Below the pieces are notes generated by a model. The model worked only from the letters and a program-made list of their open reading frames with translations. It was not told where the DNA came from and searched no databases. Shown here piece after piece: positions 1-64,000 of a DNA stretch of 64,000 nucleotides (positions are counted from its first letter, which is position 1; every line of letters begins with the position of its first letter). This stretch comes from an uncultured Candidatus Saccharibacteria bacterium (lineage in GTDB: Bacteria; Patescibacteriota; Minisyncoccia; Phycocordibacterales; UBA918): positions 73,339 to 137,338 of the forward strand of contig CAZRNZ010000002.1 in assembly GCA_964601615.1 (NCBI GenBank), read 5' to 3'. The position numbers were made by a program, and so were the translations under genes.

Positions 1-286
1 CAAAAACTCACAGTTAGAACACGCTCACCACTTCTGTTCAAGACAACAACTAACCCGACTATGTTATAGTCGGGTTAGTTCATTTTAAAGTTAGAAATTC
101 GAACATGATTTGTTAAAATCATGTTCGAGACGATAATTCTCTAAGCAAGCTTTCGCAATATAGAAAGTGACTAATGCGCTAAGGGAGTTCCCAGCGATTT
201 CACTCGATGGAGAAGACCAGAAAGTCCTCGCCACATCAATCAATTGCTTAGAGAATTATCGTCTCGACAAACGAGACATAAAAATA

Positions 287-320
287 GGCACCGAACACAA
301 TTTGTTACGGTGTCTTTTTT
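287..320 (+). terminator. Rho-independent terminator ending an upstream plus-strand transcript that starts outside the window
   Basis: GC stem (ggcaccg...cggtgtc) followed by a TTTTTTT run. The preceding 280 nt contain nested inverted repeats and no ORF. Confidence 0.5.
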
Positions 321-421
321 TCTACCAACCTATCTAAGAACTTCTCTATGATAGCATACTTGAGAAATTTGTCAAGCTCTTCCCTTTTACTTTCTAAAAA
401 TGAGCCTTATTTTAGTTATTT

Positions 422-1423
422 TTGTATAATACTTACATGACAAAGCCTCAACCAACTTTTACTAAAGACAACGCTGGCAACCTCGACCAAACTCTCCGTC
501 CACAAAGCTGGGATGAATATATTGGACAGTCCAAGATAAAAGAAAACCTTCGTATTCTACTTACTGCGGCCAAAGAAAGAGGTCATGCTGCTGAACACAT
601 ACTTTTATACGGCCCTCCAGGCTTAGGTAAAACCACCCTTGCTCACTTGATTGCCAAAACCCTCGGCACAAACATGCGTGTCACTTCTGGACCAGCTATT
701 GAACGTGTTGGCGACTTGGCTGCTATTTTGACAAACCTTTCCCCTGGTGATGTTTTGTTTATCGATGAGATTCATCGTCTCAGCAAAGCAATCGAGGAGG
801 TACTTTATCCGGCGATGGAATCAGGTGTGCTTGATATCATTATTGGTAAAGGTCCTTCTGCTCGTACTGTTCAACTGGAGCTTCCACCGTTTACTATGGT
901 TGCTGCTACCACCAGAATCTCCCTTCTCTCTTCCCCTCTTCGTTCACGTTTTTCTGGTGGAACCTTTCGACTAGATTTTTATACTGAGCAAGAAATTGCC
1001 GATATTTTAAAGCGCTCAGCTTCATTATTAGGAATGGATACAGACAACGATGTTTTAAAAAGTATTGCTATGAGATGTCGTGCTACACCAAGAACAGCCA
1101 ATTACTTACTGAAGCGATGTCGTGACCTAGCTCAGCTAGACAATAAATCAATTGATAAAGAAATTGTACAAAAGACTTTCTCCTTACTTGATATCGACAA
1201 TCTTGGATTGAGTAGACCAGACCGAGCGGTATTAGAATCAATTATCAATAAATTTGGCGGTGGACCCGTTGGTCTAAATACCATTGCAGCAGCGACGGGA
1301 GAGGAACCCTCGACCATCGAAGATGTTATTGAGCCGTATTTGATTCGCCTTGGACTATTAGACAGAACACCAAGAGGAAGAGTTGCTAGCGGCCTCGCTT
1401 ATAGTCATATAGAAAATATTTAA
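422..1423 (+). CDS. ruvB: Holliday junction branch migration ATPase RuvB
   Basis: Walker [16 protein letters not shown], Walker B DEIHRL and sensor region. Full-length 333 aa typical of RuvB. Confidence 0.95.
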
Positions 1424-1434
1424 GAAAAAGATTT

Positions 1435-1983
1435 ATGTCAGGACATAATAAATGGAGTAAAATTAAACACAAAAAAGCAGCTACCGATGCTGTTAAAAGT
1501 AGAATTTTTTCCAAGCACTCGGCTTTAATTGCCATGGAATCAAGAAAAGCAGGTGGTGATACAAACTCACCAGGATTAGCAGCGGTTATCGATCGAGCTA
1601 AAAAAGACTCGATGCCAAAAGAAAATATTGATAGAGCTGTTGCCAAAGGAGCTGGAGCTGGTGGCGAAGCTTTGCAAGAAGTTATTTTTGAAGCATTTGG
1701 TCCAGGCGGAGTCGGCATATTAATTACCGCTGTAACCGACAATAATAATCGTACCTCTCAAGAAATAAGACACACTTTTACCAAGGCAGGATATTCTCTT
1801 GGAGCACCTGGCACATCCATGTGGGCTTTTACCAAAGACGCTACCGGTTACAAACCAAATAGTGTCGCTGAACTTTCTCTGGAAGATGGTACAAAACTTG
1901 CCGAACTAATAGAGTCGATAGAAGAACAGGAAGATGTACAAGACATCTACACCACTGCCGACTCTGAAGAAGAAACTTTATGA
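1435..1983 (+). CDS. yebC: YebC/PmpR family transcriptional regulator (short form, 182 aa)
   Basis: N-terminus MSGHNKWSKIKHKKAATDAVKSRIFSK is the YebC signature. It sits between ruvB and ruvC as in many bacteria. Confidence 0.8.
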   Translation: MSGHNKWSKIKHKKAATDAVKSRIFSKHSALIAMESRKAGGDTNSPGLAAVIDRAKKDSMPKENIDRAVAKGAGAGGEALQEVIFEAFGPGGVGILITAVTDNNNRTSQEIRHTFTKAGYSLGAPGTSMWAFTKDATGYKPNSVAELSLEDGTKLAELIESIEEQEDVQDIYTTADSEEETL

Positions 1984-2453
1984 GAGTGATCGCCGTAGAT
2001 CCAGGATATGACCGACTTGGAATAGCGGTAATGGAAAAAGAAAACAACCAAGAAAAGTTGTTGTTTTCTACTTGTATTCAAACAAACAAAAAAGATCCCC
2101 TGCCCCAAAGAATTATGGAGATGGGATTAGAGTTTGAAAAATTAGTTAATGAATACGAACCAAACATTTTAGCCATAGAAACTCTTTTCTTTAACAAGAA
2201 TCAAAAAACTGCTTTACAGGTTGCCGAGGCCCGCGGTGTAATAATCTATATTGGTAAGAAAAAAGATTGCCTCATCAGAGAATTTGGACCAAAGGAAGTT
2301 AAGGTAGCGGTTACTGGATATGGTGCTAGTGACAAAAAAGCTGTGATGGATATGCTGAAACGTCTAATCTCTGATTTACCAGAAAAAGCACTAGATGATG
2401 AGTACGACGCTATCGCAGTTGCTACCACAGCTTTGGCGCACGAAAGGTACTAA
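1980..2453 (+). CDS. ruvC: Crossover junction endodeoxyribonuclease RuvC
   Basis: MRVIAVDPGYDRLGIAV catalytic N-terminus and RNase H-like fold motifs. There is a 4-bp overlap with yebC. Confidence 0.9.
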   Translation: MRVIAVDPGYDRLGIAVMEKENNQEKLLFSTCIQTNKKDPLPQRIMEMGLEFEKLVNEYEPNILAIETLFFNKNQKTALQVAEARGVIIYIGKKKDCLIREFGPKEVKVAVTGYGASDKKAVMDMLKRLISDLPEKALDDEYDAIAVATTALAHERY

Positions 2454-2573
2454 GTACTTGTCATAATTAAACTTCAGTGGTCTTAACTTAAAAAAACACC
2501 TATAAACACTTGCATACAAAATCTATTGCGATAAAATCCTTTTTCGAAACAGAAGATAAATTCAAAAGAAATT

Positions 2574-2837
2574 ATGATGACACACACAGACCACAACGAA
2601 GAGGAAGATTTTGAAGGTGAAGATGCTGACGCAAGTATTGACGACTCAATGCTTGATGAAATTAGTGAAACCGACAGCGGCGATGACGAGGTTGAGGGTT
2701 TTGGTCACATAAAAGAGGACGAGGGGGGTGATGACGAAGAAGAAAAGGAAGGAGACGAGGAAGAAGTTAATGATGAATTAGAAGATGATGCGGAAGATGT
2801 GGACTATGATTCTTTTGATGATGAGGACTATCTTTAA
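2574..2837 (+). CDS. Highly acidic (D/E-rich) small hypothetical protein
   Basis: 87-aa ORF, more than 50% Asp/Glu, followed by a strong bidirectional terminator. Coding status uncertain. Confidence 0.35.
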   Translation: MMTHTDHNEEEDFEGEDADASIDDSMLDEISETDSGDDEVEGFGHIKEDEGGDDEEEKEGDEEEVNDELEDDAEDVDYDSFDDEDYL

Positions 2838-2853
2838 TTTTAGATAAGATAAA

Positions 2854-2884
2854 AGAGCGGGAAGCCTTCGGCCTCCCGCTCTTT
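2854..2884. terminator. Bidirectional Rho-independent terminator between the acidic ORF and tyrS
   Basis: agagcgggaagccttcggcctcccgctct hairpin flanked by A and T runs. Confidence 0.7.
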
Positions 2885-2897
2885 TATCTTTTACAAC

Positions 2898-4139
2898 CTA
2901 AACCAACACTACTAAATTCTTCTTACCTCTCCGAAGAAGAGCGATATCAGTAAAATCAATTACAAAATTTAAGTCTACGATTTTTTCACCAGAGAAAATT
3001 ACAGCTCCACTAGAAATAAACTCTCGAGCTTCACGCTTACTTGAAGCCAGATTAGTTTCAACCAACACATCAACCAAATCTTTTCCTTTTGCACCAGCAA
3101 AAGTCGGAGCATTTTGCTTCAACATACTTTTTTCAGCATCTGATAAATCAGAAAGTCCTACATCACCAAACAAAATTCCAGAAACCAAAGATGCTGCTTC
3201 AGTATTTTCACTTCCATGAACAAAACTAGTCACTTCTGCTGCCAATCTTTTTTGAGCAAATCTTTGACCCATAGAAGCCTCGTGTTCATTTTTGATAGAT
3301 TCAATTTCTTCAAGACTGATGAAAGTATAAATCTTTAGGTAGTCAATGACTTTTTCATCCTCAACATTCAACCAGAATTGATAAAACTGATAAGGAGTGG
3401 TTTTTTCTCCCGAGAGCCAAACAGCATTGCCCTCGCTTTTACCAAACTTCTTTCCCGAAGCATCGGTAATCAATGGAAAAGAGAAAGCAAAAACTTCTTT
3501 CCCTTCCCTTTTACGAATCAAATCAACACCAGAAAGCACATTGGTCCACTGGTCGCTGCCACCAAGCTGTAAATCAACTCCATAACGGCGGTTTAGTTCC
3601 CAATAATCATAAGCCTGCAAAAGTGAGTAGGTAAACTCTGTATAAGAAATACTATCATCAGGATTGTCCAACCTTCTTTTAATCAAATCACGTTTGATAA
3701 GCTCATTAACAGTAAAATGTTTTCCAACATCTCGTAAAAAAGGAATTAACTTTACCTCACGCAGCCACTCTGCGTTATTAACCATAACCAGACCAGATTC
3801 TGCGCCCAACATACTATCCAACTGCAATCTAATCGCTTCTGCGTTTTGATCAATAATATCTTCAGACAACAAAACTCGCTCTCCCTTTTCTTTTGGATCA
3901 CCAATCATTCCAGTACCACCGCCCACTAGCAAAACTGGTTTATGTCCACCTAAGACCAAGCGCTTCATTAAGACAATCCAGGCCAAATGTCCGACATGGA
4001 GTGAGTCGGCTGTTGGATCAGAGCCAATGTAAACAGTTCTTTGTTCTGCAAAAATCTTCTCTGGATCGGCTGAAGAATCATATATCAGCCCTCTTTGTCT
4101 TAATTCATCTACCAATTTCATACCCATCGAGTTTAACAT
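2898..4139 (-). CDS. tyrS: Tyrosyl-tRNA synthetase
   Basis: HIGH motif (HVGHL), KMSKS motif (KFGKS) and a C-terminal S4-like domain. The ORF-track N-terminal extension was trimmed to an internal Met (alternative start at 4121, MKLVDEL). Confidence 0.92.
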   Translation of the reverse strand: MLNSMGMKLVDELRQRGLIYDSSADPEKIFAEQRTVYIGSDPTADSLHVGHLAWIVLMKRLVLGGHKPVLLVGGGTGMIGDPKEKGERVLLSEDIIDQNAEAIRLQLDSMLGAESGLVMVNNAEWLREVKLIPFLRDVGKHFTVNELIKRDLIKRRLDNPDDSISYTEFTYSLLQAYDYWELNRRYGVDLQLGGSDQWTNVLSGVDLIRKREGKEVFAFSFPLITDASGKKFGKSEGNAVWLSGEKTTPYQFYQFWLNVEDEKVIDYLKIYTFISLEEIESIKNEHEASMGQRFAQKRLAAEVTSFVHGSENTEAASLVSGILFGDVGLSDLSDAEKSMLKQNAPTFAGAKGKDLVDVLVETNLASSKREAREFISSGAVIFSGEKIVDLNFVIDFTDIALLRRGKKNLVVLV

Positions 4140-4184
4140 AAAGTTGTTAATTACTGTTATTATGGCAATATTACGAAATTTAAA

Positions 4185-6452
4185 ATGACAAACAAACAAA
4201 TCAAGCCTAAAAAGAAAGAAAGTTGGATAAAAGAGAGGTTGTCCGACATGGCAATTTTAGTGCTAGTTATTGGTTTTATTGGTGCTGGTGCCCTACTTAT
4301 TTTCATATCTACTCTGGACATTCCAGATCTTTCTTCTTTTGACCAAAGAAGAGTTTTACAATCCACAAAAATCTATGACCGCACCGGAGAAATCGTTCTT
4401 TATGACCTAAACCAAGATGTAAAAAGAACTGCTGTTCCCTATGAAAACATCTCTCACCATATCAAAAACGCCACTATCGCCATCGAAGACGATACCTTCT
4501 TTTCTCACTTAGGAGTTCGTCCCCTCGCTATTGTTAGAGCAGGAATTCAAAACCTTATTGGTGGTGATTTACGTGGACAAGGAGGATCAACAATCACACA
4601 ACAAGTAATCAAAAACGCTCTTCTTAGTCGAGAAAAATCATATATAAGAAAAATGAAGGAAGCAATTCTTGCTCTCCGTCTAGAACAAGTTTTAAGTAAG
4701 GAAGAAATTCTTTGGTATTACTTAAATGAAAATCCTTACGGAGGAACTATATATGGTGTTGAGGAAGCTAGTCGTGCTTTCTTCAACAAATCTGCAGCCG
4801 AAGTTACTCTGGCTGAATCTGCTTACCTAGCTGCAATTCCACAAGCCCCCACCTACTACTCCCCGTACGGAAATAATCGTGATGCTCTTGAGGTAAGAAA
4901 AAACCGCGTCTTGGATAGAATGGAAGATTTGGGTTTTATTTCTGAAGAAGAATACAATAACGCTAAAGCTGAAACAGTGGAATTTTCTAGTGCTGCTAAT
5001 ACAGGAATTAAGGCACCCCACTTTGTAATGTATATAAGAGAATACTTGGCAGAAAAATACGGTGAGGAAGACCTGGCAACTCGTGGCCTCAAGGTAATAA
5101 CGACTCTTGATTATGATTTACAATCTGATGCAGAAGAAATCGTAAAAGAGTACGCAATAAAAAACGAAACACAGTTCAATGCTTCAAACGCCTCCCTAGT
5201 AGCGATGGACCCAAAATCTGGTGACATTCTCACAATGGTTGGTTCTCGTGACTATTTTGATGAAAATATTGACGGTAATTACAATATTGCCCTAGCAATG
5301 CGTCAACCAGGTTCTGCTATCAAGCCTTTTATTTATGCTAAAGCTTTTGAAAAAGGATATACGCCAGCCACCACCCTGTTTGATGTGCAGACACAATTTT
5401 CAACATCCTGTGACCCAGGAAACACAACGTCTGAAGACGGGTGTTATTCACCAAACAACTACGACAATGCTTTCCGAGGTCCTGTTTCTATCAGAAGCGC
5501 TTTAGCTCAATCACTTAACATTCCAGCAGTAAAAACTCTTTATTTGGCTGGAATGCAAGATTCTATAAAATTAGCTCGTGACGCTGGATTGGCAACTCTT
5601 ACTGATTGGCGTAGATATGGACTTACTCTTGTGCTTGGAGGTGGTGAAGTAAGGTTAATCGACATGACTGAAGCATATGGAGTTTTTGCTAATGAAGGAT
5701 TAAAAATGCCTATCAGAAGCATTATTCGTGTTGAAGACAATACTGGTAATGTTTTAGAAAATAATGAACAACTTCCGGAAGGACAACGAGTTATGGACAG
5801 AGATGCTGCCTTACAAATTTCTGACATACTTTCTGATAACGTAGCCAGAACCCCTTTATATGGTGCAAACTCACTTCTTTATTTTGGTGAAGGAATTGAT
5901 GTTGCAGCAAAAACAGGTACCACAAACGATCGTCGTGATGCTTGGATATTTGGCTATACACCAAACATTGTAGTAGGAGCTTGGGCTGGAAATAACGGCA
6001 ATCAATCAATGAATGAAATTTCAGGGTTAATCATTTCTCCTCTATGGCGAGCGTTTATGGATGTAGCGATGGCAAAACTAGATCAAGAGCAATTCCCTAA
6101 CCCAGCCCCGATTCCAGACGATATTAAACCAGTTTTGCGCTCTAATGGCATGGTTGTAGACGCAACATCACTTGTTGGAAACTTAGACGGAAACACTAAT
6201 GTTGGAGACCTTCTAAACGCTATGTATGACAACACACATACAATCTTACACTTTGTAGATAAAGACAATCCTCGTGGACCATACCCTTCCAACCCTGCTC
6301 GCGATCCGCAGTATTATTTATGGGAGTACGGAGTAACTGTTTGGAAAAATAATCAATTCGGCAGAAATAATAATTCTGAAGGAGAGGGAGACCAAAACTC
6401 ATCTGAAGAACAAGAAAATTCTGAAGGAGAAGATATTGGAAGTAGACAATAA
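4185..6452 (+). CDS. Class A penicillin-binding protein (glycosyltransferase + transpeptidase, PBP1A family)
   Basis: N-terminal TM anchor, GT51 motif IEDDTFFSHLGV, transpeptidase motifs SAIK (SxxK) and KTGTT, and an acidic low-complexity C-terminal tail. Confidence 0.9.
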   Translation: MTNKQIKPKKKESWIKERLSDMAILVLVIGFIGAGALLIFISTLDIPDLSSFDQRRVLQSTKIYDRTGEIVLYDLNQDVKRTAVPYENISHHIKNATIAIEDDTFFSHLGVRPLAIVRAGIQNLIGGDLRGQGGSTITQQVIKNALLSREKSYIRKMKEAILALRLEQVLSKEEILWYYLNENPYGGTIYGVEEASRAFFNKSAAEVTLAESAYLAAIPQAPTYYSPYGNNRDALEVRKNRVLDRMEDLGFISEEEYNNAKAETVEFSSAANTGIKAPHFVMYIREYLAEKYGEEDLATRGLKVITTLDYDLQSDAEEIVKEYAIKNETQFNASNASLVAMDPKSGDILTMVGSRDYFDENIDGNYNIALAMRQPGSAIKPFIYAKAFEKGYTPATTLFDVQTQFSTSCDPGNTTSEDGCYSPNNYDNAFRGPVSIRSALAQSLNIPAVKTLYLAGMQDSIKLARDAGLATLTDWRRYGLTLVLGGGEVRLIDMTEAYGVFANEGLKMPIRSIIRVEDNTGNVLENNEQLPEGQRVMDRDAALQISDILSDNVARTPLYGANSLLYFGEGIDVAAKTGTTNDRRDAWIFGYTPNIVVGAWAGNNGNQSMNEISGLIISPLWRAFMDVAMAKLDQEQFPNPAPIPDDIKPVLRSNGMVVDATSLVGNLDGNTNVGDLLNAMYDNTHTILHFVDKDNPRGPYPSNPARDPQYYLWEYGVTVWKNNQFGRNNNSEGEGDQNSSEEQENSEGEDIGSRQ

Positions 6453-6454
6453 TG

Positions 6455-6481
6455 AAAGTGCCGCCCTTCGGGCGGCACTTT
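6455..6481. terminator. Bidirectional terminator
   Basis: aaagtgccgcccttcgggcggcacttt hairpin between convergent genes. Confidence 0.7.
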
Positions 6482-6488
6482 TATTCAC

Positions 6489-6773
6489 TCATATTATCCT
6501 CTCTGGCGCATTCTTCTTCCCTATTCTCCCTACAATATGAGAAATAATTTCTTTTTCATGGAGCTTTAATTCCATTTTAAAAGGTCCGTAACCAGTAACA
6601 GACAATGTTTTTGTGGAAGTTGTATATCGCACAAACTTCTTATCAAGCTTTATTTCAAACATATCCTCCACAACCTCTAAAAACGCATCTATGACTGTTG
6701 ATTCTGGAGCTATGAGTATCTCTTTATATTTACTAAAAAGAGCGGAAAGCTGCTTTAATTCTCCTCTAGCCAT
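6489..6773 (-). CDS. Small protein downstream of dnaN, possible DUF721/DciA-like helicase-loader accessory
   Basis: 94-aa ORF immediately downstream of dnaN with a 4-bp gap. Weak pattern resemblance to DUF721 (VR..T...LSV ... ELKL..KEIISHI). Function inferred from context only. Confidence 0.4.
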   Translation of the reverse strand: MARGELKQLSALFSKYKEILIAPESTVIDAFLEVVEDMFEIKLDKKFVRYTTSTKTLSVTGYGPFKMELKLHEKEIISHIVGRIGKKNAPERII

Positions 6774-6776
6774 GAA

Positions 6777-7871
6777 CTATTTATTCATAGGCATCACTAG
6801 ATAACGAATTGTATTATCACTAACGCCTTTAATTATGAGAGGTCGTCCAATTCCAGAAAACTGCATATTTATACTATCGTCAGAAAAATGACTCAAACAC
6901 TCTGATAAGTAACGCTGGTTAAAATTAAGCGTAATTTCATCTCCAGTAGTTTCTGCTCTGATTGATTCAGTAGTAGTTCCAGACTCCCCTCCTACAGCTG
7001 AAGCAGTTAAGGAATTATTGGTTACATAAATTCCAACTTGGAAAAATTTATTTAAGAAAATATTTGTCTTTCTAAAAACACGACTCAGGTCTTCTCGCAA
7101 AACCGTAGCTGAAGAAGAAAATTCTTTTGGCATAATTTGTTCATAATCAGGAAAAGAGCCAGCCACAAGTCTTGAGGTAACATAAACACCCTCGGTAAAT
7201 TCCAAGGAAAACTGATTTTCATTAAATCGACAGACAGGATCACTTTCTACCGCATCTAAAATACGAGCAATTTCAATAGCATTCTTTTGTGGAATTAAAA
7301 CTGAACTATCAAAAATAACTCCTTTTTGTGGAACTGTTTTTTCCATCAATCTAAAAGAGTCTGTTGTTACAAAAGTTAAAGAATGCTCTTTCTTTTGAAA
7401 GACATAAACACTTCCAAGCTCAGGCTTAATGAGTGACTGAGATGCAGCGAATGCTGCAGACTTAATTCCCAAGCTGAACATTTGATTAACAATAGTTTGT
7501 CCACTTCCTTCAATTCTTGGAATTGAAGGAAACTCATCTGGAGAAACAGCCTTGATCATAGTCTCAGAACTATTACCTTCTACAATCAAAGAATTGCCGT
7601 CTAAACGGAGCGTAATCTCTTTTTCTGTACCCAGGTTGATTGTTTGTATTAAAACACTAGCAGGGACTGCTACCTCGCCAATCTCAGCGTTCTTTGCTTC
7701 AACATCAGCTTCAATACCAATCTCTAAATTAGTAGCTGAGATAGTTAGTTTACTTTCTGTAACTTTAAGTAGAACACACTGTAAGACAGGTAGTGTTAAA
7801 TGTTTTGTACTTATCTTTCCGACCATCTCTAACCTCTTTAGAAAAGATTCTCTATTTAACGTTACTTTCAT
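6777..7871 (-). CDS. dnaN: DNA polymerase III beta sliding clamp
   Basis: Three-domain clamp, about 365 aa from MKVTLNRESFL. The ORF-track N-terminal 34-aa extension runs into the AT-rich origin region and was trimmed. Confidence 0.9.
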   Translation of the reverse strand: MKVTLNRESFLKRLEMVGKISTKHLTLPVLQCVLLKVTESKLTISATNLEIGIEADVEAKNAEIGEVAVPASVLIQTINLGTEKEITLRLDGNSLIVEGNSSETMIKAVSPDEFPSIPRIEGSGQTIVNQMFSLGIKSAAFAASQSLIKPELGSVYVFQKKEHSLTFVTTDSFRLMEKTVPQKGVIFDSSVLIPQKNAIEIARILDAVESDPVCRFNENQFSLEFTEGVYVTSRLVAGSFPDYEQIMPKEFSSSATVLREDLSRVFRKTNIFLNKFFQVGIYVTNNSLTASAVGGESGTTTESIRAETTGDEITLNFNQRYLSECLSHFSDDSINMQFSGIGRPLIIKGVSDNTIRYLVMPMNK

Positions 7872-8183
7872 AGTATCCACATTATATCGCGATTGTTGTG
7901 GATTGTCGTATATTATTTTTTTCTTTCTTCTTTTCTCTTTATTATTAGGGGTGTTGATTGCTGGATAAGTCAAAAATACTTTTGTAAATAAGGATATTTT
8001 TCATGTTTAATATCCACAGGTGTAACTTAGTAATGTTGGATATAACTGTTGGTAACTGTCTTTTCTGGATAAGGTGGAATATATACACCTTTTTACCCAC
8101 AATTAATATGAGTCATAAACAGCAAAAAATCACTATTTATTCACATGTTATTCACAAGGATTGCACAGATTATTTATTAATTA
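7872..8183. other. Candidate oriC between dnaA and dnaN, with DnaA-box-like 9-mers and an AT-rich unwinding region
   Basis: TTATNCACA-like boxes at about 8009 (atatccaca), 8094 (ttacccaca), 8146 and 8158 (ttattcaca). AT-rich run at 7890-7960. Confidence 0.55.
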
Positions 8184-8212
8184 AAGAGTCGCACCGAAGG
8201 TGCGACTCTTTA
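8184..8212 (-). terminator. dnaA terminator
   Basis: aaagagtcgcaccgaaggtgcgactcttt hairpin directly after the dnaA stop at 8216. Confidence 0.7.
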
Positions 8213-8215
8213 ATT

Positions 8216-9595
8216 TTATTTTAATAACATTCTAATCTGAGCTATCTCCTCTTCTAGATTCGAATCACTCTTCAGTTCGTTTTTTATCTTCTCGCAAGAA
8301 TGAATTACTGTTGTATGGTCTCTCCCTCCCAACTTTTGTCCGATAGTTGGATAAGAAACTGAAAAGTCTTCTCGTAGAATATACATTATCAGCTGACGAG
8401 GTTTAACTACTTCCTTCCGTCTGGTTTTTTCGTAGATACTTTTTGGATCAATATTAAAGTACTGCGCAACCTTTTCTACTACGTCATCAATCGCCATGCT
8501 ACGCCTAGGGCGGGTACTGTTTTTGATAATAGTTCTAACTTCCTCAAGGTTCAAAACCCTGCCCAAAAGTTGTGATTGACACATTATTGAGTTAAGTGCC
8601 CCTTCTAATTCGCGAATATTACCACTGACAGATTCAGCTAGGTGGTCGATAACTTCAGGATCTAGCGTGATACTGTTTTGAGCCGCTTTAGCTTTTAGGA
8701 TTGCTGCTCTAGATTCTAAATCTGGTGCAGGTATATCAACAATCATTCCGGCAGCAAATCGTGATTGTAAGCGTTCTTCCATGCCAGAAAGTAGGGCTGG
8801 ATGAATATCACTAGAAAAAACAATCTGCTTGTTGTTGTCGTGAAGAGTGTTAAACAAATGGAATAGTTCTTCTTGAGTTTTTTCCTTACTGTTTAAAAAC
8901 TGGACATCGTCCATTACCAGAACATCGTACTGACGGTACTTGTCCTTGAAGCTGTTAGCAGTTCCGCTTTGAAGTGAGTTGAAATAATCTACAGTAAAAC
9001 GTTCGGCTGTAACATAAAAAACTTTTTTTCCGCTTTGTTTTATCTTGTTCCCTACTGCTTGAATAAGGTGGGTTTTTCCGTGACCAGTTTTTCCATAAAT
9101 AAATAATGGATTATATGCAATTCCAGGTCGTTCGCTAACTGTTTTTGCAGCAGCATGAGCAAGGGCGTTGAATGGCCCAATAACAAAAGTATCAAAAGAA
9201 TACTTAGGATTTAGGTTATCGCTTTTGTTTATATAGTACTCTTCTAATGGTAAAGCAGAATTTACGTTTGAAGTACGGCTTTCTTGTCTTTTTTCACTTC
9301 TCTGTACAACTGTGTATTCAATATTTCGTACAAACGGTGCGTTTTCACGCAGTACGCGCAGAATCATCGATTGAAACTTGTCTTGCAACCAATCTCTTAC
9401 AAAAACACTTGGAACGCCAAGAGTTATAGTGCCGTCCTCAAGAGAGACTATACGAGTGTCGCGAAACCAAGTCTTAAAGTTAGCTGGAGTAATTGCTAAC
9501 TCGATACTAACTAAAACGTCATCCCATAACTTTTTAATATCAACCTGTTCTGATGTAATAAGACTGTTCACGATCGATGGTGATATTTGATTCAT
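8216..9595 (-). CDS. dnaA: Chromosomal replication initiator DnaA
   Basis: AAA+ Walker A GKTGHGKTHLIQAVGN, Walker B VLVMDDVQFL, and C-terminal DNA-binding domain with the HTTV motif. Confidence 0.95.
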   Translation of the reverse strand: MNQISPSIVNSLITSEQVDIKKLWDDVLVSIELAITPANFKTWFRDTRIVSLEDGTITLGVPSVFVRDWLQDKFQSMILRVLRENAPFVRNIEYTVVQRSEKRQESRTSNVNSALPLEEYYINKSDNLNPKYSFDTFVIGPFNALAHAAAKTVSERPGIAYNPLFIYGKTGHGKTHLIQAVGNKIKQSGKKVFYVTAERFTVDYFNSLQSGTANSFKDKYRQYDVLVMDDVQFLNSKEKTQEELFHLFNTLHDNNKQIVFSSDIHPALLSGMEERLQSRFAAGMIVDIPAPDLESRAAILKAKAAQNSITLDPEVIDHLAESVSGNIRELEGALNSIMCQSQLLGRVLNLEEVRTIIKNSTRPRRSMAIDDVVEKVAQYFNIDPKSIYEKTRRKEVVKPRQLIMYILREDFSVSYPTIGQKLGGRDHTTVIHSCEKIKNELKSDSNLEEEIAQIRMLLK

Positions 9596-9726
9596 AACCG
9601 TTTAAGTGAAGATGGCGAGTAACAACTGGTGATTAGTGCTTTGAATTATACCCTCCCAAAAATACCTGTAAACTTTTTTGATAAAAACCAATAAAACTAA
9701 CCGCTTTCGCTCCGGAAAATGTCTAG

Positions 9727-9746
9727 TGTGGATAAGTTGGGGATAA
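9727..9746. promoter_or_regulatory. Tandem DnaA boxes in the dnaA/rpmH divergent intergenic region
   Basis: tgtggataa (perfect TTATCCACA on the minus strand) followed by tggggataa (one mismatch). Confidence 0.55.
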
Positions 9747-9822
9747 TAATTTTTGCGATAGATAAAGTACTTGAAATAACCGAAAAACAGTGTATATTGG
9801 GGCAACTTGTAAAAATCAATGT

Positions 9823-9972
9823 ATGTCTAAAAGAACTTACCAACCAAGTAAAAAGAAAAGAATGACTACTCACGGTTTTCTTGCTCGCAAGAATAGCCCT
9901 AAAGGAAGCAATGTTCTTTTGGCTCGTCGCCGTAAAGGTCGCGCCAATCTTGCAGTGAAACCAAGTCGATAA
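9823..9972 (+). CDS. rpmH: 50S ribosomal protein L34
   Basis: [13 protein letters not shown]...GFLARK...VLARRRKGR matches the L34 consensus. Start trimmed to an internal Met. Confidence 0.9.
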
Positions 9973-10021
9973 TTTCTTTCGAAAAAATCTAAGGCCAGAA
10001 TAACTGGCACACAACAGTATT

Positions 10022-10345
10022 ATGTTGAAGAAAAAAGAGCGATTAACAAAAAAAGAGTTTGATCGCTTTTTTTCTTTGGGAAAAAGGTTGCACTCCCCTT
10101 TCTTTACTATTGTTTATACAAAGAGTGATAATTTTCACGGGGCAGTAGTGGTGGGAAAAAAGGTTTTTAAAAACGCTGTTGATAGAAATCTTTTGCGTCG
10201 GCGGTTGTACAATTCGCTTTATAAGTTGTCTCGTGCGGATAATCTAAAAGGAGTGTATATAATACTATCTAAGCCACAAGCGGCTAAAATGTCTTTTTTT
10301 GATTTATACCAAGAGATGAAGACTATTACTGATTCTATAAAATAA
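10022..10345 (+). CDS. rnpA: Ribonuclease P protein component
   Basis: Basic 107-aa protein with the RnpA pattern (FTIVY...VVGKKVFKNAVDRNLLRRRL) in the conserved rpmH-rnpA-yidC order. Confidence 0.85.
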   Translation: MLKKKERLTKKEFDRFFSLGKRLHSPFFTIVYTKSDNFHGAVVVGKKVFKNAVDRNLLRRRLYNSLYKLSRADNLKGVYIILSKPQAAKMSFFDLYQEMKTITDSIK

Positions 10346-10348
10346 TTT

Positions 10349-11077
10349 ATGTTCTCTACTATTTGGCACACAATCTTTTTCGACCCAATTTATAATGGGC
10401 TAGTTTTTTTTATTGACGTTATTCCAGGTGGAGATATTGGTTTGGCGATTATCTTTACCACTATTGTAGTTAAGTTAATTTTGATGCCTCTTTCTATTAA
10501 GGCAGCTAAAACTCAAAAGGTTATTCGTGAAATTGAGCCAGAATTAAAAGAAATCCAAGAAAAATATAAAGATGATCGCGAATCTTTGGCCAGAGAGACG
10601 ATGACTTTATATAAGAATAAAGGAATAAATCCTTTTTCCAGTATTTTCTTGTTACTTTTACAGATTCCAGTTGTAATTGCACTTTATCTTTCTGTATTAA
10701 GTGGCGGAGGCGTTCCTTTGCCTAACATTAATCAGGAACTTCTCTACTCTTTTGTTCCTTCTCCTGAAACTGTTGATATGATTTTCTTAGGTTTTGTGGA
10801 TATTGCTGCTAAGAGTTGGCCTTTAGCTTTATTGGCAGGACTCGCTCAGTTTGCTCATGCAAATATTTCTTTACCAAAATTAGGTGGAAGAAAGGCTGGT
10901 GAAGTTGATTTTAAGGCAGATTTTGCACGTAGCATGGATATGAATATGCGGTATGTTATGCCGGCCATTATTGCTGTTTTTGCTTACACCCTCTCTGCTT
11001 CAGTAGCTTTATATTTCTTGGTAAGTAGTCTGTTTGCGATTGCACAAGAGTTTGTAATTAGAAGACATAGGAATTAG
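10349..11077 (+). CDS. yidC: Membrane protein insertase YidC/Oxa1 (short Gram-positive-type)
   Basis: Multi-TM protein with the conserved PLSIKAAKTQKVIREIEPELKEIQEKYKDD region, following rnpA. Confidence 0.88.
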   Translation: MFSTIWHTIFFDPIYNGLVFFIDVIPGGDIGLAIIFTTIVVKLILMPLSIKAAKTQKVIREIEPELKEIQEKYKDDRESLARETMTLYKNKGINPFSSIFLLLLQIPVVIALYLSVLSGGGVPLPNINQELLYSFVPSPETVDMIFLGFVDIAAKSWPLALLAGLAQFAHANISLPKLGGRKAGEVDFKADFARSMDMNMRYVMPAIIAVFAYTLSASVALYFLVSSLFAIAQEFVIRRHRN

Positions 11078-11086
11078 TTTTGGAAA

Positions 11087-11119
11087 TAAAATACCCCGAA
11101 GCTTTGCTTCGGGGTATTT
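11087..11119. terminator. Bidirectional terminator after yidC and at the end of the T4SS-like operon
   Basis: aaaataccccgaagctttgcttcggggtatttt. Confidence 0.7.
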
Positions 11120-11122
11120 TAT

Positions 11123-12313
11123 TTATAACCCTAGATTATAAAGCCAAAGACTGTTATTGGTTTTATTTAAGAAGAGCAACTTTTTCCCATCCTCTGTAAC
11201 AAATAACTTTATTACATCAATATCAAATCCCGCTAAATTTGGTAAGTAAGATAATATTTTAGCTGAACCATCAGTATTTTGTTGCCATAGTGTGTCTGAA
11301 GAAGTTATTTCACCTTTGTACCATTTTGATAAACTTTCTCTGTTGCCATCGTTTATTTGTGAGGAAAGTGCACAAATAAAACCTGTTAATTCACTATGGG
11401 TACATTTTTCGGGCACTGCTAATACTGAGGCATTAGCTAAGCTGTTATTTTCAATATTCTGAATAGCGTTAGTAATTTTCTGTCTATCTGTATCAAAGCC
11501 AGAATATAAAATGTTATTACCTGATTTGTCGATTACAGCAGAAAAACTATACAAATTTTTCTGGTTAATTCTCTGGGTATTTCCATTAATTATCTCGTAT
11601 ACCCCCCCTTTAAACCAAGGAGAGTTTTTGTTCGTTAAATAAGTTTTATTGTCAGACCAAAAAACTTCTATTTCAGTCATTGGTGTTGTCCATAGATCCT
11701 GAGTAAGATTCTCTTGCCAGTCATACTGTCGGGCAAATGTTTGATTGTTTTCTATAGTTGTATATCTAATGTCACCAATATTATTAAAAGAGAAATTACT
11801 GCTGTTTATGGGCAGTTTAGTGCTTTTAACAGTATTACCCCCAAGGGCGACAATAGTTGGTATTATGTCTGTTACCTGCTCTGATTCTAGAACAACCAAT
11901 TCACCGCTCAAATTAAATATTGCATTAACTGTTTTCCCTGTGGTATTTCCTGAAATTCTTGATTCACTATTATTATCTAAATTTATTTCATATACATGCC
12001 CAGTTCCTCTTTCAACGTAGCGAATTCTCTCTGGTTTTTCGGGGGTTGTAGTGGATGCTTCAATTTTGGGTAGATAAACGAAACCCGCAACCACTTTAGT
12101 GGTAAGTTGTCTTAATTGATTTTGATTGTCTGCCAGCTGAGTGTTTCCTGAATTTGTTTCTGTTTGTATTTCCGTCGGTTGTCCAATTATTCCTAGATCA
12201 GTAAAAACACTATTAATATTATTAGGTGTTCCAAATAAAAGTAAATAACCCCAAAGTAGTAGCAAGGTAACTACTACAAAAATACCAATTCCTACTAGTA
12301 TTCTTTGGGTCAT
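11123..12313 (-). CDS. Membrane-anchored extracytoplasmic protein, last gene of the T4SS-like operon
   Basis: N-terminal TM helix then an about 360-aa N/T/S-rich domain. 2-bp gap to the upstream gene. Confidence 0.5.
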   Translation of the reverse strand: MTQRILVGIGIFVVVTLLLLWGYLLLFGTPNNINSVFTDLGIIGQPTEIQTETNSGNTQLADNQNQLRQLTTKVVAGFVYLPKIEASTTTPEKPERIRYVERGTGHVYEINLDNNSESRISGNTTGKTVNAIFNLSGELVVLESEQVTDIIPTIVALGGNTVKSTKLPINSSNFSFNNIGDIRYTTIENNQTFARQYDWQENLTQDLWTTPMTEIEVFWSDNKTYLTNKNSPWFKGGVYEIINGNTQRINQKNLYSFSAVIDKSGNNILYSGFDTDRQKITNAIQNIENNSLANASVLAVPEKCTHSELTGFICALSSQINDGNRESLSKWYKGEITSSDTLWQQNTDGSAKILSYLPNLAGFDIDVIKLFVTEDGKKLLFLNKTNNSLWLYNLGL

Positions 12314-12314
12314 A

Positions 12315-12935
12315 TTAGTTTGGGTTACATTTATAAATAGTTGCTAATTGGGTACCGGTCCAGTAATTTTCATCGCGCGCTACATTTCCCTGGTTTTGGT
12401 TACATAGCTGAGTCAGTTCACTTACAGTTCGATCAAAACAGCCTGAGTCACTATTTTGACAGTGACTGAGTATGGATGTGGAATGAACAAATTCGTGAGT
12501 GTAAAACTCATCGCGAAGTGGCGTATTATTAACCACGCCAGTATTTTCTGAACCAGATTGAGTTGTTGTTGGTGCTAGTTCACTAGTTTCAAGTTCTTCT
12601 ATTATTGTTAGCCTAGTAAGATTGGGGTTAATTGTATTTAAAATAGTTACTGCTCCAAGGATTATCAGAAGTCCAAGTAGGGCATTTTTTATACGCTCTT
12701 TAGCGGCAGATTTTTTTGTTACCAGGTCTGATAACATATATTCAGCTCCTGCCCAAATAAGCATTCCTACAGCTGCAATTGCACCTAAAGCAATTGCAGC
12801 CATATATATAGCTTGAATATAATTACTAGAAGAAACTTCACCTGTAATAAAGGGTATTTGTTGAAAAGTAGTTATTTCATTGGCGCTTACTATAGTTGGT
12901 GCTAATAATATAGCTAAAAATAATATCTTTCTCAT
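12315..12935 (-). CDS. VirB2/TrbC-like pilin candidate with a Cys-containing C-terminal extension
   Basis: Signal peptide (MRKILFLAILLAPTIVSA), two hydrophobic helices separated by a short basic loop (classic VirB2/TrbC topology), then an about 100-aa tail with 4 Cys. Assigned by architecture and operon context. Confidence 0.5.
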   Translation of the reverse strand: MRKILFLAILLAPTIVSANEITTFQQIPFITGEVSSSNYIQAIYMAAIALGAIAAVGMLIWAGAEYMLSDLVTKKSAAKERIKNALLGLLIILGAVTILNTINPNLTRLTIIEELETSELAPTTTQSGSENTGVVNNTPLRDEFYTHEFVHSTSILSHCQNSDSGCFDRTVSELTQLCNQNQGNVARDENYWTGTQLATIYKCNPN

Positions 12936-13681
12936 AGATTTAAATTGAAAATACCCTTAGTAATTTCCGATAGATTTTGTTGACTACGAACATTTAATAT
13001 AACCTCAGTTGTTTCTTTATTAAAAGAATCGCTTCTAATTAAAGAAACTTCTCGCCAGTCATTTGGATTAAGTACAATATTTACACCCTGAGATTGCCAT
13101 GATCCTAGTGTATTAGAAAGAAGTGATTGAGTACCAAAGAAAAATGGCTCCGCTCGTACAGAAGTTTCGTTTCCTATTAAAATAAGATTTTTACCAATTG
13201 AATTTTGATTAAGACCACGAAGTTCATTATTTTCATAAAATAAGATCTTAGGAGAAGAAGTTTTTATGTATTCAGAAGCTGTACCAATGTTTTGCCCAGA
13301 AGCTGTACTTACTGTAACACTGATTAACACTTCCCTATTTGTAGCAGGTAAGTTTGTTATAACAAAAGGTGCTGATGTAGTTATGTTTTGGCTACCGATC
13401 CTCCAATTAAATCTACTCGCCTGAATATTTGTTTCTGGAATAGCAGTTATCTTTACAGAACTACCTACTATTGGCTCACTTCTACCTTTATAAAAATATG
13501 GTTTGTAAGTATTGGCTTCAACTATAAGGTCAATTGTCGAAAGACTCACAGTTGCTGTACTTGTTGCAATGTTTTGTCCATTATTAATGGGTAAAACAAA
13601 ACTTTGTTGAGCATGAGCAAAATTTATATTAAATAATATTGCTAAAAATAATATATATTTTTTTTTGCCTGTTGATGCCAT
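12932..13681 (-). CDS. Secreted protein (signal peptide), T4SS-like operon
   Basis: N-terminal signal peptide, beta-rich composition, 4-bp overlaps on both sides. Confidence 0.5.
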   Translation of the reverse strand: MASTGKKKYILFLAILFNINFAHAQQSFVLPINNGQNIATSTATVSLSTIDLIVEANTYKPYFYKGRSEPIVGSSVKITAIPETNIQASRFNWRIGSQNITTSAPFVITNLPATNREVLISVTVSTASGQNIGTASEYIKTSSPKILFYENNELRGLNQNSIGKNLILIGNETSVRAEPFFFGTQSLLSNTLGSWQSQGVNIVLNPNDWREVSLIRSDSFNKETTEVILNVRSQQNLSEITKGIFNLNL

Positions 13682-13694
13682 TCAGTAAATGATA

Positions 13695-14327
13695 TCACAG
13701 AGATTTATCACGAAGGAACATATATAAAGACCAAAGCCACATTATTGGGAATAAGTTTATTATTGGGCAAAGAAGAAGAACTAAACAAACTGATATCACC
13801 AAAATACTAAATCCTCCCAAAACATCTTCGCCACTTCCTGTATAAAGTGCTGCAGCTACGAACCAAGTTACTAAACCGCATATCATAGAGCCAGCAATTC
13901 CTATCAAAAATACTCCGGTGCCAGCTTCTTGAATTGAGTTAAATGTTACCCAGTTAAGAGCTGACATTACCCAATTTGATTCTGTTTCTGACATTAACCC
14001 TAGACCAATTAAGGCTATCAGAGCTAGACATAGTTGGATTATATAAATAATCACCGTATATGAAATAGAGGTGGTAAAAAGTTTGAAAGATGCTGCATCA
14101 GCATTTAATTTGTCACTAATCTTCACAAAATCTTTTACTTCCTGAGCAGTGTTTTGATTTGGAAAGAACTTAACCTTTTTAGGTGAAATACGTGGGGAAC
14201 TATTTCGTTGAGAGATGTTTGGACGACTCGGTTTTTTTAAACGTGAGTCATTACTAAAACCGCTCCCTGATTTAGTTGAACCACTAGGAGTCGGGGTCTT
14301 TTTTACTACAACGTTTTTTATGACCAT
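13695..14327 (-). CDS. Polytopic membrane protein with a basic S/P/K-rich N-terminal tail, T4SS-like operon
   Basis: About 80-aa disordered basic N-terminus followed by 4 predicted TM helices. Confidence 0.5.
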   Translation of the reverse strand: MVIKNVVVKKTPTPSGSTKSGSGFSNDSRLKKPSRPNISQRNSSPRISPKKVKFFPNQNTAQEVKDFVKISDKLNADAASFKLFTTSISYTVIIYIIQLCLALIALIGLGLMSETESNWVMSALNWVTFNSIQEAGTGVFLIGIAGSMICGLVTWFVAAALYTGSGEDVLGGFSILVISVCLVLLLCPIINLFPIMWLWSLYMFLRDKSL

Positions 14328-14330
14328 AGG

Positions 14331-16139
14331 CTAGTCTCGCAACGATTTAAGTTCAGCGCGAGCTTTTTTGATCTGAAGAAGTTGAGAAGGGTCAGATGTA
14401 ATAATTTGATCTTCTGTATAACTTGCTATCACTTTGATAGCAACATGTTTTAGTCCCACAAAGAATATACCCTCCCCCACGTTACTCTCTAGCAGCAAAA
14501 GTTTCTCTTCGTCAGTAAGATTGAAAGTTTTTTGTACGCTATCTATTGCGGTTGGTGATTGCTTCATTAAAAATTGTAATGAAGAGTTGGTAATCATAGG
14601 AACTCCGTAAGGGGAGCGCAAAAAGTCGCCCACATCTTGTGTGATAGTAGCAATACCAAGATAGTACTTTCGGCCACGTTTAGCTAGAGAAAACAGGAAG
14701 GAAGCAGTGTCTTCGCTTTTCATCATCCACCAAGCTTCATCGATAACCATCAAACGTTTTGCTAGGCGACGTCTAATCATATTCCAGATATGGTTTGTGA
14801 TGATATACATAGCAATTGTTTTGAGTTCATCTTCCATGTCACGCAGGGAGAAAACAATAAACTTTTGGTTTATATCCACATTAGTTGGATGATTCATGAA
14901 GCCAGACCAGGTTCCGCTAGTGTATTTTTGTAAGCGAGCGATAAGTGAATTACTTCCCTCCATTCCTGCTAATACCATTTCAAAATCTGAAAGAAGTGGA
15001 TACTCCATACCTGTCCAATCAGCATCTCCGGTAATGTCTTTAAGTGCGTAAACTTCGCGAATAGCTTGGTCAACAATAGTTTCCTCTTCAGGTGAAAGTC
15101 CGCCTAGCATTAAACGCATCAAGCCAATTAACTCAATGATATGAGAGCGTAGAATATCGTTTGGATCTTCATCTTCTTGCGGGTCTGGCAGGTCAAATGG
15201 GTTTATATGGTGTGGACTAGACAGAGAGATGTTGAAAAAACGTCCTCCTGTAGCTTCAGCTAAGTACTCATATTCCCTTTCAGGGTCGAGGACAATAACT
15301 TCTGTACCAAACATTAAAGAACGAAGAATCTCTAATTTAATAGCATAAGATTTTCCAGCACCAGAAGTAGCGAATGTTACTGAATTATAGTTTGTTAAAG
15401 AAAACCTATCGAATAATACAAGTGATGAGTTGTGACGGTTTATACCGTAAAGTATGCCGTTGTCACTAGTTAGGTCAAAAGATGTAAAAGGAAAAAAGCT
15501 AGAAAGTGGTGAAGAATTAAATTTACTATGAACTAAAAGCTCATCAGTCATTGTTGGTAAAACACTTTTTATACCTTGCTCTTGCTGGAATAATGCTGGT
15601 TTAATATAAACCAGTCTAGAATCTAGAATTCCTTTTACTTCTGATTCAGTTTTATTTAAAATATCTTCGTCTTGTCCGTAAACTGCGATATATAAACCTA
15701 CATCAAAAAGCTTCTCCTCAGCTTGTTGAAGTTTGTCGCGCAAATCTTCTAGGTTTCTATAAGCAGCTTCAAGTTGAGGGTCGCGCACCATCCCCTTGCT
15801 TTCGTTTGCATTGATTTGACTTTGTACCTCAGCTACTTTCTTTTGAAATTTCTTTAAAGTATCCGCAGTGTCTATCGGATGAATCATTATTGATACGTCC
15901 ATTTCTTTTTCTAAGTTTAAGATAGGTTCGAGCCATCCGTCATTTAAATAACGAGGATAAGATACTGCAAAAAAAACACGGGCATTTTGACCACTTATAT
16001 TTATATGACGTGGTTGCACAGAGACTGCTGATGGAGCAACAACATCTTCTAGTGTCATTAGGGCACTTTTAGTATCTAGAACATTATTATCACTAATTGC
16101 ACCAGATTTATTTTGTTTTATTAAATCAAAAATTCCCAT
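14331..16139 (-). CDS. virB4: VirB4/TrbE/CagE-family type IV secretion ATPase (C-terminal ATPase domain)
   Basis: Walker A FATSGAGKSYAIK, Walker B RLMVIDEAWWMM (the DEAW signature of VirB4), and a downstream IATITQDVGDF motif. Confidence 0.85.
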   Translation of the reverse strand: MGIFDLIKQNKSGAISDNNVLDTKSALMTLEDVVAPSAVSVQPRHINISGQNARVFFAVSYPRYLNDGWLEPILNLEKEMDVSIMIHPIDTADTLKKFQKKVAEVQSQINANESKGMVRDPQLEAAYRNLEDLRDKLQQAEEKLFDVGLYIAVYGQDEDILNKTESEVKGILDSRLVYIKPALFQQEQGIKSVLPTMTDELLVHSKFNSSPLSSFFPFTSFDLTSDNGILYGINRHNSSLVLFDRFSLTNYNSVTFATSGAGKSYAIKLEILRSLMFGTEVIVLDPEREYEYLAEATGGRFFNISLSSPHHINPFDLPDPQEDEDPNDILRSHIIELIGLMRLMLGGLSPEEETIVDQAIREVYALKDITGDADWTGMEYPLLSDFEMVLAGMEGSNSLIARLQKYTSGTWSGFMNHPTNVDINQKFIVFSLRDMEDELKTIAMYIITNHIWNMIRRRLAKRLMVIDEAWWMMKSEDTASFLFSLAKRGRKYYLGIATITQDVGDFLRSPYGVPMITNSSLQFLMKQSPTAIDSVQKTFNLTDEEKLLLLESNVGEGIFFVGLKHVAIKVIASYTEDQIITSDPSQLLQIKKARAELKSLRD

Positions 16140-16142
16140 ATC

Positions 16143-16781
16143 CTATTTATTACTTGGTGGATTTTTCTTAACATCACCGGGGTTGAAAATATGATAATAA
16201 AGCTCAACCAATTCTTCATTTTTTAGTAAAATGCTGCGGACGCCAACCGAAGAAAGACCCTGTTCTACCAATGATAATCTTTGTTCAAGTTGAGTTTTAT
16301 GTTCGGTAAAATTTTTGTCATCAAAATAAACATTTTTTTGACCGCCTAGCATCTCTTTAAAATTACCAAGATTCTTTTGTAAATTAGCAGAGGTTGGAGT
16401 ATAGGGAATGATAACAAAAAAACTTTTTGACATTACATCAACTTCATTTGTGAAGTTTTTAATAAATTGAATATATTCTCTGAGTTGAATTTTCATCAAT
16501 TCATTGTTTTGACTATCTTCCCTAGAGGCTAGAAGGTTTAGATATGGCTGAATATCGAGCCTACGAGATTGAATATAAATCTGAATTGAAAAATCTAAGG
16601 TGTTTAAGAAAGTTTGAAATTGGCGGAGAATAGCTTCTTGTTCGTCATATGATTTAAGGGCAAAGTTAATTGAAGACGCTAAAAGAACCATATTCATTTG
16701 GCCGTTCTTCAAAATAACCACGTCATCTCTAACGTCGCTTACTGGTACAAAATTCTGAGTAGTATTTTTGTCTGCTGCCAT
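16143..16781 (-). CDS. Soluble protein directly upstream of virB4, candidate split-off VirB4 N-terminal domain
   Basis: 212 aa, 3-bp gap to virB4. Combined 212+602 aa matches typical full-length VirB4 (about 800 aa). Inference. Confidence 0.45.
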   Translation of the reverse strand: MAADKNTTQNFVPVSDVRDDVVILKNGQMNMVLLASSINFALKSYDEQEAILRQFQTFLNTLDFSIQIYIQSRRLDIQPYLNLLASREDSQNNELMKIQLREYIQFIKNFTNEVDVMSKSFFVIIPYTPTSANLQKNLGNFKEMLGGQKNVYFDDKNFTEHKTQLEQRLSLVEQGLSSVGVRSILLKNEELVELYYHIFNPGDVKKNPPSNK

Positions 16782-16813
16782 CGTTACAATATAATAACAT
16801 TATCTGTTCAGCG

Positions 16814-17233
16814 TTAACGATTATCTTTTTGAATAGCTTTCATTTCAAGGCGTCGAGAAAGAGAAGCAATATTGTTTTCAGTAGTTGTTGGTGGGATATA
16901 TGAAGACGTGCTTACTGGAGGTGTGTTTTCGGAAGATGTATTATAAATCCCACTCCCCTTTTTGCGCCAGAAATATAATTTATTACCTTGGAAATATCGC
17001 ACAGCCGCCTCAAGGAAGTTAGAAAAAGGTCGGTTGTTTACTGGATAAAAAGCTAACAAAAAAGTTAGTGCTAAAACTGGAATACCAAGTAAAACAAAGA
17101 TAATAAAAGGAGTAAAAAAGAAAAGTACTGCTGATAATCCAACTCCTCCAGCAATATAAACAAATTGCTTCCAGGTCAGTGGACCAAAAATCTTGTCTTC
17201 TATTTCAATAAATTGTGGAACTTCGAATCTCAT
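16814..17233 (-). CDS. VirB3-like small membrane protein (two TM helices)
   Basis: 139 aa with a hairpin pair of TM helices (FVYIAGGVGLSAVLFFFTPFIIFVLLGIPVLALTFLLAFYPV) located just upstream of the VirB4 module, as for VirB3/TcpE/ConD. Confidence 0.5.
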   Translation of the reverse strand: MRFEVPQFIEIEDKIFGPLTWKQFVYIAGGVGLSAVLFFFTPFIIFVLLGIPVLALTFLLAFYPVNNRPFSNFLEAAVRYFQGNKLYFWRKKGSGIYNTSSENTPPVSTSSYIPPTTTENNIASLSRRLEMKAIQKDNR

Positions 17234-17793
17234 TTTTTGATTATATCATCTTGTGAAGAGCGATATACACCTTCTTCCTCAGATGTCTGACTCTTAAATG
17301 TGCCGTAACTATGAGCTCGGCTTATTTCTACATCTTCTGCAAAAGTCCTAATTGGTTTTACTGCATTCTGAATAGTCTCTTTTACTTCAGGAGTAATTTT
17401 TGGTGAAGTATTTTCTGTTCCTTCTGTTATTGTAGGCTTTATTTCTTTAGAGGTTTCGTCTTCTAATAACTCTGCAGCAATTTTTAACTCTCCGTCAACA
17501 ATTGAAAAAAGTTCTTCATCCAAAAAAAGAGAAATTTCTCTAGCAATAGATATTTCTGTAGGTAATGATTCTGTTAATCTCTCTATAAGACCTTTTCTGG
17601 TAAGAAAAAGATATAAAATCAAATCTATTTCCATTTGTAAGCCAGATTTTTGTTCCTCACTTAATGTGAACTGACTTACAGTCTTTTCTAATACAACCTC
17701 AACTGTGCCATATTGAAATAGCTCAATAATACTAAGTGGTAGCGCTTGGTATCTTTGTTGCATTAATTCTGGTAGTTGAGAGTTGTTGTACAT
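17230..17793 (-). CDS. Acidic soluble hypothetical protein, T4SS-like operon
   Basis: 187-aa ORF with a 4-bp overlap to the downstream gene. Confidence 0.45.
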   Translation of the reverse strand: MYNNSQLPELMQQRYQALPLSIIELFQYGTVEVVLEKTVSQFTLSEEQKSGLQMEIDLILYLFLTRKGLIERLTESLPTEISIAREISLFLDEELFSIVDGELKIAAELLEDETSKEIKPTITEGTENTSPKITPEVKETIQNAVKPIRTFAEDVEISRAHSYGTFKSQTSEEEGVYRSSQDDIIKK

Positions 17794-17803
17794 ATTTATC
17801 TTT

Positions 17804-19825
17804 TTACTTACCCTTTATCTTCTTTTTGTATTCGTTTCTGATTTCTGTTGCAGCATTGTCATTCTGTGATTTATCTCTTCCTGTAAAGAGGTTGGATATA
17901 ACATTTTTATTTTCAACTGTTGTAGCGTAACCCCCTGCTTCTTTGTCTGCTTTCTTTTCTGCGTTTGCTAAATCTTTTTTTGTTTCTGCTATCTCCTTCT
18001 GTAAATCACTCATTTTAGATTCGATTTCAGATTGTTTTTGCGCGTCATCTCTAGCTGAGGCACGTTCAAGTTGAAGTTCAGCAAAAGCAGACATTTTATT
18101 CTTCAACTCCTTCTTTTTGTCGTCTATTTCTTTATTAGTGCCAGAAGCTATATTGGTTTTAGAGCCAGTTTGACGGCGGAATCTTTCTGCACTAAGCGCT
18201 TCAGTTTGTTTACTTTTTTCATCTTCCAACTCTTCTCCTTTAGCGCGAAATGACTCTATTTGTGCTCTAATCACCTGCCGCTCTCCTTCATCTTTGGATT
18301 CAGATAATGATTTACGTTTATCTTGTATAAGTCTCTTGTTATCCTTAATTGCTTGATCTACAGCATCAACTTCTGTTTGTAAACGTGCAATTACTGGATC
18401 GCTACCACTCACCTCGCCAAGATTTTTGGCATAATTAACCTCTTTATCAAGAACTTGTTTAGTTGTTGTAGCGTAACCACCTTTTACTCCCTCACCAAGA
18501 CCCATCTTTGTACTTGTTGATCTATTTATATTACGAGCATCAAAACTACTGTCACCTAATTTTGTTGTGACATTAAGTGCGCGTCTACCTGCCCAACCAC
18601 TAACTCCTCCGCCAGAAGCTCGATCTCTTCCCTTGTCACTATCGGCGTAGTTTTGTGACCAGCGTCCAACTGTACCTCTTAATCCACCGGCTGCTAAGCC
18701 TGCTGGATTAACATTATTGGCTACATTTATTGCTAGATTAGCACCAGTGTCACCAAATTTTCTGGCTACATAAAGAGCTGCCCAGGCAAAAGCAGCGACA
18801 AAGAAAGAGGATACAATAAAACCAAAAGTATCCATGTCCCCTTGTGCTCTATTGGCCATCAATGTTTCTAGGGCTCTAAGTGATACTAGAAGCATAAAAA
18901 GATATGCTGGACCCATTATGGTTTGGTTTATTAACCTTTTCCACCAAGAGCTACTTAAGTTTTTAAAATTTGGTAAAACCCAACCCAAAAACATAATTGG
19001 CGAAAACATCATTAAGAATATCAGGTAGATAAAGCGTGAAAACATTAGAAGTGCCCCAGCCGCAAAAGTGAAGCCCATAATAATGAACATCAAACAAATT
19101 GCTATACCAATACCAAAAGCATCTCCCCAATTATATCCGCCAGATTGTTGGTCCTCGTCACTGTTGGATATGTAGTTACTAATAGCAAGACTTCGACTAC
19201 TAATAGATTCAATATCTGTAGCAGCTAGGAATCTGTCGTGAATTCCATATACTGGCATACCCATAACGGTAGCTGTTATGCCTGCATCGTCATCTAAGAC
19301 TAATACATTTCTTATTTCAGCAGCAGTGATATTACCAAAATCAATTACTATTTGAGCAGCGTAAAGACTAAAGTTTATTAATAAAGCGGCAATTAATAAA
19401 CTACCTAATGTTCTTTTTGCCTTACCCTCGTCTATTTGTAGAATAATTCTGAATCCTATAAAAATTATGCCAAATATGAATAGAAGATTGAATAAATCTC
19501 TAATAAATTCCCAAACGTACTGAATAACGTCGTCTAGCTGAAGTGTTGAAACTAGACCTGGCATGTTGAAGACAAATAAAGATAAGCTGATGTCTAGTAG
19601 TGAACCACCAATCCAAAGAAAAAAGCCACCTATAGTCGTAAGTGATACATAGATAACCCTACCGATATTGTCAAAGTTTTCAGCCATATTACCCGCATCA
19701 CCAGCTGTACCTGTAGTAGTCGTAGTTGCATAAGCGGTAAATGGACTCAGTAGCAAGGAAAAAGCAAAAAACACTAACAAAAAAATTAGCATTGAAATTA
19801 GTGTTTTTTTTCTTAACCCAAACAT
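17804..19825 (-). CDS. VirB6/TrbL-like polytopic membrane protein with a C-terminal coiled-coil charged tail
   Basis: Signal/TM N-terminus, 6 or more TM helices over about 380 aa, then an about 290-aa K/E/D-rich predicted coiled-coil (KEIDDKKKELKNKMSAFAELQLERASARDD...). Confidence 0.6.
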   Translation of the reverse strand: MFGLRKKTLISMLIFLLVFFAFSLLLSPFTAYATTTTTGTAGDAGNMAENFDNIGRVIYVSLTTIGGFFLWIGGSLLDISLSLFVFNMPGLVSTLQLDDVIQYVWEFIRDLFNLLFIFGIIFIGFRIILQIDEGKAKRTLGSLLIAALLINFSLYAAQIVIDFGNITAAEIRNVLVLDDDAGITATVMGMPVYGIHDRFLAATDIESISSRSLAISNYISNSDEDQQSGGYNWGDAFGIGIAICLMFIIMGFTFAAGALLMFSRFIYLIFLMMFSPIMFLGWVLPNFKNLSSSWWKRLINQTIMGPAYLFMLLVSLRALETLMANRAQGDMDTFGFIVSSFFVAAFAWAALYVARKFGDTGANLAINVANNVNPAGLAAGGLRGTVGRWSQNYADSDKGRDRASGGGVSGWAGRRALNVTTKLGDSSFDARNINRSTSTKMGLGEGVKGGYATTTKQVLDKEVNYAKNLGEVSGSDPVIARLQTEVDAVDQAIKDNKRLIQDKRKSLSESKDEGERQVIRAQIESFRAKGEELEDEKSKQTEALSAERFRRQTGSKTNIASGTNKEIDDKKKELKNKMSAFAELQLERASARDDAQKQSEIESKMSDLQKEIAETKKDLANAEKKADKEAGGYATTVENKNVISNLFTGRDKSQNDNAATEIRNEYKKKIKGK

Positions 19826-19829
19826 AAAT

Positions 19830-21347
19830 TTACTGACTCAATAAGATACCATCATAGTCAAACTCTCCCCCACAATTTTGTTTACTTATGGCGGTATCAT
19901 ACTTGAACCTATCTACCATCTGAGAGAATTCAAGGTCTATATAGGATATCTTTAATTCTTGATTTTTGTAAGCGGTTTGGAATAAACCTTGAGTTTTATA
20001 GGCATTATAAGATACTAAAGCAGCATTTTTAGTTGTTGCATCGCTAGATGAATACTGTGTATCAAGGGTTGTAAGGATTGAGATTGTAGTAGATGCGACA
20101 CTGGTACCTGCCAGACCGTTTTCTCTTGCCTTTTTTAGTTCATCTGTTAACTCCATGTCAAAACAAGGAGAAAATTCTTCTTTGTTTTGATCTAATTTTG
20201 TTTGCAGTGCTGAAACTTCATTTAGTATATGTTGTTGAAGTTGTAAATACTCTTGTTCTATCGCCAAAGCTTCTTTTATTACGTTTGAATTATTAACTTG
20301 GTATTGCGTAATATTATCGGTTATTAATGCTTCGACATAAGAAAGTGCTCCATCTGGTCCAAATATACTCTGGCTATATATTGGGTTTCCAGTTAATCCG
20401 AGAACTCCAGTTAGACCCTGCAAAGCTTGGTTGGCAAGATTGTTCATCAAATTAGAAGCAATTTCATTAAATTCATCCATGTTCAACATCTGCAAACCTG
20501 GAAGTTCGACCAAGTTGAAAGAGACCATATCAGCCGCCAATGATGGAGGATTTACAATACGACAGTCAGTTCTATTTCCGCCGTTTGCTGTTTCAACATC
20601 TGTACATACTCGCTGAGGCAACATACCTCTCGTGTTACTTATTAGATCACGCTCATTTTGAATAGCATTGGCCTGTCTTCTATTTAAAGTATTTTGACCT
20701 TCATAAACAGCACACATATCATCACGACAGTTTACAAAATCACCTAAAAGTCTATGTGAAATACTTTTGTATTGATTCGTATCCCCTTCTGTTGACTGAA
20801 GCACTCCACCATTAACTCCTTTTTCCCGCTGGCTTAAGTAACCATTATAAAGAGCAGTTCTCACACGGTGTGCTTTCTCTGGGTCAGATTGACCACTAGT
20901 GTCTAGACCTTCTGAGAAAATAAAATCACCAGCAACTTGGTCATTTATATTTTGGTAATACTCAGAATAATTTTGGACAAACGGAATTTGCCCATCTTGA
21001 CCTGGTTGTTGACCGCCTAGCCATTTGAGTAATTCTCCAGTAAGTTGTTGTTGCATCTGCTTGGCCATTCCCCAAGCCGCTGGGTCAAGAACTTGTTCCT
21101 TGAAGAGTAATTGTTCAATTGCGTCAGCAGTTTGTCCTCCTGTAATAGAGGATAAGGTTGTTTTAATCGCTGTTGTAATAGCTGATTCAGAAGCATCACT
21201 GATTATGCGAACATTTTGCACTCCTGAACCAAATATATTTCCTGCTATACTGCCAAGTAGATCCCCTAGTTGCGCTTCGGCCTTCAGGTTTGTAAAACCA
21301 AAAGTTAGACAAAATATAGTTAGGAAGATTGTTATTTTTGTTTTCAT
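19830..21347 (-). CDS. Secreted Cys-containing protein, T4SS-like operon
   Basis: Signal peptide MKTKITIFLTIFCLTFGFTNLKAEA, 505 aa, multiple Cys pairs. Confidence 0.5.
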   Translation of the reverse strand: MKTKITIFLTIFCLTFGFTNLKAEAQLGDLLGSIAGNIFGSGVQNVRIISDASESAITTAIKTTLSSITGGQTADAIEQLLFKEQVLDPAAWGMAKQMQQQLTGELLKWLGGQQPGQDGQIPFVQNYSEYYQNINDQVAGDFIFSEGLDTSGQSDPEKAHRVRTALYNGYLSQREKGVNGGVLQSTEGDTNQYKSISHRLLGDFVNCRDDMCAVYEGQNTLNRRQANAIQNERDLISNTRGMLPQRVCTDVETANGGNRTDCRIVNPPSLAADMVSFNLVELPGLQMLNMDEFNEIASNLMNNLANQALQGLTGVLGLTGNPIYSQSIFGPDGALSYVEALITDNITQYQVNNSNVIKEALAIEQEYLQLQQHILNEVSALQTKLDQNKEEFSPCFDMELTDELKKARENGLAGTSVASTTISILTTLDTQYSSSDATTKNAALVSYNAYKTQGLFQTAYKNQELKISYIDLEFSQMVDRFKYDTAISKQNCGGEFDYDGILLSQ

Positions 21348-21349
21348 AA

Positions 21350-22207
21350 TTACTCTATTTTTATAAAGCGAGAAGCAATATCATTATTATTCCATTTTAT
21401 TCCCAATTTATCTAAAGAAAGATAAAGATTAGATATTGCCAAATAAAGAGCTTCTGTATCTGACTGATATCTTTGGAGTCTTGCCATTGCTGGAAAAGCA
21501 TCATTAAATAGATTTTTAAATGCTTTGATATCTTTCAATATTGCGTTGTAAACATTTATTAGTGAAAGATGTTCTTTAACTAGAGATGGAGGTACTTCAG
21601 TTGCCAACATTGCAGAAATCATTTTTTCGTAAGATTCGATAATTGGATCGAGATCATTTAGTATCTCAGCCTTGTTTCTATTAAGAGCCCGGTTCACTAT
21701 TAGTAGTTCATTGTCTGTATTTGCTGGAGGAGCAAAATCAAAAGTAATGGCTGCAACTTTATTTCCGTAAGTACGAAGAATTTCTTGGTTATTACTTGAA
21801 CCAACTTTAATATCACTTCTGTCATATTGGATATCTAAACTTTCTTGTCTTACTTGCGAAAGAAGAGAGTCGGTATTTTGATTACCTGATGTGTTACCTA
21901 TATATGATTGGGTCGCTAAAGTTACAGCCAGCGCTGCAGTTTTTGTCATGGTGGCTGAATTATTCTCCCCTCCTAAATGAATGGTTGGGATATTTAAAGA
22001 TTCTTGCCAGTCTGGAATTCCATCAAAGTTTTTGTCTGTAATGTTAATAAAAGTTCTAGTGTTGCTCACTAGTGTTGGTGCAACTTTATTTGTTTCTTCT
22101 CTATCCTCTTTATATATTGATGCTACAAAAGAAGTACCAACCAAAGTTAGTCCAAACAAGGAAGCGGCTGCGATTTTCGGATTTATTTTTATTCCCATCT
22201 TATCCAC
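21350..22207 (-). CDS. Secreted or membrane-anchored protein, first gene of the T4SS-like operon
   Basis: N-terminal hydrophobic segment. The ORF-track start at 22207 is a GTG; the first ATG is at 22198. Confidence 0.5.
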   Translation of the reverse strand: MDKMGIKINPKIAAASLFGLTLVGTSFVASIYKEDREETNKVAPTLVSNTRTFINITDKNFDGIPDWQESLNIPTIHLGGENNSATMTKTAALAVTLATQSYIGNTSGNQNTDSLLSQVRQESLDIQYDRSDIKVGSSNNQEILRTYGNKVAAITFDFAPPANTDNELLIVNRALNRNKAEILNDLDPIIESYEKMISAMLATEVPPSLVKEHLSLINVYNAILKDIKAFKNLFNDAFPAMARLQRYQSDTEALYLAISNLYLSLDKLGIKWNNNDIASRFIKIE

Positions 22208-22210
22208 AAA

Positions 22211-22250
22211 TTATAACAGCCGCCAAATTTATTTGGCGGCTGTTATCAAC
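22211..22250. terminator. Perfect hairpin, rsmA terminator, abutting the first start codon of the T4SS-like operon
   Basis: gttataacagccgccaaat / atttggcggctgttatcaac, an about 19-bp stem. Confidence 0.6.
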
Positions 22251-22255
22251 TTTAT

Positions 22256-23071
22256 TTAAGATAAATCCTTAATTTCTTTACAAATCGCTAACCACTTTTC
22301 TAGTGGTACATCCTCACCTCTTATATCTAGTGATAAATCTAGTTTTAAAAATAATTCTTCTAATTTTTTACGCTCGTAATTTTTAGATAGGTTTCCAATA
22401 AGTTGCTTTCTCTTTGAACCAAAACCTAAATGGATTATTTCAAAAAAAAGTTCAGCCGAAACTTCCGATAGCTTGTCTTTGTTTATTTCGTAAACTGCCA
22501 CAATAGCTGAATCAACTTTTGGCGGTGGGGTGAAGTGTCCCTTACCAACTGATTTAATGTATTTAGGTTTTCCAAATACTTGTATTGATAATGATAGAAG
22601 TGACTCCTTCTCCCCTTTCATAACTCCGGTCGTCGCTCTTTTACCAACTTCTTTTTGTACCAAAAAAACTAGTGTGTTTGGTTGAATATCGCCAGCTAAA
22701 AATGTTCTAAATAATTGTCCAGTAATGTAGTAAGGAATATTTGCTACTGCCTTAAAAGATTTGTTCGGCAAATTTAAATCACGCAAATCAAACTGGCGAA
22801 CATCAGCATTATGCACAACAAGTTGTCCATTTGAAATTTCTTCAGCAAAAGTTTTTTCTAAAACTTCAATTGCTCTGCTGTCAGTTTCGAGTGCAATAAC
22901 TTTTGCACCTCGTTTCAAAATTTCTTTTGTGAGCGCACCAGTTCCTGGTCCAACTTCTACGACCAAATCATCTTCAGTAAGTTCTCCGGCATCACACATC
23001 CAACGCGGAACAACATCACTGTTCAAAAAGTGTTGCCCAAGAGATTTTTTTGTTTGAAATTTTTCTGTCAT
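22256..23071 (-). CDS. rsmA: 16S rRNA (adenine1518/1519-N6)-dimethyltransferase
   Basis: KKSLGQHFL N-terminus and the SAM-binding VVEVGPGTGALT motif. Confidence 0.9.
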   Translation of the reverse strand: MTEKFQTKKSLGQHFLNSDVVPRWMCDAGELTEDDLVVEVGPGTGALTKEILKRGAKVIALETDSRAIEVLEKTFAEEISNGQLVVHNADVRQFDLRDLNLPNKSFKAVANIPYYITGQLFRTFLAGDIQPNTLVFLVQKEVGKRATTGVMKGEKESLLSLSIQVFGKPKYIKSVGKGHFTPPPKVDSAIVAVYEINKDKLSEVSAELFFEIIHLGFGSKRKQLIGNLSKNYERKKLEELFLKLDLSLDIRGEDVPLEKWLAICKEIKDLS

Positions 23072-23152
23072 TTAGTTCAAGCAATATACTCTGTTAATTT
23101 AAAAAATAAAACCCCTTGTCTATGAAATTTTCTTTAGAAAAATTTTATAAAC

Positions 23153-23188
23153 AAAAATCCTGGTATCTTTTCGGATACAAGGATTTTT
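23153..23188 (-). terminator. Terminator downstream of the TrpR-like gene
   Basis: aaaaatcctggtatcttttcggatacaaggattttt. Confidence 0.6.
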
Positions 23189-23194
23189 AAAAAG

Positions 23195-23617
23195 TTACTT
23201 TTTTGTACTGAACATGTTGAGTAGAAGAAAGTGCTCAGACTTTTTGTTTTTTGTGCCGGCAAAATTGAAAGCATTTGCCCATAATTTTTTACTCTGTTTT
23301 GGAGTAGGGTTACTTTTGTATGACTCTACAATTTCTTCGTAACCAGGTATTTTTTTGTTAAGCCATTGCCTTGTCTGCGAAACAGTATTTGGACTGACTT
23401 GTAGACGTTCCCTGATATTTGTTCGTGTTTCACCCTCCATTAACATCATGGCAATCATCACTCTTCTGCCGATTGTGATCTTTTCACTGTCTGTAAGAAG
23501 GTCATTGATAAATGTTATTACAGGCTCTTCTCCCTGTATGTTTCGCGCCGTCTTGTACAGCACATTTAGTGCCTCGTCTCGACTTTGTGGTGATAATTTT
23601 TCAATTTTTATACTCAT
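23195..23617 (-). CDS. TrpR-like YerC/YecD family DNA-binding protein
   Basis: LLTDSEKITIGRRVMIAMMLMEGETRTNIRERLQVSPNTVSQTRQWLN matches the YerC/YecD TrpR-like helix-turn-helix pattern. Confidence 0.55.
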   Translation of the reverse strand: MSIKIEKLSPQSRDEALNVLYKTARNIQGEEPVITFINDLLTDSEKITIGRRVMIAMMLMEGETRTNIRERLQVSPNTVSQTRQWLNKKIPGYEEIVESYKSNPTPKQSKKLWANAFNFAGTKNKKSEHFLLLNMFSTKK

Positions 23618-23659
23618 GTTTATTTGTCGTACTGTTAATAATACATGAACTTTTTGAAA

Positions 23660-25630
23660 CTAGATGTGGATAGTAAAATCATCGTCCCAATCATCTAATA
23701 ATCCTCCGGTTCGTTTTTTAACTTCACTTCCACCACCCTCAATTTCTAGTAAATCTTGATTGATGTCAGAAATAAATGATGATGGCATAGCAGAATTTGT
23801 TGTACCAAACACCATGCGTGAATGTGCGTAAGTTAGATAGAGTTTTTTACCAGCTCGAGTAAGTGCTACATAAAATAATCGACGCTCCTCTTCTTTGTCT
23901 ATTCCCTTGTCATCAAGTCTTTGGTGTGGAAATAATCCTTCTTCAAGTCCGGTAATAAACACATAAGGAAATTCCAAACCTTTAGCTGCATGTACTGTCA
24001 TCAGTCGAACTGCATCGCTCTCTTTTTTTTCTTCCAGCTCGTCTTGATCGCTTTGTAGTGATGCATCTTCGAGTAGAGCTTCAACCGCTTCTTCTGGTTC
24101 AAGTTCATCGTAACGAGTTGCTAGTGAAACTAATTCCCGCAAGTTTTCTAGTCTTTCTAAATCATCTTCAGTGCCACCTTTTTTGAAAGTCATTTCCATA
24201 CCAGTTCTGGCAATAATAAATTTCAATGTATCAGATATTTTTTTAGTTCTAGCTTCGTCAGCAATATCTATCATCATTTGTTCGAACGCTTCCACCTTGC
24301 CTAATGTTGCACCTTTTAGTTCATCTCTTTGTCCAGCTAGAATTTTTAGCACAGTTACTTTTCCAATGCCGCGAGCTGGAGTATTGATGATTCTTGATAG
24401 ATCGGCAGCTGATTCTGGATTAAGAGCAAGTCGTAAAAATGACAAAACATCCTTCACTTCTTTTCTTTCAAAAAACTTTACTCCTAAAACTTGATAAGGA
24501 ACATCTGCTTTTAGAAATGCTTCTTCTAACAAACGCGATTGAGAGTTGGTGCGAAATAGAATGGCAATTTCTGACGGCGATATTCCTTCTTCTATCAATC
24601 TGATTGATTCGTTAGCGACATACTCAGCTTCATGGTTGCCAGAAAATCCGCCAAACAATTTTATTTTTTCACCGGAATCATTGTTGGTAAAAACTGTTTT
24701 TGGAACTCGGTTTTGGTTTTTCTCAATGATTAGATTAGATGCCTCGATAATGGTTTTTGTTGAGCGATAATTCTCTTCCAGTAAGATGGTTTTGGCATTA
24801 TTGAAATGTCTTTCAAACTGCAAAACATTTTTTATATCAGCTCCACGCCAAGAATAAATTGACTGATCAATATCTCCTACCACACAAATATTTTGTCTTT
24901 CACCGGAAAGTAGTCGAGCAATTTCGTACTGCACTTTGTTGGTGTCTTGGTATTCGTCGATGTGAATGTAACTAAAACGGTTTTGTAATTTCTCCCGCAC
25001 TTGCTGATTGTTTTCCAGAAGTCGTAAAGTCTTCAAAAGTAGGTCATCAAAATCTAGTGATTTATCTTTTTGAAGTTTTTGGTCGTACTTCTCCCAAACT
25101 TCCGCCGCTACTCTTTCTGGGTAACTTGATGCATTTTCTGAAAAAGTCGCTCGAGAGATTGCGTCACCTTTTGCCTTCGATATTATTGAAAGTACCTTGC
25201 GAGGCTCAAACTCTTTTGGGTTGTAGTTTGCTTCTTCTATAGAAGCTTTGATAGCTTTGTTGCTGTCACTTCTATCATATATTGTGAAGTGTCTCGGTAG
25301 TCCAACCTCTTCGTGAAACTCTCGTAAGATGCGTACACCAAAAGAGTGGAAAGTTGTCACCAACGGTGAGCTGTCTATCATTGCTCTGTCCGAAGGCGGG
25401 TATTGTTTGATTAGATTCACTGCTCTCTCCCTCATTTCTTTAGCAGCTTTGTTAGTAAAGGTCACAGCCAAGATATTTCTCGGCTCCGTTCCTTTATGAA
25501 TAAGATGAACTATTCGATGAGTAACGGTTTTTGTTTTTCCAGAACCTGCACCAGCCAAAACCAATAAAGGTCCTTCGGTGTGTAACACCACTTCTTTTTG
25601 TTTGTCGTTTAGTCCATCAAGATATTGCAT
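23660..25630 (-). CDS. pcrA: ATP-dependent DNA helicase UvrD/PcrA
   Basis: Walker A AGAGSGKTKTVTHRI, and the full set of UvrD helicase motifs including DEYQDTN and VTFTNKAA. Confidence 0.92.
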   Translation of the reverse strand: MQYLDGLNDKQKEVVLHTEGPLLVLAGAGSGKTKTVTHRIVHLIHKGTEPRNILAVTFTNKAAKEMRERAVNLIKQYPPSDRAMIDSSPLVTTFHSFGVRILREFHEEVGLPRHFTIYDRSDSNKAIKASIEEANYNPKEFEPRKVLSIISKAKGDAISRATFSENASSYPERVAAEVWEKYDQKLQKDKSLDFDDLLLKTLRLLENNQQVREKLQNRFSYIHIDEYQDTNKVQYEIARLLSGERQNICVVGDIDQSIYSWRGADIKNVLQFERHFNNAKTILLEENYRSTKTIIEASNLIIEKNQNRVPKTVFTNNDSGEKIKLFGGFSGNHEAEYVANESIRLIEEGISPSEIAILFRTNSQSRLLEEAFLKADVPYQVLGVKFFERKEVKDVLSFLRLALNPESAADLSRIINTPARGIGKVTVLKILAGQRDELKGATLGKVEAFEQMMIDIADEARTKKISDTLKFIIARTGMEMTFKKGGTEDDLERLENLRELVSLATRYDELEPEEAVEALLEDASLQSDQDELEEKKESDAVRLMTVHAAKGLEFPYVFITGLEEGLFPHQRLDDKGIDKEEERRLFYVALTRAGKKLYLTYAHSRMVFGTTNSAMPSSFISDINQDLLEIEGGGSEVKKRTGGLLDDWDDDFTIHI

Positions 25631-25946
25631 AGTTGCACATTATATATGAACAGGTGCTAAAAAGTTAGAAATTATTTTTAATTCAGTGTCAATACTTAGA
25701 ATATCAATGAATATATAGCTTTATTGACACTTTTTTTAAGCGCTGCAAAAAGTGGAATACGTCAATTGCCTACAACTGGGGTTCTTGTATCATAGTCTAG
25801 CTTAGAGTGATAAGCTCTTTTATACAGAATGTCCCGTAATGGTTGATAGATGCGGCGAGTCCTTAATTATTTGAATTATTCAAACTTCAGAACAAGATTC
25901 GGACGGCAGTAAACGTACGAACAAATTAGAACTAATTTATAAGCCG

Positions 25947-27038
25947 GTGGCTTTTTTGAAGAATAGAAAATTTACTGTACTCGACGGTTTTTTTCTTTGT
26001 GCACTAGTCATGATTCCTCTCTCAGTTCAGGCGGGGGTATTTTCTAAAGTCACTGGTATCTTCAATAGTAACGAAGTTGTCTATGATAAGTATGCAACAA
26101 ATTCCTCTGCTAGTGACCTGAAGCTTTTGACCGCTCGTGTGAACCCTGAAACCACTTCTCATCAGGGAGGAGGAGATGTTTTTGTAGATGAAGGCGCTCT
26201 TCTTTCTGGTGGGCAGTTTAATATGGATACAGTCTCTGGTTCAGCAAGTAGTGGTGAGATTAGTATCCACACAGTTAGACCTTGTACTGAATCTGGTTGT
26301 GAAACTTTGTCTCATATTGCTGAAATGTATGGAGTTTCGGTAAATACTATTCTTTGGGCTAACGACATTAGTGATCCAAAGAGTGTTCGTGCTGGAGACA
26401 CTTTAGTAATATTGCCTATTACTGGTGTTCGACACATTGTAAAAGACAAAGAAACATTAGCTTCTATTGCTAAAAAGTATGGTGCAGAAACCTCAGAACA
26501 GGTTGCTGCCATGACGAGTGACATTATGGCTTACAACCGCTTGGCATCAGCTAGTGAAATTAGCGTTGGTGATACAGTTGTGATTCCTGGAGGAGTTATG
26601 CATACCGCTGCGGTATCTAGTACGATAGCAAAAAGTAGCTCATCCTCATCTTCTTCTGCATCTCGTTCAACTGCAACTACAGCTCGTAGTTCTGGAGCAG
26701 GTTTTGTTAATCCTTTACCAGGTGGAGTTAGGACTCAGGGTATCCATGGTTACAATGCAGTCGATATTGCTGCCGCTTCCGGTACTCCAATTAGGGCTGC
26801 CGCTGACGGTGAAGTAATCGTTTCTCGTAGTAGTGGTTGGAATGGTGGCTATGGAATCTATATTGTTATCAAACATGCTAATGGTGCTCAAACTTTGTAT
26901 TCACATATGTCTGGTGTAACTGTTGGGTCTGGTGCGCGTGTAACTGCAGGTGAAACAATCGGTTACGTTGGTAACACTGGTAAGTCTACCGGTCCCCACC
27001 TACACTTCGAGGTTCGTGGTGCGACCAATCCTTTTTAG
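25947..27038 (+). CDS. Cell-wall endopeptidase with two LysM domains and a C-terminal peptidase M23 domain
   Basis: Signal/TM N-terminus, two LysM repeats, Ser-rich linker, and M23 motifs HxxxD and HLHFEV. Confidence 0.88.
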   Translation: MAFLKNRKFTVLDGFFLCALVMIPLSVQAGVFSKVTGIFNSNEVVYDKYATNSSASDLKLLTARVNPETTSHQGGGDVFVDEGALLSGGQFNMDTVSGSASSGEISIHTVRPCTESGCETLSHIAEMYGVSVNTILWANDISDPKSVRAGDTLVILPITGVRHIVKDKETLASIAKKYGAETSEQVAAMTSDIMAYNRLASASEISVGDTVVIPGGVMHTAAVSSTIAKSSSSSSSSASRSTATTARSSGAGFVNPLPGGVRTQGIHGYNAVDIAAASGTPIRAAADGEVIVSRSSGWNGGYGIYIVIKHANGAQTLYSHMSGVTVGSGARVTAGETIGYVGNTGKSTGPHLHFEVRGATNPF

Positions 27039-27041
27039 TTT

Positions 27042-27069
27042 TTTAATAAAAGAGCGCGCCGTAGGCGCG
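27042..27069. terminator. Bidirectional terminator
   Basis: aaagagcgcgccgtaggcgcgctcttt. Confidence 0.7.
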
Positions 27070-27082
27070 CTCTTTTATTTTG

Positions 27083-28600
27083 TTAAATTTTTACTCTAAA
27101 TTGCAATGCTTCATATATATGTCTATTTTCTATCTCAGAATCATTTTCAAGATCAGCAATTGTACGAGCAACCTTAATTAGTCTATGTAATCCGCGTGGC
27201 GATAGATTTAGTTTAGTCGAAGATTGTTTTAGTAATTCTCTGACTTCTGGTGAAAGTGTTATGAGTTCATCTAAATCTCGACTCGACATTCTGGAGTTAA
27301 TAGTAATTCCCTTTCCTGCAAATCTTTCTTTTTGTTTGGCTCTAGCTTGTTGAATTTTTTCTCGAGCAATTTTAGTTTCGTCAGAAGTTTTTGTTTTTGT
27401 GGTTAGTGTTTCGTAATCTACGTGCGGAACATTTAACCACAAATCAATTCTATCCAAGATCGGTCCAGATATTTTTCCTTTGTATGTTTCCATCATAGTG
27501 GAAGCGTAGTCAGTAGTACCATCTTCGGTACCTCTATAAGGATTAAGTGCGGCTACCAAAACAAAGTCCGCTGGAAAATTTTCTGTCCCTTTTACTCTCG
27601 AAATTGTTACACATCTATCCTCTAGCGGTTGGCGCAGAGAATCAAGTGAACGTCTGTCGAACTCGGGAAACTCGTCCATAAACAAAACACCTTTATGAGC
27701 TAGGGTGACCTCGCCAGGTTTGGGATTGCTGCCACCGCCCACTAAACTTGTGAAACTAGCGGTGTGATGTGGTGTACGAAAAGGTGGACTTGAGGTTATT
27801 TGTTTTTGCAGTGAACCGACTATTGAGTGTATTGCCATGACTTCCAGGGCCTCTTCTTTGGTTAGAGGGGGTAAAAGTCCTTGAAAGGTTCTGGCCAGCA
27901 TTGTCTTTCCAGTTCCTGGCGGTCCGGCCATAATTATATTATGTAAACCTGCAGCAGCAATCATTAATCCGCGTTTAGCACTTTCTTGTCCCTTGATATC
28001 CTCAAGTCTAATATGCAAATCCATCCAATTATCAGAAATAATTGTTTCTTCTGATTCTGGAATTAAGCAGTGGTTTTCACGAGTACTATCTAGGTGATTA
28101 ATAACTTCATTTAAAGTTTTTGCGCCACGAACACAAATTCCCTCTACTAAAGAAGCTTCCTCACTATTTCCTTCTGGTACGATTACTTCAGTAAAGCCAT
28201 TATTTTTAGCAGTCATTACTGCAGATAATATTCCCTTCACTTCACGAAGCGATCCGTCTAATGAAAGTTCTCCTAAAAAGAGTGTCTTACTTACATCACC
28301 TTTAATTATTTTTGCAGCCAAAAGATATGCGATTGCCATTGGCAGATCAAAGATAGGCCCATCCTTTTTAAGATCGGCGGGCGCTAATGAGATTATTATT
28401 TTGTGATTCTCACTTTTCGGTGATTTGAAACCAGAGTTTTTAACAGCAGAACCAATTCTGTCTCGTGCTTCCTCAACCGCTTTTCCTGGTAGTCCAACAA
28501 CAGAAAAAGAGTACAGACCCCGTGAAAGATCTGCCTCTATTGTGATAATATCTCCGCGTAATACACCTGGCTGAGCAGTGAATACGCGAGCGACACTCAT
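27083..28600 (-). CDS. comM: Mg-chelatase-like AAA+ ATPase YifB/ComM
   Basis: Lon-like N-domain, Walker A GPPGTGKTMLAR, Walker B VLFMDEFPEF. Confidence 0.9.
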   Translation of the reverse strand: MSVARVFTAQPGVLRGDIITIEADLSRGLYSFSVVGLPGKAVEEARDRIGSAVKNSGFKSPKSENHKIIISLAPADLKKDGPIFDLPMAIAYLLAAKIIKGDVSKTLFLGELSLDGSLREVKGILSAVMTAKNNGFTEVIVPEGNSEEASLVEGICVRGAKTLNEVINHLDSTRENHCLIPESEETIISDNWMDLHIRLEDIKGQESAKRGLMIAAAGLHNIIMAGPPGTGKTMLARTFQGLLPPLTKEEALEVMAIHSIVGSLQKQITSSPPFRTPHHTASFTSLVGGGSNPKPGEVTLAHKGVLFMDEFPEFDRRSLDSLRQPLEDRCVTISRVKGTENFPADFVLVAALNPYRGTEDGTTDYASTMMETYKGKISGPILDRIDLWLNVPHVDYETLTTKTKTSDETKIAREKIQQARAKQKERFAGKGITINSRMSSRDLDELITLSPEVRELLKQSSTKLNLSPRGLHRLIKVARTIADLENDSEIENRHIYEALQFRVKI

Positions 28601-28977
28601 GGAGTTTCGTTCATGTGCTGTTTACAAGTACGAGCAGAAGGGTTTGCTTCCAAACGGTCTTCTTCTATCTGCTCACCTGACACTTCGCATATTCCATAAG
28701 TACCTTGTTCAATTTTTTCTAGAGCCAACGTAATGTTGTTGTATCTGGTTTCAAGTTGAGCCAAAGTCGCTCGCCTTTCATCGTAAGCCTCGGTACGATC
28801 TGCTACGTCATTTAAATCTGCGCTAACTACATCTAAATCGTCAGCTCTTTCTACCCAATCTCCGGCAACATCAGGATTTTTTACTCCCAATTCATTTAGG
28901 GATTCTTTGATCTTACTCAAATCTTCCTCTAAAAGATTTTTGTATTTTTCTGTGTTCATATTAAATAATATTAACAC
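28597..28977 (-). CDS. DksA/TraR-family protein with a degenerate C4 zinc finger
   Basis: C-terminal YGICEVSGEQIEEDRLEANPSARTCKQH aligns with the DksA/TraR C4 region, but only 2 of the 4 Cys are retained. Coiled-coil N-terminus. 4-bp overlap with comM. Confidence 0.55.
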   Translation of the reverse strand: MLILFNMNTEKYKNLLEEDLSKIKESLNELGVKNPDVAGDWVERADDLDVVSADLNDVADRTEAYDERRATLAQLETRYNNITLALEKIEQGTYGICEVSGEQIEEDRLEANPSARTCKQHMNETP

Positions 28978-28980
28978 GTT

Positions 28981-30723
28981 TTATTGTGCTCTTTCGATGG
29001 AGTTTATAAATGATTCTTTATTGTTGGCTATTATGAGTATGCGTTGATTAGTAAAACCATAAGTAATCCCCTCTTCTCCGTTGTCATACTGAAGGACTCG
29101 TACATCATGGTTTTGTACAATCTGATCCGCAAAACCAATAGCATTTGGAGTGGTTGTGCTGTTACTTTGCGGACTATCAAAAACACCAAGATTATTGATA
29201 ATACCACTCTCAGCAGAAAGTATTCCACCAAAGGCTGTATCAAATGAAGAAAATTTAATAATTATCAGTGGATTATTCTGATACTTTGCTATTGTTATTT
29301 TCTCAATATTTCTAGTAAATGAACCACTAACTTGAATGTTTACAGCTCGCAATATTTCTTCAGTGTTTGCAATTATTGAATTGTTTGTTGTTAGATTAAA
29401 AATAACAAAGTCAGATTGAGATCCTGTTGATTGAATTTGCTGTTTGAAATTATCTGTACTAATACCAGATATATTTATGTTGTTGGTTTCGTAAGTCGGT
29501 GCTGTTGTTGGATTTGTTGATACTGGAAGATTTGTGGGATTTGATGTGACTGGCGTAGTAGTTTTGTTCAGGTTAATAAACCACCAGACCCCAAATACGC
29601 CACCAGATGACGCGATAATTATAACTAAAGCAATAGCACTATAAATTGCCAACTGATTCAACTGGCCAAAATTTCTGATATTGTTTTCTTTTGGCTCTGC
29701 TTTATTTACTATAGGGTCTGCTGGTGCAGGTTCTATAATTTCTGGTTTTGAGACTGATATAGGAGTAGTTGTTTCTGTAACAGGTATTTCAATTGAATTA
29801 TGAATAATTGCTGGCTGAGTAGATTCCTTTTCAGGAAGTATTGGTATTACCGGAGTTGATTTTGGTGTTTGTAAGATTTCCTTAGTTGGAGTAGCAATTT
29901 CCTTTGTATTAATCTTAAATTCTGATGCTGGGGCATCAAAATGTGACCAACTCGGTTTAATTTCTTTCTTTTCTTTTATTGATACAGATTTGGTGGCAAC
30001 CTCTTTATCTCCAGTTTCGGTTGGTTTGTTAGTCGGTATTTTAGAAGCAAGTTTTTTATAATCATCTTTTGGTGCTAAAGCGCTTTGCCTCGAAGCTTTT
30101 TCGACAATTTCCTTGCGCTCCTCTATAGAGCGAACTGTCGGGATTGCTTTTCTTCTATTTTCAGCTTTTATTTCGATAGCTGTTTTTTCTTCATTAAACC
30201 AATATTTAACTGCATCAGCTATTGCAGAAAATAGTCTAAACCGATTATCTTTCTTATCAGAAATAATACTGCCTTCCAGTCCATAATCATCAGAATCGTC
30301 ATAAGTATTAATTTCTTGGGCCGTATTCATTAACGGATTTTCTACCAGCGACCTTGACCCAGTTTTTTCTTGTAGAAAACCCTGGGTTTCTTCTTGTAGA
30401 GTCTTATTAGAACTGGAAATCAAAGGTTTATTTTCCTGAATTATAGGAACTGGTTGTTCTATAATTTGTGCAACAACAGGTTTTATTGTTACCATCTTTT
30501 TCTCTGGTTCTGGCTCTGCTGTTATTGTTTTGATTTCTTCCTTAGTTGGTTTTCTAAAAATTGTAGCGTTTTGATTTAGCTTTTTTTGTTCATTTATTTT
30601 AGATGTTTCCTTACTTTTGGCAGGAGTTGAAGAATTTGGTGCGGGCTCACCTTTTAGTATAGATACATCGCTATGAAAGGTTCGTATCTTCGGAACCTTT
30701 TTAGGTGAGCTATTACCGGACAT
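28981..30723 (-). CDS. Bitopic membrane protein with a K/E/P-rich cytoplasmic N-terminal region and a large extracytoplasmic C-domain
   Basis: 580 aa with a single TM (QLAIYSAIALVIIIASSGGVFGVWWFINL), co-operonic with the dksA-like gene and comM. Confidence 0.5.
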   Translation of the reverse strand: MSGNSSPKKVPKIRTFHSDVSILKGEPAPNSSTPAKSKETSKINEQKKLNQNATIFRKPTKEEIKTITAEPEPEKKMVTIKPVVAQIIEQPVPIIQENKPLISSSNKTLQEETQGFLQEKTGSRSLVENPLMNTAQEINTYDDSDDYGLEGSIISDKKDNRFRLFSAIADAVKYWFNEEKTAIEIKAENRRKAIPTVRSIEERKEIVEKASRQSALAPKDDYKKLASKIPTNKPTETGDKEVATKSVSIKEKKEIKPSWSHFDAPASEFKINTKEIATPTKEILQTPKSTPVIPILPEKESTQPAIIHNSIEIPVTETTTPISVSKPEIIEPAPADPIVNKAEPKENNIRNFGQLNQLAIYSAIALVIIIASSGGVFGVWWFINLNKTTTPVTSNPTNLPVSTNPTTAPTYETNNINISGISTDNFKQQIQSTGSQSDFVIFNLTTNNSIIANTEEILRAVNIQVSGSFTRNIEKITIAKYQNNPLIIIKFSSFDTAFGGILSAESGIINNLGVFDSPQSNSTTTPNAIGFADQIVQNHDVRVLQYDNGEEGITYGFTNQRILIIANNKESFINSIERAQ

Positions 30724-30796
30724 AATAATTATTGTTTATTATCGCATAGTTGTTTGTTTATTATTTTTTAAAATTGTTAATTATGTGGTTTTCATA

Positions 30797-30826
30797 AAAG
30801 AGCGCAGCTTTAGGCTGCGCTCTTTT
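30797..30826 (-). terminator. Terminator of the NYN-domain gene
   Basis: aaaagagcgcagctttaggctgcgctctttt. Confidence 0.65.
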
Positions 30827-30838
30827 ATGATTCTTTGA

Positions 30839-31438
30839 TTACATATCGTCAGTGTCTGTACCAACAACTTTTTGAATAGAAGTTTCTTCTTTGTTATTTT
30901 TCTTCTTTGGTTTTTTTGATGAACGCGGAGCTTTATATCCAATTAAAAACTCTCTTGGGTTTTCATCCATATCAATAAAATCATCAACACTTTCCTGTAA
31001 TTTTTGTGATGATGATCTGCCGAAGCTTATTACTTCAGCCTGACAACCTTGTGATTTCAAATACTCCACTAGTGGAATAAAATCTCCGTCACCAGTGGCA
31101 ATAACAATTGCATCAACCTTGTGTGATATTTTTACGGCATCAATAGCTAAACCAACATCCCAGTCAGCTTTTTTTGCACCACCATAAAATATTTGTAAAT
31201 CCTTAGTTTTGATTTCAATACCAAGTTTTTCTAAGGCTTCAAAAAAGGCGGTCTCTTCTCCCCCTTCAGTATTTACCACATAAGATAGTGCCCTCACTAG
31301 CTTTCTTCCTCCTAGGGCTTTGTTTACAACAGCACCAAAATTTACTTTAGCGTGATAAAGATTTTTTGCACTGTGATAAAGGTTTTGTGTGTCTATAAAA
31401 ATAGCCACACGTTGTTCCGGATGTCTTATTACTGACAT
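30839..31438 (-). CDS. NYN/LabA-like PIN-domain protein
   Basis: VAIFIDTQNLYHSAK ... VIATGDGDFIPLVEYLKSQG pattern of NYN (LabA/DUF88) ribonuclease-like domains. Confidence 0.7.
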   Translation of the reverse strand: MSVIRHPEQRVAIFIDTQNLYHSAKNLYHAKVNFGAVVNKALGGRKLVRALSYVVNTEGGEETAFFEALEKLGIEIKTKDLQIFYGGAKKADWDVGLAIDAVKISHKVDAIVIATGDGDFIPLVEYLKSQGCQAEVISFGRSSSQKLQESVDDFIDMDENPREFLIGYKAPRSSKKPKKKNNKEETSIQKVVGTDTDDM

Positions 31439-31532
31439 ATTTTAATATTTAAAATTTTAGACAAAATACGTTAAATAAATTATGAAAAATTGTACTTTGT
31501 TTTTGTTAAAACCTTCGTCTGATTATAACGCA

Positions 31533-31559
31533 AAAACGCGGTCATCGACCGCGTTTTTG
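31533..31559 (-). terminator. rpsO terminator
   Basis: aaaaacgcggtcatcgaccgcgttttt. Confidence 0.7.
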
Positions 31560-31566
31560 TAAAAAA

Positions 31567-31833
31567 CTATTTCTTCAAACCAAGCTTTCCGAGTAGTTCG
31601 GTGTATGCTTTTTTGTTCTTTCTCTCCAAGTACTTCAGGTGCTTGCGTCTGTCAGCTACCATTTGTAGAAGACCACGACGAGAGTGAAAATCTTTAGCAT
31701 TCTTGCGCAAGTGTGTTGCAAGAGTATTGATTTGCTTAGTAAGAATACCTACTTGTGCCTCAGGTGAACCAGTGTCAGCATCGTGACGACGAGTATCCTT
31801 AAGAGCTTTTTGTTTTTGGTTTTTAGTTAACAT
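31567..31833 (-). CDS. rpsO: 30S ribosomal protein S15
   Basis: 88-aa basic protein, HLRKNAKDFHSRRGLLQMVADRRKHLKYL. Confidence 0.93.
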   Translation of the reverse strand: MLTKNQKQKALKDTRRHDADTGSPEAQVGILTKQINTLATHLRKNAKDFHSRRGLLQMVADRRKHLKYLERKNKKAYTELLGKLGLKK

Positions 31834-31966
31834 GCGGATTCAAAATTTGTGATTGCTCCACTAGATATGGTGGATAATCACGATATGAGTAACCTGCGAA
31901 GGTCATTTATAACTATAGCATATTTTGAAGAAAATTTCAAGCCTGTACTATTTGTCATGGTAACTT

Positions 31967-31998
31967 AAAAGCCCCGCAGCTTTAGCTGCGGGGCTTTT
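31967..31998 (-). terminator. Terminator
   Basis: aaaagccccgcagctttagctgcggggctttt. Confidence 0.7.
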
Positions 31999-32008
31999 AA
32001 GTTAATCA

Positions 32009-32764
32009 TTAAATAAGTACCTCAATTTCTGCTTCGGCGCGTATTTTTTCAATCTCAGCTGCAAAGGCTTGTTGCTTCTTATCAGAAACCATTTGGCTCT
32101 TAATTATTTCAGCAACTTCTTCTAAAGGAGGTACGTCTTCACCGTTAGATTGCTTGATTATATCGTAATAATTACTAACCTCTTCATCCGTAACCGTAAT
32201 AGAATTTGTATCTATTCTAGATTCTAGATATTTATTGATAATAATCCCCTCTTTTATTTCTGTTTCTAGTTGAGATTTTGTAATGTTGTTAGCTTTTAAA
32301 GCTGTTTCCATTGCTTCTTCACTGCCAAAATTCTCAAGAATGGTCTGAATTTCAGACTCAATTTCGCTATCAGAAACTGTTATGTCAGCTTCATGCGCTG
32401 CATCCAACACTAGTTTTCTGTTGATTAGACTATTTACTACCTCATCTTTTACAATATCTGCATCTTCTGTAGTGATAGTTACTCCTTGGTTGGCGTAGTT
32501 AGCAATAAATTGATTTATAGCAGTCCTGTAGTCAGAGCGACTGATTTCTGCACCGTTTACCTTAGCAACAGGGCCTCGACCATTAATGTATAGAGCAGAT
32601 TCAAGGTCAGGAGCAATATCAATATTGTTTGAACTTTTATCTTTTAAGAAAAAATAAGCTCCTCCAGCAACGGCTAGTGCAATTACTAATATAACTATAG
32701 CTATCACTATATTATTGTTCTTCTTAGTAGTTTCTGTTTTTGTTTCTGGTACTGTTTCACTCAT
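32009..32764 (-). CDS. Membrane-anchored SurA/PrsA N-domain-like chaperone (no PPIase domain seen)
   Basis: N-terminal TM then a SurA_N-like helical domain (AKVNGAEISRSDYRTAINQFIANYANQ...). Confidence 0.5.
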   Translation of the reverse strand: MSETVPETKTETTKKNNNIVIAIVILVIALAVAGGAYFFLKDKSSNNIDIAPDLESALYINGRGPVAKVNGAEISRSDYRTAINQFIANYANQGVTITTEDADIVKDEVVNSLINRKLVLDAAHEADITVSDSEIESEIQTILENFGSEEAMETALKANNITKSQLETEIKEGIIINKYLESRIDTNSITVTDEEVSNYYDIIKQSNGEDVPPLEEVAEIIKSQMVSDKKQQAFAAEIEKIRAEAEIEVLI

Positions 32765-32821
32765 AAATCGTTATTTGTTTCTAATTATATGAGAATAATT
32801 GTATCACAAAGTTAGAACGAT

Positions 32822-32852
32822 AAAGCCCCGCGGCCAAGGGCCGCGGGGCTTT
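32822..32852 (-). terminator. cspA terminator
   Basis: aaagccccgcggccaagggccgcggggcttt. Confidence 0.7.
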
Positions 32853-32860
32853 AATGCTAC

Positions 32861-33058
32861 TTAAGCGCGCTGTACATTGATAGCAGATGGTCCTTTCGGT
32901 CCTTCTTCTACTTCAAATGTAACAGTTTCGCCCTCACGTAGATCGTCATACATAACGTCTACTAGAGAACGTGCGTGGAAGAAAACATCCTTGTCTCCCT
33001 CTGCAGGCTTGATAAAACCAAAACCTTTGTCGGTAAGACGTGCAATTGTTCCTGTCAT
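32861..33058 (-). CDS. cspA: Cold-shock protein CspA family
   Basis: GTIARLTDKGFGFIKP ... VFFHARSL are the RNP1/RNP2 motifs. A 197-nt 5-prime UTR upstream is typical of csp mRNAs. Confidence 0.92.
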   Translation of the reverse strand: MTGTIARLTDKGFGFIKPAEGDKDVFFHARSLVDVMYDDLREGETVTFEVEEGPKGPSAINVQRA

Positions 33059-33255
33059 CGAATTCTTTTTGTTTAACTAATTTGTCGGATTTTCATCCGA
33101 ACAAAGTCCTTCTACACCTGTTCTTTCTTCCACGACCTATTTTGTCTCTAGGGACATGAATCGGAAGTGATCCAAGGAGAACTGCTTTGCCTGCTTATTA
33201 AAGCATCTACACAGAAAAACACAATAGTACTTATCTTGATGTTACAATATTCACA

Positions 33256-34320
33256 ATGAGTCAAAAAAAGCTTAAAGCAAAATTTTTTAGATTCAAAAGG
33301 GATTTAACAAAACCTTTTCTGCCTAAAAATTTTGATTTACCGATCAGATCTTTATATGGCGCTGTACTCTTTTCAGCTACCTTGTTTACTGTTTTAACAG
33401 TTTTTACGACTGCTACACTCACGTTTCCCTTAGCTGAACCTGAAATACCGGTAGCACCTTTCCCTGTTGGGGTTGATCCAAATAGTAAAACGATTACAGA
33501 AAATCCTGAACTTGACCATTTTATTGCTAGCTCTGGTAGAGCCAGGTGGCATTTCCCTTCAATCGTTCCTACCGGAAAATTTGCACAATTTATTACTAAA
33601 TTATCCAGAACGTCTTGGTACCAGTTAGCTATTCCTGGAGGCCGTCTATTGGTGATTTTCCCAGGAGAAAGGAAGGAAGAAGTTGCTAAAAACTTTGGTG
33701 ATATTTTACGATGGGATTCTACTGAGAGAAAGGAGTTTTTAAGATTGGTTACAGATTCTGCGCCTGAATTAAATGATGGACAGTTTTTTCCAGAAAGTTA
33801 TTTGGTAGCAGTTGATGCTTCACCAGAAGATGTCGCAAAGCTGGTGATTGAACGTTTTCAGGCAGAAGTCGTTGCGCGCTATGATACAAAAACTGAGGAA
33901 TATCTTCCTATGAGGGAAGCAATTATCATTGCTTCCCTACTCGAGAGAGAAGCTTACGATTTTACTGATATGCGAGAAATATCAGGAGTTATTTGGAATC
34001 GCTTATTCATAGACATGAATTTGCAGCTAGACGCAACCTTGCAATATGCTAGAGGGACTAGGGCAGATTCTTCCAAATGGTGGCCAGTACCAACTCCGGC
34101 AGATAAATATATTGAGTCACCATACAATACATATAAGTATAAAGGTCTACCGCCTGATCCTATTGCCAACCCTTCACTCGAGTCAATTGTTGCTGCACTT
34201 AATCCAATTCAGACAGATTGTCTATTTTATTTTCACGCTAGTGGTGGAAGGTTCTATTGTTCAGAAACCTACGAGGAGCATGTAAGAAAGTTGCGTGAGG
34301 TTTTTGGTCAGGGAAGATAA
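33256..34320 (+). CDS. mltG: Endolytic murein transglycosylase MltG (YceG family)
   Basis: N-terminal TM and a YceG-like domain with YKGLPPDPIANPSLESIVAAL near the C-terminus. Confidence 0.85.
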   Translation: MSQKKLKAKFFRFKRDLTKPFLPKNFDLPIRSLYGAVLFSATLFTVLTVFTTATLTFPLAEPEIPVAPFPVGVDPNSKTITENPELDHFIASSGRARWHFPSIVPTGKFAQFITKLSRTSWYQLAIPGGRLLVIFPGERKEEVAKNFGDILRWDSTERKEFLRLVTDSAPELNDGQFFPESYLVAVDASPEDVAKLVIERFQAEVVARYDTKTEEYLPMREAIIIASLLEREAYDFTDMREISGVIWNRLFIDMNLQLDATLQYARGTRADSSKWWPVPTPADKYIESPYNTYKYKGLPPDPIANPSLESIVAALNPIQTDCLFYFHASGGRFYCSETYEEHVRKLREVFGQGR

Positions 34321-34322
34321 TT

Positions 34323-34351
34323 TGACTTTATTTCTGAAAGGTCTAGAATAC
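34323..34351 (+). promoter_or_regulatory. Sigma-70-like promoter for the downstream ORF-free transcript
   Basis: TTGACT, 16-nt spacer, TAGAAT. Confidence 0.5.
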
Positions 34352-34357
34352 GAATTG

Positions 34358-34685
34358 CCAAAAAGGTGGGAGGTTGCAAAACTGTGAAGATCAACCGTTT
34401 CCCGAAATAGCGTCACCATCTACAATAGATGAGGACAACCTCAAGGCAAAGGGAAAATCGGAGGGAGGAATGCTCCATATTCGTGAAGGTCCCGAAGTTC
34501 TTTAGTTCAGAAAGGTTTATATAACCCACATCGCTCACAGCAACGAAGTGGCAATAGGTCTGAATATTATTTCGGACACGGTTGAAACCGAGACGCCCAA
34601 AGTGCTGCCCAGGGTTTTGTGCACCTGAGTGCAAAATACATGCACCGACCCCGACGATTTTATATTCGTCGGGGTCTTTTTTATT
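34358..34685 (+). ncRNA. Candidate structured ncRNA, family unassigned, about 320 nt between promoter and terminator
   Basis: No plus-strand ORF of 60 aa or more. Consensus promoter upstream and a strong terminator (gaccccgacgattttatattcgtcggggtc plus a T-run) at 34640-34685. The minus-strand 73-aa ORF looks non-genic. Confidence 0.45.
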
Positions 34686-34738
34686 TTATATTGACTAGTT
34701 TTGTATTTATTCTAGGATGATATCCAGATTAGTGATTA

Positions 34739-35023
34739 GTGGAGATTTTCATGTTTACAGAAGACGATCTGCTAAGTTTTTCTAAAGAAGACAGGTTTGA
34801 TACTTATCGTAAATTTTTCACTGCTTATATTTCTGCAGAAGAACTTGATAGCGAAAAGTTGCTTCGTAAATATAGTGGAATTTTATCTAGACTCGAGACT
34901 GTTTGGCTGCTTTCCGTCGCCGATATAAATTGTCTAAAAAACGAAGTGCTAGATAAGAGATCAAGGTCAAGTTTTTTATTGAATGAGTTTGTTGCTGATA
35001 TCGATGAGACTACAATTCATTAA
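34739..35023 (+). CDS. Small hypothetical protein
   Basis: 94-aa ORF followed by a strong terminator. Confidence 0.4.
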   Translation: MEIFMFTEDDLLSFSKEDRFDTYRKFFTAYISAEELDSEKLLRKYSGILSRLETVWLLSVADINCLKNEVLDKRSRSSFLLNEFVADIDETTIH

Positions 35024-35026
35024 TAC

Positions 35027-35059
35027 AAAAGGGCCGGAAGCGAAGCTTCCGGCCCTTTT
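35027..35059. terminator. Bidirectional terminator
   Basis: aaaagggccggaagcgaagcttccggccctttt. Confidence 0.7.
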
Positions 35060-35067
35060 CTTATCCC

Positions 35068-35133
35068 CTACTTCTTTGCCTTGTCTTTCTTTGGTTTCTT
35101 CTTCTCCTTTTTGTGAGTTACTTTTTCTGCCAT
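35068..35133 (-). CDS. Possible 21-aa lysine-rich micro-ORF (MAEKVTHKKEKKKPKKDKAKK)
   Basis: ATG to stop, ending right at the bidirectional terminator. Very low complexity; weak. Confidence 0.15.
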   Translation of the reverse strand: MAEKVTHKKEKKKPKKDKAKK

Positions 35134-35323
35134 ATATTAATTTATTATATTAAATAATTGTACAAACCTGCTTAAAATATTTTGGTTTATTTAGTTTTCA
35201 TTGGTCGAGTATTATCTCTTACTAATTACTTAAATCATATCATGAGAATTATTTTGCATAATTGGGTATAAGTGAATTTGTGTCATATGTTCTACATATA
35301 GATAAATTTGTTAAACTATCTTT

Positions 35324-36115
35324 ATGAAAATATACTCGTGGAACGTTAACGGAATTAGGGCGGTAGATAAAAAAGGATTATTTACCCCTTTTATTATGAA
35401 ACATCAGCCTGATGTGTTGTGTTTGCAAGAAACCAAGGCTTCAAAGGAACAAAGTACGGTAGATTTACCGGAATATGATGAATACTGGAGTTCCGCAGAA
35501 AAGAAAGGTTATTCAGGGACTGCTATTTTTACCAAAATTGCACCCAAAAGTGTCATATATGGTCTTCCGGAAGATGTGAAACAAGAATTTTCCTTATCAG
35601 ATGAATATGGAGATAGTTCTACAGAAGGTCGTGTAACCACAATTGAGCTAGAAAATATCTATGTAGTTTCAGTTTATACACCAAATGCTAAAGACGATTT
35701 GAGTAGATTACCTGTTAGACAAGAGTGGGATAAAGCATTTCTTGCCTATATGAAACAACTTCAGTCTGAGAAACCGGTAGTTTTTTGCGGTGATTTGAAC
35801 GTGGCACATACCGAACTCGATTTAGCTAGACCAAAAGAGAACAAAGGAAAGAAGGGTTTTACGATAGAAGAACGTGAAGGAATCGAGGAAATTATAGAAG
35901 CTGGTTTCACAGATTCATTCAGATTATTTAATAAAGAAAACGGTAACTACACTTGGTGGTCACACTTTGCCAAAGCTAGAGAAAGAAATGTTGGTTGGAG
36001 GATAGATTATGCAATGGTTTCGAAAGATTTGATTCCTTTAGTTAAAAAATCATCCATACATGATGATGTATTTGGTAGTGACCACTGCCCTGTTTCTGTA
36101 GAAATATCTATATAG
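35324..36115 (+). CDS. xth: Exodeoxyribonuclease III (AP endonuclease)
   Basis: MKIYSWNVNGIRA N-terminus, catalytic LCLQETK and DHCPV motifs of the EEP family. Confidence 0.92.
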   Translation: MKIYSWNVNGIRAVDKKGLFTPFIMKHQPDVLCLQETKASKEQSTVDLPEYDEYWSSAEKKGYSGTAIFTKIAPKSVIYGLPEDVKQEFSLSDEYGDSSTEGRVTTIELENIYVVSVYTPNAKDDLSRLPVRQEWDKAFLAYMKQLQSEKPVVFCGDLNVAHTELDLARPKENKGKKGFTIEEREGIEEIIEAGFTDSFRLFNKENGNYTWWSHFAKARERNVGWRIDYAMVSKDLIPLVKKSSIHDDVFGSDHCPVSVEISI

Positions 36116-36119
36116 GACA

Positions 36120-36695
36120 ATAATGTCTTATATAAAAGACAGCTTATCCACAGTTATTCACATTGATGTCCTTTACATAATTTGTAAAGGACATAGAATA
36201 TATTCAGGCCCAGAGAGGGCAGGCATCGCAAGATCCTAAAGAGTTCATTCCACAAGGTTAGAAACCTCCAAAATTCTAACAACGTTCATAACACATTCCC
36301 ACCTAAAGAGTATGTAAAAAATAAAACATTTAAGTACTCAAGTTAAAGAATTCATGATCGAGCTTGTGAGCCGCAAAGAGGGCCTAAGACATTGGTCCCT
36401 CCTTCCGGCTCGCTTGCTTGAAAAAAGTAAAAGTGAATTCTTAGGAATCTACTAAAGATTCCACGCACAGGAGAGAAGTTTATTAGGTACAAAAGTAAGA
36501 GTCGTTAGGTAAATTAGGATCACTCAGTCTTTAGACATAGAGTTCCATCTGAGGCATTTACACCTCGTATAAAAATCCTAAAGGGACTCGAAATAAGTAC
36601 ATTCTGTATGTCGTGAGACATATATCAAGGCCTGGAGAGGTTGGTAGACAAGTTTATTGTCTTCCTACCCCTCCAGGCCTTTTTTATTTATAAAC
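36120..36695 (+). ncRNA. ORF-free, structure-rich region ending in a plus-strand terminator; candidate long ncRNA, family unassigned
   Basis: No ORF of 60 aa or more in any frame over 36116-37015. Perfect hairpin at 36157-36185, a long nested helix at 36366-36424, and a terminator ggcctggagagg...cctctccaggcc plus TTTTTTATTT at 36634-36695. Confidence 0.35.
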
Positions 36696-36962
36696 TTCCA
36701 AAATTAGCGAAATGCTTGGTTTTCAGGATTTTGTATCCCGCGTCGTATGTATGTATACGCCTTGGTTAACAAAATCCCTTAATCCGTCGCCTTTCATCTA
36801 ATTTATGAAAGTTTGTCTTGTAAGAAGAATCTTAAGTTAAAAAATACCTATAAACTATTGCGTTTTATCCAATTTATCAAAGATATATAGGTATTTAATA
36901 TTAGTTCCATGCCTTACTTTCCTTTGCTACGTATCCAGAAAGAAGTCCTGTATAAAATATTT

Positions 36963-36990
36963 AAAAGCAGTACTAATTAGTACTGCTTTT
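36963..36990. terminator. Terminator of the NUDIX gene
   Basis: aaaagcagtactaattagtactgctttt. Confidence 0.65.
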
Positions 36991-37015
36991 ATTTGTTCTA
37001 GCCTTATTACTTGGT

Positions 37016-37480
37016 CTACCGCTTTATTTCTATTAACTTATGTTCCAAGACGGTATCGTTTTCCCCAAATAAAAAATATCCTTTAAATTCAACGCCTTTT
37101 AGTAAAAGAGGTAACCAATAAGTATCATCTGCCCACATATCTTTGTAAGGAATCTCCTCTGTTTTAAACCATTTTGGTAGCATTTCCTCAGTCTCTTCCG
37201 GCTTACCTTCATATTCATCCGTTTTGTAAATATGAACCTCTAATATTTCTGGATTACCAGCAAATTCAAAGTCTAAAACACCAATTTCTTGCAAATTTAT
37301 TGGAGTAACACCACACTCTTCTTGCGTTTCACGAATAGCTGCTTCCTCTAAGGTTTCTCCCTGTTCTAGTTTTCCACCAAAGCCGTTCCATCTCCCTGCA
37401 CCAAAGCCACGCTTCTTCATTCCCAGCAAAATCTGGTCATCTTTCGTAATCATTACCAGAGTAAGAAGCTTTTTGTTCAT
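37016..37480 (-). CDS. NUDIX hydrolase
   Basis: Nudix box GGKLEQGETLEEAAIRETQEECGV. Confidence 0.85.
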   Translation of the reverse strand: MNKKLLTLVMITKDDQILLGMKKRGFGAGRWNGFGGKLEQGETLEEAAIRETQEECGVTPINLQEIGVLDFEFAGNPEILEVHIYKTDEYEGKPEETEEMLPKWFKTEEIPYKDMWADDTYWLPLLLKGVEFKGYFLFGENDTVLEHKLIEIKR

Positions 37481-37486
37481 AAATCA

Positions 37487-38959
37487 CTAACCAACCTTAT
37501 GACTTCGTTCAATTTTCTTTATTTCAGCTAACTCTTCTTCCTTTTGTCTTTCCTTACCTTGTTCACCAAGTTCTTTTAATTCATTTTCACTTAACTTTAG
37601 TAGTTCCAAAACCCTATTATCCATATATTCTTCGGTATTTTTTGAAGGATCTTCTAGTACTTCTTCTAAAAGTGCATGAAGAATGTAACCAAGCTTTCTT
37701 CCTGGTTTCTCACCAGTGTCTTTCATTATCTTGTCACCGTTAGTTTTAAGCATTTTGACTGAAATAGGGTCACGTAATGCTTGATCTACCATTGATTTGT
37801 ATTTACGGAAGCGGAAAGGTTGTTCTTTTGGTCTGCCTGTACCAACTCTGTCCAAAACTCGTAATGTTAGCAAGTCTTCAATATTTTCCTCCCCTACTCT
37901 TGTGATGGTGCGTCTTACGGCAGAAAGACTAATCTCATCTGGATCAGCAAAAAACATATGCCAACGCACTAATATCTCTACTTTTTTGGCCATTTCATTA
38001 GGGATTTTTAGCCTTTTCATTATCTTAGCCGTCATTTTGGCTCCTACAACTTCATGACCAAAAAACGTGTAACGTTTATTTTTACCGCCTTCCCTTCTGG
38101 TAGCTGGTTTACCAATATCGTGTAACAAGGCTGCTATACGCATTTCAGTAGAAAGTTTCTTATCTGCAGCTGCTTGCATGCTACGAAGAAGATGTTCGTA
38201 AACATCAAAAGCGTGAATTCCTCCTTGTTCACAACCAATAGAATCTTTTATTTCAGGTAAAACATAGTCAATCAAACCAAGTTTTTCCAACATCACTATC
38301 CCCATCATGGGATTATCAGAATTTATAATACGGATAAATTCGTCACGAATACGTTCAGCAGAAATATGGCTCAAAAGAGTGCTATTTTTGGAAATAGAGT
38401 TCATTGTTTCAGACTCAATAGCAAAATTTAACTCAGCAGAAAGTCGGATAGCTCGCATCATACGAAGGGCGTCTTCACTAAAGCGCTCATCGGGATTTCC
38501 TACCGTTTTGAGGCGTTTTTTACGCATATCGTCTTCCCCGTCAAACAAGTCAACAGTCTTTTCATCCTTAAGACGAAAAGCAATAGCATTTACAGTAAAG
38601 TCTCTTCTTTTTAAGTCTTCTTCTAAAGAAACACCAAACTCCACGTTGTCTGGTCTTCTTCTATCAGAGTAGCCACTTTCTGTACGATAAGGAGTTACTT
38701 CTACTACCTTAAGTGTTTCCTCTTCTGTATCTTCATTTATCACCCCCACAGTTCCATAGTCATTGTTGGCATAAGAGTCTGGGAAAATAGCTTGAATCTC
38801 TTCTGGAGTTGCATTGGTGGTTAGATCCCAATCCTTCGGAGTCCTCTTTAGCATTAAGTCGCGCACACATCCGCCTACCAAATATGCTTCAAAACCGTTT
38901 TCTTCTAATCTTTCAGAAATAGCCACTACTTCTTTTGGAACATCTTCTCTTGTTAGCAT
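37487..38959 (-). CDS. cca: CCA tRNA nucleotidyltransferase (class II NTase with HD domain)
   Basis: LVGGCVRDLML head motif, the HD-domain HDIGK motif, and tRNA-NT body domains. Confidence 0.88.
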   Translation of the reverse strand: MLTREDVPKEVVAISERLEENGFEAYLVGGCVRDLMLKRTPKDWDLTTNATPEEIQAIFPDSYANNDYGTVGVINEDTEEETLKVVEVTPYRTESGYSDRRRPDNVEFGVSLEEDLKRRDFTVNAIAFRLKDEKTVDLFDGEDDMRKKRLKTVGNPDERFSEDALRMMRAIRLSAELNFAIESETMNSISKNSTLLSHISAERIRDEFIRIINSDNPMMGIVMLEKLGLIDYVLPEIKDSIGCEQGGIHAFDVYEHLLRSMQAAADKKLSTEMRIAALLHDIGKPATRREGGKNKRYTFFGHEVVGAKMTAKIMKRLKIPNEMAKKVEILVRWHMFFADPDEISLSAVRRTITRVGEENIEDLLTLRVLDRVGTGRPKEQPFRFRKYKSMVDQALRDPISVKMLKTNGDKIMKDTGEKPGRKLGYILHALLEEVLEDPSKNTEEYMDNRVLELLKLSENELKELGEQGKERQKEEELAEIKKIERSHKVG

Positions 38960-39043
38960 AAATTATTGATTTTAATTGTATCAATAGATTGTTTATTTGT
39001 CGTTGCTTTTTGTCTCTCTTAAAAGTATAGTAGTTGTCTAAAT

Positions 39044-39116
39044 GCGCCTGTGGTGAAATGGATATCACAACTGACTTCGGATCAGTCGTTCTGGGTTCGA
39101 GTCCTGGCAGGCGCAC
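39044..39116 (+). tRNA. tRNA-Arg (anticodon UCG)
   Basis: Manual cloverleaf: acceptor GCGCCTG/CAGGCGC, D-stem GTGA/TCAC, anticodon stem ACTGA/TCAGT with loop CTTCGGA, T-loop TTCGAGT. CCA is not encoded. Confidence 0.8.
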
Positions 39117-39124
39117 TGATACAT

Positions 39125-39148
39125 AAAACCTGCCCTGCGGCAGGTTTT
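39125..39148 (+). terminator. Terminator after tRNA-Arg
   Basis: aaaacctgccctgcggcaggtttt. Confidence 0.65.
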
Positions 39149-39157
39149 ATGATAAGT

Positions 39158-39260
39158 GCGAGGCGAAGCGTTGTATTTTTATCTTTTCATAGAGAAAAAT
39201 ACCGCGAGCCGGGGTCGAGAGTGCTTAGTAAAATAAGAGCGTAGCGAATATATTTTACTT
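39158..39260 (+). repeat. tRNA-linked repeat, copy A
   Basis: The 55-nt core GGCGAAGCGTTGTATTTTTATCTTTTCATAGAGAAAAATACCGCGAGCCGGGG matches 45599-45648 with about 4 mismatches and contains an internal hairpin. Confidence 0.7.
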
Positions 39261-39431
39261 AGCAACTCGTGACCACTTGTTATATTTAACTACAAAGTTC
39301 TACCTTGTAATTAGGTAACCACATAGATACTACTGTAAACAAAAAAGCCCTGCTGTGGTGGAACACAACAGGGCTAGGCCAAGAGGCCTTTAATCAGGCT
39401 TGGAACAACCTGATCGATGCGACTGGATCAG

Positions 39432-40040
39432 CTAAGTCTGGTCGCAAGGTTGAATATAATAGAAATCAGTTAATTTCAAGGCTTTTAGTAAATCATTTAC
39501 CTGCACACTCATCTCCTTGGTACCATCTACCACTAAGTCAGCAAATTCCTTAGGCGAGCTCTCTTTGGTGTATTCAAGTTCTTTAGTCTGCCAATTTAGC
39601 CAAGATTGTTTGATTTCTTCTTCACTTTTACCATCCATTCCTCTATCTCTTTCTATTCCCCTTTCTAAACAAATATCTAACGGAGTATCAACAAAAATCC
39701 CATAATCAATATATGGTCTTAAATTTGTTTTGAGTGAACTAATTCCCTCTAGAATCATTACTTCTGTAACAGCTTGGTTTGTCACTGGTTCAGGAAAATG
39801 TTCTTCCCACCACTTAGATCTAGGGTAATTAAGTTCTCTTTCTCCATTAATAATTGGCTCAAACACTAGCTTTATCATTTCATCTTGCCAAGCAGTCGGA
39901 TTCTCCCAGCTAGCAAAATCATCGGTATGAATTATTTCGGCTTGTAATTTATCAGATAAGTATTTTGCTAGTGTTGATTTGCCTGACCCACCGTGTCCGT
40001 CAACAGCTATCAGTTTTATGGGTAGTTTCCCTCTTTTCAT
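39432..40040 (-). CDS. P-loop nucleoside/nucleotide kinase family protein (uridine-kinase-like fold)
   Basis: Walker A AVDGHGGSGKSTLAKYL near the N-terminus, 202 aa. Substrate unknown. Confidence 0.65.
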   Translation of the reverse strand: MKRGKLPIKLIAVDGHGGSGKSTLAKYLSDKLQAEIIHTDDFASWENPTAWQDEMIKLVFEPIINGERELNYPRSKWWEEHFPEPVTNQAVTEVMILEGISSLKTNLRPYIDYGIFVDTPLDICLERGIERDRGMDGKSEEEIKQSWLNWQTKELEYTKESSPKEFADLVVDGTKEMSVQVNDLLKALKLTDFYYIQPCDQT

Positions 40041-40141
40041 AACAAAAGTCTATAACAAAAATTTCTTTATACAATATGCAATTTGCATGTTAATAACTGT
40101 TCAACTTGAACAGTCGTTTATGTATATAATATATACATTCT

Positions 40142-40807
40142 ATGATTCGAAATGAAGAAAAGTACCAAAAAGCAACATATTTTCGTAAGCGTGGTTTTTC
40201 TTATACAGAAATAGCTAAATTGGTGGGTGTTTCCCGTGGAACATTAAGTAATTGGTTTGCTAAAAAAAGCTTTTCTAAAAAGGTTAAAGTTGATAATGAA
40301 ATAAAGACAAGAAAAGAAAATGTTAAAAGAATCTCACTTTTAAATAAGGCCCGTCAAACAGAAAAAAATAAAAAGCATAAAGAAGTTCTTAAATCAGCCA
40401 ATACTGAGTATAAAAATTATCGCCATCTTCCCCACTTTATGGCGGGAATAGCCCTATATGTGGCCGTGGGTGATTTAGGTAACAATAACAATATTAGATT
40501 ATCTGATTCTAGAATAGATATTCATAAGATCTTTATAAGGTTTTTAGTAGATTTTCTTGGGATGGATAAAAAAGATATCAAATGTTGGTTAGCAATTGAT
40601 TCTAAAGAAAAGGAATCTAAGGAAGTTGCTGTTTGGTCTAAGTTATTAAAGATATCTTCTGAAAATTTCTATAAAAGTCAGGTCATAAGTAATATTAATC
40701 AATCAACATTGCGAAAAACCATAGGAAATACTATAATCGTAAACGCTACTTTGAAGCAGAAGCTCAATAGATGGGTAGAGTTGGCCTCAAAAGAGTTAGT
40801 TAAATAA
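40142..40807 (+). CDS. Lys-rich protein with an N-terminal helix-turn-helix
   Basis: RKRGFSYTEIAKLVGVSRGTLSNWF HTH at residues 15-40. The rest has no recognisable domain. The stop abuts tRNA-Gly(GCC). Confidence 0.5.
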   Translation: MIRNEEKYQKATYFRKRGFSYTEIAKLVGVSRGTLSNWFAKKSFSKKVKVDNEIKTRKENVKRISLLNKARQTEKNKKHKEVLKSANTEYKNYRHLPHFMAGIALYVAVGDLGNNNNIRLSDSRIDIHKIFIRFLVDFLGMDKKDIKCWLAIDSKEKESKEVAVWSKLLKISSENFYKSQVISNINQSTLRKTIGNTIIVNATLKQKLNRWVELASKELVK

Positions 40808-40809
40808 AA

Positions 40810-40880
40810 GCGGCCATGGTTAAGTGGTATAATGAGTCCTTGCCAAGGATTAGTGGAGAGTTCGATTCTCTCTGGCCGCA
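40810..40880 (+). tRNA. tRNA-Gly (anticodon GCC)
   Basis: Acceptor GCGGCCA/TGGCCGC, anticodon stem AGTCC/GGATT with loop TTGCCAA, T-arm GAGAG-TTCGATT-CTCTC. Confidence 0.8.
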
Positions 40881-40924
40881 CATATGAAAAACCCCCTTAT
40901 AGGGGGTTTTTCATATGTGCGGCC
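40874..40924. repeat. 23-bp perfect inverted repeat (hairpin) whose 5-prime arm overlaps the last 7 nt of tRNA-Gly(GCC)
   Basis: ggccgcacatatgaaaaaccccc ttat gggggtttttcatatgtgcggcc. The arms contain the CATATGAAA(AA)C half of the 14-bp palindrome family. Confidence 0.8.
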
Positions 40925-40960
40925 AGAGGAAGATACTTCCTGTCTCTCCGTAAAAAATCA

Positions 40961-41050
40961 AAAAGCGGAGTGTTGAACTTTTGCCTTATAAGCAAAAGTT
41001 CCGCGGTTTTGGGCAGCGGGTACTTTTGAGCAAAGCGAATTAGGAACTTT
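40961..41050 (+). repeat. tRNA-linked repeat, copy B (rearranged or degenerate)
   Basis: Shares aaagcggag(t/c)gttg, ccgcggttttgggcagcgggtac (like cgcggttttcccgtgctcgcac) and gagcaaagcgaattaggaactt with copy C. Confidence 0.55.
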
Positions 41051-41096
41051 TGTTGCTTCTCTCTAACATGTCTGCCAACACTTCCTTTTCCCTAGT

Positions 41097-41823
41097 GTTT
41101 CATATGAAACAAGTTATCCACAAAGTTAAATGTTCTGTCCTAGATTTTGAGACTGTGTATAACTAAGGGGACAAGTGGATTAAGGACTTTCTGTTTTGTT
41201 CTTAATATTTGTAAATATGGCTATAAATAAGGGTCTTTTAAGACTTTTATGCCCTATACAGTAATCTTATACGTTTCACGTGAAACATCTAGATATATGT
41301 TTCATATGAAACGTTACAAATATAATGCACTTGAGAGTGAGGTTATAATCAGATTAGTGACCAATAAAAAGAATAATAAAATAATGGGTAATTTAGGTGA
41401 AGATATTGCCGAAAAATACCTTAGAAATAAGGGTTTTATTATTTTAGAAAGAAACTATTTAAGAAAATGGGGAGAAATAGATATTGTTACACGTGGAACC
41501 GGACTTGAATGGAAAAATTCTGATGTTTCATATGAAACATCAGAAAAAGTACATTTTGTGGAAGTTAAGAGTGTTTCATATGAAACAAAAGAGGAATTAG
41601 CTTGGGCTGTTACACATGAAACATGGCGACCAGAAGAAATGGTTCATTTTCATAAAATGAAACAAATAAGAAAAGTCGTTGAATCTTGGTTGATTGAAAA
41701 TAATTGGGAAGGGGATATTCAGATTGACGTCATTGCAGTCAGGATCGTTTCACGTGAAAAGTATGCAACAGTAAAATATATACCAAACATAATCTTAGAT
41801 TAATGTGTCACGTGTAACATAAC
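41097..41823. repeat. Array of about 8 copies of a 14-bp palindrome GTTTCA(TA/CG)TGAAAC, irregularly spaced, in and flanking the YraN-like gene
   Basis: Perfect copies at 41097, 41273, 41299, 41525 (extended 20-bp palindrome gatgtttcatatgaaacatc) and 41573. One-mismatch copies at 41609 and 41747. Degenerate copies at about 41480 and 41806. Confidence 0.85.
41384..41803 (+). CDS. yraN: YraN/UPF0102-family predicted endonuclease (restriction-endonuclease-like fold) with repeat-encoded insertions
   Basis: GNLGEDIAEKYLRNKGFIILERNYLRKWGEIDIV ... VHFVEVKS ... IDVIAV matches the YraN core motifs. The ORF-track start at 41249 adds 45 aa that contain two palindromes, so the start was set at the Met preceding the GxxGE motif. 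Confidence 0.6.
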   Translation: MGNLGEDIAEKYLRNKGFIILERNYLRKWGEIDIVTRGTGLEWKNSDVSYETSEKVHFVEVKSVSYETKEELAWAVTHETWRPEEMVHFHKMKQIRKVVESWLIENNWEGDIQIDVIAVRIVSREKYATVKYIPNIILD

Positions 41824-41860
41824 TAAGTGGCTAATAATATGGATATTATAGGTATGTCCT

Positions 41861-41906
41861 TTATAGAAGACGTTTATGTCTTTTATAAAGGACATACATT
41901 TTGATT
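41861..41906. repeat. Hairpin repeat ATGTCCTTTAYA...TRTAAAGGACAT, copy 2 (copy 1 at 36157-36185)
   Basis: gtatgtcctttata gaagacgtttatgtcttt tataaaggacatac. Copy 1 is atgtcctttaca taattt gtaaaggacat. Confidence 0.7.
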
Positions 41907-41947
41907 AATACGACCTTCAGTTTGAATTAATTTTGTCCACATAAATA

Positions 41948-41981
41948 AAGCGCTTTTAAACTTTAGTTTAAAAGCGCTTTA
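41948..41981 (-). terminator. Terminator downstream of tRNA-Pro
   Basis: aaagcgcttttaaactttagtttaaaagcgcttt. Confidence 0.65.
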
Positions 41982-41988
41982 TTTGTTG

Positions 41989-42059
41989 TCGGGGAGCCGG
42001 GAATCGAACCCGGACCACACGGTCCCAAACCGCGTACACTACCACTATGCTACACCCCG
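41989..42059 (-). tRNA. tRNA-Pro (anticodon UGG)
   Basis: Acceptor CGGGGTG/CTCCCCG with one T-T mismatch, anticodon stem CGCGG/CCGTG with loop TTTGGGA, T-arm CCGGG-TTCGATT-CCCGG. Confidence 0.7.
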
Positions 42060-42086
42060 AGGAAGTGAGAGTCGTGATATTTGTTT

Positions 42087-42146
42087 TCTCAGAGTTCAAA
42101 CGAAAAAAGGGGAGTTTCCTCACATTTTTTCGTTTGAACTCTGAGA
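42087..42146. promoter_or_regulatory. 22-bp perfect inverted repeat in the divergent tRNA-Pro / sigma-factor promoter region
   Basis: tctcagagttcaaacgaaaaaa [16-nt loop] ttttttcgtttgaactctgaga. Confidence 0.6.
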
Positions 42147-42311
42147 TAGCAAGCTTTGCTTGCAAAATATCAAGACCGAATAACGAAAGGGTGAAAGCTT
42201 GCTTACACCACTGATACCTTTTGATTAACTTCCGCAAATTCATCAACAAACTTGCGACAAAATCATATCACTTTTTCTGAAAAAAGCGAGACTTGAATAA
42301 GATTATGTGCA

Positions 42312-42956
42312 ATGAAAGATATCGGCATTTGGCTCGTCTATGTATATAATGGATTCCACATGGCTAGTAACCACAAAACAGGCCAAATATCTGGAAGCCA
42401 GGAGGATCTTTTTTTGAAAGCCTTTGACGAGTATGGAGATGCGCTTTTTCGACACGCCTTCATGCGAATAAGTGACAGAGAGCGGGCAATAGACCTGGTT
42501 CATGATACTTATGCAAAAGTGTGGTCATATGTAAGGTCTGGTCATGAAATAGATTCCTTTCGACCTTTTCTATATAAGGTTTTAAACAATCTGATTATAG
42601 ACGAGTATCGAAAGAAGAAAGAATCATCGCTAGATGCTTTGCTAGAAGCTGATGGTGTGAGTGAGGCTAGTTTTGATGGCTTGATAGAAGACGGTACAGA
42701 ATCTCTCATCAACAATATCGATGGCGGAAAGGCCTTTGATTTACTCAGTACATTGCCAGATGATTATAGGGAAGTGATGATACTAAAGTTTGTTGATGGG
42801 CTAGGTCCTAAAGAAATAGCATCACTTATCGAAGAGACGGAAAATGTTGTCTCTGTAAGACTCTATCGTGCTATGAAGGCCTTGCGAAACGCAATTGAAG
42901 AAGAGGAAAATCGCTTGATCGGTAATAGTAAAAATTCCAATCAAGATGATATTTAA
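42312..42956 (+). CDS. RNA polymerase sigma-70 family factor, ECF-like
   Basis: Region 2 (DLVHDTYAKVWSYV...FRPFLYKVLNNLIIDEYRKK) and region 4 HTH (DYREVMILKFVDGLGPKEIASLIEETENVVSVRLYRAMKALR). An alternative start is at 42360. Confidence 0.85.
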   Translation: MKDIGIWLVYVYNGFHMASNHKTGQISGSQEDLFLKAFDEYGDALFRHAFMRISDRERAIDLVHDTYAKVWSYVRSGHEIDSFRPFLYKVLNNLIIDEYRKKKESSLDALLEADGVSEASFDGLIEDGTESLINNIDGGKAFDLLSTLPDDYREVMILKFVDGLGPKEIASLIEETENVVSVRLYRAMKALRNAIEEEENRLIGNSKNSNQDDI

Positions 42957-44205
42957 ATATAAAATGGAAGATTTTAATCAACAATTTAATAAAAAAGCCA
43001 AGCAGATATCTTTAACTGCAAGTGAGCGCAATGAACTGCGTGAGAGTATTTTGGTTTATATGGATTATCATCCTTTAACTGAAAGTCAGGGTCTTCCAAA
43101 AAGAAAGAAAAAAGATGTTCAAAACTTTTTTCAGAGCCAAATTAATAATGGCTGGTTTTGGGTAAAAGCATCAGGTGTGACAGCAATGTTTTTTATAATG
43201 GTTGTACCTCTTTTGGCAGAAAGATCTTTACCAGGGGATGTGTTGTATCCAATTAAGGTTAGTTTTAACGAAGAATTGCGCGGTGCTTTGGTTTCTTCAC
43301 CATACCAGAAGATTGAATGGGAAACAGAGAGGTTGGAGCGCAGAGTGTCCGAAGTAAAGCTTTTAGCAGATTCTGGGAAGCTTACAACTTCAGCCGAAGC
43401 AGATGTAGCTAAGGCTATGCGTCAGCATAGTAATGCAGCAAAGCAAAGTATTGAGTCAATCAGAGAAAGTAATTCGGATGATGCTTCTATTGCAAATATT
43501 GCTTTAGCTTCAACCTTGGACATATCGGCTGAGATGTTGTCGGGGAGGGTTGCAACAGGAAGTGCCACTTCATCTGCAATGGTTGATGCTGTTAGTGAGG
43601 CTAGAGCGTCAATGGTCTTGGTTGGAAATAATGTTTCATACGATAATTTGATGTCCCGTATTGAGTCTGAAACAACTAGAGCTTACGAATATCTGAATGG
43701 TATAAGCGCTTCTATTTCATCTAGTGATAAGCAGGCAATAGAACGTCGGCTAGAAGATGTTAAAGGAAGGGTAGAATCTGCAACAGAATTACGTGAAAGA
43801 GATGGTGCCGCTGCTGTAAGTGCTTTAGTGGAGGCATTGAGCAGTACTAATAAAGTGATGGTTTTCATGACAAATCTTGAGTTGCGCAAAACTGTTGCCA
43901 TTGAAAAATTAATTCCTTCTGTGCCAACTAAGAGTGAGGAATCTGAATTATTGAAGGTGAAGTTATCTGATATTTCATTGACTGCATCCAAGATTGATAC
44001 GGCCATATCTGAATTAGCTACCACCTCAGAAGGGTATAGTGACATGGTTTTACAAATGAAAGAATATAAAGAGATGAGTTCATCCAGTTTGAATATGTTA
44101 GAGAAGGGGGAGTTACAGAATGCTAAGGAATCTGTTGCTAATATTATGAAAAAAGTAGATCAAGTTATTGTTAATCTGAAATTGGTTGGTGTGGAGATTA
44201 AGTAG
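42946..44205 (+). CDS. Single-pass membrane protein overlapping the sigma gene, putative anti-sigma factor
   Basis: About 70-aa cytoplasmic N-terminus, one TM (WFWVKASGVTAMFFIMVVPLLA), about 330-aa helical extracytoplasmic domain. Role inferred from the 11-bp overlap with the ECF sigma gene. Confidence 0.45.
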   Translation: MIFKYKMEDFNQQFNKKAKQISLTASERNELRESILVYMDYHPLTESQGLPKRKKKDVQNFFQSQINNGWFWVKASGVTAMFFIMVVPLLAERSLPGDVLYPIKVSFNEELRGALVSSPYQKIEWETERLERRVSEVKLLADSGKLTTSAEADVAKAMRQHSNAAKQSIESIRESNSDDASIANIALASTLDISAEMLSGRVATGSATSSAMVDAVSEARASMVLVGNNVSYDNLMSRIESETTRAYEYLNGISASISSSDKQAIERRLEDVKGRVESATELRERDGAAAVSALVEALSSTNKVMVFMTNLELRKTVAIEKLIPSVPTKSEESELLKVKLSDISLTASKIDTAISELATTSEGYSDMVLQMKEYKEMSSSSLNMLEKGELQNAKESVANIMKKVDQVIVNLKLVGVEIK

Positions 44206-44229
44206 GAGTGATAGGATTTTTGGTAAACA

Positions 44230-44260
44230 AATGACCGCCAGCTTTGCTGGCGGTCATTTA
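44230..44260. terminator. Bidirectional terminator
   Basis: aaatgaccgccagctttgctggcggtcattt. Confidence 0.7.
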
Positions 44261-44272
44261 GTTTTCTTTTAT

Positions 44273-45337
44273 CTATTTTATATTCTGGGAGAGTATCTTG
44301 GTTAAAATAATACCTACTGTTTCGTTAAAAAGTTCAGCCCTTTCGTCCAGGTTCCCTTTTGACATTGTGTTTATATCAAAACCAGTTTCTTCATAGACTG
44401 TTCTATTTATGTAAGAAGTTGATATGGCATTTAAAGCAGTCGAGTCATCCTCTTTTGTGCTTACAACTCCAATTGATTCTCCTTTGTGGTTTATTACTGG
44501 ACTACCAGATGCTCCTTGGTAACCAACAGGGGAATTATCAAGAGAAATTAAATCTGCCAAACCACTACCGAATGTGTACATTTTTTTAATTGTTGTAGTA
44601 GAAATAGTTTTTGTATTCTCTTGAGAGATGGATTTATTTAATGGGTATCCTACTAGTATTACTGTACTATCATGCTCACTAACTTCTAATGGAGAGGTTA
44701 GTGAGGGTATAAAGGCAAAGTTTTCTATTTTTTTATTATCATTAGATGTTAAATAAATAAAAGCAAAGTCATTTTCACCTGTTCCTCTTGGTTCAGTGGC
44801 TGATATTAAGTGAGCATTTCTGATAACCCAAGAAGGTGATATGTACAACAGTTTTGTATTGTAAATTGTTTCCATATCTTCTCCTGTTCTTGCTTCACAA
44901 TCTATCTCACCAAGAGAATTATCATTTTGAAGTAAAAGGAATTGAGCAATGTGAGCATTTGTTATAACTAGACCATTTTGACTAATAACGAACCCGGTTC
45001 CGGTAATGGTTTTGTTGGCTTCATTGGTTTGAAGTTTACAACTAATCTTTACTATTGCATCTTCAATGTTTTCATTTTTGGCGGTAGTTATAATTTCTTC
45101 TGACGAAGTAATTTCCTCTGAAGATGCTAATCTTATTGCCTCCAATCTTATTCTTTCGAGAGATAGTTTTAGTACATCGACAATTGAATTGTTGGATGTC
45201 TCGTCAGAAATTATTGATATCGATGCTGACTGATCTTTAATTTCCTCTTTGGAGTTTTTATTCAATACTGACCAAAACAAAGTTGCTATCAGAAAAGTCA
45301 GTATTATAGATATTAATATTTTGGTCAATTTTATCAT
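44273..45337 (-). CDS. Membrane-anchored trypsin-like (S1) serine protease
   Basis: N-terminal TM. Catalytic-triad contexts TGTGFVISQNGLVITNAHI (His), DFAFI (Asp), GASGSPVIN (Ser). Confidence 0.8.
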   Translation of the reverse strand: MIKLTKILISIILTFLIATLFWSVLNKNSKEEIKDQSASISIISDETSNNSIVDVLKLSLERIRLEAIRLASSEEITSSEEIITTAKNENIEDAIVKISCKLQTNEANKTITGTGFVISQNGLVITNAHIAQFLLLQNDNSLGEIDCEARTGEDMETIYNTKLLYISPSWVIRNAHLISATEPRGTGENDFAFIYLTSNDNKKIENFAFIPSLTSPLEVSEHDSTVILVGYPLNKSISQENTKTISTTTIKKMYTFGSGLADLISLDNSPVGYQGASGSPVINHKGESIGVVSTKEDDSTALNAISTSYINRTVYEETGFDINTMSKGNLDERAELFNETVGIILTKILSQNIK

Positions 45338-45430
45338 TAGATAAATTTAAGATGATAAAGGAAAAAAGTAAAACAATATCTTTGTGGGTATTGGAAAAAT
45401 GGTTGGCTTTGTGGTAATATCGCTCTGCCT

Positions 45431-45501
45431 GCGGGCATAGTTTAGTGGTAAAACGTCTGCCTTCCAAGCAGAAGATCGGAGTTCGATTCCCCGTGCCCGC
45501 A
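45431..45501 (+). tRNA. tRNA-Gly (anticodon UCC)
   Basis: Acceptor GCGGGCA/TGCCCGC, D-stem GTTT/AAAC, anticodon stem TCTGC/GCAGA with loop CTTCCAA, T-loop TTCGATT. Upstream promoter TTGGAA-18-TAATAT with an extended -10. Confidence 0.8.
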
Positions 45502-45510
45502 CTAGTAAAC

Positions 45511-45540
45511 AAAAAGAACACACTTTTGTGTGTTCTTTTT
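45511..45540 (+). terminator. Terminator after tRNA-Gly(UCC)
   Basis: aaaaagaacacacttttgtgtgttcttttt. Confidence 0.65.
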
Positions 45541-45593
45541 GTACGTGTGTGGGCAACAGTAAGCGCCACTTCGGCGCTTACGTGGGGAATCGA

Positions 45594-45704
45594 AAGGCGG
45601 AGCGTTGTATTTTTCTCTTTTCCTAGAGAAAAATACCGCGAGCCGGGGCAGCAAGTCCTTGTGAACAAAGTGAATTAGGAACTTGCGCGGTTTTCCCGTG
45701 CTCG
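45594..45704 (+). repeat. tRNA-linked repeat, copy C (longest)
   Basis: Matches copy A over the 55-nt core and copy B over the flanking modules. Has an internal 9-bp hairpin tttttctct...agagaaaaa. Confidence 0.7.
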
Positions 45705-45710
45705 CACAAT

Positions 45711-45788
45711 AAAAAACCGACAACTCTTTGAGTTGTCGGTTTTTCTGTATTTATTACTCAAAACAAAAGACCTCTTTTGAGGTCTTTT
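45711..45788. terminator. Two tandem hairpin terminators downstream of hup
   Basis: aaaaaccgacaactctttgagttgtcggttttt and aaaagacctcttttgaggtctttt. Confidence 0.65.
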
Positions 45789-45803
45789 GTTGCATCGCTG
45801 TCA

Positions 45804-46076
45804 TTATTTCACAGCATCCTTAAGTGCTTTGGCGGCACGGAACTTAGGTACGCGCATTGCTGGAACTTCAATTGATTCTCCAGTGCGAGGATTGCGAGCT
45901 GTACGAGCGTCGCGTGACTTGGTAGAGAAAATACCTAGACCAGCGATAGATACTTCCTGACCACTCTTAAGTGTATCAACAACACTGTTGATTACTGTTT
46001 CAACAGCTCTTTCTGCATCAGCTTTTGTTATGTCTAATGATTCGTGTACTTTGTTGATTATGTCTGCCTTATTCAT
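45804..46076 (-). CDS. hup: DNA-binding protein HU
   Basis: 90 aa; MNKADII...[28 protein letters not shown] is the HU arm signature. Confidence 0.93.
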   Translation of the reverse strand: [90 protein letters not shown]

Positions 46077-46254
46077 ACTTAATTAGTGTGTGAGTTTTTA
46101 TAATGGTTACGTCGAGATTTTAATCCCACCTCGCCACAATTGGCTTACAAAACATTATATAGCACTGTTTATTGACTGCAATGACTTGGCAAAAAGAAAT
46201 ATTGTGTTCTTATTTTTGTTAAAAATAAATAACCTATGATAATCTTTTTTAGTT

Positions 46255-46821
46255 ATGTCTTTAAAAATTGGAGTGATGGGAGATCGAGGAAGTTTTTCTG
46301 AAATGGCAGGAGAGTCTTATATTCAAAAGGAAGGTTTGAAGGATGTTGATATTTTGCCTTTAATAACAGCAGAAAATGTTCTGACAGAGTTAGAAAAAGG
46401 AAATATTGAAAGGGGGATATTTCCGATTGAAAACTCAAATGGTGGAATCGTGATTGAGTCAGTTTATGCGATGTCAAAGCATAATTTTAATATTGAAAAA
46501 ATGTTTGAAATTGATATTCATCATAATCTTTTGGTTAAAAAGGGGATAAAAGCTTCAGAGATAAAAACTATAACTTCACATGATCAAGCTCTTAAGCAAT
46601 GTCGTATGTATATTAAAAGAGTCTGGACTGAAGCTGATGTTGTGCCATTTAAGGATACTGCAGCCGCTGCCAAGGCTCTTCATGATGGTGAGTTAGATGC
46701 TTCTACAGCTGTGATTGCTTCAAGGCGAGCAGCTGAGATGTATGATTTGGATATTTTAGAAGAATCAGTGCAGGATTTGAAATATAATTACACCACTTTT
46801 GTGGTAGCTTATAGACAATAG
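46255..46821 (+). CDS. pheA: Prephenate dehydratase catalytic (PDT) domain protein lacking the ACT regulatory domain
   Basis: KIGVMGDRGSFSE, FPIENSNGGIV, TITSHDQALKQC and DTAAAAKAL...AVIASRRAAEMYDL match the four PDT conserved blocks of Bacillus PheA. Confidence 0.75.
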   Translation: MSLKIGVMGDRGSFSEMAGESYIQKEGLKDVDILPLITAENVLTELEKGNIERGIFPIENSNGGIVIESVYAMSKHNFNIEKMFEIDIHHNLLVKKGIKASEIKTITSHDQALKQCRMYIKRVWTEADVVPFKDTAAAAKALHDGELDASTAVIASRRAAEMYDLDILEESVQDLKYNYTTFVVAYRQ

Positions 46822-46836
46822 GTTAATTAAGAATAT

Positions 46837-46871
46837 AAAGAACGGCGGAACCAAAGGTTCCGCCGTTCTTT
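46837..46871. terminator. Bidirectional terminator
   Basis: aaagaacggcggaaccaaaggttccgccgttcttt. Confidence 0.7.
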
Positions 46872-46880
46872 ATTTTATAG

Positions 46881-48410
46881 TTATCTTGCGTAACTAATTA
46901 CTCTTGTTTCCCTAATTACGTGAACTTTAATTTCTCCAGGATAACGCAACTGACTCTCAATGTTAGTTGCAATTGTTCTAGCTAGTTCATGAGTTGCCAG
47001 ATCTGTTAATTTATCTGGATTTACCAAGACTCTAATTTCCCTACCAGCAGAAATTGCAAAAGCTTTTTCAACACCGACTATCGTAGTAGCGATTGCTTCT
47101 AGGTCAGTTAGTCGCTTAATGTAGTTTTCAATTGAATCTCTTCTGGCTCCGGGACGACTTCCTGAAAGGGAGTCGGCTACCTGCACAATAATAGATTCTG
47201 GTGTTTCATAAGGATATTCTTCATGGTGAGCACGCATGGCAAGAATAACTTTTTCATCCACACCATATTTCTGTAATATTCTGATACCAATCTCTACGTG
47301 AGTTCCTTGTACTTCATGACTAACGGTTTTACCGATATCGTGAAGCAAAGCACCTGCTCTAGCAATTGATTCATCAGCACCAATTTCTTTAGCAATAATT
47401 CCAGCAATATGTGCCATTTCTACTGAGTGCCAAAGAACGTTTTGTCCGTAACTTGTTCTAAAATGCAGTCTTCCTAATATAGTTATTAAATCAGGATGAA
47501 GATTTGGAACACCTGCTTCATAAGCAGCTTTTTCACCCATCTGTCTCACAGTCTTCGCAACTTGTTTACGAGCCTCTTCAACAAATTCTTCAATTTTTGC
47601 TGGTTGGATTCTGCCGTCTTTGAGCAACATTTCTAGTGCTACTCTGGCAATTTCACGACGAATTGGGTCGAATGAAGAAAGAATTATATAACCAGGTGTG
47701 TCGTCTATAAGTACATCTACACCAGTTAAACGTTCAAATGCTCTGACGTTCCTTCCTTCTTTTCCAATTACTTTACCTTTTAGGTCATCACTTGGTAGTT
47801 CGACGTTGGCAGTCATGACATTGTTTGGCATTGAGTTACCAACACGATGAATTGCTGCCAAAAGTAAATTACGAGCTTGTTCCTCAAATTGTTCTTCGCC
47901 ACCAACTTCAAGTTTATGGATACGGCTAACTAAATCAGTTTCGCGTTCAATCTCAACTTTTTGGAGAAGTTTTTGATAAGCCTCATCTTTTGAAAGCTTA
48001 GCTATTTCTTCCAATTTAGCATCAAGTTCAGATTCATGTTTGTCGAGACGTGATTTCACTGACTTAACTTCTTCAATTTTTGAACGAACATTTTCAATTT
48101 GTGAATCGACGTCAATTTGTCTTTGATCTAAAAGTTCTTCTTTTTTGTTCAATCTTTCTTCTTTTGTTTCGAGTTTTTCTTCAAGTGCACGACATTCGGC
48201 TTTTGTCTCTTTTTCTAGTTCTTCAGCTTTCAGCTCGGCTTTTTCTATAACTTTGCGAGCTTTTTCATCAGCTTCTAGTGCTTTTTGTTTTAGCTCTAGT
48301 TCTAGTGATGATTTTTTTGATAGAGCGTGCCAATACCTAAGCAAGTATCCAGCTAAGGCTCCAATTATGAGACCAGCGAACGCCGCACCAATAGCGATTA
48401 GTGTCGGCAT
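46881..48410 (-). CDS. rny: Ribonuclease Y
   Basis: N-terminal TM, coiled-coil, KH domain (GKVIGKEGRNVRAFE) and HD domain (HDIGK). Confidence 0.92.
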   Translation of the reverse strand: MPTLIAIGAAFAGLIIGALAGYLLRYWHALSKKSSLELELKQKALEADEKARKVIEKAELKAEELEKETKAECRALEEKLETKEERLNKKEELLDQRQIDVDSQIENVRSKIEEVKSVKSRLDKHESELDAKLEEIAKLSKDEAYQKLLQKVEIERETDLVSRIHKLEVGGEEQFEEQARNLLLAAIHRVGNSMPNNVMTANVELPSDDLKGKVIGKEGRNVRAFERLTGVDVLIDDTPGYIILSSFDPIRREIARVALEMLLKDGRIQPAKIEEFVEEARKQVAKTVRQMGEKAAYEAGVPNLHPDLITILGRLHFRTSYGQNVLWHSVEMAHIAGIIAKEIGADESIARAGALLHDIGKTVSHEVQGTHVEIGIRILQKYGVDEKVILAMRAHHEEYPYETPESIIVQVADSLSGSRPGARRDSIENYIKRLTDLEAIATTIVGVEKAFAISAGREIRVLVNPDKLTDLATHELARTIATNIESQLRYPGEIKVHVIRETRVISYAR

Positions 48411-48489
48411 ATTTTGTTTATTAAATAATTAATCCAGTTTTTCAGTCGTTTCAGATGTACTGCACTTCTACATTAGCAGATTGATGGAT

Positions 48490-48536
48490 AAATGAAAACC
48501 GGGCGACTGTCTTCGACAGTCGCCCGATTTTCATTT
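48490..48536 (-). terminator. clpP terminator
   Basis: aaatgaaaaccgggcgactgtcttcgacagtcgcccgattttcattt. Confidence 0.7.
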
Positions 48537-48537
48537 A

Positions 48538-49140
48538 TTAAGAGTATATTTCGTCTACAATTCCGTAAGCTTTTGATTCTTCTGCATCCATAAAGAAATC
48601 TCTATCAGTATCTTTTTCGATGCGGCTCAGTGTTTGTTTAGTTGCTTTTGCCAAAATCTTGTTCAGTCTGTCGCGAGTTTTAAGGATGTGTTTGGCAGTA
48701 ATCTCGATATCAGAAGCCTGTCCTTGTGCTCCGCCCCATGGCTGATGAATCATTACTTCAGCATTTGGTAGGATAGCTCTTTTTCCTTTTGCTCCTTGAG
48801 ATAAGATAACTGATCCCATGGAAGCAGCAATTCCAACACAGACTGTCGCCACGTCAGGTTTGATATGGTTCATTGTGTCTACAATAGAAAGTCCAGCCGT
48901 AACACTTCCTCCTGGGCTATTTATATACAGATAAATATCTTTCTTTGGGTCTTCGGCCTCTAGAAAAAGTAATTGCGCCACTACCAGATTTGCCATGTAG
49001 TCGTCGATTGGCCCAGTAACGAAGATAATTCTCTCTTTTAAAAGTCTCGAATAAATATCAAAAGCACGCTCTCCACCAATGGTCTTTTCTACCACCATCG
49101 GTACAAGTTGGCTTTTAGGATTAAGGTTCTTTATTTCCAT
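48538..49140 (-). CDS. clpP: ATP-dependent Clp protease proteolytic subunit
   Basis: Catalytic Ser context GIAASMGS, plus His and Asp contexts. 200 aa. Confidence 0.95.
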
Positions 49141-49186
49141 ATTTCAATTGTCTGAACTCTGATAGTAACAGAATTTTTTTAAATAT

Positions 49187-49217
49187 AAAGAGGCGCGGGC
49201 TTCGCCCGCGCCTCTTT
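49187..49217 (-). terminator. tig terminator
   Basis: aaagaggcgcgggcttcgcccgcgcctcttt. Confidence 0.7.
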
Positions 49218-49235
49218 ATATTTATCTTTGTAAAC

Positions 49236-50366
49236 CTAAACGGTCTCCAAGAATTTCATCACTGCTTCATTTTGTAATACTGAAGCAACATAAATCTTTA
49301 CTCTGGCTGGATCAGCATTTTTGTAGTGCTCAAGTAAGTGTTTTACTTCTGCATTCAAAGCCTCTTCATCTGGAGTAATGTTCTCCTTTTTGGCAATTTC
49401 ATTCAATACCAACTGCAAGCGCGCTCGTTTTTCAGCAGCTGGTGTCCATTCTGTCTTAAGATCCTCGCGCGTCTTCTTTACATGAGAAAGATAATCATCA
49501 ATCTTCAGACCTGCTCTTTGAATGTCTTCTTCCATTTGAGAAAACATTTGAGCAATCTCTGTATCAATTAAGATTTGGGGTAGTTCAAATTTACTATCTT
49601 CGATAATCTTATCAGTCAAATTAGCGCGATGTTTTGCTTCAGCTTCTCTGGTCTTTTCAATACCAAAATGCTCGCGAAGCTTAGTCTTGAAATCTTCAAC
49701 GTTCTCAAATTGTCCTGGATTTCCAAGAGTCTTTACCAAATCATCAGTCAACTCAGGAATTGGTAAGTCATTGATATCTTCAATTGGTTTTCCTTCCTCA
49801 TCATGTGCTGGGCCTTCATGTACAGTTCCATCAGCATGAGTATGTGTTTCCTTTTCACCAGCTGCTGCTTTCTTCTGAAGTCTTTCGTAAGCTGCTTTTT
49901 GGCGAAGGATATTTTTAATTTGTTCTTCTAATTCTTCGTCAGTAATAGTTACTTCGCCTTTGTTTTTATTAGTATCTTTGGCAATTTTTTTGTAGTCAGC
50001 TAAAGAAATCTCTGGCAAAACAGCCACTGTAGCTTTGAATCCAAGTGGATTTTCTGGAGCAATTTTAGTTATTTCAATTTTTGGATAACCAATTGCTTCT
50101 AGGTTGTGCTCCTTAACTATTTCTGGGTAAGTGGCAGAAATGGCACGTTCTGCCATTTCAGACAAAATTGCCATTTCTCCAACCTTAGAAACAATAATGT
50201 TTTCTGGTACGTGACCTTCACGAAAACCGTCTATTTTAATACTTTTCCCTAGAGCTTTTACGCTAGGTGCACGATGTTTTTGTAGTTCCTCAAAAGGAAT
50301 CTCACCCTCTATTTTTACTTGTGAGTTAGCTTCCTTGGTTACAGAAAATTTCTTTATAAAATCCAT
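49236..50366 (-). CDS. tig: Trigger factor
   Basis: N-terminal ribosome-binding domain (MDFIKKFSVTKEANSQVKIEGEIP) and the GFREGHVP signature motif. tig-clpP order conserved. Confidence 0.88.
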   Translation of the reverse strand: MDFIKKFSVTKEANSQVKIEGEIPFEELQKHRAPSVKALGKSIKIDGFREGHVPENIIVSKVGEMAILSEMAERAISATYPEIVKEHNLEAIGYPKIEITKIAPENPLGFKATVAVLPEISLADYKKIAKDTNKNKGEVTITDEELEEQIKNILRQKAAYERLQKKAAAGEKETHTHADGTVHEGPAHDEEGKPIEDINDLPIPELTDDLVKTLGNPGQFENVEDFKTKLREHFGIEKTREAEAKHRANLTDKIIEDSKFELPQILIDTEIAQMFSQMEEDIQRAGLKIDDYLSHVKKTREDLKTEWTPAAEKRARLQLVLNEIAKKENITPDEEALNAEVKHLLEHYKNADPARVKIYVASVLQNEAVMKFLETV

Positions 50367-50395
50367 AGGGTCGAATTAAACCATAAGGAGACAAA

Positions 50396-50432
50396 AAAAC
50401 AAAACCAGCGTAATTTTACGCTGGTTTTGTTT
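50396..50432 (-). terminator. Terminator
   Basis: aaaacaaaaccagcgtaattttacgctggttttgtttt. Confidence 0.65.
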
Positions 50433-51095
50433 TTACTGAGAAGTTGTGGTTGTTGTTGGTCTTGAATTTATATCTGCTTCTATATTATCAAAAGTACTTT
50501 CAAGGTTTTGGATATTTACAGCTCTTAGTTCAGATTCAATTGAGTTAAGTTCGTTTATTATCTGTTCGTAATTAGGGCCTATCTCTTCCGGAAGCGGTGG
50601 TAATTCAATGGTAGTTTCTGGCAGGATTAAGTTTATTAGTTCTTCACCAAATAAAATTACTGCCCCTAAAATTCCTATTAATACAATTAAACAAAATATC
50701 AAAAGTGGACTAAGTAATCTATTTGAGGATACCTTTGATGATTTTAAACTACCGTTAGAATCTTCTTCTGGATATTTTAATTCAGATTCTGGTATCAAAG
50801 GAGCGCTATTGGGGATCGATGATGTAAATGCTGTCTGTGTAGTAGGGCTAGTTTGAGTATTCTGAGTAGGTGGTGTTGGAATGACTGCAGATATTTGTGT
50901 TTGTAGATTTGGTGTTGATGCAGGTGTGTTAATTGTTGGATTTGGAGTTTGTTCTGCTTCTTGTGTAATTGGAGATGTTTGGATAAAGCTCGATTGAGGT
51001 TCGGTCGGCAAAGATTGTATCTCTGGTTCAGTTGGAATTATATTTTGTGGGACATTATTTGTTTGTGTAGTCCCATTTTCATCTTTTGGTGGCAT
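50433..51095 (-). CDS. Pro/Thr-rich membrane protein (single TM)
   Basis: Low-complexity P/T/Q N-terminal half, one TM (LLSPLLIFCLIVLIGILGAVILFG), short C-domain. Confidence 0.45.
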   Translation of the reverse strand: MPPKDENGTTQTNNVPQNIIPTEPEIQSLPTEPQSSFIQTSPITQEAEQTPNPTINTPASTPNLQTQISAVIPTPPTQNTQTSPTTQTAFTSSIPNSAPLIPESELKYPEEDSNGSLKSSKVSSNRLLSPLLIFCLIVLIGILGAVILFGEELINLILPETTIELPPLPEEIGPNYEQIINELNSIESELRAVNIQNLESTFDNIEADINSRPTTTTTSQ

Positions 51096-51099
51096 GTTA

Positions 51100-51816
51100 C
51101 TAGTTGTTTAGATTGGTATTTTCTGCTGTATTAACGGAGTCTTTAAGTGAAGAAGTTGTTTCAGTTAAAAGATTTTTTGTGTCATTTAATATGTCGTTAA
51201 TCATTCGTAAATGATTCTCAGTTTCTAGCCATTCCTGACTTGGGTTTTTAGAATTAATTAAGTATTCAGTATTAACATCTATGTTTCTTAAGGCAGATAC
51301 AGATAAGTTGATTAATTTGTTAGACATTTCCAATGAATTAGATTGGCCGATTATATCTATATTATTAGAAGTTATATTAGTTTGTTGGCTACCTAGTTTA
51401 TTTGATAGGTCTTTCAATTTTTCAGAAGTGTTCGATAAATAAGATACTATACTATTTATTCGTTGTGATACTGATGATTGAGATTCTTCTGTAAGTAATG
51501 AAGTATTACTAGTGGTTGTGCCAGATAGTTCAACTATCTTAATATTTAAATTATTTTCCCACGCACTTATTTTTTGTGAATAATCAAGGTATTTTTGCTC
51601 ATAAGGATTGTTCGTTGTAAATTGCGTTTCAGCAACATTTTCCTCAGTTTTTTCTAATACTGAGTTCTCAGAAGTTGTGCTTACTGTAATAGGTTCTTGA
51701 TTTGTGGTTGTTGCATTTTGTGCAGAAACTTGTGAAGCAATCAGAAATACCAAAGCCGTTAATAGTATTGATAAGATTGCTGAGTAAATATTAAGTGGTT
51801 TTTGTTGTTTATACAT
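51100..51816 (-). CDS. Membrane-anchored N/S/T-rich extracytoplasmic protein
   Basis: N-terminal TM then a coiled-coil-like N/S/T-rich domain. Confidence 0.45.
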   Translation of the reverse strand: MYKQQKPLNIYSAILSILLTALVFLIASQVSAQNATTTNQEPITVSTTSENSVLEKTEENVAETQFTTNNPYEQKYLDYSQKISAWENNLNIKIVELSGTTTSNTSLLTEESQSSVSQRINSIVSYLSNTSEKLKDLSNKLGSQQTNITSNNIDIIGQSNSLEMSNKLINLSVSALRNIDVNTEYLINSKNPSQEWLETENHLRMINDILNDTKNLLTETTSSLKDSVNTAENTNLNN

Positions 51817-51886
51817 AATTTATAATCCCTAGTAAGACTTATTTTACAGAGACACTTTTACCATCTGGTAATTAAGAGTCATTATA

Positions 51887-51917
51887 AAACGAGCGGGCGC
51901 TTTGCGCCCGCTCGTTT
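51887..51917 (-). terminator. ppa terminator
   Basis: aaaacgagcgggcgctttgcgcccgctcgttt. Confidence 0.65.
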
Positions 51918-51933
51918 ATTAACACTTCCTAAA

Positions 51934-52452
51934 TTATTTACTTTCTTCGTACATTTTACGACTTTTTTCAAAAGCCTCTTTTGCTACTTGTGCACCACTC
52001 CATTCACCAACCATTACTTCCTTGTTTTGAACTTTTTTGTAAGTTTCAAAGAAGTGAGACATTTCTTTCTTAAAGTGAGGATTTAAATCAGAAATATCTT
52101 TGATGTTGTCAAAACGAGGATCTTCTAGTGGTACAGCCACAACCTTGTCGTCACGTTCTCCATCGTCTGTCATTTCCATAATAGCGATAGGACGAGCTTT
52201 TACTAAGATTCCTGGAGCTAATGGGTAAGTAGTAATTAGTACTACATCTAGTGCATCTCCATCATCAAATAATGTCTGTGGTACAAATCCGTAATCAAAT
52301 GGATAGTCTTGTGCTGTGTGCATTACTCGGTCGAGAGCGATAATTCCTGTTTCTTTATCAATCTCATATTTGTTCTTAGAGAACTTAGGGATTTCGATAA
52401 TAACATTCATTTCATCAGCACTACCGGCTGGAATATCGTGAAGTAAATTCAT
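51934..52452 (-). CDS. ppa: Inorganic pyrophosphatase (family I)
   Basis: DYPFDYGFVPQTLFDDGDALDVVLI active-site block. Confidence 0.93.
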   Translation of the reverse strand: MNLLHDIPAGSADEMNVIIEIPKFSKNKYEIDKETGIIALDRVMHTAQDYPFDYGFVPQTLFDDGDALDVVLITTYPLAPGILVKARPIAIMEMTDDGERDDKVVAVPLEDPRFDNIKDISDLNPHFKKEMSHFFETYKKVQNKEVMVGEWSGAQVAKEAFEKSRKMYEESK

Positions 52453-52476
52453 TTTTTGTTTAAATTAAAGGTTTTC

Positions 52477-53820
52477 TTAACTTAATTCTTCCTCAGCTTC
52501 TTCTGGTGTATCAACTTCATCTGCTTCGTCCATATCTAGAGAATCTCTGTCCGAAGTTGGTTCGTCAGATACTTCATTTTCAGAAACAACTTCAATACCT
52601 TCTTCTGGTGAGGAGGTCTCCACAGCTTCTGTTGGAGTTTCCTTAATTTCCTCTGAATCAGCTTCTGCCAATTCTTCTCCCTTAGCTGAGACAATATCAA
52701 GTTTCCAGCCAGTGAGCTTTGCTGCTAGACGAACATTTTGTCCGCCACGACCAATCGCTAGAGACTGTTGATCAGGCGCAACCTCAACGATTGCGTGCCC
52801 ATGAGTGCCAGCAATGTCGTCTGGTTCTGATTCAATTTTTACTGACAGAACACGAGCTGGAGAAAGTGAATCCTCGATAAAATCGTTGATATCTGCAGAC
52901 CACTCAATTATGTCTATTTTTTCACCACCGAGTTCACTCATTACAGTAGCAACACGCACTCCACGCTGGCCAACTAATGACCCAACTGGATCTAGATGTT
53001 GATCTTTTGAGAAAACTGCAATTTTAGAACGACTACCAGCTTCACGGGCAATACTCTTAATTTCTACTGCACCGGTCTGTAGTTCTGGAGCTTCAATAGT
53101 AAACAAGGCAGATAAGAAATCAGGGTGTGATCGAGAAAGACGAATAAAGATTCCACGAGGGGTTTCTTCCACGCGAAGTAAAATAGCGCGAATTCTTTCT
53201 CCTGGTTTAAATCTTTCTCCAGGAATTTGCTCTTCGTAAGGTATTACAGCGGTAATACGTCCAAGGTCTACAAATAGGTTTCCTCTTTCAAATCGTTGTA
53301 CATGGCCATTTACGATATCGCCTTCTTTTTGTCCAAATTCAGCTAAAGCTGCGTCACGTTCAGCCTCACGTACTTTCTGGATGATAACTTGTTTAGCTGT
53401 TTGGGCTGCAATACGTCCAAAATCATCTTTTGGCTCAAGTGGAAAAATCATTTCTTCACCAGGAACAACATCTTTTTTGATAAAGCGGGCATTATCAATC
53501 ATGATGTGTTTTTCTGGATCAAAGCGAACTTTTCTATCTTCTGACGGAAGAATTTCTTCGTCCTCCGCTTCTTCTTCATCAAACTCTTCGTCTTCAGGCT
53601 TAAGCATAGTTTCATCAACTACTATTTTTACCTGCTCAAAGTCAGTTGTTCCGGTAGCTGTGTCAAAGCTGGAACGGATTATTTGTCCTTTTTTACCAAA
53701 TTCCTTCTTATATGCAGTCGCCAAAGCCTGCTCGATTGCTTCGAACATCTTTTGTTTTGGGATTCCGCGCTCTTCTTCCATCTCAGCTAATACTGAGTTG
53801 ATTACCTTTAAATCAAACAT
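52477..53820 (-). CDS. nusA: Transcription termination/antitermination factor NusA with an acidic C-terminal tail
   Basis: N-terminal domain, S1 domain (GDIVNGHVQRFERGNLFVDLG), two KH domains, then an about 70-aa D/E-rich tail. Confidence 0.92.
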   Translation of the reverse strand: MFDLKVINSVLAEMEEERGIPKQKMFEAIEQALATAYKKEFGKKGQIIRSSFDTATGTTDFEQVKIVVDETMLKPEDEEFDEEEAEDEEILPSEDRKVRFDPEKHIMIDNARFIKKDVVPGEEMIFPLEPKDDFGRIAAQTAKQVIIQKVREAERDAALAEFGQKEGDIVNGHVQRFERGNLFVDLGRITAVIPYEEQIPGERFKPGERIRAILLRVEETPRGIFIRLSRSHPDFLSALFTIEAPELQTGAVEIKSIAREAGSRSKIAVFSKDQHLDPVGSLVGQRGVRVATVMSELGGEKIDIIEWSADINDFIEDSLSPARVLSVKIESEPDDIAGTHGHAIVEVAPDQQSLAIGRGGQNVRLAAKLTGWKLDIVSAKGEELAEADSEEIKETPTEAVETSSPEEGIEVVSENEVSDEPTSDRDSLDMDEADEVDTPEEAEEELS

Positions 53821-54023
53821 AATTATTGAAAATAGCTAATAAATTGGCCATTGTACGACTTGTTAAAATGAAAGCCCGGCCGAAGGGCCGAGCATTTCTG
53901 TCGTGTTTTCAATATAACACGGGTTTTGCAAGATGCAAATCAATAGAGCTGGGCCATTTTATACATTGACTTTTGGGTTAATTTATGCTATCATAGTGAG
54001 AGATAGTGTTCTTGTGGAGATAA

Positions 54024-54236
54024 GTGATGCGTACTGCCACTGTGACCAATGAAGATCGTTATTCTTTTGCTGATTTCATCAAGGATGGAGCAGCTCTTCT
54101 TTCGCTAGTTGCTTTTGTGGCAGCTTTCCTCTTTTTTGCCGACGGCATGATTGAGGCCAAAGGTCAGTCAGACCAAGACGTCGCAATCTCTTATGGTTCA
54201 ATCTCTGAACTCATTGCCGATATCGAGGTTCAGTAA
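54024..54236 (+). CDS. Small hypothetical membrane protein (70 aa)
   Basis: One hydrophobic helix, followed by two tandem terminators at 54255-54281 and 54296-54320. Confidence 0.35.
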   Translation: MMRTATVTNEDRYSFADFIKDGAALLSLVAFVAAFLFFADGMIEAKGQSDQDVAISYGSISELIADIEVQ

Positions 54237-54388
54237 TTTGTTACCTATATCCTAAAGCCAGTCTTATTTAGACTGGCTTTTCTTTTTTATAGATAAGGGC
54301 GCGGCAAAGCCGCGCCCTTTCTGTTGGCAATTCACTCATATTCCAACAAGATGGTGATACAATTTATATATAAATATTTTGGAGGGAA

Positions 54389-56137
54389 ATGCGTATTCAA
54401 GATTCACAACTAAAACGCTTTATTGCCGACTCAGGTTTGGTATCAAAAACTGACCTTGCCTTAGCAGAGCAGGCCGCAAAAAGGGAAGAAAGAACCCTTT
54501 CTGATTCTCTTTTATCGGGTGGTTATTTAAAGGAAGACGATTTGCGTCGCATTGAGTCATATATATTAGGAATACCTTTCGTGTCTTTGCGCGGACAAAA
54601 AATTCCTTTTGATGTCCTATCTCTAATTCCAGAGCCTGTTGCCAGAAATCACAATATTGTCTCATATAAAAGAAATGAAACTTCTTTGGAGGTGGCGATG
54701 CTTAATACAGCTGATTTAGCTTCAGTTGATTTTATTAAGAAAAAGACTGGTTTAAAAATACTACCTCGTTTAACTGACAATGACAGTATTAGAGAGGTAT
54801 TGTTACAGTATCAAAAAACCTTAAAAGATGAATTTGGGGAAATTATTGCAGGCGACGCAGCTTCTCTTAAATTGATTGATGGTGAAAATGAAGAGGTGAA
54901 CGAAGATGATTTGAAGAAAATGGCGGAAGATTTACCTGTTATCCGCATTGTGGACACACTTTTGCGACATGCAATCATTCAAGGTGCTTCTGACATTCAT
55001 ATTGAACCAATGGAAAATGAGCTTTTGGTTCGTTATCGTATTGATGGCATTTTACATGATGCTATGACTTTGCCAAAAATTTCTTCAGGCAGTATCGTGG
55101 CCCGTATTAAGGTTTTGTCTAACTTAAAACTTGATGAAAAACGCTTACCACAAGACGGTCGCTTTAAAATGGAAATGGACGGACAAAAGGTTTCTTTTCG
55201 TGTTTCAGTGTTACCAATTTTTTTTGGTGAGAAAGTAGTGATGCGTTTGTTGCGTGAAAATCGCAGTGGTTTTACTTTAGAGGGAATTGGTTTTCATGGT
55301 TCTTCGCTAGAGCGAGTTCATGGCGCAATGAAGCAAACAACAGGAATGATACTCGTGACCGGACCAACCGGTTCAGGTAAAACAACCACTCTTTATACTA
55401 TTCTTGATTTACTTAACACACCGGAAGTAAATATTTCTACCATTGAGGATCCGATTGAATACCAGATGCCTCGTATAAACCAAACGCAAGTTAAGCCTGA
55501 GATTGGTTTTACTTTTGCTAATGGACTTCGGTCATTGATGCGTCAAGACCCAGATATTATTATGGTGGGAGAAATTCGTGACCAAGAAACTTCTGGTTTG
55601 GCTATTAATGCGGCTCTAACTGGTCACTTGGTGTTGGCAACTGTGCATACTAATTCCGCTGCTGGAACAGTAGCTCGTTTAATGGAGATGGGTGCAGAGT
55701 CTTTTTTACTGGTTTCTACTTTACGAGTAGCTATCGGTCAACGATTGGTGCGAAGATTGAGTGGCGAGAAAGAAGCATATACACTTTCAACTGCTGAGAA
55801 AAAAGAGCTCGCTCGACATGTTGATTTAGATAAGATAATGGATACTTTGAAGGAGGAGGGGGTGGTTAAAAAAGATGCTACATGGTCTTCAATTCCGTTT
55901 TATCGTCCGAAGGAAGGGGTGATTGATGATGATGCCTATAAAGGGCGACTTGGTATTCATGAAGTTCTTACAGTATCTCCTTTAATAAAAGAGAAGGTAA
56001 TTGCCGGTGGTACGGCTGATGATATTGAAGAAATTGCTCGCAAGGAAGGCATGTTAACAATGTTGGAGGATGGAATTTATAAAGCAGCCCGTGGAGTAAC
56101 TTCCATTGAAGAAGTCTTGCGTGTCATTAATGAGTAA
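54389..56137 (+). CDS. pilB: Type IV pilus assembly ATPase PilB (GspE family)
   Basis: Walker A GPTGSGKTTTLY, Asp/His boxes, N-terminal GspE_N-like domain. Good SD sequence ggagggaaATG. Confidence 0.9.
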   Translation: MRIQDSQLKRFIADSGLVSKTDLALAEQAAKREERTLSDSLLSGGYLKEDDLRRIESYILGIPFVSLRGQKIPFDVLSLIPEPVARNHNIVSYKRNETSLEVAMLNTADLASVDFIKKKTGLKILPRLTDNDSIREVLLQYQKTLKDEFGEIIAGDAASLKLIDGENEEVNEDDLKKMAEDLPVIRIVDTLLRHAIIQGASDIHIEPMENELLVRYRIDGILHDAMTLPKISSGSIVARIKVLSNLKLDEKRLPQDGRFKMEMDGQKVSFRVSVLPIFFGEKVVMRLLRENRSGFTLEGIGFHGSSLERVHGAMKQTTGMILVTGPTGSGKTTTLYTILDLLNTPEVNISTIEDPIEYQMPRINQTQVKPEIGFTFANGLRSLMRQDPDIIMVGEIRDQETSGLAINAALTGHLVLATVHTNSAAGTVARLMEMGAESFLLVSTLRVAIGQRLVRRLSGEKEAYTLSTAEKKELARHVDLDKIMDTLKEEGVVKKDATWSSIPFYRPKEGVIDDDAYKGRLGIHEVLTVSPLIKEKVIAGGTADDIEEIARKEGMLTMLEDGIYKAARGVTSIEEVLRVINE

Positions 56138-57365
56138 TATGAAATTTACCTACACTGGTGTTACAAAAGAAGGTATTGATATCAAAGAAACTGTTGAGGC
56201 TTCAGATCGTTTTGCGGTCTATGAAATAGCGAGAGAGAATGGTGTGGTGGTAACTAAGGTGGATGAGGAAGGTAAATTTTCCTTAGATAAGTTTTTTAAT
56301 ATTGAAAAAATCAATGCTTTCTTAAGCCGTATTTCGGCTGATGAGTTAGTAATGATCACTAGAAACTTAAGTGGAATGTTGACGGCTGGACTACCACTTT
56401 CTAGGGCTTTGACGGTAATTGAAAGACAGAGTCGTAATCCAAAGACAAAAGTTGTTATTGCTGAGGTTCGAGAAGATATTCAAAAAGGAAATCAGTTTAG
56501 TCAGGCTCTGGAAAATCATTCTAGAGTTTTTGATGATTTATATATTGCCATGGTAAGAGCTGGAGAAGAGAGTGGAAAATTATCTGATGCTCTAAAATTG
56601 CTTTCGGTCCAGATGGAAAGATCTATGGCTCTCAAAAAGCGTATTAAGAGCGCGATGATTTACCCGACGATTGTATTTGTGATTATGGGTATTATTGGGA
56701 TTGTAATGATGATTTATGTAATGCCATCAATTACAGGTACTTTTAAAAAAATGGGAGTTGAGTTACCAGCTACTACACAATTACTTATCTCTGTTTCTGA
56801 TTTTATGGTAGCAAATACAGTAGTTTTTCTAGGAGGGGTATTTGCTACTATTGTTGGTTTTATTATTTTTCTTAGAACAAATATTGGAAAAACTATTTGG
56901 CACTGGCTGATTTTACACTTACCGGTAATTGGTACGATGGTAAAAGAAGTAAACTCTGCTCGTACAGCACGCACAATGTCCTCGCTTTTAACTTCAGGTG
57001 TTGATGTTATCCATGCAATTGATATTACAACTGACGTGGTTCAAAACGTTTATTACAAACCTATACTTAAAAAAGCACGCAAGGCTGTGGAAAAGGGTGA
57101 TGCACTTTCTAGTGTTTTTATCGCTAATGAAAAACTCTATCCAGTTTTTGTAGGTGAAATGATGATGGTGGGAGAAGAAACTGGACAGGTAGGTAAGATG
57201 ATGGAGGACTTGGCAACTTTTTATGAAAATGAAGTAGAGCGCAAGACTAAGGATCTATCAACAATTATTGAGCCGATGTTGATGGTGGTAATTGGTGGTG
57301 TGGTTGGTTTCTTTGCGCTAGCAATGATTGCCCCGATTTATTCTATTACTGATTCGATTGGTTAA
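56130..57365 (+). CDS. pilC: Type IV pilus platform protein PilC (GspF family)
   Basis: Two GspF repeats with 3-4 TM helices. Start ATG overlaps the pilB stop (atgagtaa). Confidence 0.88.
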   Translation: MSNMKFTYTGVTKEGIDIKETVEASDRFAVYEIARENGVVVTKVDEEGKFSLDKFFNIEKINAFLSRISADELVMITRNLSGMLTAGLPLSRALTVIERQSRNPKTKVVIAEVREDIQKGNQFSQALENHSRVFDDLYIAMVRAGEESGKLSDALKLLSVQMERSMALKKRIKSAMIYPTIVFVIMGIIGIVMMIYVMPSITGTFKKMGVELPATTQLLISVSDFMVANTVVFLGGVFATIVGFIIFLRTNIGKTIWHWLILHLPVIGTMVKEVNSARTARTMSSLLTSGVDVIHAIDITTDVVQNVYYKPILKKARKAVEKGDALSSVFIANEKLYPVFVGEMMMVGEETGQVGKMMEDLATFYENEVERKTKDLSTIIEPMLMVVIGGVVGFFALAMIAPIYSITDSIG

Positions 57366-57512
57366 AGTTATTTATTGATTTTCTCTGGTTTTAAAAGGAG
57401 TGATATTTTTCTCAATTTTGCCTAGCTATTGAATTAGATTTTATTTTGCTGTTTAATACTCGATAGGTAGATTTCTATTCTAGAAATCTTTGCTTCAAAG
57501 GGAGGTTTCCTA

Positions 57513-58178
57513 ATGTTGGTAAAGTTCTCTAACAATAACAGCGCTAGTCGTGGGTGGAGCATTTATTTTCTATTCTTAATTTCTTTGCTCATTTGTAGCT
57601 TTTCCTCGCTTACAATTAACACTTCCGCTTCTGAAAGTGTTCGCCTTGAGGGCGATGTCCTCGTCTTGGAAGAGGTGATAGAAAAAGCTCGGATTGAGAA
57701 TGTTCCTTTTGGTCTTAGTGCTGAACAGGCACGAGACTTGATATCTGGAAAAGTTTCAGAAATACAACTTAATGATGATAATGATGTTCGTATCGGTTGG
57801 TTTGTCCCAATCGTTACTGAAGAGTATGCGGCTATTCGCAAGGTTGCCTATCAAGGTGATTGGCAAATAAATTCATATTTTGAGAAATTGGATCTCAATT
57901 GGAAGAATATATTAACGTTGAATTTATTTTTTTATGGACCAATTCTGCTATGGGTTTGTATTATCTTGATGTATCGTCGTATAACTCACTTGGTTGAGTT
58001 GGACGATCTCGGTTTGGGGTTTGCTGCCTTTGCTGTCGTGCCCTTTACGGCAGTGCACTTTTTCGTTTATTATTATTGTGGCGTTAAAGAATTTCTGACT
58101 TTGCTTATTATGGCTGCTTCAATTGTGATAGTAGCTTTTATTGTAAGGAAACAAAAAATAAGTGTTGTACATTCTTGA
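57513..58178 (+). CDS. Polytopic membrane protein in the pilus locus, function unknown
   Basis: N-terminal TM plus 3 C-terminal TM helices. Strong SD aagggaggTTTCCTAATG. No peptidase A24 motifs seen. Confidence 0.45.
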   Translation: MLVKFSNNNSASRGWSIYFLFLISLLICSFSSLTINTSASESVRLEGDVLVLEEVIEKARIENVPFGLSAEQARDLISGKVSEIQLNDDNDVRIGWFVPIVTEEYAAIRKVAYQGDWQINSYFEKLDLNWKNILTLNLFFYGPILLWVCIILMYRRITHLVELDDLGLGFAAFAVVPFTAVHFFVYYYCGVKEFLTLLIMAASIVIVAFIVRKQKISVVHS

Positions 58179-58187
58179 AAAGAACTT

Positions 58188-58213
58188 AAAGAACGGGTTT
58201 AAACCCGTTCTTT
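58188..58213 (+). terminator. Terminator
   Basis: aaagaacgggtttaaacccgttcttt. Confidence 0.6.
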
Positions 58214-58239
58214 TATTTTGCCTAGTGTAATATATACGT

Positions 58240-58707
58240 ATGCAAAAACTATTTACTAGCAAAGGATTTTCTTTAATGGAATTAATAGTGGTAATTGCCA
58301 TTGTTTTGATTTTGTTGGCAGTTTCAGTCTGGTCTTTGCAATTTATGCAGGAAAGAGTTTTGCTTAATACTTTGCAAAGTAGTTTGGTTTTTAACTTAGA
58401 AGAAGCCAAAGCCAAAGCGGTAGCTGGAAAGAATGGCTTGCCACATGGAATTTATTTTACTGAAAATAGCTATGTGCAATTTAGTGGTTACGAATATGAT
58501 CCAGAAGATGTAAACAATGTTGTACATGATATCGACAGTCGCTTATTATTGAGCACTGATATACTAGGAAATGAAGAGGTAATTATTTTTTCTCGTATTA
58601 CTGGGTCTGCCAGTGATGAGGCAATTATAGAAATATCTTCTCGGGCTAATCCAGAAAATAGAAAAGTGATTAAGATTGGTCAGGGAGGAGGAATTACCTC
58701 ACAATAG
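58240..58707 (+). CDS. Type IV pilin (prepilin-type N-terminal cleavage/methylation domain)
   Basis: MQKLFTSKG/FSLMELIVVIAIVLILLAV, a class III signal with Glu5. Confidence 0.75.
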   Translation: MQKLFTSKGFSLMELIVVIAIVLILLAVSVWSLQFMQERVLLNTLQSSLVFNLEEAKAKAVAGKNGLPHGIYFTENSYVQFSGYEYDPEDVNNVVHDIDSRLLLSTDILGNEEVIIFSRITGSASDEAIIEISSRANPENRKVIKIGQGGGITSQ

Positions 58708-58710
58708 TAA

Positions 58711-59193
58711 ATGAGAGTTTATCTTAAAAACCAAAATATAAGTCGCGCTTTCTCAATTGTAGAGGTGATTGTGGCGGCCGCAATTTTTACTATTACTCTA
58801 GCGGCATTCGTCGCTTCTTTTGAATTTTTTAATTCGATAGAGAACCAAACTGAAGAAAAGACTACGGCCGCGTTTTTGTTAGAAGAAACTAGCGAAGCTG
58901 TTGTTTTATTACGTGATTTTGCTTGGGAGAATATCAGTGAACTAAATCAAGGAGATTGGTATTATTTGAGTTGGAACGGTAGTGAATATGTTCTGTCAGA
59001 ATCTGATGAAGAAAATTCTCTTTACGCAAGAAGAGTAATGGTTTTCTCGGTTTATCGAGATAATTTAGGTAATTTGGCTGGAGCAGGAACTGAGGATTTA
59101 AATACTAAAAGAGTAGTTATTGAGATTTTGGGGAGAGATAGAAGTCAGATAATTAGTACTGCAGAAATGTTGGTCCATAATAATTATGAGTAA
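58711..59193 (+). CDS. Pilin-like protein (prepilin-type N-terminus, Ala at -1)
   Basis: NISRA/FSIVEVIVAAAIFTITLAAF with Glu5. Confidence 0.6.
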   Translation: MRVYLKNQNISRAFSIVEVIVAAAIFTITLAAFVASFEFFNSIENQTEEKTTAAFLLEETSEAVVLLRDFAWENISELNQGDWYYLSWNGSEYVLSESDEENSLYARRVMVFSVYRDNLGNLAGAGTEDLNTKRVVIEILGRDRSQIISTAEMLVHNNYE

Positions 59194-59698
59194 GTTTGCA
59201 CAGAAAAAAGGTTTCTCGTTAGTAGAGCTGTTGGTTTATTTAGCTAGCATGACAGTTATTTTGTTGGCACTTTCTTATGTGATGTTCAATGTTTATAATC
59301 TTTATCTTTCTCTGGTTTCTAATTCTCGTGCCGATAGAACAGCTAGTACTTTGATGCAGGTTTTATCTACAGAGATTCGTTCTGGTGCAACCATTGATCA
59401 ATCAAATAGTGTATTCAATGCCCCAATTGGACGACTTTCTATTAGTACTTACAGCAATATGAATCTGGTAGAAAAAGATTTCTATGTTGCAGATAATCGG
59501 ATTGTAATGGATGTTGATGGGACAAAAACAGAGATGACGCCAGAAGATATTGATGTTTCTAAGTTTTTGTTTAATCAAATTTTGACACCAGTTTCTTATG
59601 CTGTTCGTTATGAATTTGATTTAACCTATTCAGTTAGGGGAGAATTGGTCACAAAGACTTATCCTGGATTGGTAGTATTAAGACGTTCATATGATTAA
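59186..59698 (+). CDS. Type IV pilin or minor pilin
   Basis: MSKFAQKKG/FSLVELLVYLASMTVILLAL with Glu5. Confidence 0.75.
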   Translation: MSKFAQKKGFSLVELLVYLASMTVILLALSYVMFNVYNLYLSLVSNSRADRTASTLMQVLSTEIRSGATIDQSNSVFNAPIGRLSISTYSNMNLVEKDFYVADNRIVMDVDGTKTEMTPEDIDVSKFLFNQILTPVSYAVRYEFDLTYSVRGELVTKTYPGLVVLRRSYD

Positions 59699-61595
59699 GA
59701 ACTTCCTAAAAATAGCGACAAGCTTTGTTGTGGTTACAACCTCGTCACTTTATCGTATATCTAATACGCAGCAGTTCCTCGTTTGTCCACGCCTCGCTTC
59801 TCATCAATTTTTAGGAAGTTCTAGGTCAAACAAAGGGGGCTACGTGGTTATTTTAAATACACTTATCTTTGTAGCGGTTTCAACTATTGTTATTTATGCT
59901 TTATCTAATCCTCTAATCTCTGCCAATCGAGCGACAGCCGACATTCTAAATTCTAAGAGAGCTTTTGTGGCTGCTTCTAGTGTGGCTGATGAAGTACTTT
60001 ATAAAATGAAAAATCAACTCAGTGTACCAACCCAAGATGTAATAACACTTGGCGGAATTGATACTGCGGTTTCGGTGGCTACAAATTTTTCTGGCAGAGT
60101 GGTGCAGGTAGAGTCAGACAGTGAAGATGTTTCTAGGCGGCTTCGGGTGGCTGTGTCTGAGAGTCAGGGGGTGAGTTTTAATTATGGTATGCAAACTGGT
60201 CAGGGAGGGTTTGAGCTTTATGGCGGTGCACAAGTTCATGGAAATATTTATTCCAATGGAAATATTATTGGACACGGCGGTGCACAAGTTCATGGTTCTG
60301 TGACTGTAGCTAATGGTCAGGCACCTACACTTGAAGTGGTAAACTCAAGTTTGCAAAACGGAGAAGTATTATTTGGTGGTCAGTTAGTTCACAATGATCA
60401 GAAACCCGAAGATTTAGCCCAAAGTTTTCGTGTTTCCACTACAACCCCAATAACTAGTGTGAGAGTTTATATAAAGAAGTATGCTAATGTCTGGATGAAT
60501 GATATCGAAGTAAAGATAGTAAATGACAATGGTGGTCGTCCTGGAAATACTGTATTGGCATCTGGTTTAATTGGAAATAGTCACGTTACAACTTCGTATA
60601 ATTACATTACGGTACCTTTTTCCAATTCTGTTAATCTAAATCCAAATAACACTTATTGGTTAGTTTTTGATACTTCTAATACCTGGCATAGTTATTATGT
60701 AATAGCTACTAATCAAAATATTTATAATAATGGTATTGCTAGAACCGGTATTTTTGGAGGTAATTCTTGGAATGATTTAACCCCGAATAATAGAGACATA
60801 TTGTTTGATATCTATGTTGGCGGACAAACTGGACGTATTTCAGGAAATCAAAATAATCGTATAAATGTTCATGGTGACGCGTGGGCAAATGTGATTGAGG
60901 GAGCTAATGTGAGTGGGGTGATGTATTGTCAGGGCGGTTCTTATGCAAATAAGAGTTGTGATTCTTCAAGGCCTGACCCTGTACCGCAACCTTTTCCTGT
61001 GTCTGATGGAAATATCGAGGCTTGGAAACAGGAGGCTGAGGCAGGTGGAGTTTATAATGGAGATTTTGTAGCAGGAAATTATCCTACTCAGCATGTAACC
61101 TTAGGGGCAAGAAAAATAAATGGTAACCTGAGAGTAACCTCAGGCGGAAGTTTAACGATAGAAGGAACTGTTTGGGTGACTGGTAATGTAACTATTGATG
61201 GTGGAGCAATTTTGCGCACATCAAGTTCTTATGGAAGTAACAGTGGAGTGATTGTTGCTGATGGCAGAATTATCGCCACTGGTGGTGGGAAGATTGAAAA
61301 TAATAATGTTAACGGAAACTATATTTTAGCAATTACTACTAGTTCTTGCCCTGATGCGCCAGGTTGTAACAATAATCCAGCCATATTGGTTGATGGTGGT
61401 TCAGGATCAATTATTTTAAATGCTCAAAATGGGACATTGCGAGTAACTGGTGGTGCAAAAGCGAAACAACTTACTGCTAAAAAAATAATTATGGATGGTG
61501 GTACTGAGGTACGATATGAAACAGGTTTGATGGATTTAAATTTCAATACTGGCCCGTCTGGTTCTTGGAGTGTTAGTGAGTGGAGTGAAATTTAG
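59691..61595 (+). CDS. Large pilin-like protein lacking Glu5, with Gly-rich beta-helix repeats; candidate pilus tip or minor pilin adhesin
   Basis: Hydrophobic segment KGGYVVILNTLIFVAVSTIVIYAL after a long leader. Repeats GGAQVHGNIYSNGNIIGHGGAQVHGSVTVANG and VTGNVTIDGGAILRTSSSYGSNSGVIVADGRIIATGGG. True start uncertain. Confidence 0.5.
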   Translation: MIKNFLKIATSFVVVTTSSLYRISNTQQFLVCPRLASHQFLGSSRSNKGGYVVILNTLIFVAVSTIVIYALSNPLISANRATADILNSKRAFVAASSVADEVLYKMKNQLSVPTQDVITLGGIDTAVSVATNFSGRVVQVESDSEDVSRRLRVAVSESQGVSFNYGMQTGQGGFELYGGAQVHGNIYSNGNIIGHGGAQVHGSVTVANGQAPTLEVVNSSLQNGEVLFGGQLVHNDQKPEDLAQSFRVSTTTPITSVRVYIKKYANVWMNDIEVKIVNDNGGRPGNTVLASGLIGNSHVTTSYNYITVPFSNSVNLNPNNTYWLVFDTSNTWHSYYVIATNQNIYNNGIARTGIFGGNSWNDLTPNNRDILFDIYVGGQTGRISGNQNNRINVHGDAWANVIEGANVSGVMYCQGGSYANKSCDSSRPDPVPQPFPVSDGNIEAWKQEAEAGGVYNGDFVAGNYPTQHVTLGARKINGNLRVTSGGSLTIEGTVWVTGNVTIDGGAILRTSSSYGSNSGVIVADGRIIATGGGKIENNNVNGNYILAITTSSCPDAPGCNNNPAILVDGGSGSIILNAQNGTLRVTGGAKAKQLTAKKIIMDGGTEVRYETGLMDLNFNTGPSGSWSVSEWSEI

Positions 61596-61600
61596 AGGAA

Positions 61601-61629
61601 AAAGGAGGGCGCCGTAGGCGCCCTCCTTT
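61601..61629 (+). terminator. Terminator of the pilus operon
   Basis: aaaggagggcgccgtaggcgccctccttt. Confidence 0.7.
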
Positions 61630-61651
61630 TTCCTTGTGTTACAATTTACCT

Positions 61652-62434
61652 ATGCAAAAGAAGAAAAATCCTCTTTTGATTGCTAATTGGAAACAAAATC
61701 CAGCAACCTTAAAAAGAGCAGAAAAGATATTTGTTGATATTCAAAAAGGTTTATCTAATCGAAACGGACAGTCTCTTATTTCTGTTGCACCACCAAATAT
61801 ATTTTTAGCTGATTTAGCTCAGTTGTCAGGTTCACAAAAAATAGAATTTCTATCACAGGATGTTTCGGTTTTTTCTGATGGTGCCCATACGGGCGAAATT
61901 AGTGCCACTCAATTACGTTCCGTTGGTGTTAAGGCTTCTATAGTTGGCCATTCAGAAAGACGTTCAGAGGGAGAAACGAACGAAGAAGTGAATCAAAAAA
62001 TTCATAGACTTCATGAAATGAAATCTACTGCCATTGTTTGTGTTGGTGAAAAAACTCGTGATAACCTCGGCGATTACTTTTCCTTTATAGAAGAGCAAAT
62101 AAGACAGGCATTACAAAATGTTGATGCATCTAATTTAAAAAATATAGTGATTGCCTACGAACCAGTTTGGGCAATTGGTACTGGTGAGAATGCTACGCCA
62201 GAAAATGTGGAGGAAATGAAGTTGTTTATACAGAAAGTCCTTTCAGATTTATACGATAGAGAAAAAGCTGCTAAGGTTCGTATTATCTACGGTGGATCAG
62301 TTAATCCAGAGAATGCTGAACAATTACTAAAAATCGGTAATGTTGATGGATTTTTAATTGGTGGCGCAAGTTTAGAAGCAAAGAAGTTTGTATCAATAAT
62401 AAAAACCGCAGATAAGTATGCACAATTGGCTTAA
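61652..62434 (+). CDS. tpiA: Triosephosphate isomerase
   Basis: IANWKQN, GHSERR and AYEPVWAIGTG active-site motifs. The ORF-track start at 61634 is TTG inside the terminator; the first ATG at 61652 was used. Confidence 0.9.
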   Translation: MQKKKNPLLIANWKQNPATLKRAEKIFVDIQKGLSNRNGQSLISVAPPNIFLADLAQLSGSQKIEFLSQDVSVFSDGAHTGEISATQLRSVGVKASIVGHSERRSEGETNEEVNQKIHRLHEMKSTAIVCVGEKTRDNLGDYFSFIEEQIRQALQNVDASNLKNIVIAYEPVWAIGTGENATPENVEEMKLFIQKVLSDLYDREKAAKVRIIYGGSVNPENAEQLLKIGNVDGFLIGGASLEAKKFVSIIKTADKYAQLA

Positions 62435-63596
62435 AGGTTTGTTTGGCAAGAAAATTTTAGAGGGAGAAACATTGCCTTTAGTAGAAGATATTGTTTCTCT
62501 AAAAGGAAAGAATGTATTACTGCGTGCTTCATTAAATGTGCCGACAGAAAATGGCAAGGTAACTGATACTTTTCGTTTAGAAAAGATGTTGCCAACTATT
62601 GAGTATTTAAAAAAACAAGAAGCCAAGATTATTATCATAGGTCATATTGGACGCGCTGGAGATAGTTTAAAACCAGTACAAGAGGCTTTAAATGAAATGA
62701 CACAGGTGAGTTGGGGTGGGGTTTTGGGTGCGGGAAGCGAAGCTTCCCGCACTGTCTCTTCTCTTAAAAATGGCGAAATGGTGATGTTGGAAAACTTACG
62801 ACAAGACACCAGAGAGACTAATGGAGATGATGGGTTGGCTAAGGAGCTGGCTAGTCTGGCAGATATATATGTGAACGATGCTTTCTCTGATTCTCATAGA
62901 GAACATGCGTCAATAACTGGTGTTCCCAAATATCTACCATCTTATTTTGGTTTCAATTTCTGGCAAGAATATCAGGCTCTGAGCAAGGTGATGAACCCAA
63001 AATCCCCATCAGTTTTTATCTTAGGTGGAGCAAAATTTGATACAAAAATGCCCTTAGTAAAACGTTATGCTGATATTTATGACAAAGTAATAATCGGTGG
63101 CGCATTAGCAAATGATTTTTTTAAAGCCAAAGGATACGAAGTCGGTAAGTCTCTTATTTCAGATGTAGATTTAAGTAATGACGATATTTTACACAATCCA
63201 AAAATAGAGCTACCTCTTGATGTTGTGGTAGAGGGTCCAAAAGGAGTGCGAGAAGTTGGTCCCAGAGCTGTTTTGCCAGATGAAATAATTATGGACTTAG
63301 GTCCAACTACTTTGAAAGATTTAGAGGAAATTGTGCTTGAAGCAAAAACTATTCTCTGGAATGGTCCGTTGGGTAATTTTGAAAAAGGTTTCTCACTTGG
63401 TACCGAAATGTTGGCTCGTTCAATTTCAAAATCAGATGCATTTAGTGTGGTTGGCGGTGGAGACACTATTGCTTCTATTCGCTCACTCAATCTGGAAAAT
63501 AAATTTGGTTTTATGTCTACGGCTGGTGGGGCAATGCTGGTATTTCTCGAAACAGGTACTCTTCCGGCAATAGAAGCTGTTAAAAAACAACCTTAG
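62418..63596 (+). CDS. pgk: Phosphoglycerate kinase
   Basis: N-terminal KGKNVLLRASLNVP, hinge, and C-terminal nucleotide-binding GGGDT motifs. Overlaps the tpiA end by 17 nt. Confidence 0.92.
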   Translation: MHNWLKGLFGKKILEGETLPLVEDIVSLKGKNVLLRASLNVPTENGKVTDTFRLEKMLPTIEYLKKQEAKIIIIGHIGRAGDSLKPVQEALNEMTQVSWGGVLGAGSEASRTVSSLKNGEMVMLENLRQDTRETNGDDGLAKELASLADIYVNDAFSDSHREHASITGVPKYLPSYFGFNFWQEYQALSKVMNPKSPSVFILGGAKFDTKMPLVKRYADIYDKVIIGGALANDFFKAKGYEVGKSLISDVDLSNDDILHNPKIELPLDVVVEGPKGVREVGPRAVLPDEIIMDLGPTTLKDLEEIVLEAKTILWNGPLGNFEKGFSLGTEMLARSISKSDAFSVVGGGDTIASIRSLNLENKFGFMSTAGGAMLVFLETGTLPAIEAVKKQP

Positions 63597-63994
63597 AGGT
63601 TGTTTTTTATTTCATTAGCTAGTTTTGCTAATTCTTCATCCTCAGCTATACCTTGTGGTTTCATCGAAGCAGATAAATCTTTGTCACCTTCCGGTATTGG
63701 ATAAAGCTTAATGTGTGCGTGCGGCACTTCAAATCCTTCTATTACTAAACATGTACGAAAAGCATTGAAAGCTTTGTCTGAAGCTTTGGCGATTTTTTTA
63801 GCTACAGAAAAAATATGTGAATAGGTTTCGTCATCTAAGTCAAAAGCGTAATCAATTTCTTTTTTTGGAATTACTAGTGTTTGACCTTTAACACCAGGAA
63901 ACTTATCCATAATCACTATACAAATATCGTCCTCGTAGACAAATTCAGCTGGAATCTCACGGCGAATTATTTTAGAAAATATTGAGTCAGGCAT
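63593..63994 (-). CDS. HIT-family (histidine triad) hydrolase
   Basis: HIT motif VPHAHIKLYP (HxHxHxx). Confidence 0.85.
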   Translation of the reverse strand: MPDSIFSKIIRREIPAEFVYEDDICIVIMDKFPGVKGQTLVIPKKEIDYAFDLDDETYSHIFSVAKKIAKASDKAFNAFRTCLVIEGFEVPHAHIKLYPIPEGDKDLSASMKPQGIAEDEELAKLANEIKNNL

Positions 63995-64000
63995 AATTAA

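Follow-up and report, generated by a model that had tools for sequence, protein, structure and literature searches.

What does an eleven-gene block resembling a type IV secretion system (T4SS) operon, with no conjugation genes nearby, do beside the replication origin of a CPR bacterium? The block lies in a 64-kb stretch of DNA from a Paceibacteria-type CPR genome (the window), and its eleven co-directional minus-strand ORFs, numbered o1 to o11 in transcription order (Table 1), are all intact and occupy 11123-22207, exactly the span given in the preliminary description. The spacings calculated from the ORF coordinates are, from o1 to o11, 2, 4, 10, -4, 32, 3, 3, 13, -4, and 1 nt. The tight packing and 4-bp overlaps described earlier are therefore present, but the range of 2-11 bp given for the gaps is slightly off because gaps of 32 and 13 nt exist. 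The GC content of the block is 0.357 vs 0.374 in the rest of the window. The locus is a real and well-conserved chromosomal T4SS gene cluster, carried by ultra-small Patescibacteria (CPR) beside the replication origin. It is very probably a vertically inherited chromosomal T4SS of a Paceibacteria-class CPR bacterium, belonging to a Patescibacteria VirB4 lineage akin to the conjugation machinery of monoderms (MPF-FATA) and most likely serving as a non-conjugative host-contact apparatus.

Table 1. Genes and putative transcription signals of the T4SS block (positions in the window)
Feature	Position	Strand	Description	Basis or context
Hairpin	22213..22246	-	Perfect 15-bp stem	Between ksgA stop (22256) and o1
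Extended -10 promoter element	22210..22218	-	TGTTATAAT	Motif TGnTAYAMT; 11 nt upstream of ATG 22198
o1	21350..22198	-	N-terminally anchored surface protein, 282 aa from ATG	TSP3-like motif, AF2
o2	19830-21347	-	Sec-secreted, Cys-containing, all-helical, 505 aa	No known family
o3	17804-19825	-	VirB6/TrbL-like polytopic protein, 673 aa, ~7 TM	Mainly orthologues
o4	17230-17793	-	Acidic (pI 4.5) cytoplasmic protein, 187 aa	Position and profile
Candidate internal extended -10 element	17240..17248	-	TGATATAAT	6 nt upstream of PrgI (o5) start codon
o5	16814-17233	-	PrgI family, VirB3 equivalent of monoderm T4SSs, 139 aa	PF12666
o6	16143-16781	-	TrsD-like, detached VirB4 N-terminal domain, 212 aa	VirB4-model N-terminal matches
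o7	14331-16139	-	VirB4 ATPase, monoderm type, 602 aa	NCBIfam CD1110 family
o8	13695-14327	-	Small polytopic protein, 3-4 TM, 210 aa	Hydrophobicity
o9	12932-13681	-	Secreted or anchored Ig-like beta-sandwich repeat protein, 249 aa	Orthologue matches
o10	12315-12935	-	VirB2-like T4SS pilin module, 206 aa	PF18895
o11	11123-12313	-	N-terminally anchored extracellular TolB-like beta-propeller, 396 aa	Profile vs TolB structures
Hairpin	11084..11120	.	Palindromic, GC-rich, flanked by A/T runs	Between convergent yidC and o11

The history of the block can be read from loci of 80 related species, the best 80 of 553 VirB4 relatives picked by VirB4 similarity, a choice that inflates VirB4 conservation relative to that of its neighbours. 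All 80 belong to Patescibacteria MAGs (Nomurabacteria, Kaiserbacteria, Paceibacteria), with VirB4 identities of 68-90%. Depending on the family, the eleven gene families keep their order in 26 to 80 of the 80 loci, and because they recur in this way the block is no chance arrangement; the synteny anticipated earlier is thus found. The order pcrA-ksgA-(block)-yidC-rnpA-dnaA-dnaN is seen in essentially every locus with enough flanking sequence, including 43 loci with both borders. VirB4 identity correlates with the identities of DnaA, YidC, PcrA, and KsgA (Spearman 0.74-0.81) and exceeds that of DnaA in 56 of 57 loci, albeit loci picked by VirB4 similarity. Since VirB4 divergence tracks that of its housekeeping neighbours, the locus is inherited vertically and is no mobile element.

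The VirB4 ATPase o7 exceeds the cutoff of the NCBIfam CD1110 model of MPF-FATA type (368.8 bits, cutoff 325) over model positions 179-733 of 752 and lacks the first ~180 residues of a full-length VirB4. It also matches Pfam P-loop_TraG (7e-27) and, in the PDB, the VirB4 C-terminal domain 4AG5 as the best solved relative (2.9e-41) and TrwK (4e-7); its nearest plasmid homologues all come from Bacillota or Actinomycetota (27-35% identity). The Walker A, Walker B, and ITQ motifs are present as GAGKS (residue 260), LMVIDEAW (463), and ITQ (499). Its neighbour o6 matches VirB4_plasma at positions 100-252 (2.4e-13), TrsD/TraD (1.5e-5), and CD1110 at positions 2-120, and is kept in 79 of the 80 loci with a median identity of 52%. 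The gene o5, assigned to PrgI (40.9 bits, cutoff 27, E 3.2e-10), occurs in 77-79 of the 80 loci and always lies directly upstream of TrsD-VirB4. In o3, seven hydrophobic segments precede a long, charged, coiled-coil C-terminal tail of the “extended VirB6” type. This protein, kept in 67 of the 80 loci, appears VirB6/TrbL-like mainly by way of its orthologues, 11 of 54 of which match PF04610 TrbL/VirB6 (best 2e-8) and one TrbL_4; matches of the window copy itself are weak and sub-threshold (CD3337/EF1877 at 8.5e-4 and a precomputed TrbL_3 match), and the family profile has a non-significant E of 0.8 against the PDB structure of TrwI.

After its signal peptide and two TM segments (residues 38-102), o10, the only pilin copy in the window, extends C-terminally by 103 aa containing four Cys, an addition that is atypical for VirB2. 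It scores 32.9 bits against the T4SS_pilin model (cutoff 26.6) and 5e-6 against the Mbov_0395 pilin-like family. T4SS_pilin is matched by 55 of 61 orthologues and TrbC/VirB2 by 9 of 61, and across the family the extension ranges in length from 10 to 356 aa (median 157) and contains an even number of Cys. Several further proteins probably face the exterior. The AF2 model of o1 (pLDDT 82.4, pTM 0.65) places a TM helix at residues 7-29 and bundled helices at ~120-280, giving a membrane-anchored protein with an extracellular four-helix bundle; its best Foldseek matches, the 4HB domains of Tar/Tsr/PcaY (E 0.06-0.1), represent a generic fold, and it matched no T4SS family. It occurs in 55 of the 80 loci and bears a thrombospondin-type-3-like DxDxDG Ca-binding motif (TSP3_bac in 9 of 56 orthologues). 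Because orthologues of o2 carry added lectin, Ig, fn3, or PKD modules, o2 is probably surface-exposed. The repeats of o9, one fewer here than in most relatives, share a W-x-x-N-G motif; the family, found in 76 of the 80 loci, is placed by BiPBP_C (15/61 orthologues), Ig_3 (5/61), and a profile match to T4 Hoc (1.6e-7). The o11 family, which is present in 70 of the 80 loci and has a conserved pair of Cys residues, resembles TolB structures by its profile (E 1.3e-6 to 1e-5) and gives sporadic PD40/beta-propeller Pfam matches. Two proteins remain: o4, with a ~95-aa helical N-terminal domain and a disordered tail that ends in a DPYRE motif in most relatives, matched no family or PDB entry in profile and structure-database searches but is kept by position and profile in 68 of the 80 loci, and o8, which has a basic, disordered N-terminus and no family match in profile searches, is the least conserved member, detected by profile in 26 of the 80 loci, in closer relatives only, its slot being variable or empty elsewhere.

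The profile assignments amount to five T4SS components, two generic folds (Ig-like and TolB-like), and four proteins without a family. The preliminary description was right to propose the T4SS-like operon of a CPR bacterium, with VirB4 called by its motifs and VirB6-, VirB3-, and VirB2-like genes at o3, o5, and o10, as borne out by the families found among the ATPase and the polytopic and small membrane proteins, and the topologies (or pI) that it had assigned to the 673-, 187-, 210-, 206-, 285-, and 396-aa proteins follow from their sequences. Its view that the subunits other than VirB4 are unrecognizable does not hold for PrgI and the pilin, both above cutoff, or for the 212-aa protein (2.4e-13), and survives only for the 285-, 505-, 187-, and 210-aa proteins.

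Transcription of the operon would begin from an extended -10 promoter of its own (22218-22210) and stop at the hairpin at ~11084-11120. Of 55 related loci, 32 carry TGnTAYAMT at a distance of 14-34 nt before the first gene; the motif is present in 0.9% of randomly drawn 101-nt windows and, for the remaining block genes examined (o2-o4, o9-o11), in 0-12% of the upstream regions. Because this conserved element ends at 22210, o1 probably starts at ATG 22198 (282 aa, as NCBI protein P0044) rather than at GTG 22207 (285 aa), and the short distance to this ATG implies a near-leaderless transcript. The hairpin upstream, whose 3′ arm overlaps the -10 element and whose stem is followed by only weak T-richness, is probably a ksgA terminator or insulator; a hairpin-then-TATAAT arrangement is also found in a related locus (L001). 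In 16 of 75 loci, the extended -10 motif also lies near position -15 relative to the PrgI gene, a weak hint of a possible internal promoter element. The distal hairpin, directly legible as AAAATACCCCGAAGC-AAA-GCTTCGGGGTATTTTATTT and absent from the pattern-scan hairpin list, is taken to be an intrinsic terminator that works in both directions and closes the operon.

A by-eye and Pfam inventory of the 64 kb found no relaxase, coupling protein (T4CP), or integrase/recombinase, in line with the preliminary description, which had also noted the adjacent origin; the complete list of Walker-A proteins is RuvB, DnaA, VirB4, PcrA, ComM, a kinase, and PilB. The stated lack of VirB11 needs rewording: a T2SSE-family ATPase is encoded at 54389-56137, and this superfamily also contains VirB11, but the protein is PilB, encoded within a type IV pilus locus. 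No VirB8-like or VirB1-like components were found in the block. From the absence of conjugation genes nearby we infer, as the literature does, a secretion or contact apparatus. A working conjugation system with its relaxase, oriT, and coupling protein elsewhere in the chromosome is improbable, even though the closest non-CPR homologues are conjugative (the C. perfringens pSXP-169_2 locus has MobC, relaxase, VirD4, PrgI, VirB4, and SLT hydrolase; in Embleya, a T4CP and a replication-relaxation protein adjoin virB4). A coupling protein could lie elsewhere in the genome, as most Patescibacteria genomes encode VirD4 homologues, generally located far away from virB4, but the same survey lists only 109 relaxases in 3,035 Patescibacteria genomes, and the distant T4CP of Southlakia epibionticum is non-essential whereas its T4SS is essential (Quinonero-Coronel et al., 2025; PMC12102498). 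The 64 kb contain no relaxase, oriT, or coupling protein gene, and the block co-diverges with its neighbours; it is most likely no conjugation machine because it has no accompanying relaxase or coupling protein and holds a fixed housekeeping position beside oriC in related species. Decay in place of an integrated conjugative element would account for the conjugation-type ancestry, the split VirB4, and the missing VirB1 and VirB8 functions, but a relic is very hard to reconcile with intact, tightly packed ORFs, a conserved promoter, a VirB4 that is 68-90% identical across species (best 80 of 553) and, in loci so picked, more conserved than DnaA, the lack of any integrase, repeats, tRNA border, or compositional shift at the locus, and the essentiality of homologous genes in a cultured relative (PMC10633639). 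We give practically no credence to a HerA/FtsK-type DNA pump among unrelated membrane proteins: o7 does match DUF87, the HerA central domain, weakly (28.9 bits), but VirB4 models give much larger scores (368.8 bits, past the curated cutoff), 4AG5 is the best PDB match with no HerA or FtsK chain at E<=0.001, and PrgI, TrsD, pilin, and VirB6 are adjacent, so that this identity is refuted.

It is also conceivable, if rather unlikely, that the T4SS is a ComB-like import machine for DNA, nucleotides, or other host molecules and not an effector exporter. ComB-type systems are likewise known to lack relaxase and T4CP, and Patescibacteria, which do not synthesize nucleotides, amino acids, and lipids, depend on importing building blocks. 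Uptake has been raised as a possibility (PMC11665869; PMC12857230), and the components found leave the direction of transport unfixed. Against this stand the absence of ComB7-10-type components from the window and the finding in S. epibionticum, where competence needs ComEC and T4P, that comEC loss is non-lethal but T4SS loss lethal (PMC12857230), which excludes transformation through ComEC as the indispensable nucleotide route but has no bearing on whether the T4SS takes up other cargo.

A non-conjugative host-contact translocon or pilus is the most likely role. In the proposed model, the VirB6-like channel protein o3 and PrgI/VirB3 (o5) would form a cytoplasmic-membrane translocon powered by a VirB4 ATPase in two pieces, o6 (the TrsD-like N-terminal domain) and o7 (the motor), with an extracellular part formed or decorated by the single pilin module o10 together with o1, o2, o9, and o11. 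Such an apparatus, possibly pilus-bearing, would act at the site of host-cell contact and carry proteins or other molecules from the epibiont or into it, direction and substrate being conjectural. S. epibionticum cannot grow epibiotically without its T4SS genes, independently of ComEC (PMC10633639; PMC12857230); the role of the T4SS has been called “completely unknown” (PMC11665869). The system is not novel, contrary to the earlier suggestion of possibly novel components: papers of 2023-2025 already describe it, including origin proximity and absent relaxase (PMC12102498; PMC10633639; PMC12857230). The Patescibacteria T4SS described there is a relative of the conjugation machinery of monoderms, comprises TrsD, PrgI, VirB6, and VirB2-like pilins without a relaxase (PMC12102498; Wang 2023, PMC10633639), and is located near dnaA, dnaN, rnpA, rpmH, and ksgA, explicitly so for Paceibacteria (PMC12102498).

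Among known systems, the Helicobacter pylori ComB DNA-uptake T4SS resembles the block in being non-conjugative, without relaxase or coupling protein, and offers a functional precedent for import; it is diderm with VirB7-10 homologues, however, and demonstrated homology is limited to the VirB2, VirB3, VirB4, and VirB6 families. The Bacillota MPF-FATA T4SSs (pCF10 Prg, pGO1 Trs, CTn2/CD1110 family; exemplified by C. perfringens pSXP-169_2) share PrgI directly upstream of VirB4, a CD1110-family VirB4 (31% identity), a monoderm architecture without VirB7, VirB9, and VirB10, and, in the pGO1 subclass, TrsD. By contrast, they possess MobC/relaxase, a VirD4-like T4CP, a cell-wall hydrolase (SLT or CHAP), and a full-length VirB4 of ~780 aa, and reside on mobile elements instead of a fixed chromosomal site; in the literature they are described as having no VirB2-like pilins. 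The closest plasmid-borne VirB4, of the short form (621 aa, 33% identity), is found on the megaplasmid of Pontibacillus sp. ALD_SL1 (NZ_CP062975, 347-367 kb), immediately preceded by a TrsD-like gene (E 6.6e-27); the locus also has a pilin-like gene of the Mbov_0395 family (E 9e-6) and a 779-aa hypothetical protein in the VirB6 slot, with no annotated relaxase or T4CP within 9 kb on each side. This host is a free-living Bacillota, however; the uncharacterized cluster lies beside flagellar genes on a 0.9-Mb replicon, with a 1,050-aa M23 endopeptidase after virB4 and without the CPR-specific surface proteins. The T4SS of the Patescibacteria clade itself (S. epibionticum SEML1_0006-0019), as portrayed in PMC10633639 and PMC12102498, differs in having an array of six divergent pilins instead of a single pilin gene with a C-terminal extension, and a peptidase or lysozyme directly downstream of virB4, which is lacking here; the TolB-like propeller, the Ig-repeat protein, the four-helix-bundle anchor, and the helical secreted protein are not named in the accessible text of these papers. 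It otherwise corresponds to the block in its monoderm VirB4, separate TrsD, PrgI/VirB3, and VirB6, in a VirB2-like pilin close to virB4, and in a chromosomal cluster near dnaA without relaxase or T4CP.

The block of eleven minus-strand ORFs (o1–o11 in transcription order; 285, 505, 673, 187, 139, 212, 602, 210, 249, 206, and 396 aa) is very probably a type IV secretion system (T4SS) of the Patescibacteria type. The preliminary description of a T4SS-like operon is confirmed as an observation and supported as an interpretation, with corrections. Intergenic spacings computed from the coordinates are, in the same order, 2, 4, 10, −4, 32, 3, 3, 13, −4, and 1 nt; the tight packing described earlier therefore stands, but the gap range of 2–11 bp does not, being exceeded by gaps of 32 and 13 nt. 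The flanking genes and the predicted topologies of the block proteins agree with that description, and no RNA gene was detected within the block by Rfam and tRNA scans.

Coordinates of the block, its flanks, and other features of the window
Feature	Position	Strand	Remark
dnaN	6777-7973	-	flank of block
DnaA-box-like 9-mers	8010-8156		five, dnaA-dnaN intergenic
dnaA	8216-9595	-	flank of block
DnaA-box-like sites	9727-9746		two, upstream of dnaA
rpmH, rnpA, yidC	9790-11077	+	one side of block
GC-rich hairpin	~11084-11120		between o11 and convergent yidC
Eleven-ORF block	11123-22207	-	o11 to o1
o10, pilin	12315-12935	-	206 aa
o7, VirB4	14331-16139	-	602 aa
o4, acidic protein	17230-17793	-	187 aa
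Extended -10-like motif	17248-17240	-	just upstream of PrgI start
o1 start codon	22198	-	ATG (probable)
DnaA box	22200-22208	+	perfect
Extended -10 element	22218-22210	-	upstream of o1
15-bp-stem hairpin	22213-22246		between ksgA and o1
ksgA	22256-23071	-	opposite side of block, also with TrpR-like gene and pcrA (both -)
LysM + Peptidase_M23 gene	25947-27038	+	3.7 kb from block
ComM/YifB, DksA/TraR-type genes	27083-28977	-
Type IV pilus locus	54389-61595	+
PilB	54389-56137	+	T2SSE + MshEN, 582 aa

The 602-aa o7 carries the three VirB4 motifs noted previously, GAGKS, VIDEAW, and ITQ, at residues 260, 465, and 499, and reaches 368.8 bits with the NCBIfam CD1110-family model “VirB4-like conjugal transfer ATPase” (curated cutoff, 325). 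The models that fit it best come from two VirB4 families, CD1110 (Bacillota) and Mbov_0397 (Mollicutes), its Pfam match is P-loop_TraG (7e-27), and the closest solved structure is the VirB4 C-terminal domain 4AG5 (2.9e-41), with TrwK second. Identity as a HerA/FtsK DNA translocase was rejected in favor of VirB4 by model score, DUF87 reaching only 28.9 bits, and by PDB match, since the hits to o7 comprised VirB4 and TrwK only and no HerA or FtsK chain. The alignment to the CD1110-family model covers only positions 179–733 of 752. For the 212-aa o6, matches were to VirB4 models in their N-terminal regions (2.4e-13) and to the TrsD/TraD family (1.5e-5); this TrsD-like gene adjoins virB4 in 79 of 80 loci compared, namely those of the best 80 of 553 VirB4 relatives from a search that took one genome for each species. 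Thus, the N-terminus absent from o7 is o6, and VirB4 is split into two genes.

Three further T4SS components were recognized, each called earlier from topology and position. The 139-aa o5 is a PrgI-family, VirB3-type protein that scores above the Pfam cutoff. The 206-aa o10 matches T4SS_pilin (PF18895) above cutoff, which is also found in 55 of 61 orthologues, and the Mbov_0395 pilin-like family, in keeping with the VirB2-like candidate. The polytopic 673-aa o3 matches only weakly when taken alone (CD3337/EF1877, 8.5e-4; a precomputed weak TrbL_3 match), and a profile search of PDB sequences was uninformative, giving TrwI (VirB6) at E 0.8 only; Pfam TrbL/VirB6 was, however, found in 11/54 of its orthologues (best 2e-8), and the VirB6-like call is therefore borne out by transitive homology.

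The surface proteins are more heterogeneous. Orthologue-family profiles identify o9 as Ig-like repeats (Hoc, 1.6e-7; BiPBP_C in 15 of 61 orthologues) and the anchored o11 as a TolB-like β-propeller (1.3e-6). For o1, which is anchored and has a TSP3-like calcium motif, the AF2 model gives a four-helix bundle; a chemoreceptor-type sensor or VirB5 was rejected, because the four-helix-bundle matches of this model reach only E ~0.1 and the fold is generic. The secreted, helical o2 belongs to no recognizable family, and lectin, Ig, fn3, or PKD modules are added in its orthologues. When scanned directly with Pfam and NCBIfam, o1, o2, o4, and the polytopic o8 gave no match, and o4 and o8 stay without an assignment. 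Scans of whole orthologue sets returned no more than accessory domains in the case of o1 and o2 and no match in that of o4, and profile searches of PDB sequences were uninformative for these three. For the acidic o4, neither known-family nor PDB searches yielded a family or structure match; the orthologues end in DPYRE after a disordered region in the alignment, and the window copy is without this terminus (its translation ends ...SSQDDIIKK). A VirB8-like NTF2-fold protein was sought among o1, o2, o9, and o11 and not found, nor did Pfam and NCBIfam reveal a VirB1-type cell-wall hydrolase domain within the block. A secreted LysM-M23 protein encoded nearby on the opposite strand is a candidate stand-in for this missing wall hydrolase.

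In o10, the sole VirB2-like protein, the conserved pilin module is followed by a Cys-rich C-terminal extension, which among the orthologues of the 80 loci ranges from 10 to 356 aa (median, 157) with even cysteine counts, and which in single species contains a Peptidase_S8 (subtilase) or a VanY peptidase domain. This disulfide-rich domain is hypervariable, and the lectin, Ig, and fn3 modules of o2 are likewise swapped between species. One may speculate, as a rather unlikely proposal, that the T4SS filament or channel serves as a scaffold for display, whose exchangeable outer domains would confer host specificity or act against the wall of the host. To our knowledge, such a pilus design has been described for no T4SS. 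The variable pilin extension goes without mention in the accessible part of PMC12102498 (Quinonero-Coronel et al., 2025).

The promoter was sought by comparison, since a sigma-70 pattern scan stayed at background (51 sites vs. 51 expected). Between ksgA and o1 lies a perfect hairpin with a 15-bp stem, whose 3′ arm enters the extended −10 element TGTTATAAT. An extended −10 motif of this kind occurs 14–34 nt upstream of o1 in 32 of 55 related loci, against a background of 0.9% of random windows and 0–12% upstream of o2–o4 and o9–o11; the operon therefore has its own promoter. The start codon of o1 is probably the ATG that agrees with the NCBI protein. At the opposite end, a GC-rich palindrome, bordered by A/T runs and able to fold into a hairpin, is predicted to close the operon against the convergent yidC. 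A second extended −10-like motif, TGATATAAT, precedes PrgI, where an internal promoter for PrgI-TrsD-VirB4 is possible; among related loci, 16/75 have such a motif at about −15 of the PrgI gene and 8/79 have one ahead of the TrsD gene. A perfect DnaA box, TTATCCACA, lies between the −10 element and the o1 ATG. Control of the operon by DnaA through this box was rejected, because it is not conserved: 8 of 26 ksgA-o1 spacers of relatives contain one (≤1 mismatch), at varying positions. In the window, DnaA-box matches number 33 in total (18.8 expected; four perfect), and the clusters (≤1 mismatch) on either side of dnaA likely represent oriC, which supports an origin ~3 kb from the block. DnaA boxes were used for this purpose because GC skew follows gene strand in the window and is uninformative.

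The best 80 of 553 VirB4 relatives, at 68–90% identity, all come from MAGs of Patescibacteria, among them Nomurabacteria, Kaiserbacteria, and Paceibacteria. The order pcrA-ksgA-[block]-yidC-rnpA-dnaA-dnaN is repeated in essentially every locus whose flanks are long enough, so the block is syntenic in relatives; both borders are present in 43 loci, where it spans 10.8–17.7 kb. Iterated profiles recovered o1 in 55, o2 in 62, o3 in 67, o4 in 68, o8 in 26, o9 in 76, o10 in 66, and o11 in 70 of the loci compared (80 in all, many of them truncated). VirB4 identity co-varies with that of DnaA, YidC, PcrA, and KsgA (Spearman 0.74–0.81). VirB4 is far more conserved than DnaN, YidC, or KsgA across these loci and exceeds DnaA in 56/57 (mean 74% vs. 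66%), a margin biased upward because the loci were chosen and ranked by VirB4 similarity. The GC content of the block (0.357) does not differ from that of the rest of the window (0.374). Synteny, co-divergence, and GC content thus point to a chromosomal locus under strong constraint rather than a mobile element, and indicate strictly vertical inheritance.

When all ORFs in the 64 kb were read and the unclear ones searched with Pfam, no relaxase, VirD4/TcpA, recombinase, or VirB1-type hydrolase was found, and Walker-A proteins were limited to RuvB, DnaA, VirB4, PcrA, ComM, a nucleoside-kinase-like protein, and PilB; these lines agree with the earlier statement that relaxase, coupling protein, and integrase are absent. 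By contrast, conjugative MPF-FATA systems (pCF10, pGO1, CTn2, and ICEBs1) possess an oriT and its relaxase as well as a coupling ATPase of the VirD4/TcpA kind, none of which is in the 64 kb, and their operons include the VirB1-type hydrolase and VirB8-like NTF2-fold bitopic protein that the block lacks. Conjugation is considered very improbable. PilB was rejected as a VirB11, because it sits beside PilC (T2SSF) and pseudopilins and is thus part of a type IV pilus locus, which also encodes a 221-aa membrane protein, three pseudopilin-like proteins (two with an N_methyl motif), and a protein of 634 aa in which DUF5649 repeats are weakly matched. Type IV pili are the other envelope machine reported essential in Saccharibacteria. 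The genes for ComM/YifB (Mg-chelatase-like, 505 aa) and then a DksA/TraR-type zinc-finger protein have housekeeping or competence-related functions and do not belong to the T4SS.

Established T4SS biology suggests that VirB6, VirB3, and VirB4 form a membrane translocon. TrsD would provide the N-terminal domain of VirB4, the part with which a full-length VirB4 touches VirB3 and the membrane, and the pilin module and four surface proteins would build or decorate the extracellular part. Context and the Southlakia genetics suggest that the machine would act, non-conjugatively, at the site of host contact. A 2025 review (PMC12857230) and a 2024 perspective (PMC11665869) give the role of these systems as unknown, naming effector delivery and the uptake of molecules from the host as ideas. 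We lean toward export of cargo, proteins or otherwise, or a contact pilus as its function; a machine that mainly imports, as the uptake idea would have it, seems unlikely. The system matters: few machines have been shown to be indispensable to the epibiotic way of life of CPR bacteria, and the Patescibacteria T4SS is one of them. The present analysis establishes the parts, conservation, and transcription-unit boundaries of the block. Its added value is modest: for this Paceibacteria lineage, it lists all 11 parts of the conserved cluster, including the TolB-like propeller, the Ig-repeat protein, the helical-bundle anchor, and the pilin with a variable C-terminal domain, together with a conserved promoter and a putative terminator that delimit the transcription unit and evidence of strictly vertical inheritance.

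As described in the accessible part of a survey of 3,035 Patescibacteria genomes (Quinonero-Coronel et al., 2025; PMC12102498), T4SSs of this kind have a monophyletic VirB4 clade nested in MPF-FATA, TrsD as the commonest partner, PrgI/VirB3, VirB6, and VirB2-like pilins near virB4, and almost no relaxases, and the Paceibacteria cluster lies near dnaA, dnaN, rnpA, ksgA, and rpmH. The block shares with the systems described there the TrsD-like gene beside virB4, the neighboring PrgI/VirB3, VirB6, and VirB2-like pilin genes, the lack of a relaxase or T4CP in the cluster, and the dnaA/dnaN/rnpA/rpmH/ksgA context. The best-scoring models of o7, the Patescibacteria origin of its 80 best relatives, and its more distant monoderm plasmid homologues are consistent with a place in that VirB4 clade. 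The system is therefore already published, the block being a clean Paceibacteria example and no new kind of system, and the preliminary finding was a correct rediscovery. In the available text of Wang et al. (2023; PMC10633639), the homologous Southlakia epibionticum cluster (SEML1_0006-0019) is essential in co-culture, contains pilins, and is missing a relaxase and coupling protein. Diderm VirB/D4-type systems (MPF-T) differ in having the VirB7, VirB9, and VirB10 outer-membrane core, the VirB11 ATPase, and the VirB5 tip, all absent from the block. The plasmid homologues nearest to o7 are from monoderms (≤35% identity), the closest being that of Pontibacillus sp. ALD_SL1 (Bacillota; NZ_CP062975, 347256-367103; 33%). 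This locus parallels the block in its TrsD-like gene (6.6e-27), short VirB4, and Mbov_0395 pilin-like gene; it also holds a 779-aa hypothetical protein and a 1,050-aa M23 endopeptidase, and no annotated relaxase or T4CP occurs within 9 kb. In contrast, the C. perfringens and Embleya VirB4 relatives lie in ordinary conjugative clusters. Thus, the split-VirB4-plus-pilin layout is not confined to CPR bacteria. More speculatively, the adjacency of the Pontibacillus pilin-like gene to short VirB4 and TrsD suggests that the pilin was already present in the monoderm ancestor rather than borrowed from diderm systems. The pilin extension, the o2 modules, and the Pontibacillus layout are leads beyond the published papers, and the Pontibacillus locus, with the same split-VirB4/TrsD/pilin layout, could serve as a tractable model.

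What the first reader, a model, noticed from the sequence alone, without database searches (positions are those of the whole stretch)
12315..12935. VirB2/TrbC-like pilin candidate carrying a 100-aa Cys-containing C-terminal extension
The architecture is a cleavable signal peptide, two hydrophobic helices separated by a short charged loop (AIYMAAIALGAIAAVGMLIWAGAEYMLS ... LLGLLIILGAVTILNTI), and then a tail with four cysteines. The first three elements match the T4SS pilin fold. The tail is not typical and could be an adhesin or tip module, or a propeptide that is removed.
Basis: inference. Interest (0 to 1): 0.55.

Follow-up and report, generated by a model that had tools for sequence, protein, structure and literature searches.

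The report
Patescibacterial T4SS pilin with cysteine tail
This gene encodes the VirB2-like "pilin" of the type IV secretion system that ultrasmall Patescibacteria keep next to their replication origin, and its 100-residue cysteine-bearing tail, unusual for classical pilins, is the rule in this lineage and probably forms a fast-evolving, disulfide-stapled knob exposed on the cell or pilus surface.

Summary
ORF 12315..12935 (minus strand, 206 aa) has a signal peptide (predicted cleavage after A18), two hydrophobic helices (38-68 and 85-103) joined by a basic loop, and a tail with Cys159/166/178/203.

It scores above Pfam's cut-off for PF18895 T4SS_pilin. It lies in a co-directional T4SS cluster (VirB6-like, PrgI/VirB3, TrsD, VirB4, 210 aa, 249 aa, pilin, 396 aa) beside yidC-rnpA-rpmH-dnaA. 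This is the arrangement already published for Patescibacteria.

The tail is not an oddity of this gene. Among 160 single-core relatives, 155 have tails of at least 50 aa, and 152 of those 155 carry an even, non-zero number of Cys. Cys frequency is 4.7% in tails against 0.26% in cores.

AlphaFold2 predicts a floppy Thr/Glu/Ser-rich linker (107-140) followed by a compact beta-alpha-alpha-beta-beta domain (141-206, pLDDT 95). That domain has no significant structural match. Between orthologues the core is 55-77% identical and the tail only 8-28%.

Best reading: a surface-displayed, disulfide-stapled, rapidly diversifying ectodomain on the T4SS pilin. Pilus formation, tail retention and adhesin function are inferred, not shown. 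The gene is a new member of a known family. I found no published description of the tail.

The parts
12315..12935 (-). Complete pilin CDS: 206 aa plus the stop codon at 12315-12317.
   Evidence: ORF list and translation. PF18895 scores above its gathering cut-off. An identical protein, P0001, is in the public collection.
12882..12935 (-). Sec-type signal peptide, aa 1-18. Predicted type I signal peptidase cleavage is VSA|N.
   Evidence: Hydrophobic window at aa 1-24. P13 and A18 are invariant in alignment A1. The cleavage itself is inferred.
12825..12881 (-). Mature N-terminal segment, aa 19-37 (NEITTFQQIPF...). Acidic, predicted to be outside the cell.
   Evidence: F24 is nearly invariant and P28 invariant. 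0 K/R and 2 D/E.
12732..12824 (-). Hydrophobic helix 1, aa 38-68.
   Evidence: Kyte-Doolittle profile. AF2 helix 36-68. Start of the PF18895 match.
12684..12731 (-). Basic loop, aa 69-84 (SDLVTKKSAAKERIKN). Predicted cytoplasmic in the membrane form. It corresponds to the basic, lumen-facing domain III of F-type pilins.
   Evidence: 5 K/R against 2 D/E. A78 and I82 are invariant, S69 and K79 nearly invariant. The F-pilin domain III analogy comes from PMC10939261.
12618..12683 (-). Hydrophobic helix 2 plus the conserved cap motif LNTINPNL, aa 85-106. The canonical pilin module ends here.
   Evidence: L86, L87, G88, I91, L93, L99, T101, N103 and P104 are invariant in A1. AF2 helix 72-102. The PF18895 match ends at aa 102.
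12516..12617 (-). Low-complexity Thr/Glu/Ser-rich linker, aa 107-140. Predicted to be disordered.
   Evidence: pLDDT 47-66 over residues 101-140. Composition: T8, E5, L4, S3, N3. 5-28% identity to homologues.
12318..12515 (-). Tail domain, aa 141-206. Compact beta-alpha-alpha-beta-beta fold with Cys159, Cys166, Cys178 and Cys203. The proposed disulfides are 159-166 and 178-203.
12932..13681 (-). Upstream partner gene: a 249-aa secreted protein of unknown family. Its stop overlaps the pilin start (ATGA).
   Evidence: ORF list. Conserved immediately upstream of the pilin in 11 of 12 other genomes. No Pfam, NCBIfam, PHROG or PDB match.
11123..12313 (-). Downstream partner gene: a 396-aa protein with an N-terminal membrane anchor. 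It starts 1 nt after the pilin stop.
   Evidence: ORF list. Conserved next to the pilin in 10 of 12 other genomes. No family match.
13695..14327 (-). 210-aa multi-pass membrane protein lying between VirB4 and the 249-aa gene.
   Evidence: ORF list. Conserved position. No family match.
14331..16139 (-). VirB4-type ATPase, 602 aa.
   Evidence: PF19044 (E 7e-27), AAA_10 and DUF87. 83-91% identical in related genomes.
16143..16781 (-). TrsD/TraC-like protein, 212 aa. It corresponds to a VirB4 N-terminal domain encoded as a separate gene.
   Evidence: NF045975 VirB4_plasma positions 100-252 (E 2e-13) and NF041427 TrsD. PF26593 precomputed hit.
16814..17233 (-). PrgI / VirB3-like protein, 139 aa.
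   Evidence: PF12666, 40.9 bits against a cut-off of 27.
17804..19825 (-). VirB6/TrbL-like polytopic membrane protein, 673 aa.
   Evidence: Precomputed weak PF19590 TrbL_3 hit. Weak NF046089 CD3337/EF1877 hit.
19830..22207 (-). First two genes of the cluster (285 aa and 505 aa, both with N-terminal hydrophobic leaders), function unknown. Together with the 187-aa gene at 17230..17793 they complete the 11-gene co-directional block 11123..22207.
   Evidence: ORF list. Same order in L001 and L002. A hairpin at 22213-22246 separates the block from ksgA.

Best explanation
The gene encodes the single VirB2-like pilin subunit of the chromosomal, origin-proximal type IV secretion system of a Patescibacterium (Candidate Phyla Radiation).

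Proposed mechanism:
1. The precursor is exported by Sec and cut after Ala18.
2. The two hydrophobic helices insert as a hairpin. The basic loop (aa 69-84) faces the cytoplasm, and both the N-terminus and everything after helix 2 lie outside.
3. Outside, a flexible Thr/Glu/Ser-rich linker of about 34 residues carries a 66-residue beta-alpha-alpha-beta-beta domain. Two disulfides staple it (Cys159-Cys166 and Cys178-Cys203).
4. When the VirB4-driven machine extracts pilins from the membrane and stacks them as in VirB2/TraA pili, the basic loop lines the lumen and the C-terminus points outward. Every subunit would then display this knob on the filament surface. If no filament forms, the knob sits at the end of a stalk long enough to cross the cell wall.
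5. The knob evolves far faster than the rest of the machine. It most likely forms the exposed contact or specificity surface toward the host bacterium.

Shown: the ORF and its architecture; family membership; operon context and its conservation; clade-wide tails with an even number of Cys; the predicted fold; core-versus-tail divergence.

Inferred: the cleavage site; topology; disulfide pairing; retention of the tail in the mature protein; polymerisation; host-contact function.
For: Family and context:
- PF18895 is above the gathering score.
- 56 of 57 homologues hit PF18895, and 39 of 57 hit TrbC weakly, best E 4.9e-5.
- NCBIfam gives a sub-threshold hit to the Mycoplasma ICE pilin-like family NF045849, E 5e-6.
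- The gene lies in a block with VirB4, TrsD, PrgI and a VirB6-like protein next to yidC/rnpA/rpmH/dnaA.
- The order is the same in 11 of 12 other species genomes.
- This matches published descriptions: VirB2-like PF18895 pilins near virB4 and dnaA in Patescibacteria (PMC12102498), and pilins essential in S. epibionticum (PMC10633639; PMC12857230).

Topology:
- The charge distribution follows the positive-inside rule.

Extracytoplasmic, disulfide-bonded tail:
- 152 of 155 tails of at least 50 aa have an even, non-zero Cys count. The binomial p against 50% parity is 1.4e-41.
- Cys frequency is 4.7% in tails, 0.26% in cores and 0.47% in long ORFs of the window.
- In 133 of 155 tails the last Cys lies within 6 residues of the C-terminus.
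- C159 and C166 are lost together in homologues that keep C178 and C203.

Folded domain:
- Tail-only AF2 gives pLDDT 95.2 and pTM 0.80. The same domain reaches pLDDT 90-97 in the full-length model, where the linker has low confidence.

Exposure and rapid evolution:
- The core is 55-77% identical between homologues and the tail 8-28%.
- Against the closest syntenic genome, VirB4 is 91% and DnaA 89% identical. The pilin is 45% overall: 77% in the core and 26% in the tail.

Outward-facing C-terminus in VirB2-type pili:
- In F pili the extreme C-terminus is surface-exposed and the basic domain III lines the lumen (PMC10939261).

Major rather than minor subunit:
- No second pilin-like ORF was found in the 64-kb window.
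Against: - No pilus has been demonstrated for any Patescibacterial T4SS. The reviews call it a possibility.
- Direct homology to bona fide VirB2 is weak. This protein scores 14 bits against TrbC Pfam (cut-off 27.9). hhalign against eight annotated VirB2/TrbC proteins aligns in register, but only at E 0.052. A profile search of PDB sequences finds nothing.
- PF18895 was built largely on such CPR proteins, so the name 'pilin' is itself an inference.
- The experimentally essential Saccharibacterial pilins have no tail, so the tail is not needed for core T4SS function.
- C-terminal trimming is known for P-type pilins (RP4 TrbC; from my own knowledge), so removal of the tail is conceivable.
- No Dsb- or VKOR-type oxidase was seen among the window proteins I scanned, and the rest of the genome was not available.
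- The tail fold matches no known adhesin or lectin.
Confidence: 0.6

Rival explanations
1. Membrane-resident channel component rather than a filament subunit. The VirB2-like hairpin stays in the cytoplasmic membrane as part of a monoderm (MPF-FATA-like) T4SS channel. The linker spans the cell wall and presents the disulfide knob at the cell surface. No pilus is built.
For: - The rest of the machine is of the Gram-positive/Mollicutes type (PrgI, TrsD, split VirB4, CD3337/EF1877-like VirB6). Such systems normally have no pilus (PMC12102498).
- In Gram-negative 'uncoupling' mutants, pilin is needed for transfer without any pilus (PMC10939261).
- A 34-residue Thr/Ser/Glu-rich disordered linker resembles the wall-spanning stalks of Gram-positive surface proteins (inference).
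Against: - The hairpin and basic loop typical of polymerising VirB2/TraA pilins are strongly conserved.
- Saccharibacteria carry arrays of up to 11 divergent pilin paralogues. These are easier to explain as exposed filament subunits.
- Nothing here distinguishes the two states.
Confidence: 0.22
2. The tail is a C-terminal propeptide or chaperone-like pro-domain. It is cleaved at or near the invariant LNTINPN motif during pilin maturation, by analogy with the C-terminal processing of RP4 TrbC, and the mature pilin is the roughly 85-residue hairpin.
For: - The most conserved motif of the protein (L99, T101, N103, P104 invariant) sits exactly at the core/tail junction.
- Canonical VirB2 ends at the equivalent place.
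- Tail-less pilins are functional in S. epibionticum.
- TrbC undergoes C-terminal trimming (from my own knowledge).
Against: - A discarded segment is not expected to be a confidently folded domain (pLDDT 95).
- Nor is it expected to keep paired cysteines clade-wide (152 of 155 even counts), with a C-terminal Cys conserved in 133 of 155.
- Tail lengths vary from 50 to 370 aa.
- No TraF/S26-like peptidase was detected among the 11 operon proteins.
Confidence: 0.12
3. Minor or tip pilin, or dedicated adhesin. The protein caps or initiates a filament that is built mainly from another, tail-less pilin encoded elsewhere in the genome.
For:
- Tailed and tail-less PF18895 proteins both exist.
- One related locus (L005) has two pilin genes.
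- Only 64 kb of the genome could be inspected.
Against: - It is the only pilin in the T4SS operon and in the window.
- It occupies the same single-copy slot in 10 of 12 related genomes.
- In VirB-type systems the tip protein is VirB5-like, not VirB2-like (PMC12857230).
Confidence: 0.05
4. Not a T4SS pilin at all. It is an unrelated small bitopic or hairpin membrane protein whose resemblance to VirB2 comes from hydrophobic-helix composition.
For: - Similarity to bona fide VirB2 is not statistically significant.
- Several homologues also give weak hits to unrelated membrane-protein Pfam families.
Against: - The position inside the T4SS operon is fixed across genomes in which the flanking surface genes have diverged to 24-46% identity.
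- PF18895 is above threshold in this protein and is hit by 56 of 57 relatives.
- The alignment to VirB2 is in register, helix-loop-helix.
- An independent NCBIfam pilin-like model from Mycoplasma ICEs also hits it.
Confidence: 0.03

Closest known systems
Patescibacterial VirB2-like pilins, Pfam PF18895 T4SS_pilin (Quinonero-Coronel et al. 2025, PMC12102498; essential pilin array SEML1_0014-0019 of Southlakia epibionticum, Wang et al. 2023, PMC10633639)
   Same: - The same Pfam family, scoring above threshold.
- The same signal peptide plus helix-loop-helix core.
- The same location next to virB4, within a relaxase-less and coupling-protein-less T4SS cluster beside dnaA.
   Different: - The studied Saccharibacterial pilins are 126-138 aa with essentially no tail, and occur as arrays of six divergent paralogues.
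- Here there is a single gene with a 102-residue linker plus four-Cys domain.
- I found no mention of such tails in the papers I could search.
Canonical VirB2/TrbC/TraA conjugative pilins (PF04956; A. tumefaciens VirB2, RP4 TrbC, F TraA)
   Same: - A cleaved leader, two hydrophobic helices and a short basic connecting loop.
- N- and C-termini on the same (outer) side.
- Encoded beside VirB3 and VirB4 homologues.
- In-register profile alignment of helix 1, loop and helix 2.
   Different: - Sequence similarity is below significance (14 bits against GA 27.9; hhalign E 0.052).
- Canonical pilins end 5-10 residues after helix 2 and have no extra domain and no disulfides.
- VirB2 and TrbC are cyclised head-to-tail, which a 100-aa tail would preclude unless it is removed.
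- The host here is a monoderm with a Gram-positive-type T4SS.
Mbov_0395 family pilin-like conjugal transfer protein of Mycoplasma ICEs (NCBIfam NF045849)
   Same: - A hairpin protein of about 80 positions, encoded in an MPF-FATA-type T4SS of a wall-less or monoderm bacterium.
- It aligns to aa 37-102 at E 5e-6.
- The neighbouring TrsD-like protein also matches the Mycoplasma ICE VirB4 N-terminal region.
   Different: - The score of 26.1 is below the family cut-off of 40.
- The model covers only the hairpin, and no tail is modelled.
- The ICE context includes conjugation functions, whereas here the cluster is chromosomal and has no relaxase.
Engineered C-terminal peptide fusions to F-pilin / Cys116-tagged TraA
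   Same: They show that additions at the C-terminus of a VirB2-type pilin are tolerated and end up on the outer surface of the pilus (TraA.C116 labelling, PMC10939261). This is the geometry proposed here.
   Different: These are artificial, comprise a single residue to short epitopes, and are not natural 60-370-residue folded domains.

Membership tests
PF18895 T4SS_pilin (Patescibacterial VirB2-like pilin) | Pfam HMM score at or above the gathering cut-off | tested here: met
   32.9 bits against 26.6, E 7.1e-8, aa 38-102 on profile positions 7-71 of 71. 56 of 57 homologues also match.
PF18895 T4SS_pilin (Patescibacterial VirB2-like pilin) | N-terminal signal peptide followed by two hydrophobic helices joined by a short basic loop | tested here: met
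   Hydropathy, charge counts, AF2 helices 36-68 and 72-102, and conserved P13 and A18. No dedicated SignalP or TMHMM run was available.
PF18895 T4SS_pilin (Patescibacterial VirB2-like pilin) | Encoded in the virB4 neighbourhood of a Patescibacterial T4SS cluster, often near dnaA | tested here: met
   The pilin is three genes from VirB4 and four genes from dnaA. The same holds in 11 of 12 related genomes. Relatives all come from Patescibacteria MAGs, except one labelled Gammaproteobacteria.
Canonical TrbC/VirB2 pilin (PF04956) | Pfam HMM score at or above the gathering cut-off | tested here: not met
   14.0 bits against 27.9, E 0.058. 39 of 57 relatives give sub-threshold hits, best E 4.9e-5.
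Canonical TrbC/VirB2 pilin (PF04956) | Significant profile-profile similarity to annotated VirB2/TrbC proteins | tested here: inconclusive
   hhalign of A2 against A4 (8 plasmid VirB2/TrbC sequences): 47 columns aligned in register across helix 1, loop and helix 2, E 0.052. The PDB sequence profile search gave 0 hits.
Canonical TrbC/VirB2 pilin (PF04956) | Small protein ending shortly after helix 2 (mature form about 70-80 aa), with no additional domain | tested here: not met
   The predicted mature protein is 188 aa, with 102 residues after the helix-2 cap. Annotated VirB2/TrbC proteins are about 98-121 aa in total.
Canonical TrbC/VirB2 pilin (PF04956) | Polymerises with phospholipid into an extracellular pilus, and (P/T-type) undergoes head-to-tail cyclisation | not testable with these tools
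   This requires filament isolation, cryo-EM or mass spectrometry.
Mbov_0395 pilin-like conjugal transfer protein (NF045849) | NCBIfam equivalog score at or above the cut-off | tested here: not met
   26.1 bits against 40, E 5.1e-6, aa 37-102 on profile positions 10-76 of 80.
Four-Cys tail subfamily (defined here, alignment A3) | C-terminal domain of 65-80 aa with the pattern C-x(6-16)-C-x11-C-x4-G ... C-x(1-5)-end | tested here: met
   All four Cys and G183 are invariant in 14 tails. The tail HMM scores 71.9 bits on this protein and at least 24 bits on 24 of 185 relatives.

The most novel reading that the evidence does not exclude
Many Patescibacteria outside Saccharimonadia may build a VirB2-type T4SS filament in which every subunit carries a hypervariable, disulfide-stapled ectodomain on a flexible stalk. 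This would be a 'decorated' conjugative-type pilus unknown in any characterised T4SS. The tail would take over, within a single gene, the host-range or antigenic-variation role that Saccharibacteria achieve with arrays of tail-less pilin paralogues. The conserved, equally fast-evolving 249-aa and 396-aa neighbours would be dedicated assembly or tip partners.
Probability: 0.3. Interest if true: 0.7.

Novelty: new member of a known kind. Interest (0 to 1): 0.4.

Why it matters
The Patescibacterial T4SS is essential for epibiotic growth in the one species tested. What it transports is unknown, and so is whether it makes a pilus.

If the pilin's exposed face in most lineages is a fast-evolving, disulfide-bonded domain, that domain is the obvious candidate for host recognition. 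It would also be a practical handle: an epitope for antibodies or nanobodies, and a site for labelling that could visualise the structure.

The even-cysteine rule is a simple, testable signature that the tail folds outside the cell. The contrast between a single tailed pilin and arrays of tail-less pilins suggests two evolutionary routes to surface diversity.

For this window specifically, the gene is one ordinary representative of thousands. The interest lies in the family-wide feature, not in this locus.

Tried and rejected
- Foldseek of the full-length model against PDB found no hit at E<=1e-3. The weak hits, about 60 residues long, were to winged-helix proteins.
- Foldseek of the tail against viral structures gave a best E of 0.11.
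- The AFDB50 library was unavailable.
- A profile of the 57 homologues against PDB sequences gave 0 hits at E<=10.
- A tail-only profile (A3) against the 5.8-billion-protein collection found nothing at E<=0.01. I therefore could not tell whether the tail domain occurs outside pilins. The query is short and divergent, so this is a weak negative.
- tblastn of the hairpin core against 72,556 plasmids found no match.
- hhalign against bona fide VirB2 was in register but not significant.
- The Pfam scan found no family covering the tails.
- Pfam, NCBIfam, PHROGs and PDB searches of the 249-, 396-, 210-, 187-, 505- and 285-aa operon proteins gave nothing usable.
- The promoter scan showed no enrichment over shuffles and was not used.
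- A search for paralogous pilins in the window found none.
- I looked for Dsb/VKOR-like oxidoreductases among 20 further window proteins and found none. The whole genome was not available.
- Rfam and tRNA scans found only four tRNAs, which are irrelevant here.
- I considered and rejected a gene-fusion or frameshift artefact, because the architecture recurs in more than 150 independent sequences.
Full report
**1. The observation**

The ORF is real and sits at exactly 12315..12935, on the minus strand. It starts with ATG and encodes 206 aa.

Hydropathy windows above 1.4 are confined to aa 1-24, 38-68 and 80-107. The four cysteines are at 159, 166, 178 and 203, and there are none before residue 159.

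The N-terminus has the anatomy of a Sec signal peptide: MRK, a hydrophobic core, Pro13, then Val16-Ser17-Ala18 before Asn19. Pro13 and Ala18 are invariant in an 18-sequence alignment.

The connecting loop SDLVTKKSAAKERIKN has five K/R and two D/E. The mature N-terminus and the stretch after helix 2 are acidic. By the positive-inside rule the loop is cytoplasmic, and both the N-terminus and the tail are outside. Dedicated SignalP and TMHMM predictors were not available, so the cleavage site and topology are inferences from these features.

**2. What it is**

The protein scores 32.9 bits on Pfam PF18895 (T4SS_pilin, gathering score 26.6) over aa 38-102. It scores 14 bits (E 0.058) on TrbC/VirB2 PF04956. 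Of 57 homologues, 56 hit PF18895 and 39 give sub-threshold TrbC hits, best E 4.9e-5. NCBIfam adds a sub-threshold match to the Mycoplasma ICE 'pilin-like conjugal transfer protein' NF045849, E 5e-6.

I tested the link to genuine VirB2 directly. I recovered eight annotated VirB2/TrbC genes from plasmids, aligned them and ran a profile-profile comparison. Helix 1, the loop and helix 2 align in register, but E is only 0.052. A PDB sequence-profile search finds nothing.

So membership of PF18895 is established. Homology to canonical VirB2 is plausible but not proven at the sequence level.

**3. Context**

The gene is the tenth of eleven co-directional, tightly packed genes spanning 22207 down to 11123:
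- 285 aa and 505 aa proteins of unknown function
- a 673-aa VirB6/TrbL-like polytopic protein
- a 187-aa protein
- PrgI/VirB3 (PF12666)
- a 212-aa TrsD/TraC-like protein that matches the N-terminal part of Mycoplasma ICE VirB4
- a 602-aa VirB4-type ATPase
- a 210-aa membrane protein
- a 249-aa secreted protein
- the pilin
- a 396-aa membrane-anchored protein

The stop of the 249-aa gene overlaps the pilin start (ATGA), and the 396-aa gene starts 1 nt after the pilin stop.

The block is followed by yidC, rnpA, rpmH and dnaA. No relaxase or coupling protein was recognised in the block.

This is the arrangement published for Patescibacteria: an MPF-FATA-related T4SS, usually without a relaxase, with VirB2-like PF18895 pilins, often next to dnaA (PMC12102498). 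Such pilins are essential in Southlakia epibionticum (PMC10633639; PMC12857230). Relatives found in GTDB species genomes are Patescibacteria MAGs (Nomurabacteria, Paceibacteria, Minisyncoccia and others), apart from one labelled Gammaproteobacteria.

In 11 of 12 of those genomes the order 249aa-pilin(-396aa) is kept, and where the contig is long enough it lies between virB4 and yidC/dnaA.

**4. The tail**

Against canonical VirB2 (about 98-121 aa, ending a few residues after helix 2) that is true. It is also true against the S. epibionticum pilins, whose genes are 381-417 nt with PF18895 reaching almost to the end.

Within this protein's own clade it is the rule. An exhaustive HMMER search found 11,768 cluster representatives at E<=1e-3 and 1,634 at E<=1e-10. 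Combining its best 150 with the 57 earlier hits gives 185 sequences, of which 160 have a single recognisable core. For those:
- 155 have at least 50 residues after the LNTINP cap, with a median of 134 and a maximum of 370.
- None of those 155 tails lacks cysteine.
- 152 of 155 have an even number of Cys. The binomial p against 50% parity is 1.4e-41.
- In 133 of 155 the last Cys is within six residues of the C-terminus.
- Cys frequency is 4.7% in tails against 0.26% in signal peptide plus core. The window's long ORFs have 0.47%.

This is the signature of extracytoplasmic disulfide-bonded domains.

About two dozen relatives share this protein's specific four-Cys domain, with the pattern C-x(6-16)-C-x11-C-x4-G...C-x(1-5)-end. 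Homologues with only two Cys have lost C159 and C166 together and kept C178 and C203. This argues for the pairings 159-166 and 178-203.

**5. Structure**

AlphaFold2 on the 57-sequence alignment gives the helical hairpin (36-68, 72-102). It also gives a low-confidence linker (pLDDT about 47-66 over 101-140) and a confident C-terminal domain (pLDDT 90-97).

The tail alone, with 14 sequences, gives pLDDT 95.2 and pTM 0.80. Its topology is beta(149-151), alpha(152-158), alpha(164-180) and a beta-hairpin (183-192, 197-205). Cys159 ends helix 1 of the domain and Cys166 starts helix 2. Cys178 is at the end of helix 2 and Cys203 is in the last strand. This is compatible with the pairings above, but I could not measure distances.

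**6. Evolutionary rate**

Relative to this protein, homologues are 55-77% identical in the core but only 8-28% in the tail domain and 5-28% in the linker.

Against the closest syntenic genome (L002), identities are:
- VirB4 91%, DnaA 89%, PBP 79%
- PrgI 75%, TrsD 76%
- pilin 45% overall (core 77%, tail 26%)
- 249 aa 40%, 396 aa 45%, 210 aa 43%, VirB6-like 47%

The parts predicted to be exposed therefore evolve fastest, and the tail fastest of all.

**7. Mechanism**

*Shown:* a PF18895 pilin in a conserved T4SS operon; a clade-wide even-Cys tail; a confidently predicted compact tail domain on a disordered linker; rapid tail divergence.

*Inferred:*
- Sec export and cleavage after Ala18.
- Hairpin insertion with the loop inside.
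- Oxidative folding of the tail outside.
- Either extraction and stacking by the VirB4 machine into a VirB2-like tube, or residence in the membrane channel.

[quoted passage not shown] A C-terminal extension would therefore decorate the outside of a filament.

A rough estimate with F-pilus geometry (from memory; inference) gives about 670 Å2 of surface per subunit at the tube wall and about 970 Å2 at 20 Å further out. A 66-residue domain has a cross-section of about 500 Å2. A knob on a 34-residue tether is therefore sterically plausible.

The most likely role of a fast-evolving exposed knob in an obligate epibiont is contact with, or specificity for, the host surface. I give the overall model 0.6.

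**8. Rivals**

- Membrane-resident channel component with a wall-spanning stalk and no pilus (0.22).
- The tail is a propeptide cleaved at the invariant NTINPN junction, by analogy with TrbC trimming (0.12). This is disfavoured by the folded domain, the conserved Cys pairs and the absence of a recognisable maturation peptidase in the operon.
- Minor or tip pilin (0.05). This is disfavoured because it is the only pilin in the operon and in the window.
- Not a pilin at all (0.03).

**9. Novelty and verdict**

The gene is a new member of a known, very large family in a published genomic context. On that score it is ordinary.

What I could not find in the literature available to me is any description of the tails. 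Most pilins of this clade carry cysteine-paired, hypervariable C-terminal ectodomains, whereas the experimentally studied Saccharibacterial pilins do not. That family-level feature is modestly interesting and directly testable. It is not specific to this window.

Interest 0.4. The most novel reading not excluded is a decorated VirB2-type pilus as the host-recognition organelle. I give it probability of about 0.3 and interest of about 0.7 if true.

Noticed in passing
window 11123..13681 (-); loci L002-L009, L012, L014: The pilin is always sandwiched in a conserved triad: a 249-aa secreted protein, the pilin, then a 396-aa membrane-anchored protein. Both partners lack any Pfam, NCBIfam, PHROG or PDB match. 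They evolve fast (24-46% identity where VirB4 is 83-91%) and are translationally coupled to the pilin. They are candidates for pilus assembly or tip partners.
   Followed up: partly
proteins P0058 (461 aa), P0073 (612 aa), P0097 (618 aa), P0090 (891 aa): Some representatives contain 3-4 pilin cores in one polypeptide. These could be genuine tandem fusions. They could also be adjacent pilin genes merged by gene calling, for example under an alternative genetic code in some CPR lineages.
   Followed up: no
L005:2233-3216 and L005:4323-5312: One related genome has two long-tailed pilins (14 and 8 tail Cys) flanking the 396-aa gene, instead of a single pilin.
   Followed up: no
L011:9341-10363, L013:2-460, L014:1399-2157: More distant relatives (MAGs WY3.bin67 and WY3.bin123) appear to place the hairpin core near the C-terminus. 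Their tails are short (26-50 aa) and Cys-free, and a long region precedes the core. This is a different way of extending the pilin. The coordinates are stop-to-stop ORFs, so true starts are uncertain.
   Followed up: no
window 16143..16781 and 14331..16139 (-): VirB4 is split. The 212-aa TrsD/TraC-like protein matches positions 100-252 of the Mycoplasma ICE VirB4 model (NF045975). The 602-aa protein carries the ATPase domains.
   Followed up: partly
window 22213..22246: A 15-bp-stem (7 G-C pairs) perfect hairpin lies between ksgA (22256..23071, -) and the first T4SS gene (ends at 22207). It is probably the ksgA terminator and marks the start of a separate T4SS transcription unit.
   Followed up: no
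window 25947..27038 (+): A 363-aa secreted protein about 4 kb from the T4SS block, with a Ser-rich linker and a C-terminal HLHFE motif typical of M23 peptidases (by eye). It may supply the VirB1-like wall-hydrolase function that the literature reports as LysM/M23 fusions in Patescibacteria. It was not scanned.
   Followed up: no
L010:7740-11119: A contig labelled as an uncultured Gammaproteobacteria MAG carries two adjacent long pilin-like ORFs (stop-to-stop 675 and 456 aa) related to this family. This is probably a mis-binned Patescibacterial contig.
   Followed up: no
window 12618..12640 (aa 99-106): The motif L-N-T-I-N-P-N-L at the outer end of helix 2 is the most conserved stretch of the whole protein (L99, T101, N103 and P104 invariant in 18 sequences). 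It lies exactly where canonical VirB2 ends. It could be a helix cap or hinge, or a processing site.
   Followed up: partly

What the first reader, a model, noticed from the sequence alone, without database searches (positions are those of the whole stretch)
14331..16781. VirB4-like ATPase apparently split into a 212-aa N-domain gene and a 602-aa ATPase gene
Canonical VirB4 is about 800 aa with a membrane-associated N-domain. Here the ATPase gene is only 602 aa. The gene immediately upstream (3-bp gap) encodes a 212-aa soluble protein, giving 814 aa in total. Neither gene shows signs of frameshift (different frames, clean stop and start). This may be a natural split. The VirB3-like 2-TM gene sits just upstream, echoing VirB3-VirB4 fusions.
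Basis: inference. Interest (0 to 1): 0.5.

Follow-up and report, generated by a model that had tools for sequence, protein, structure and literature searches.

The report
Two-gene VirB4 secretion ATPase (TrsD-like + ATPase)
The motor ATPase of this ultra-small (Patescibacteria/CPR) bacterium's type IV secretion system is split into two adjacent genes, a conserved arrangement that has already been described, so the finding is correct but ordinary.

Summary
Both ORFs exist as reported: 212 aa at 16143-16781(-) and 602 aa at 14331-16139(-), 3 nt apart, downstream of a PrgI/VirB3-like gene. One detail is wrong. The two genes are in the same frame, separated only by TAG-GAT.

The split reading holds.
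- VirB4 profiles match the two proteins collinearly: the 212-aa protein covers the first ~120-250 positions and the 602-aa protein covers the rest.
- A confident AlphaFold model of the 212-aa protein finds only R388 TrwK/VirB4 chains in the PDB.
- Uninterrupted ~790-aa homologues exist in other Patescibacteria (labelled Colwellbacteria). A model of one aligns end-to-end with TrwK.

The split is not a nonsense mutation or read-through. All 49 related genomes (one per species) that hold both genes keep stop plus restart. They do so in all three relative frames, with gaps from -4 to 403 nt, and both genes show purifying selection.

The split point matches TrsD/TrsE of staphylococcal plasmid pSK41. 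Quiñonero-Coronel et al. 2025 already report TrsD, a remote homologue of the VirB4 N-terminus, as the most abundant T4SS component next to virB4 in Patescibacteria, near dnaA.

Verdict: real, correctly interpreted, already known. The fused/split polymorphism within Patescibacteria is a minor addition.

The parts
16143..16781 (-). trsD-like gene. It encodes a 212-aa soluble protein equivalent to the first half of the VirB4 N-terminal domain (Pfam PF26593 'TraC-like' by precomputed annotation).
   Evidence: ORF. NCBIfam hits to VirB4_plasma 100-252/894 (E 2.4e-13), TrsD 11-145/201 (E 1.5e-5) and CD1110 2-120/752. PF26593 is assigned to the identical protein P0001. AF2 pLDDT 89.6. Foldseek top 14 hits are all TrwK/VirB4. 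hhalign to pSK41 TrsD gives probability 82.8, E 9.4e-6.
16140..16145 (-). Junction: TAG stop of the trsD-like gene (16143-16145) plus a 3-nt spacer GAT (16140-16142), directly followed by the ATG of virB4. The two genes are in frame.
   Evidence: In 49 relatives the junction always has stop plus restart, with gaps of -4 to 403 nt and all three relative frames.
14331..16139 (-). virB4 ATPase gene, 602 aa. It holds the second half of the VirB4 N-terminal domain (roughly residues 25-220) and the C-terminal P-loop ATPase domain. Walker A is TSGAGKS around residue 260; Walker B is VIDEAW around residue 465.
   Evidence: Pfam P-loop_TraG 7.1e-27, AAA_10, DUF87. NCBIfam conju_CD1110 at 368.8 bits (cutoff 325) covering 179-733/752. 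PDB 4AG5 VirB4 CTD E 2.9e-41 over residues 223-582; TrwK 446-735 aligned to residues 252-548. BLASTP to pSK41 TrsE 6e-35, starting at residue 20 against 29.
16814..17233 (-). PrgI/VirB3-like 2-TM protein, 139 aa, encoded immediately upstream.
   Evidence: Pfam PF12666 PrgI, E 3.2e-10, 40.9 bits against cutoff 27.
17804..19825 (-). 673-aa polytopic membrane protein; a candidate VirB6/TrbL-like channel component.
   Evidence: Only a weak precomputed hit, PF19590 TrbL_3, on the identical gene in L001. No hit in the local Pfam scan. The assignment is tentative.
12315..12935 (-). VirB2-like T4SS pilin, 206 aa.
   Evidence: Pfam PF18895 T4SS_pilin, E 7.1e-8, 32.9 bits against cutoff 26.6.
11123..22207 (-). 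Co-directional, tightly packed T4SS-like gene cluster of 11 ORFs. It includes uncharacterised 285-, 505-, 187-, 210-, 249- and 396-aa proteins. It lies next to yidC/rnpA (10022-11077, +) and dnaA (8216-9595, -).
   Evidence: ORF map. Annotation of the identical contig L001. The same context is described for Paceibacteria in PMC12102498.

Best explanation
This is a genuine, evolutionarily conserved two-cistron VirB4. The 212-aa gene encodes a TrsD-like protein that corresponds to the first ~215 residues of the N-terminal domain (NTD) of a canonical VirB4. The 602-aa gene encodes the rest of the NTD plus the P-loop ATPase domain. The two are co-transcribed with the PrgI/VirB3-like gene. Given the 3-nt spacing, they are probably translationally coupled. 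Shown here: homology of each piece to the matching part of fused VirB4s; existence of uninterrupted fused homologues in the same genomic context; conservation of the split across species; purifying selection on both genes. Inferred: the 212-aa subunit docks non-covalently on the NTD part of the ATPase and rebuilds a complete VirB4 protomer. In the R388 structure the VirB4 NTD is wrapped by VirB3 and makes the VirB4-VirB4 dimer contacts (PMC9259494). By analogy, the small subunit would help tether the hexameric motor to the membrane via PrgI and help assemble the inner-membrane complex of the chromosomal Patescibacteria T4SS. That system is essential for epibiotic growth in Saccharibacteria, and its substrate is unknown (PMC12102498).
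For: Collinear profile matches of the two proteins to fused VirB4 models, reproduced in 86/86 family members. The 602-aa protein starts ~190 residues 'late' relative to TrwK: residue 252 corresponds to TrwK 446. The AF2 model of the 212-aa protein (pLDDT 89.6) hits only TrwK/VirB4 chains (E 1e-4 to 9e-3, TMq up to 0.58; the next hit has E 0.077). Fused P0150 (797 aa) equals 212 aa (42% identity) plus 602 aa (54% identity), in the synteny PrgI-VirB4-...-yidC-rnpA-dnaA. Its model aligns over 836 columns with the 799 modelled residues of TrwK chain 8RTD_O, TM 0.60/0.60, E 1e-28. All 49 related genomes holding both genes (one genome per species) have stop plus restart. Relative frames 0/+1/+2 occur 8/18/23 times, gaps run from -4 to 403 nt, and stops are TAA 30, TAG 18, TGA 1. 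Codon-position identity shows purifying selection on both genes: position 2 at 0.78-0.95 against position 3 at 0.28-0.45. TAG terminates 19 of 57 large ORFs in the window. The gene order and split point match pSK41 trsC-trsD-trsE. The literature reports TrsD as a remote homologue of the VirB4 N-terminus, as the most abundant T4SS component in Patescibacteria, next to virB4 in 1,664 cases, and as essential in S. epibionticum ML1 (PMC12102498).
Against: No direct evidence that the two proteins bind each other; no multimer prediction could be run. The Foldseek output gives no target ranges, so placing the 212-aa fold on the first rather than the second NTD subdomain of TrwK rests on the sequence profiles and on the full-length fused-model alignment. 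The fused model has only moderate confidence (pLDDT 75.4, pTM 0.65). The match to the NCBIfam TrsD model is far below its curated cutoff (24.9 against 200 bits). Sequence searches of the 212-aa protein or its profile against the PDB found nothing.
Confidence: 0.9

Rival explanations
1. Recent nonsense mutation or sequencing error: a normally fused ~815-aa virB4 interrupted by an in-frame TAG, making the locus a pseudogene or an artefact.
For: The two ORFs are in the same frame, separated only by TAG-GAT. Fused ~790-aa homologues exist. MAG-level disruptions of the fused gene do occur elsewhere (L054, L055).
Against: An independent assembly carries the identical sequence (L001). All 49 related genomes with both genes have the split at the same position, but in all three relative frames and with different spacers. 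The ATPase start motif MG[ILF][FL]D[FL][IL]K is conserved. The top 120 homologues of the 212-aa protein are all stand-alone proteins of 181-227 aa. Both genes are under purifying selection.
Confidence: 0.02
2. Programmed TAG read-through or stop-codon reassignment produces a single fused VirB4 from the two in-frame ORFs.
For: The in-frame arrangement with a single TAG. Some Patescibacteria lineages use altered codes (general knowledge; those reassign TGA, not TAG).
Against: TAG ends 19 of 57 large ORFs in the window, including dnaN and yidC, and all three stop codons are used. In 41 of 49 relatives the genes are out of frame, overlapping, or separated by up to 403 nt, so read-through cannot be the conserved mechanism. 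In L005 and L008 a whole extra gene sits between them.
Confidence: 0.03
3. The 212-aa protein is an independent accessory T4SS protein that does not complete VirB4. On this view the 602-aa ATPase is a self-sufficient 'short' VirB4, and the similarity to the VirB4 N-terminus is only historical.
For: [quoted passage not shown] TrsD homologues are not adjacent to virB4 in Gracilibacteria. The small protein evolves faster than the ATPase (56-80% against 75-90% identity). No interaction was tested here.
Against: Fused forms in the same phylum and synteny join the two parts with a linker of only ~10-17 residues. The fused model matches full-length TrwK end-to-end. The 602-aa protein lacks the region that TrwK has before its residue ~190. 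The TrsD homologue is listed as essential in S. epibionticum alongside virB4.
Confidence: 0.05

Closest known systems
TrsD + VirB4 of the Patescibacteria chromosomal T4SS (Quiñonero-Coronel et al. 2025, Microb Genom, PMC12102498; Ca. Southlakia epibionticum ML1 system of Wang et al. 2023)
   Same: Same phylum. Same components: VirB4, TrsD homologue, PrgI/VirB3, VirB2-like pilin, candidate VirB6. Same chromosomal context next to dnaA/dnaN/rnpA/ksgA. The paper states that TrsD shares remote homology with the VirB4 N-terminus and is adjacent to virB4 in 1,664 cases.
   Different: Nothing substantive; the window is one more instance. In the sections I read, the paper does not mention the fused ~790-aa forms, nor that TrsD plus the short VirB4 adds up collinearly and structurally to one complete VirB4.
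TrsD/TraD + TrsE/TraE of staphylococcal conjugative plasmids pGO1/pSK41 (MPF_FATA, pGO1 subclass)
   Same: Same gene order: VirB3-like trsC, then a ~210-230-aa trsD, then a ~600-670-aa virB4-like ATPase. The split point is equivalent: residue 20 of the 602-aa protein aligns to TrsE residue 29. TrsD aligns over 173 columns with the 212-aa family (hhalign E 9.4e-6).
   Different: Very divergent. The NCBIfam TrsD score is 24.9 bits against a cutoff of 200, and ATPase identity is 24%. The window's ATPase scores best, and above cutoff, on the CD1110-type model, whose profile is of the fused type. Whether the two splits share one origin is therefore unresolved. pSK41 is a conjugative plasmid; this locus is chromosomal. 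I did not check the window for a relaxase.
Canonical single-chain VirB4 (TrwK of R388, PDB 7O41/8RTD; A. tumefaciens VirB4)
   Same: Same overall fold when the two pieces are joined. The fused homologue's model aligns with TrwK at TM 0.60/0.60 over ~836 columns. The 212-aa model matches TrwK chains only. The ATPase core is homologous.
   Different: Here the NTD (TrwK residues 15-400 per PMC9259494) is divided between two polypeptides. Sequence identity is ~14-16%. The host is reported as monoderm (PMC12857230), so no outer-membrane core complex is expected; I did not search for one here.
VirB3-VirB4 fusion proteins (for example in some conjugative systems)
   Same: Shows that the VirB3/VirB4-NTD module is evolutionarily plastic with respect to gene boundaries.
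   Different: The event runs the other way (fusion rather than fission). PMC12102498 found no VirB3-VirB4 fusions in Patescibacteria, and PrgI is a separate gene here.

Membership tests
VirB4/TraC-family T4SS ATPase | C-terminal P-loop NTPase domain with Walker A/B, homologous to the VirB4 CTD | tested here: met
   Pfam P-loop_TraG 7.1e-27 and AAA_10. PDB 4AG5 E 2.9e-41 over residues 223-582. GAGKS and VIDEAW motifs are visible in the sequence.
VirB4/TraC-family T4SS ATPase | An N-terminal domain of ~400 aa preceding the ATPase domain, in one polypeptide | tested here: not met
   The NTD is present but divided between two polypeptides: 212 aa plus the first ~220-250 aa of the 602-aa protein. 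The two together meet the feature; neither does so alone.
VirB4/TraC-family T4SS ATPase | NCBIfam curated cutoff for a VirB4 model | tested here: met
   The 602-aa protein scores 368.8 bits on conju_CD1110 (cutoff 325), covering profile positions 179-733/752. It is below cutoff for TIGR00929, VirB4_plasma and TraC.
VirB4/TraC-family T4SS ATPase | Encoded with other T4SS components (VirB3-like, pilin, VirB6-like) | tested here: met
   PrgI (PF12666) and T4SS_pilin (PF18895) hits in the same co-directional cluster. A weak TrbL_3 hit on the 673-aa protein.
VirB4/TraC-family T4SS ATPase | ATP hydrolysis and hexamer/dimer assembly at the membrane | not testable with these tools
   Requires biochemistry or cryo-EM.
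TrsD/TraD family (NCBIfam NF041427; MPF_FATA pGO1 subclass) | Score at or above the curated cutoff of the family model | tested here: not met
   24.9 bits against a cutoff of 200, E 1.5e-5. 83/86 relatives hit the model, best E 8.5e-13. This makes it a remote homologue, not a member of the narrowly defined subfamily.
TrsD/TraD family (NCBIfam NF041427; MPF_FATA pGO1 subclass) | A ~200-230-aa protein encoded between the VirB3-like gene and the VirB4-like ATPase gene | tested here: met
   Window order is PrgI, 212 aa, 602 aa. pSK41 order is trsC (135 aa), trsD (227 aa), trsE (672 aa).
TrsD/TraD family (NCBIfam NF041427; MPF_FATA pGO1 subclass) | Full-length profile similarity to a bona fide TrsD | tested here: inconclusive
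   hhalign of the family profile against pSK41 TrsD: probability 82.8%, E 9.4e-6, 173 aligned columns, 18% identity. The template was a single sequence, so sensitivity is limited.
Pfam PF26593 'TraC-like' domain | Match to the Pfam model | tested here: inconclusive
   Precomputed annotation assigns PF26593 to the identical protein P0001, to all 120 top homologues, and to the N-termini of the fused forms. The local Pfam scan returned no family for the 212-aa protein, presumably because the local copy lacks or differs in this model.
Patescibacteria chromosomal T4SS (MPF_FATA-related; PMC12102498) | VirB4 + TrsD + PrgI/VirB3 + VirB2-like pilin clustered on the chromosome near dnaA/dnaN/rnpA/ksgA | tested here: met
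   (dnaA, dnaN, rnpA, yidC and RrnaAD/KsgA adjacent). Relatives are Kaiserbacteria, Nomurabacteria and Paceibacterota MAGs.
Patescibacteria chromosomal T4SS (MPF_FATA-related; PMC12102498) | No relaxase or coupling protein in the cluster | not tested
   I did not scan every ORF of the window for relaxase or T4CP domains.

The most novel reading that the evidence does not exclude
The VirB4 N-terminal domain is a two-module unit that has been cut and re-joined repeatedly at the same hinge. Most Paceibacteria relatives sampled here carry the split form. A large clade labelled Colwellbacteria carries an uninterrupted ~790-aa form with a 10-17-residue linker. Staphylococcal pGO1/pSK41 plasmids are split at the equivalent residue, yet the window's ATPase is closer to the fused CD1110 type. 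If the splits are independent, or the Colwellbacteria form is a re-fusion, the free TrsD-like subunit may allow a stoichiometry or an assembly checkpoint that a covalent VirB4 cannot. One example would be loading only the 'central' VirB4 subunits that bind VirB3.
Probability: 0.25. Interest if true: 0.35.

Novelty: already known. Interest (0 to 1): 0.15.

Why it matters
It matters little as a discovery. The TrsD-plus-VirB4 arrangement of Patescibacteria, its remote homology to the VirB4 N-terminus and its position near dnaA are published (PMC12102498), and Pfam already models the small protein as PF26593 'TraC-like'.

It has two practical uses.
- Annotation: many homologues of the 212-aa protein are still labelled 'hypothetical protein'. 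They should be read as the N-terminal subunit of a two-chain VirB4.
- Structure: the coexistence of fused and split forms in one phylum gives a natural guide for modelling or expressing the Patescibacteria T4SS motor, a system essential for the epibiotic lifestyle whose substrate is still unknown.

Tried and rejected
- Nonsense mutation or pseudogene. Rejected: conserved stop plus restart in 49 species in all three frames, and purifying selection on both genes.
- TAG read-through or recoding. Rejected: TAG is a frequent ordinary stop in the window, and relatives are out of frame or carry inserts.
- Sequence search of the 212-aa protein and of its 86-sequence profile against PDB sequences. No meaningful hit. 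Only fold comparison found TrwK.
- Local Pfam scan of the 212-aa protein. No family found, although precomputed tables list PF26593.
- Internal duplication of the VirB4 NTD. The fused model shows a similar beta-beta-beta-alpha-beta-alpha-alpha-beta-alpha-beta-alpha order in residues 14-207 and 239-391. hhalign of the two family profiles gives probability 0.14%, so sequence does not support it.
- The 600-aa 'split' forms nearest to the fused clade (P0289, P0385). They are disruptions inside the N-domain (residues 1-89 + 193-796, and 1-147 + 179-791) in co-assembled MAGs, not the conserved split.
- Modelling the window's own read-through fusion. The tool refuses a translation containing a stop, so the natural fused homologue P0150 served as proxy.
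- Guglielmini et al. 2014 (PMC4027160). The main text has no occurrence of 'TrsD', so the statement of homology is cited through PMC12102498.
- Rfam scan of L005 and L008, the two loci that carry the ~400-nt junction insert. No hit.
Full report
**Observation.** The window has two adjacent minus-strand ORFs: 16143..16781 (212 aa) and 14331..16139 (602 aa). The coding strand at the junction reads ...AAT AAA TAG GAT ATG GGA.... The gap is therefore 3 nt, as reported. The gene immediately upstream (16814..17233, 139 aa) is a PrgI/VirB3-like 2-TM protein (PF12666, E 3.2e-10). Because the ORFs are in frame across a single TAG, a nonsense mutation or read-through had to be excluded before accepting a 'natural split'.

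**What the two proteins are.**
- The 602-aa protein is a VirB4-type ATPase: P-loop_TraG 7.1e-27, AAA_10 and DUF87.
- Its residues 223-582 match the crystallised VirB4 C-terminal domain 4AG5 (E 2.9e-41). Its residues 252-548 match TrwK 446-735. It therefore has ~190 fewer residues ahead of the ATPase core than TrwK.
- NCBIfam models of full-length VirB4s match the two proteins collinearly:

| Model | 212-aa protein | 602-aa protein |
|---|---|---|
| VirB4_plasma (894) | 100-252, E 2.4e-13 | 284-893 |
| CD1110 (752) | 2-120 | 179-733, 368.8 bits, above cutoff |

- The 212-aa protein also hits the TrsD/TraD model (E 1.5e-5).
- Across 86 diverse family members, 86 hit VirB4_plasma, 83 hit TrsD, 72 hit CD1110 and 42 hit TIGR00929 VirB4_CagE.
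- Precomputed Pfam assigns PF26593 'TraC-like' to the identical database protein. The local Pfam copy gave no hit.

**Structure.**
- An AlphaFold2 model of the 212-aa protein built on an 86-sequence alignment is confident (pLDDT 89.6, pTM 0.80).
- Against the PDB, its top 14 Foldseek matches are all TrwK/VirB4 chains of the R388 T4SS (probability 1.0, E 1e-4 to 9e-3, TMq up to 0.58). The next match has E 0.077.
- A natural fused homologue, P0150 (797 aa), was modelled at moderate confidence (pLDDT 75.4). It aligns end-to-end with TrwK: 8RTD_O, 836 columns, TM 0.60 normalised either way, E 1e-28.
- So the N-module plus the ATPase protein together make one VirB4 fold.

**Are homologues fused?** Both states exist.
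- The 212-aa protein has 3,097 database relatives. The best 120 (67-100% identity) are all stand-alone proteins of 181-227 aa from Kaiserbacteria, Nomurabacteria and Paceibacterota MAGs.
- Among the 150 best representatives at the 50% clustering level, nearly all are stand-alone. Two are fused: P0150 at 797 aa and P0253 at 898 aa.
- P0150 residues 8-214 align with the 212-aa protein (42% identity). Its residues 225-791 align with residues 25-590 of the 602-aa protein (54% identity).
- P0150 lies in the same synteny: PrgI, VirB4..., yidC, rnpA, dnaA, dnaN.
- A search with P0150 found at least 115 further clusters of uninterrupted 775-807-aa proteins, many labelled Colwellbacteria.
- In an alignment, the fused forms join the two modules by a 10-17-residue linker.

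**Is the split real and conserved?**
- A scan of one genome per species returned 50 loci. In all 49 that hold both genes there is a stop followed by a restart.
- The spacer ranges from -4 to 403 nt, most often 1-5 nt.
- The relative frame is 0, +1 or +2 in 8, 18 and 23 cases.
- Stops are TAA 30, TAG 18 and TGA 1.
- The ATPase start motif MG[ILF][FL]D[FL][IL]K is conserved.
- The in-frame TAG of the window is therefore just one of three equally tolerated configurations.
- Codon-position identities show purifying selection on both genes: position 2 at 0.78-0.95 against position 3 at 0.28-0.45.
- TAG ends 19 of 57 large ORFs in the window and all three stops are used, so there is no sign of recoding.
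- An independent assembly carries the identical locus.

**Comparison with what is known.**
- In pSK41 the order is trsC (VirB3-like, 135 aa), trsD (227 aa), trsE (VirB4-like, 672 aa).
- pSK41 TrsD aligns with the 212-aa family over 173 columns (hhalign probability 82.8%, E 9.4e-6).
- TrsE aligns with the 602-aa protein from residue 29 against residue 20 (E 6e-35). The split point is equivalent.
- Quiñonero-Coronel et al. 2025 (PMC12102498) report the following. [quoted passage not shown] It is the most abundant T4SS component in Patescibacteria (2,272 homologues, 1,664 next to virB4). It is essential in S. epibionticum ML1. In Paceibacteria the cluster lies near dnaA, dnaN, rnpA, ksgA and rpmH, which is exactly the context of this window.
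- The finding is therefore an instance of a published arrangement.

**Mechanism.** Shown: the homology, the collinearity, the fused relatives and the selection. Inferred: the rest of this paragraph. In R388 the VirB4 NTD (residues 15-400) is wrapped by VirB3 and mediates the VirB4 dimer interface (PMC9259494). By analogy, the 212-aa subunit would dock on the NTD half of the 602-aa ATPase, complete the protomer, and link it to PrgI at the membrane. The tight spacing suggests co-translation or translational coupling. Coupling is not obligatory, because two species carry a whole extra gene in the junction. No interaction was tested here.

**Verdict.** The arrangement is already known, so interest is low. 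The fused/split polymorphism within Patescibacteria is a modest addition. A second open point is whether the split has the same origin as that of pGO1/pSK41, given that the window's ATPase scores best on the fused CD1110-type model.

Noticed in passing
L005:4640-5036 and L008:4634-5036 (the junction between the trsD-like gene and virB4 in two related MAGs): A ~400-nt insertion sits exactly between the two genes. It encodes a 119-aa '23S rRNA-intervening sequence protein' (PF05635, E 7.9e-36). It is flanked by inverted repeats AGTTGTCAGTTTTTAGT ... ACTAAAAACTGACAACT, so it looks like a small mobile cassette. It shows that the two VirB4 pieces are separable cistrons.
   Followed up: partly
L054:1282-3458 and L055:1362-3843: The 600/601-aa ATPases most similar to the fused clade (P0289, P0385) are not the conserved split. 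The N-module is broken internally (residues 1-89 + 193-796, and 1-147 + 179-791, in different frames). These are probably deletions, frameshifts or assembly errors in co-assembled MAGs.
   Followed up: partly
window 14331-16139, first ~24 codons; the same region in L002-L051: The split-form ATPases share a conserved N-terminal peptide, MG[ILF][FL]D[FL][IL]K, followed by a variable stretch of ~15 residues. The fused forms lack this motif and have a short linker instead. It could be a docking peptide or a constraint from translational re-initiation; I did not examine it.
   Followed up: no
model of P0150, residues 14-207 versus 239-391 (equivalent to the window's 212-aa protein and to residues ~25-190 of the 602-aa protein): The two halves of the VirB4 N-terminal domain show the same order of secondary-structure elements, which hints at an ancient tandem duplication. 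Profile-profile comparison gives no support (probability 0.14%).
   Followed up: partly
window ~38000-42000 versus dnaA at 8216-9595: The cumulative GC skew reaches its minimum near 40 kb. Gene orientation also switches there, from mostly minus (11-40 kb) to mostly plus (54-64 kb). This suggests the replication origin lies ~30 kb from dnaA rather than beside it. That bears on the published idea that the T4SS sits at the origin.
   Followed up: no
L024, L038 and many L0xx record titles: Loci with 60-75% identical proteins and identical synteny are labelled 'Patiriisocius sp.', 'Acidimicrobiales bacterium' or 'uncultured Candidatus Saccharibacteria'. These are probably mis-binned or mislabelled Paceibacteria contigs.
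   Followed up: no
window 16143-16781: The local Pfam-A scan finds no family for the 212-aa protein. Precomputed tables assign PF26593 'TraC-like' to the identical sequence, so the two resources disagree.
   Followed up: no
window 11123-14327 and 17230-22207: Six co-directional ORFs in the T4SS cluster have no family hit: 396, 249 and 210 aa downstream, and 187, 505 and 285 aa upstream. By eye several appear to have signal peptides or TM segments. They are candidates for the missing VirB8-like, VirB1-like or surface components.
   Followed up: no
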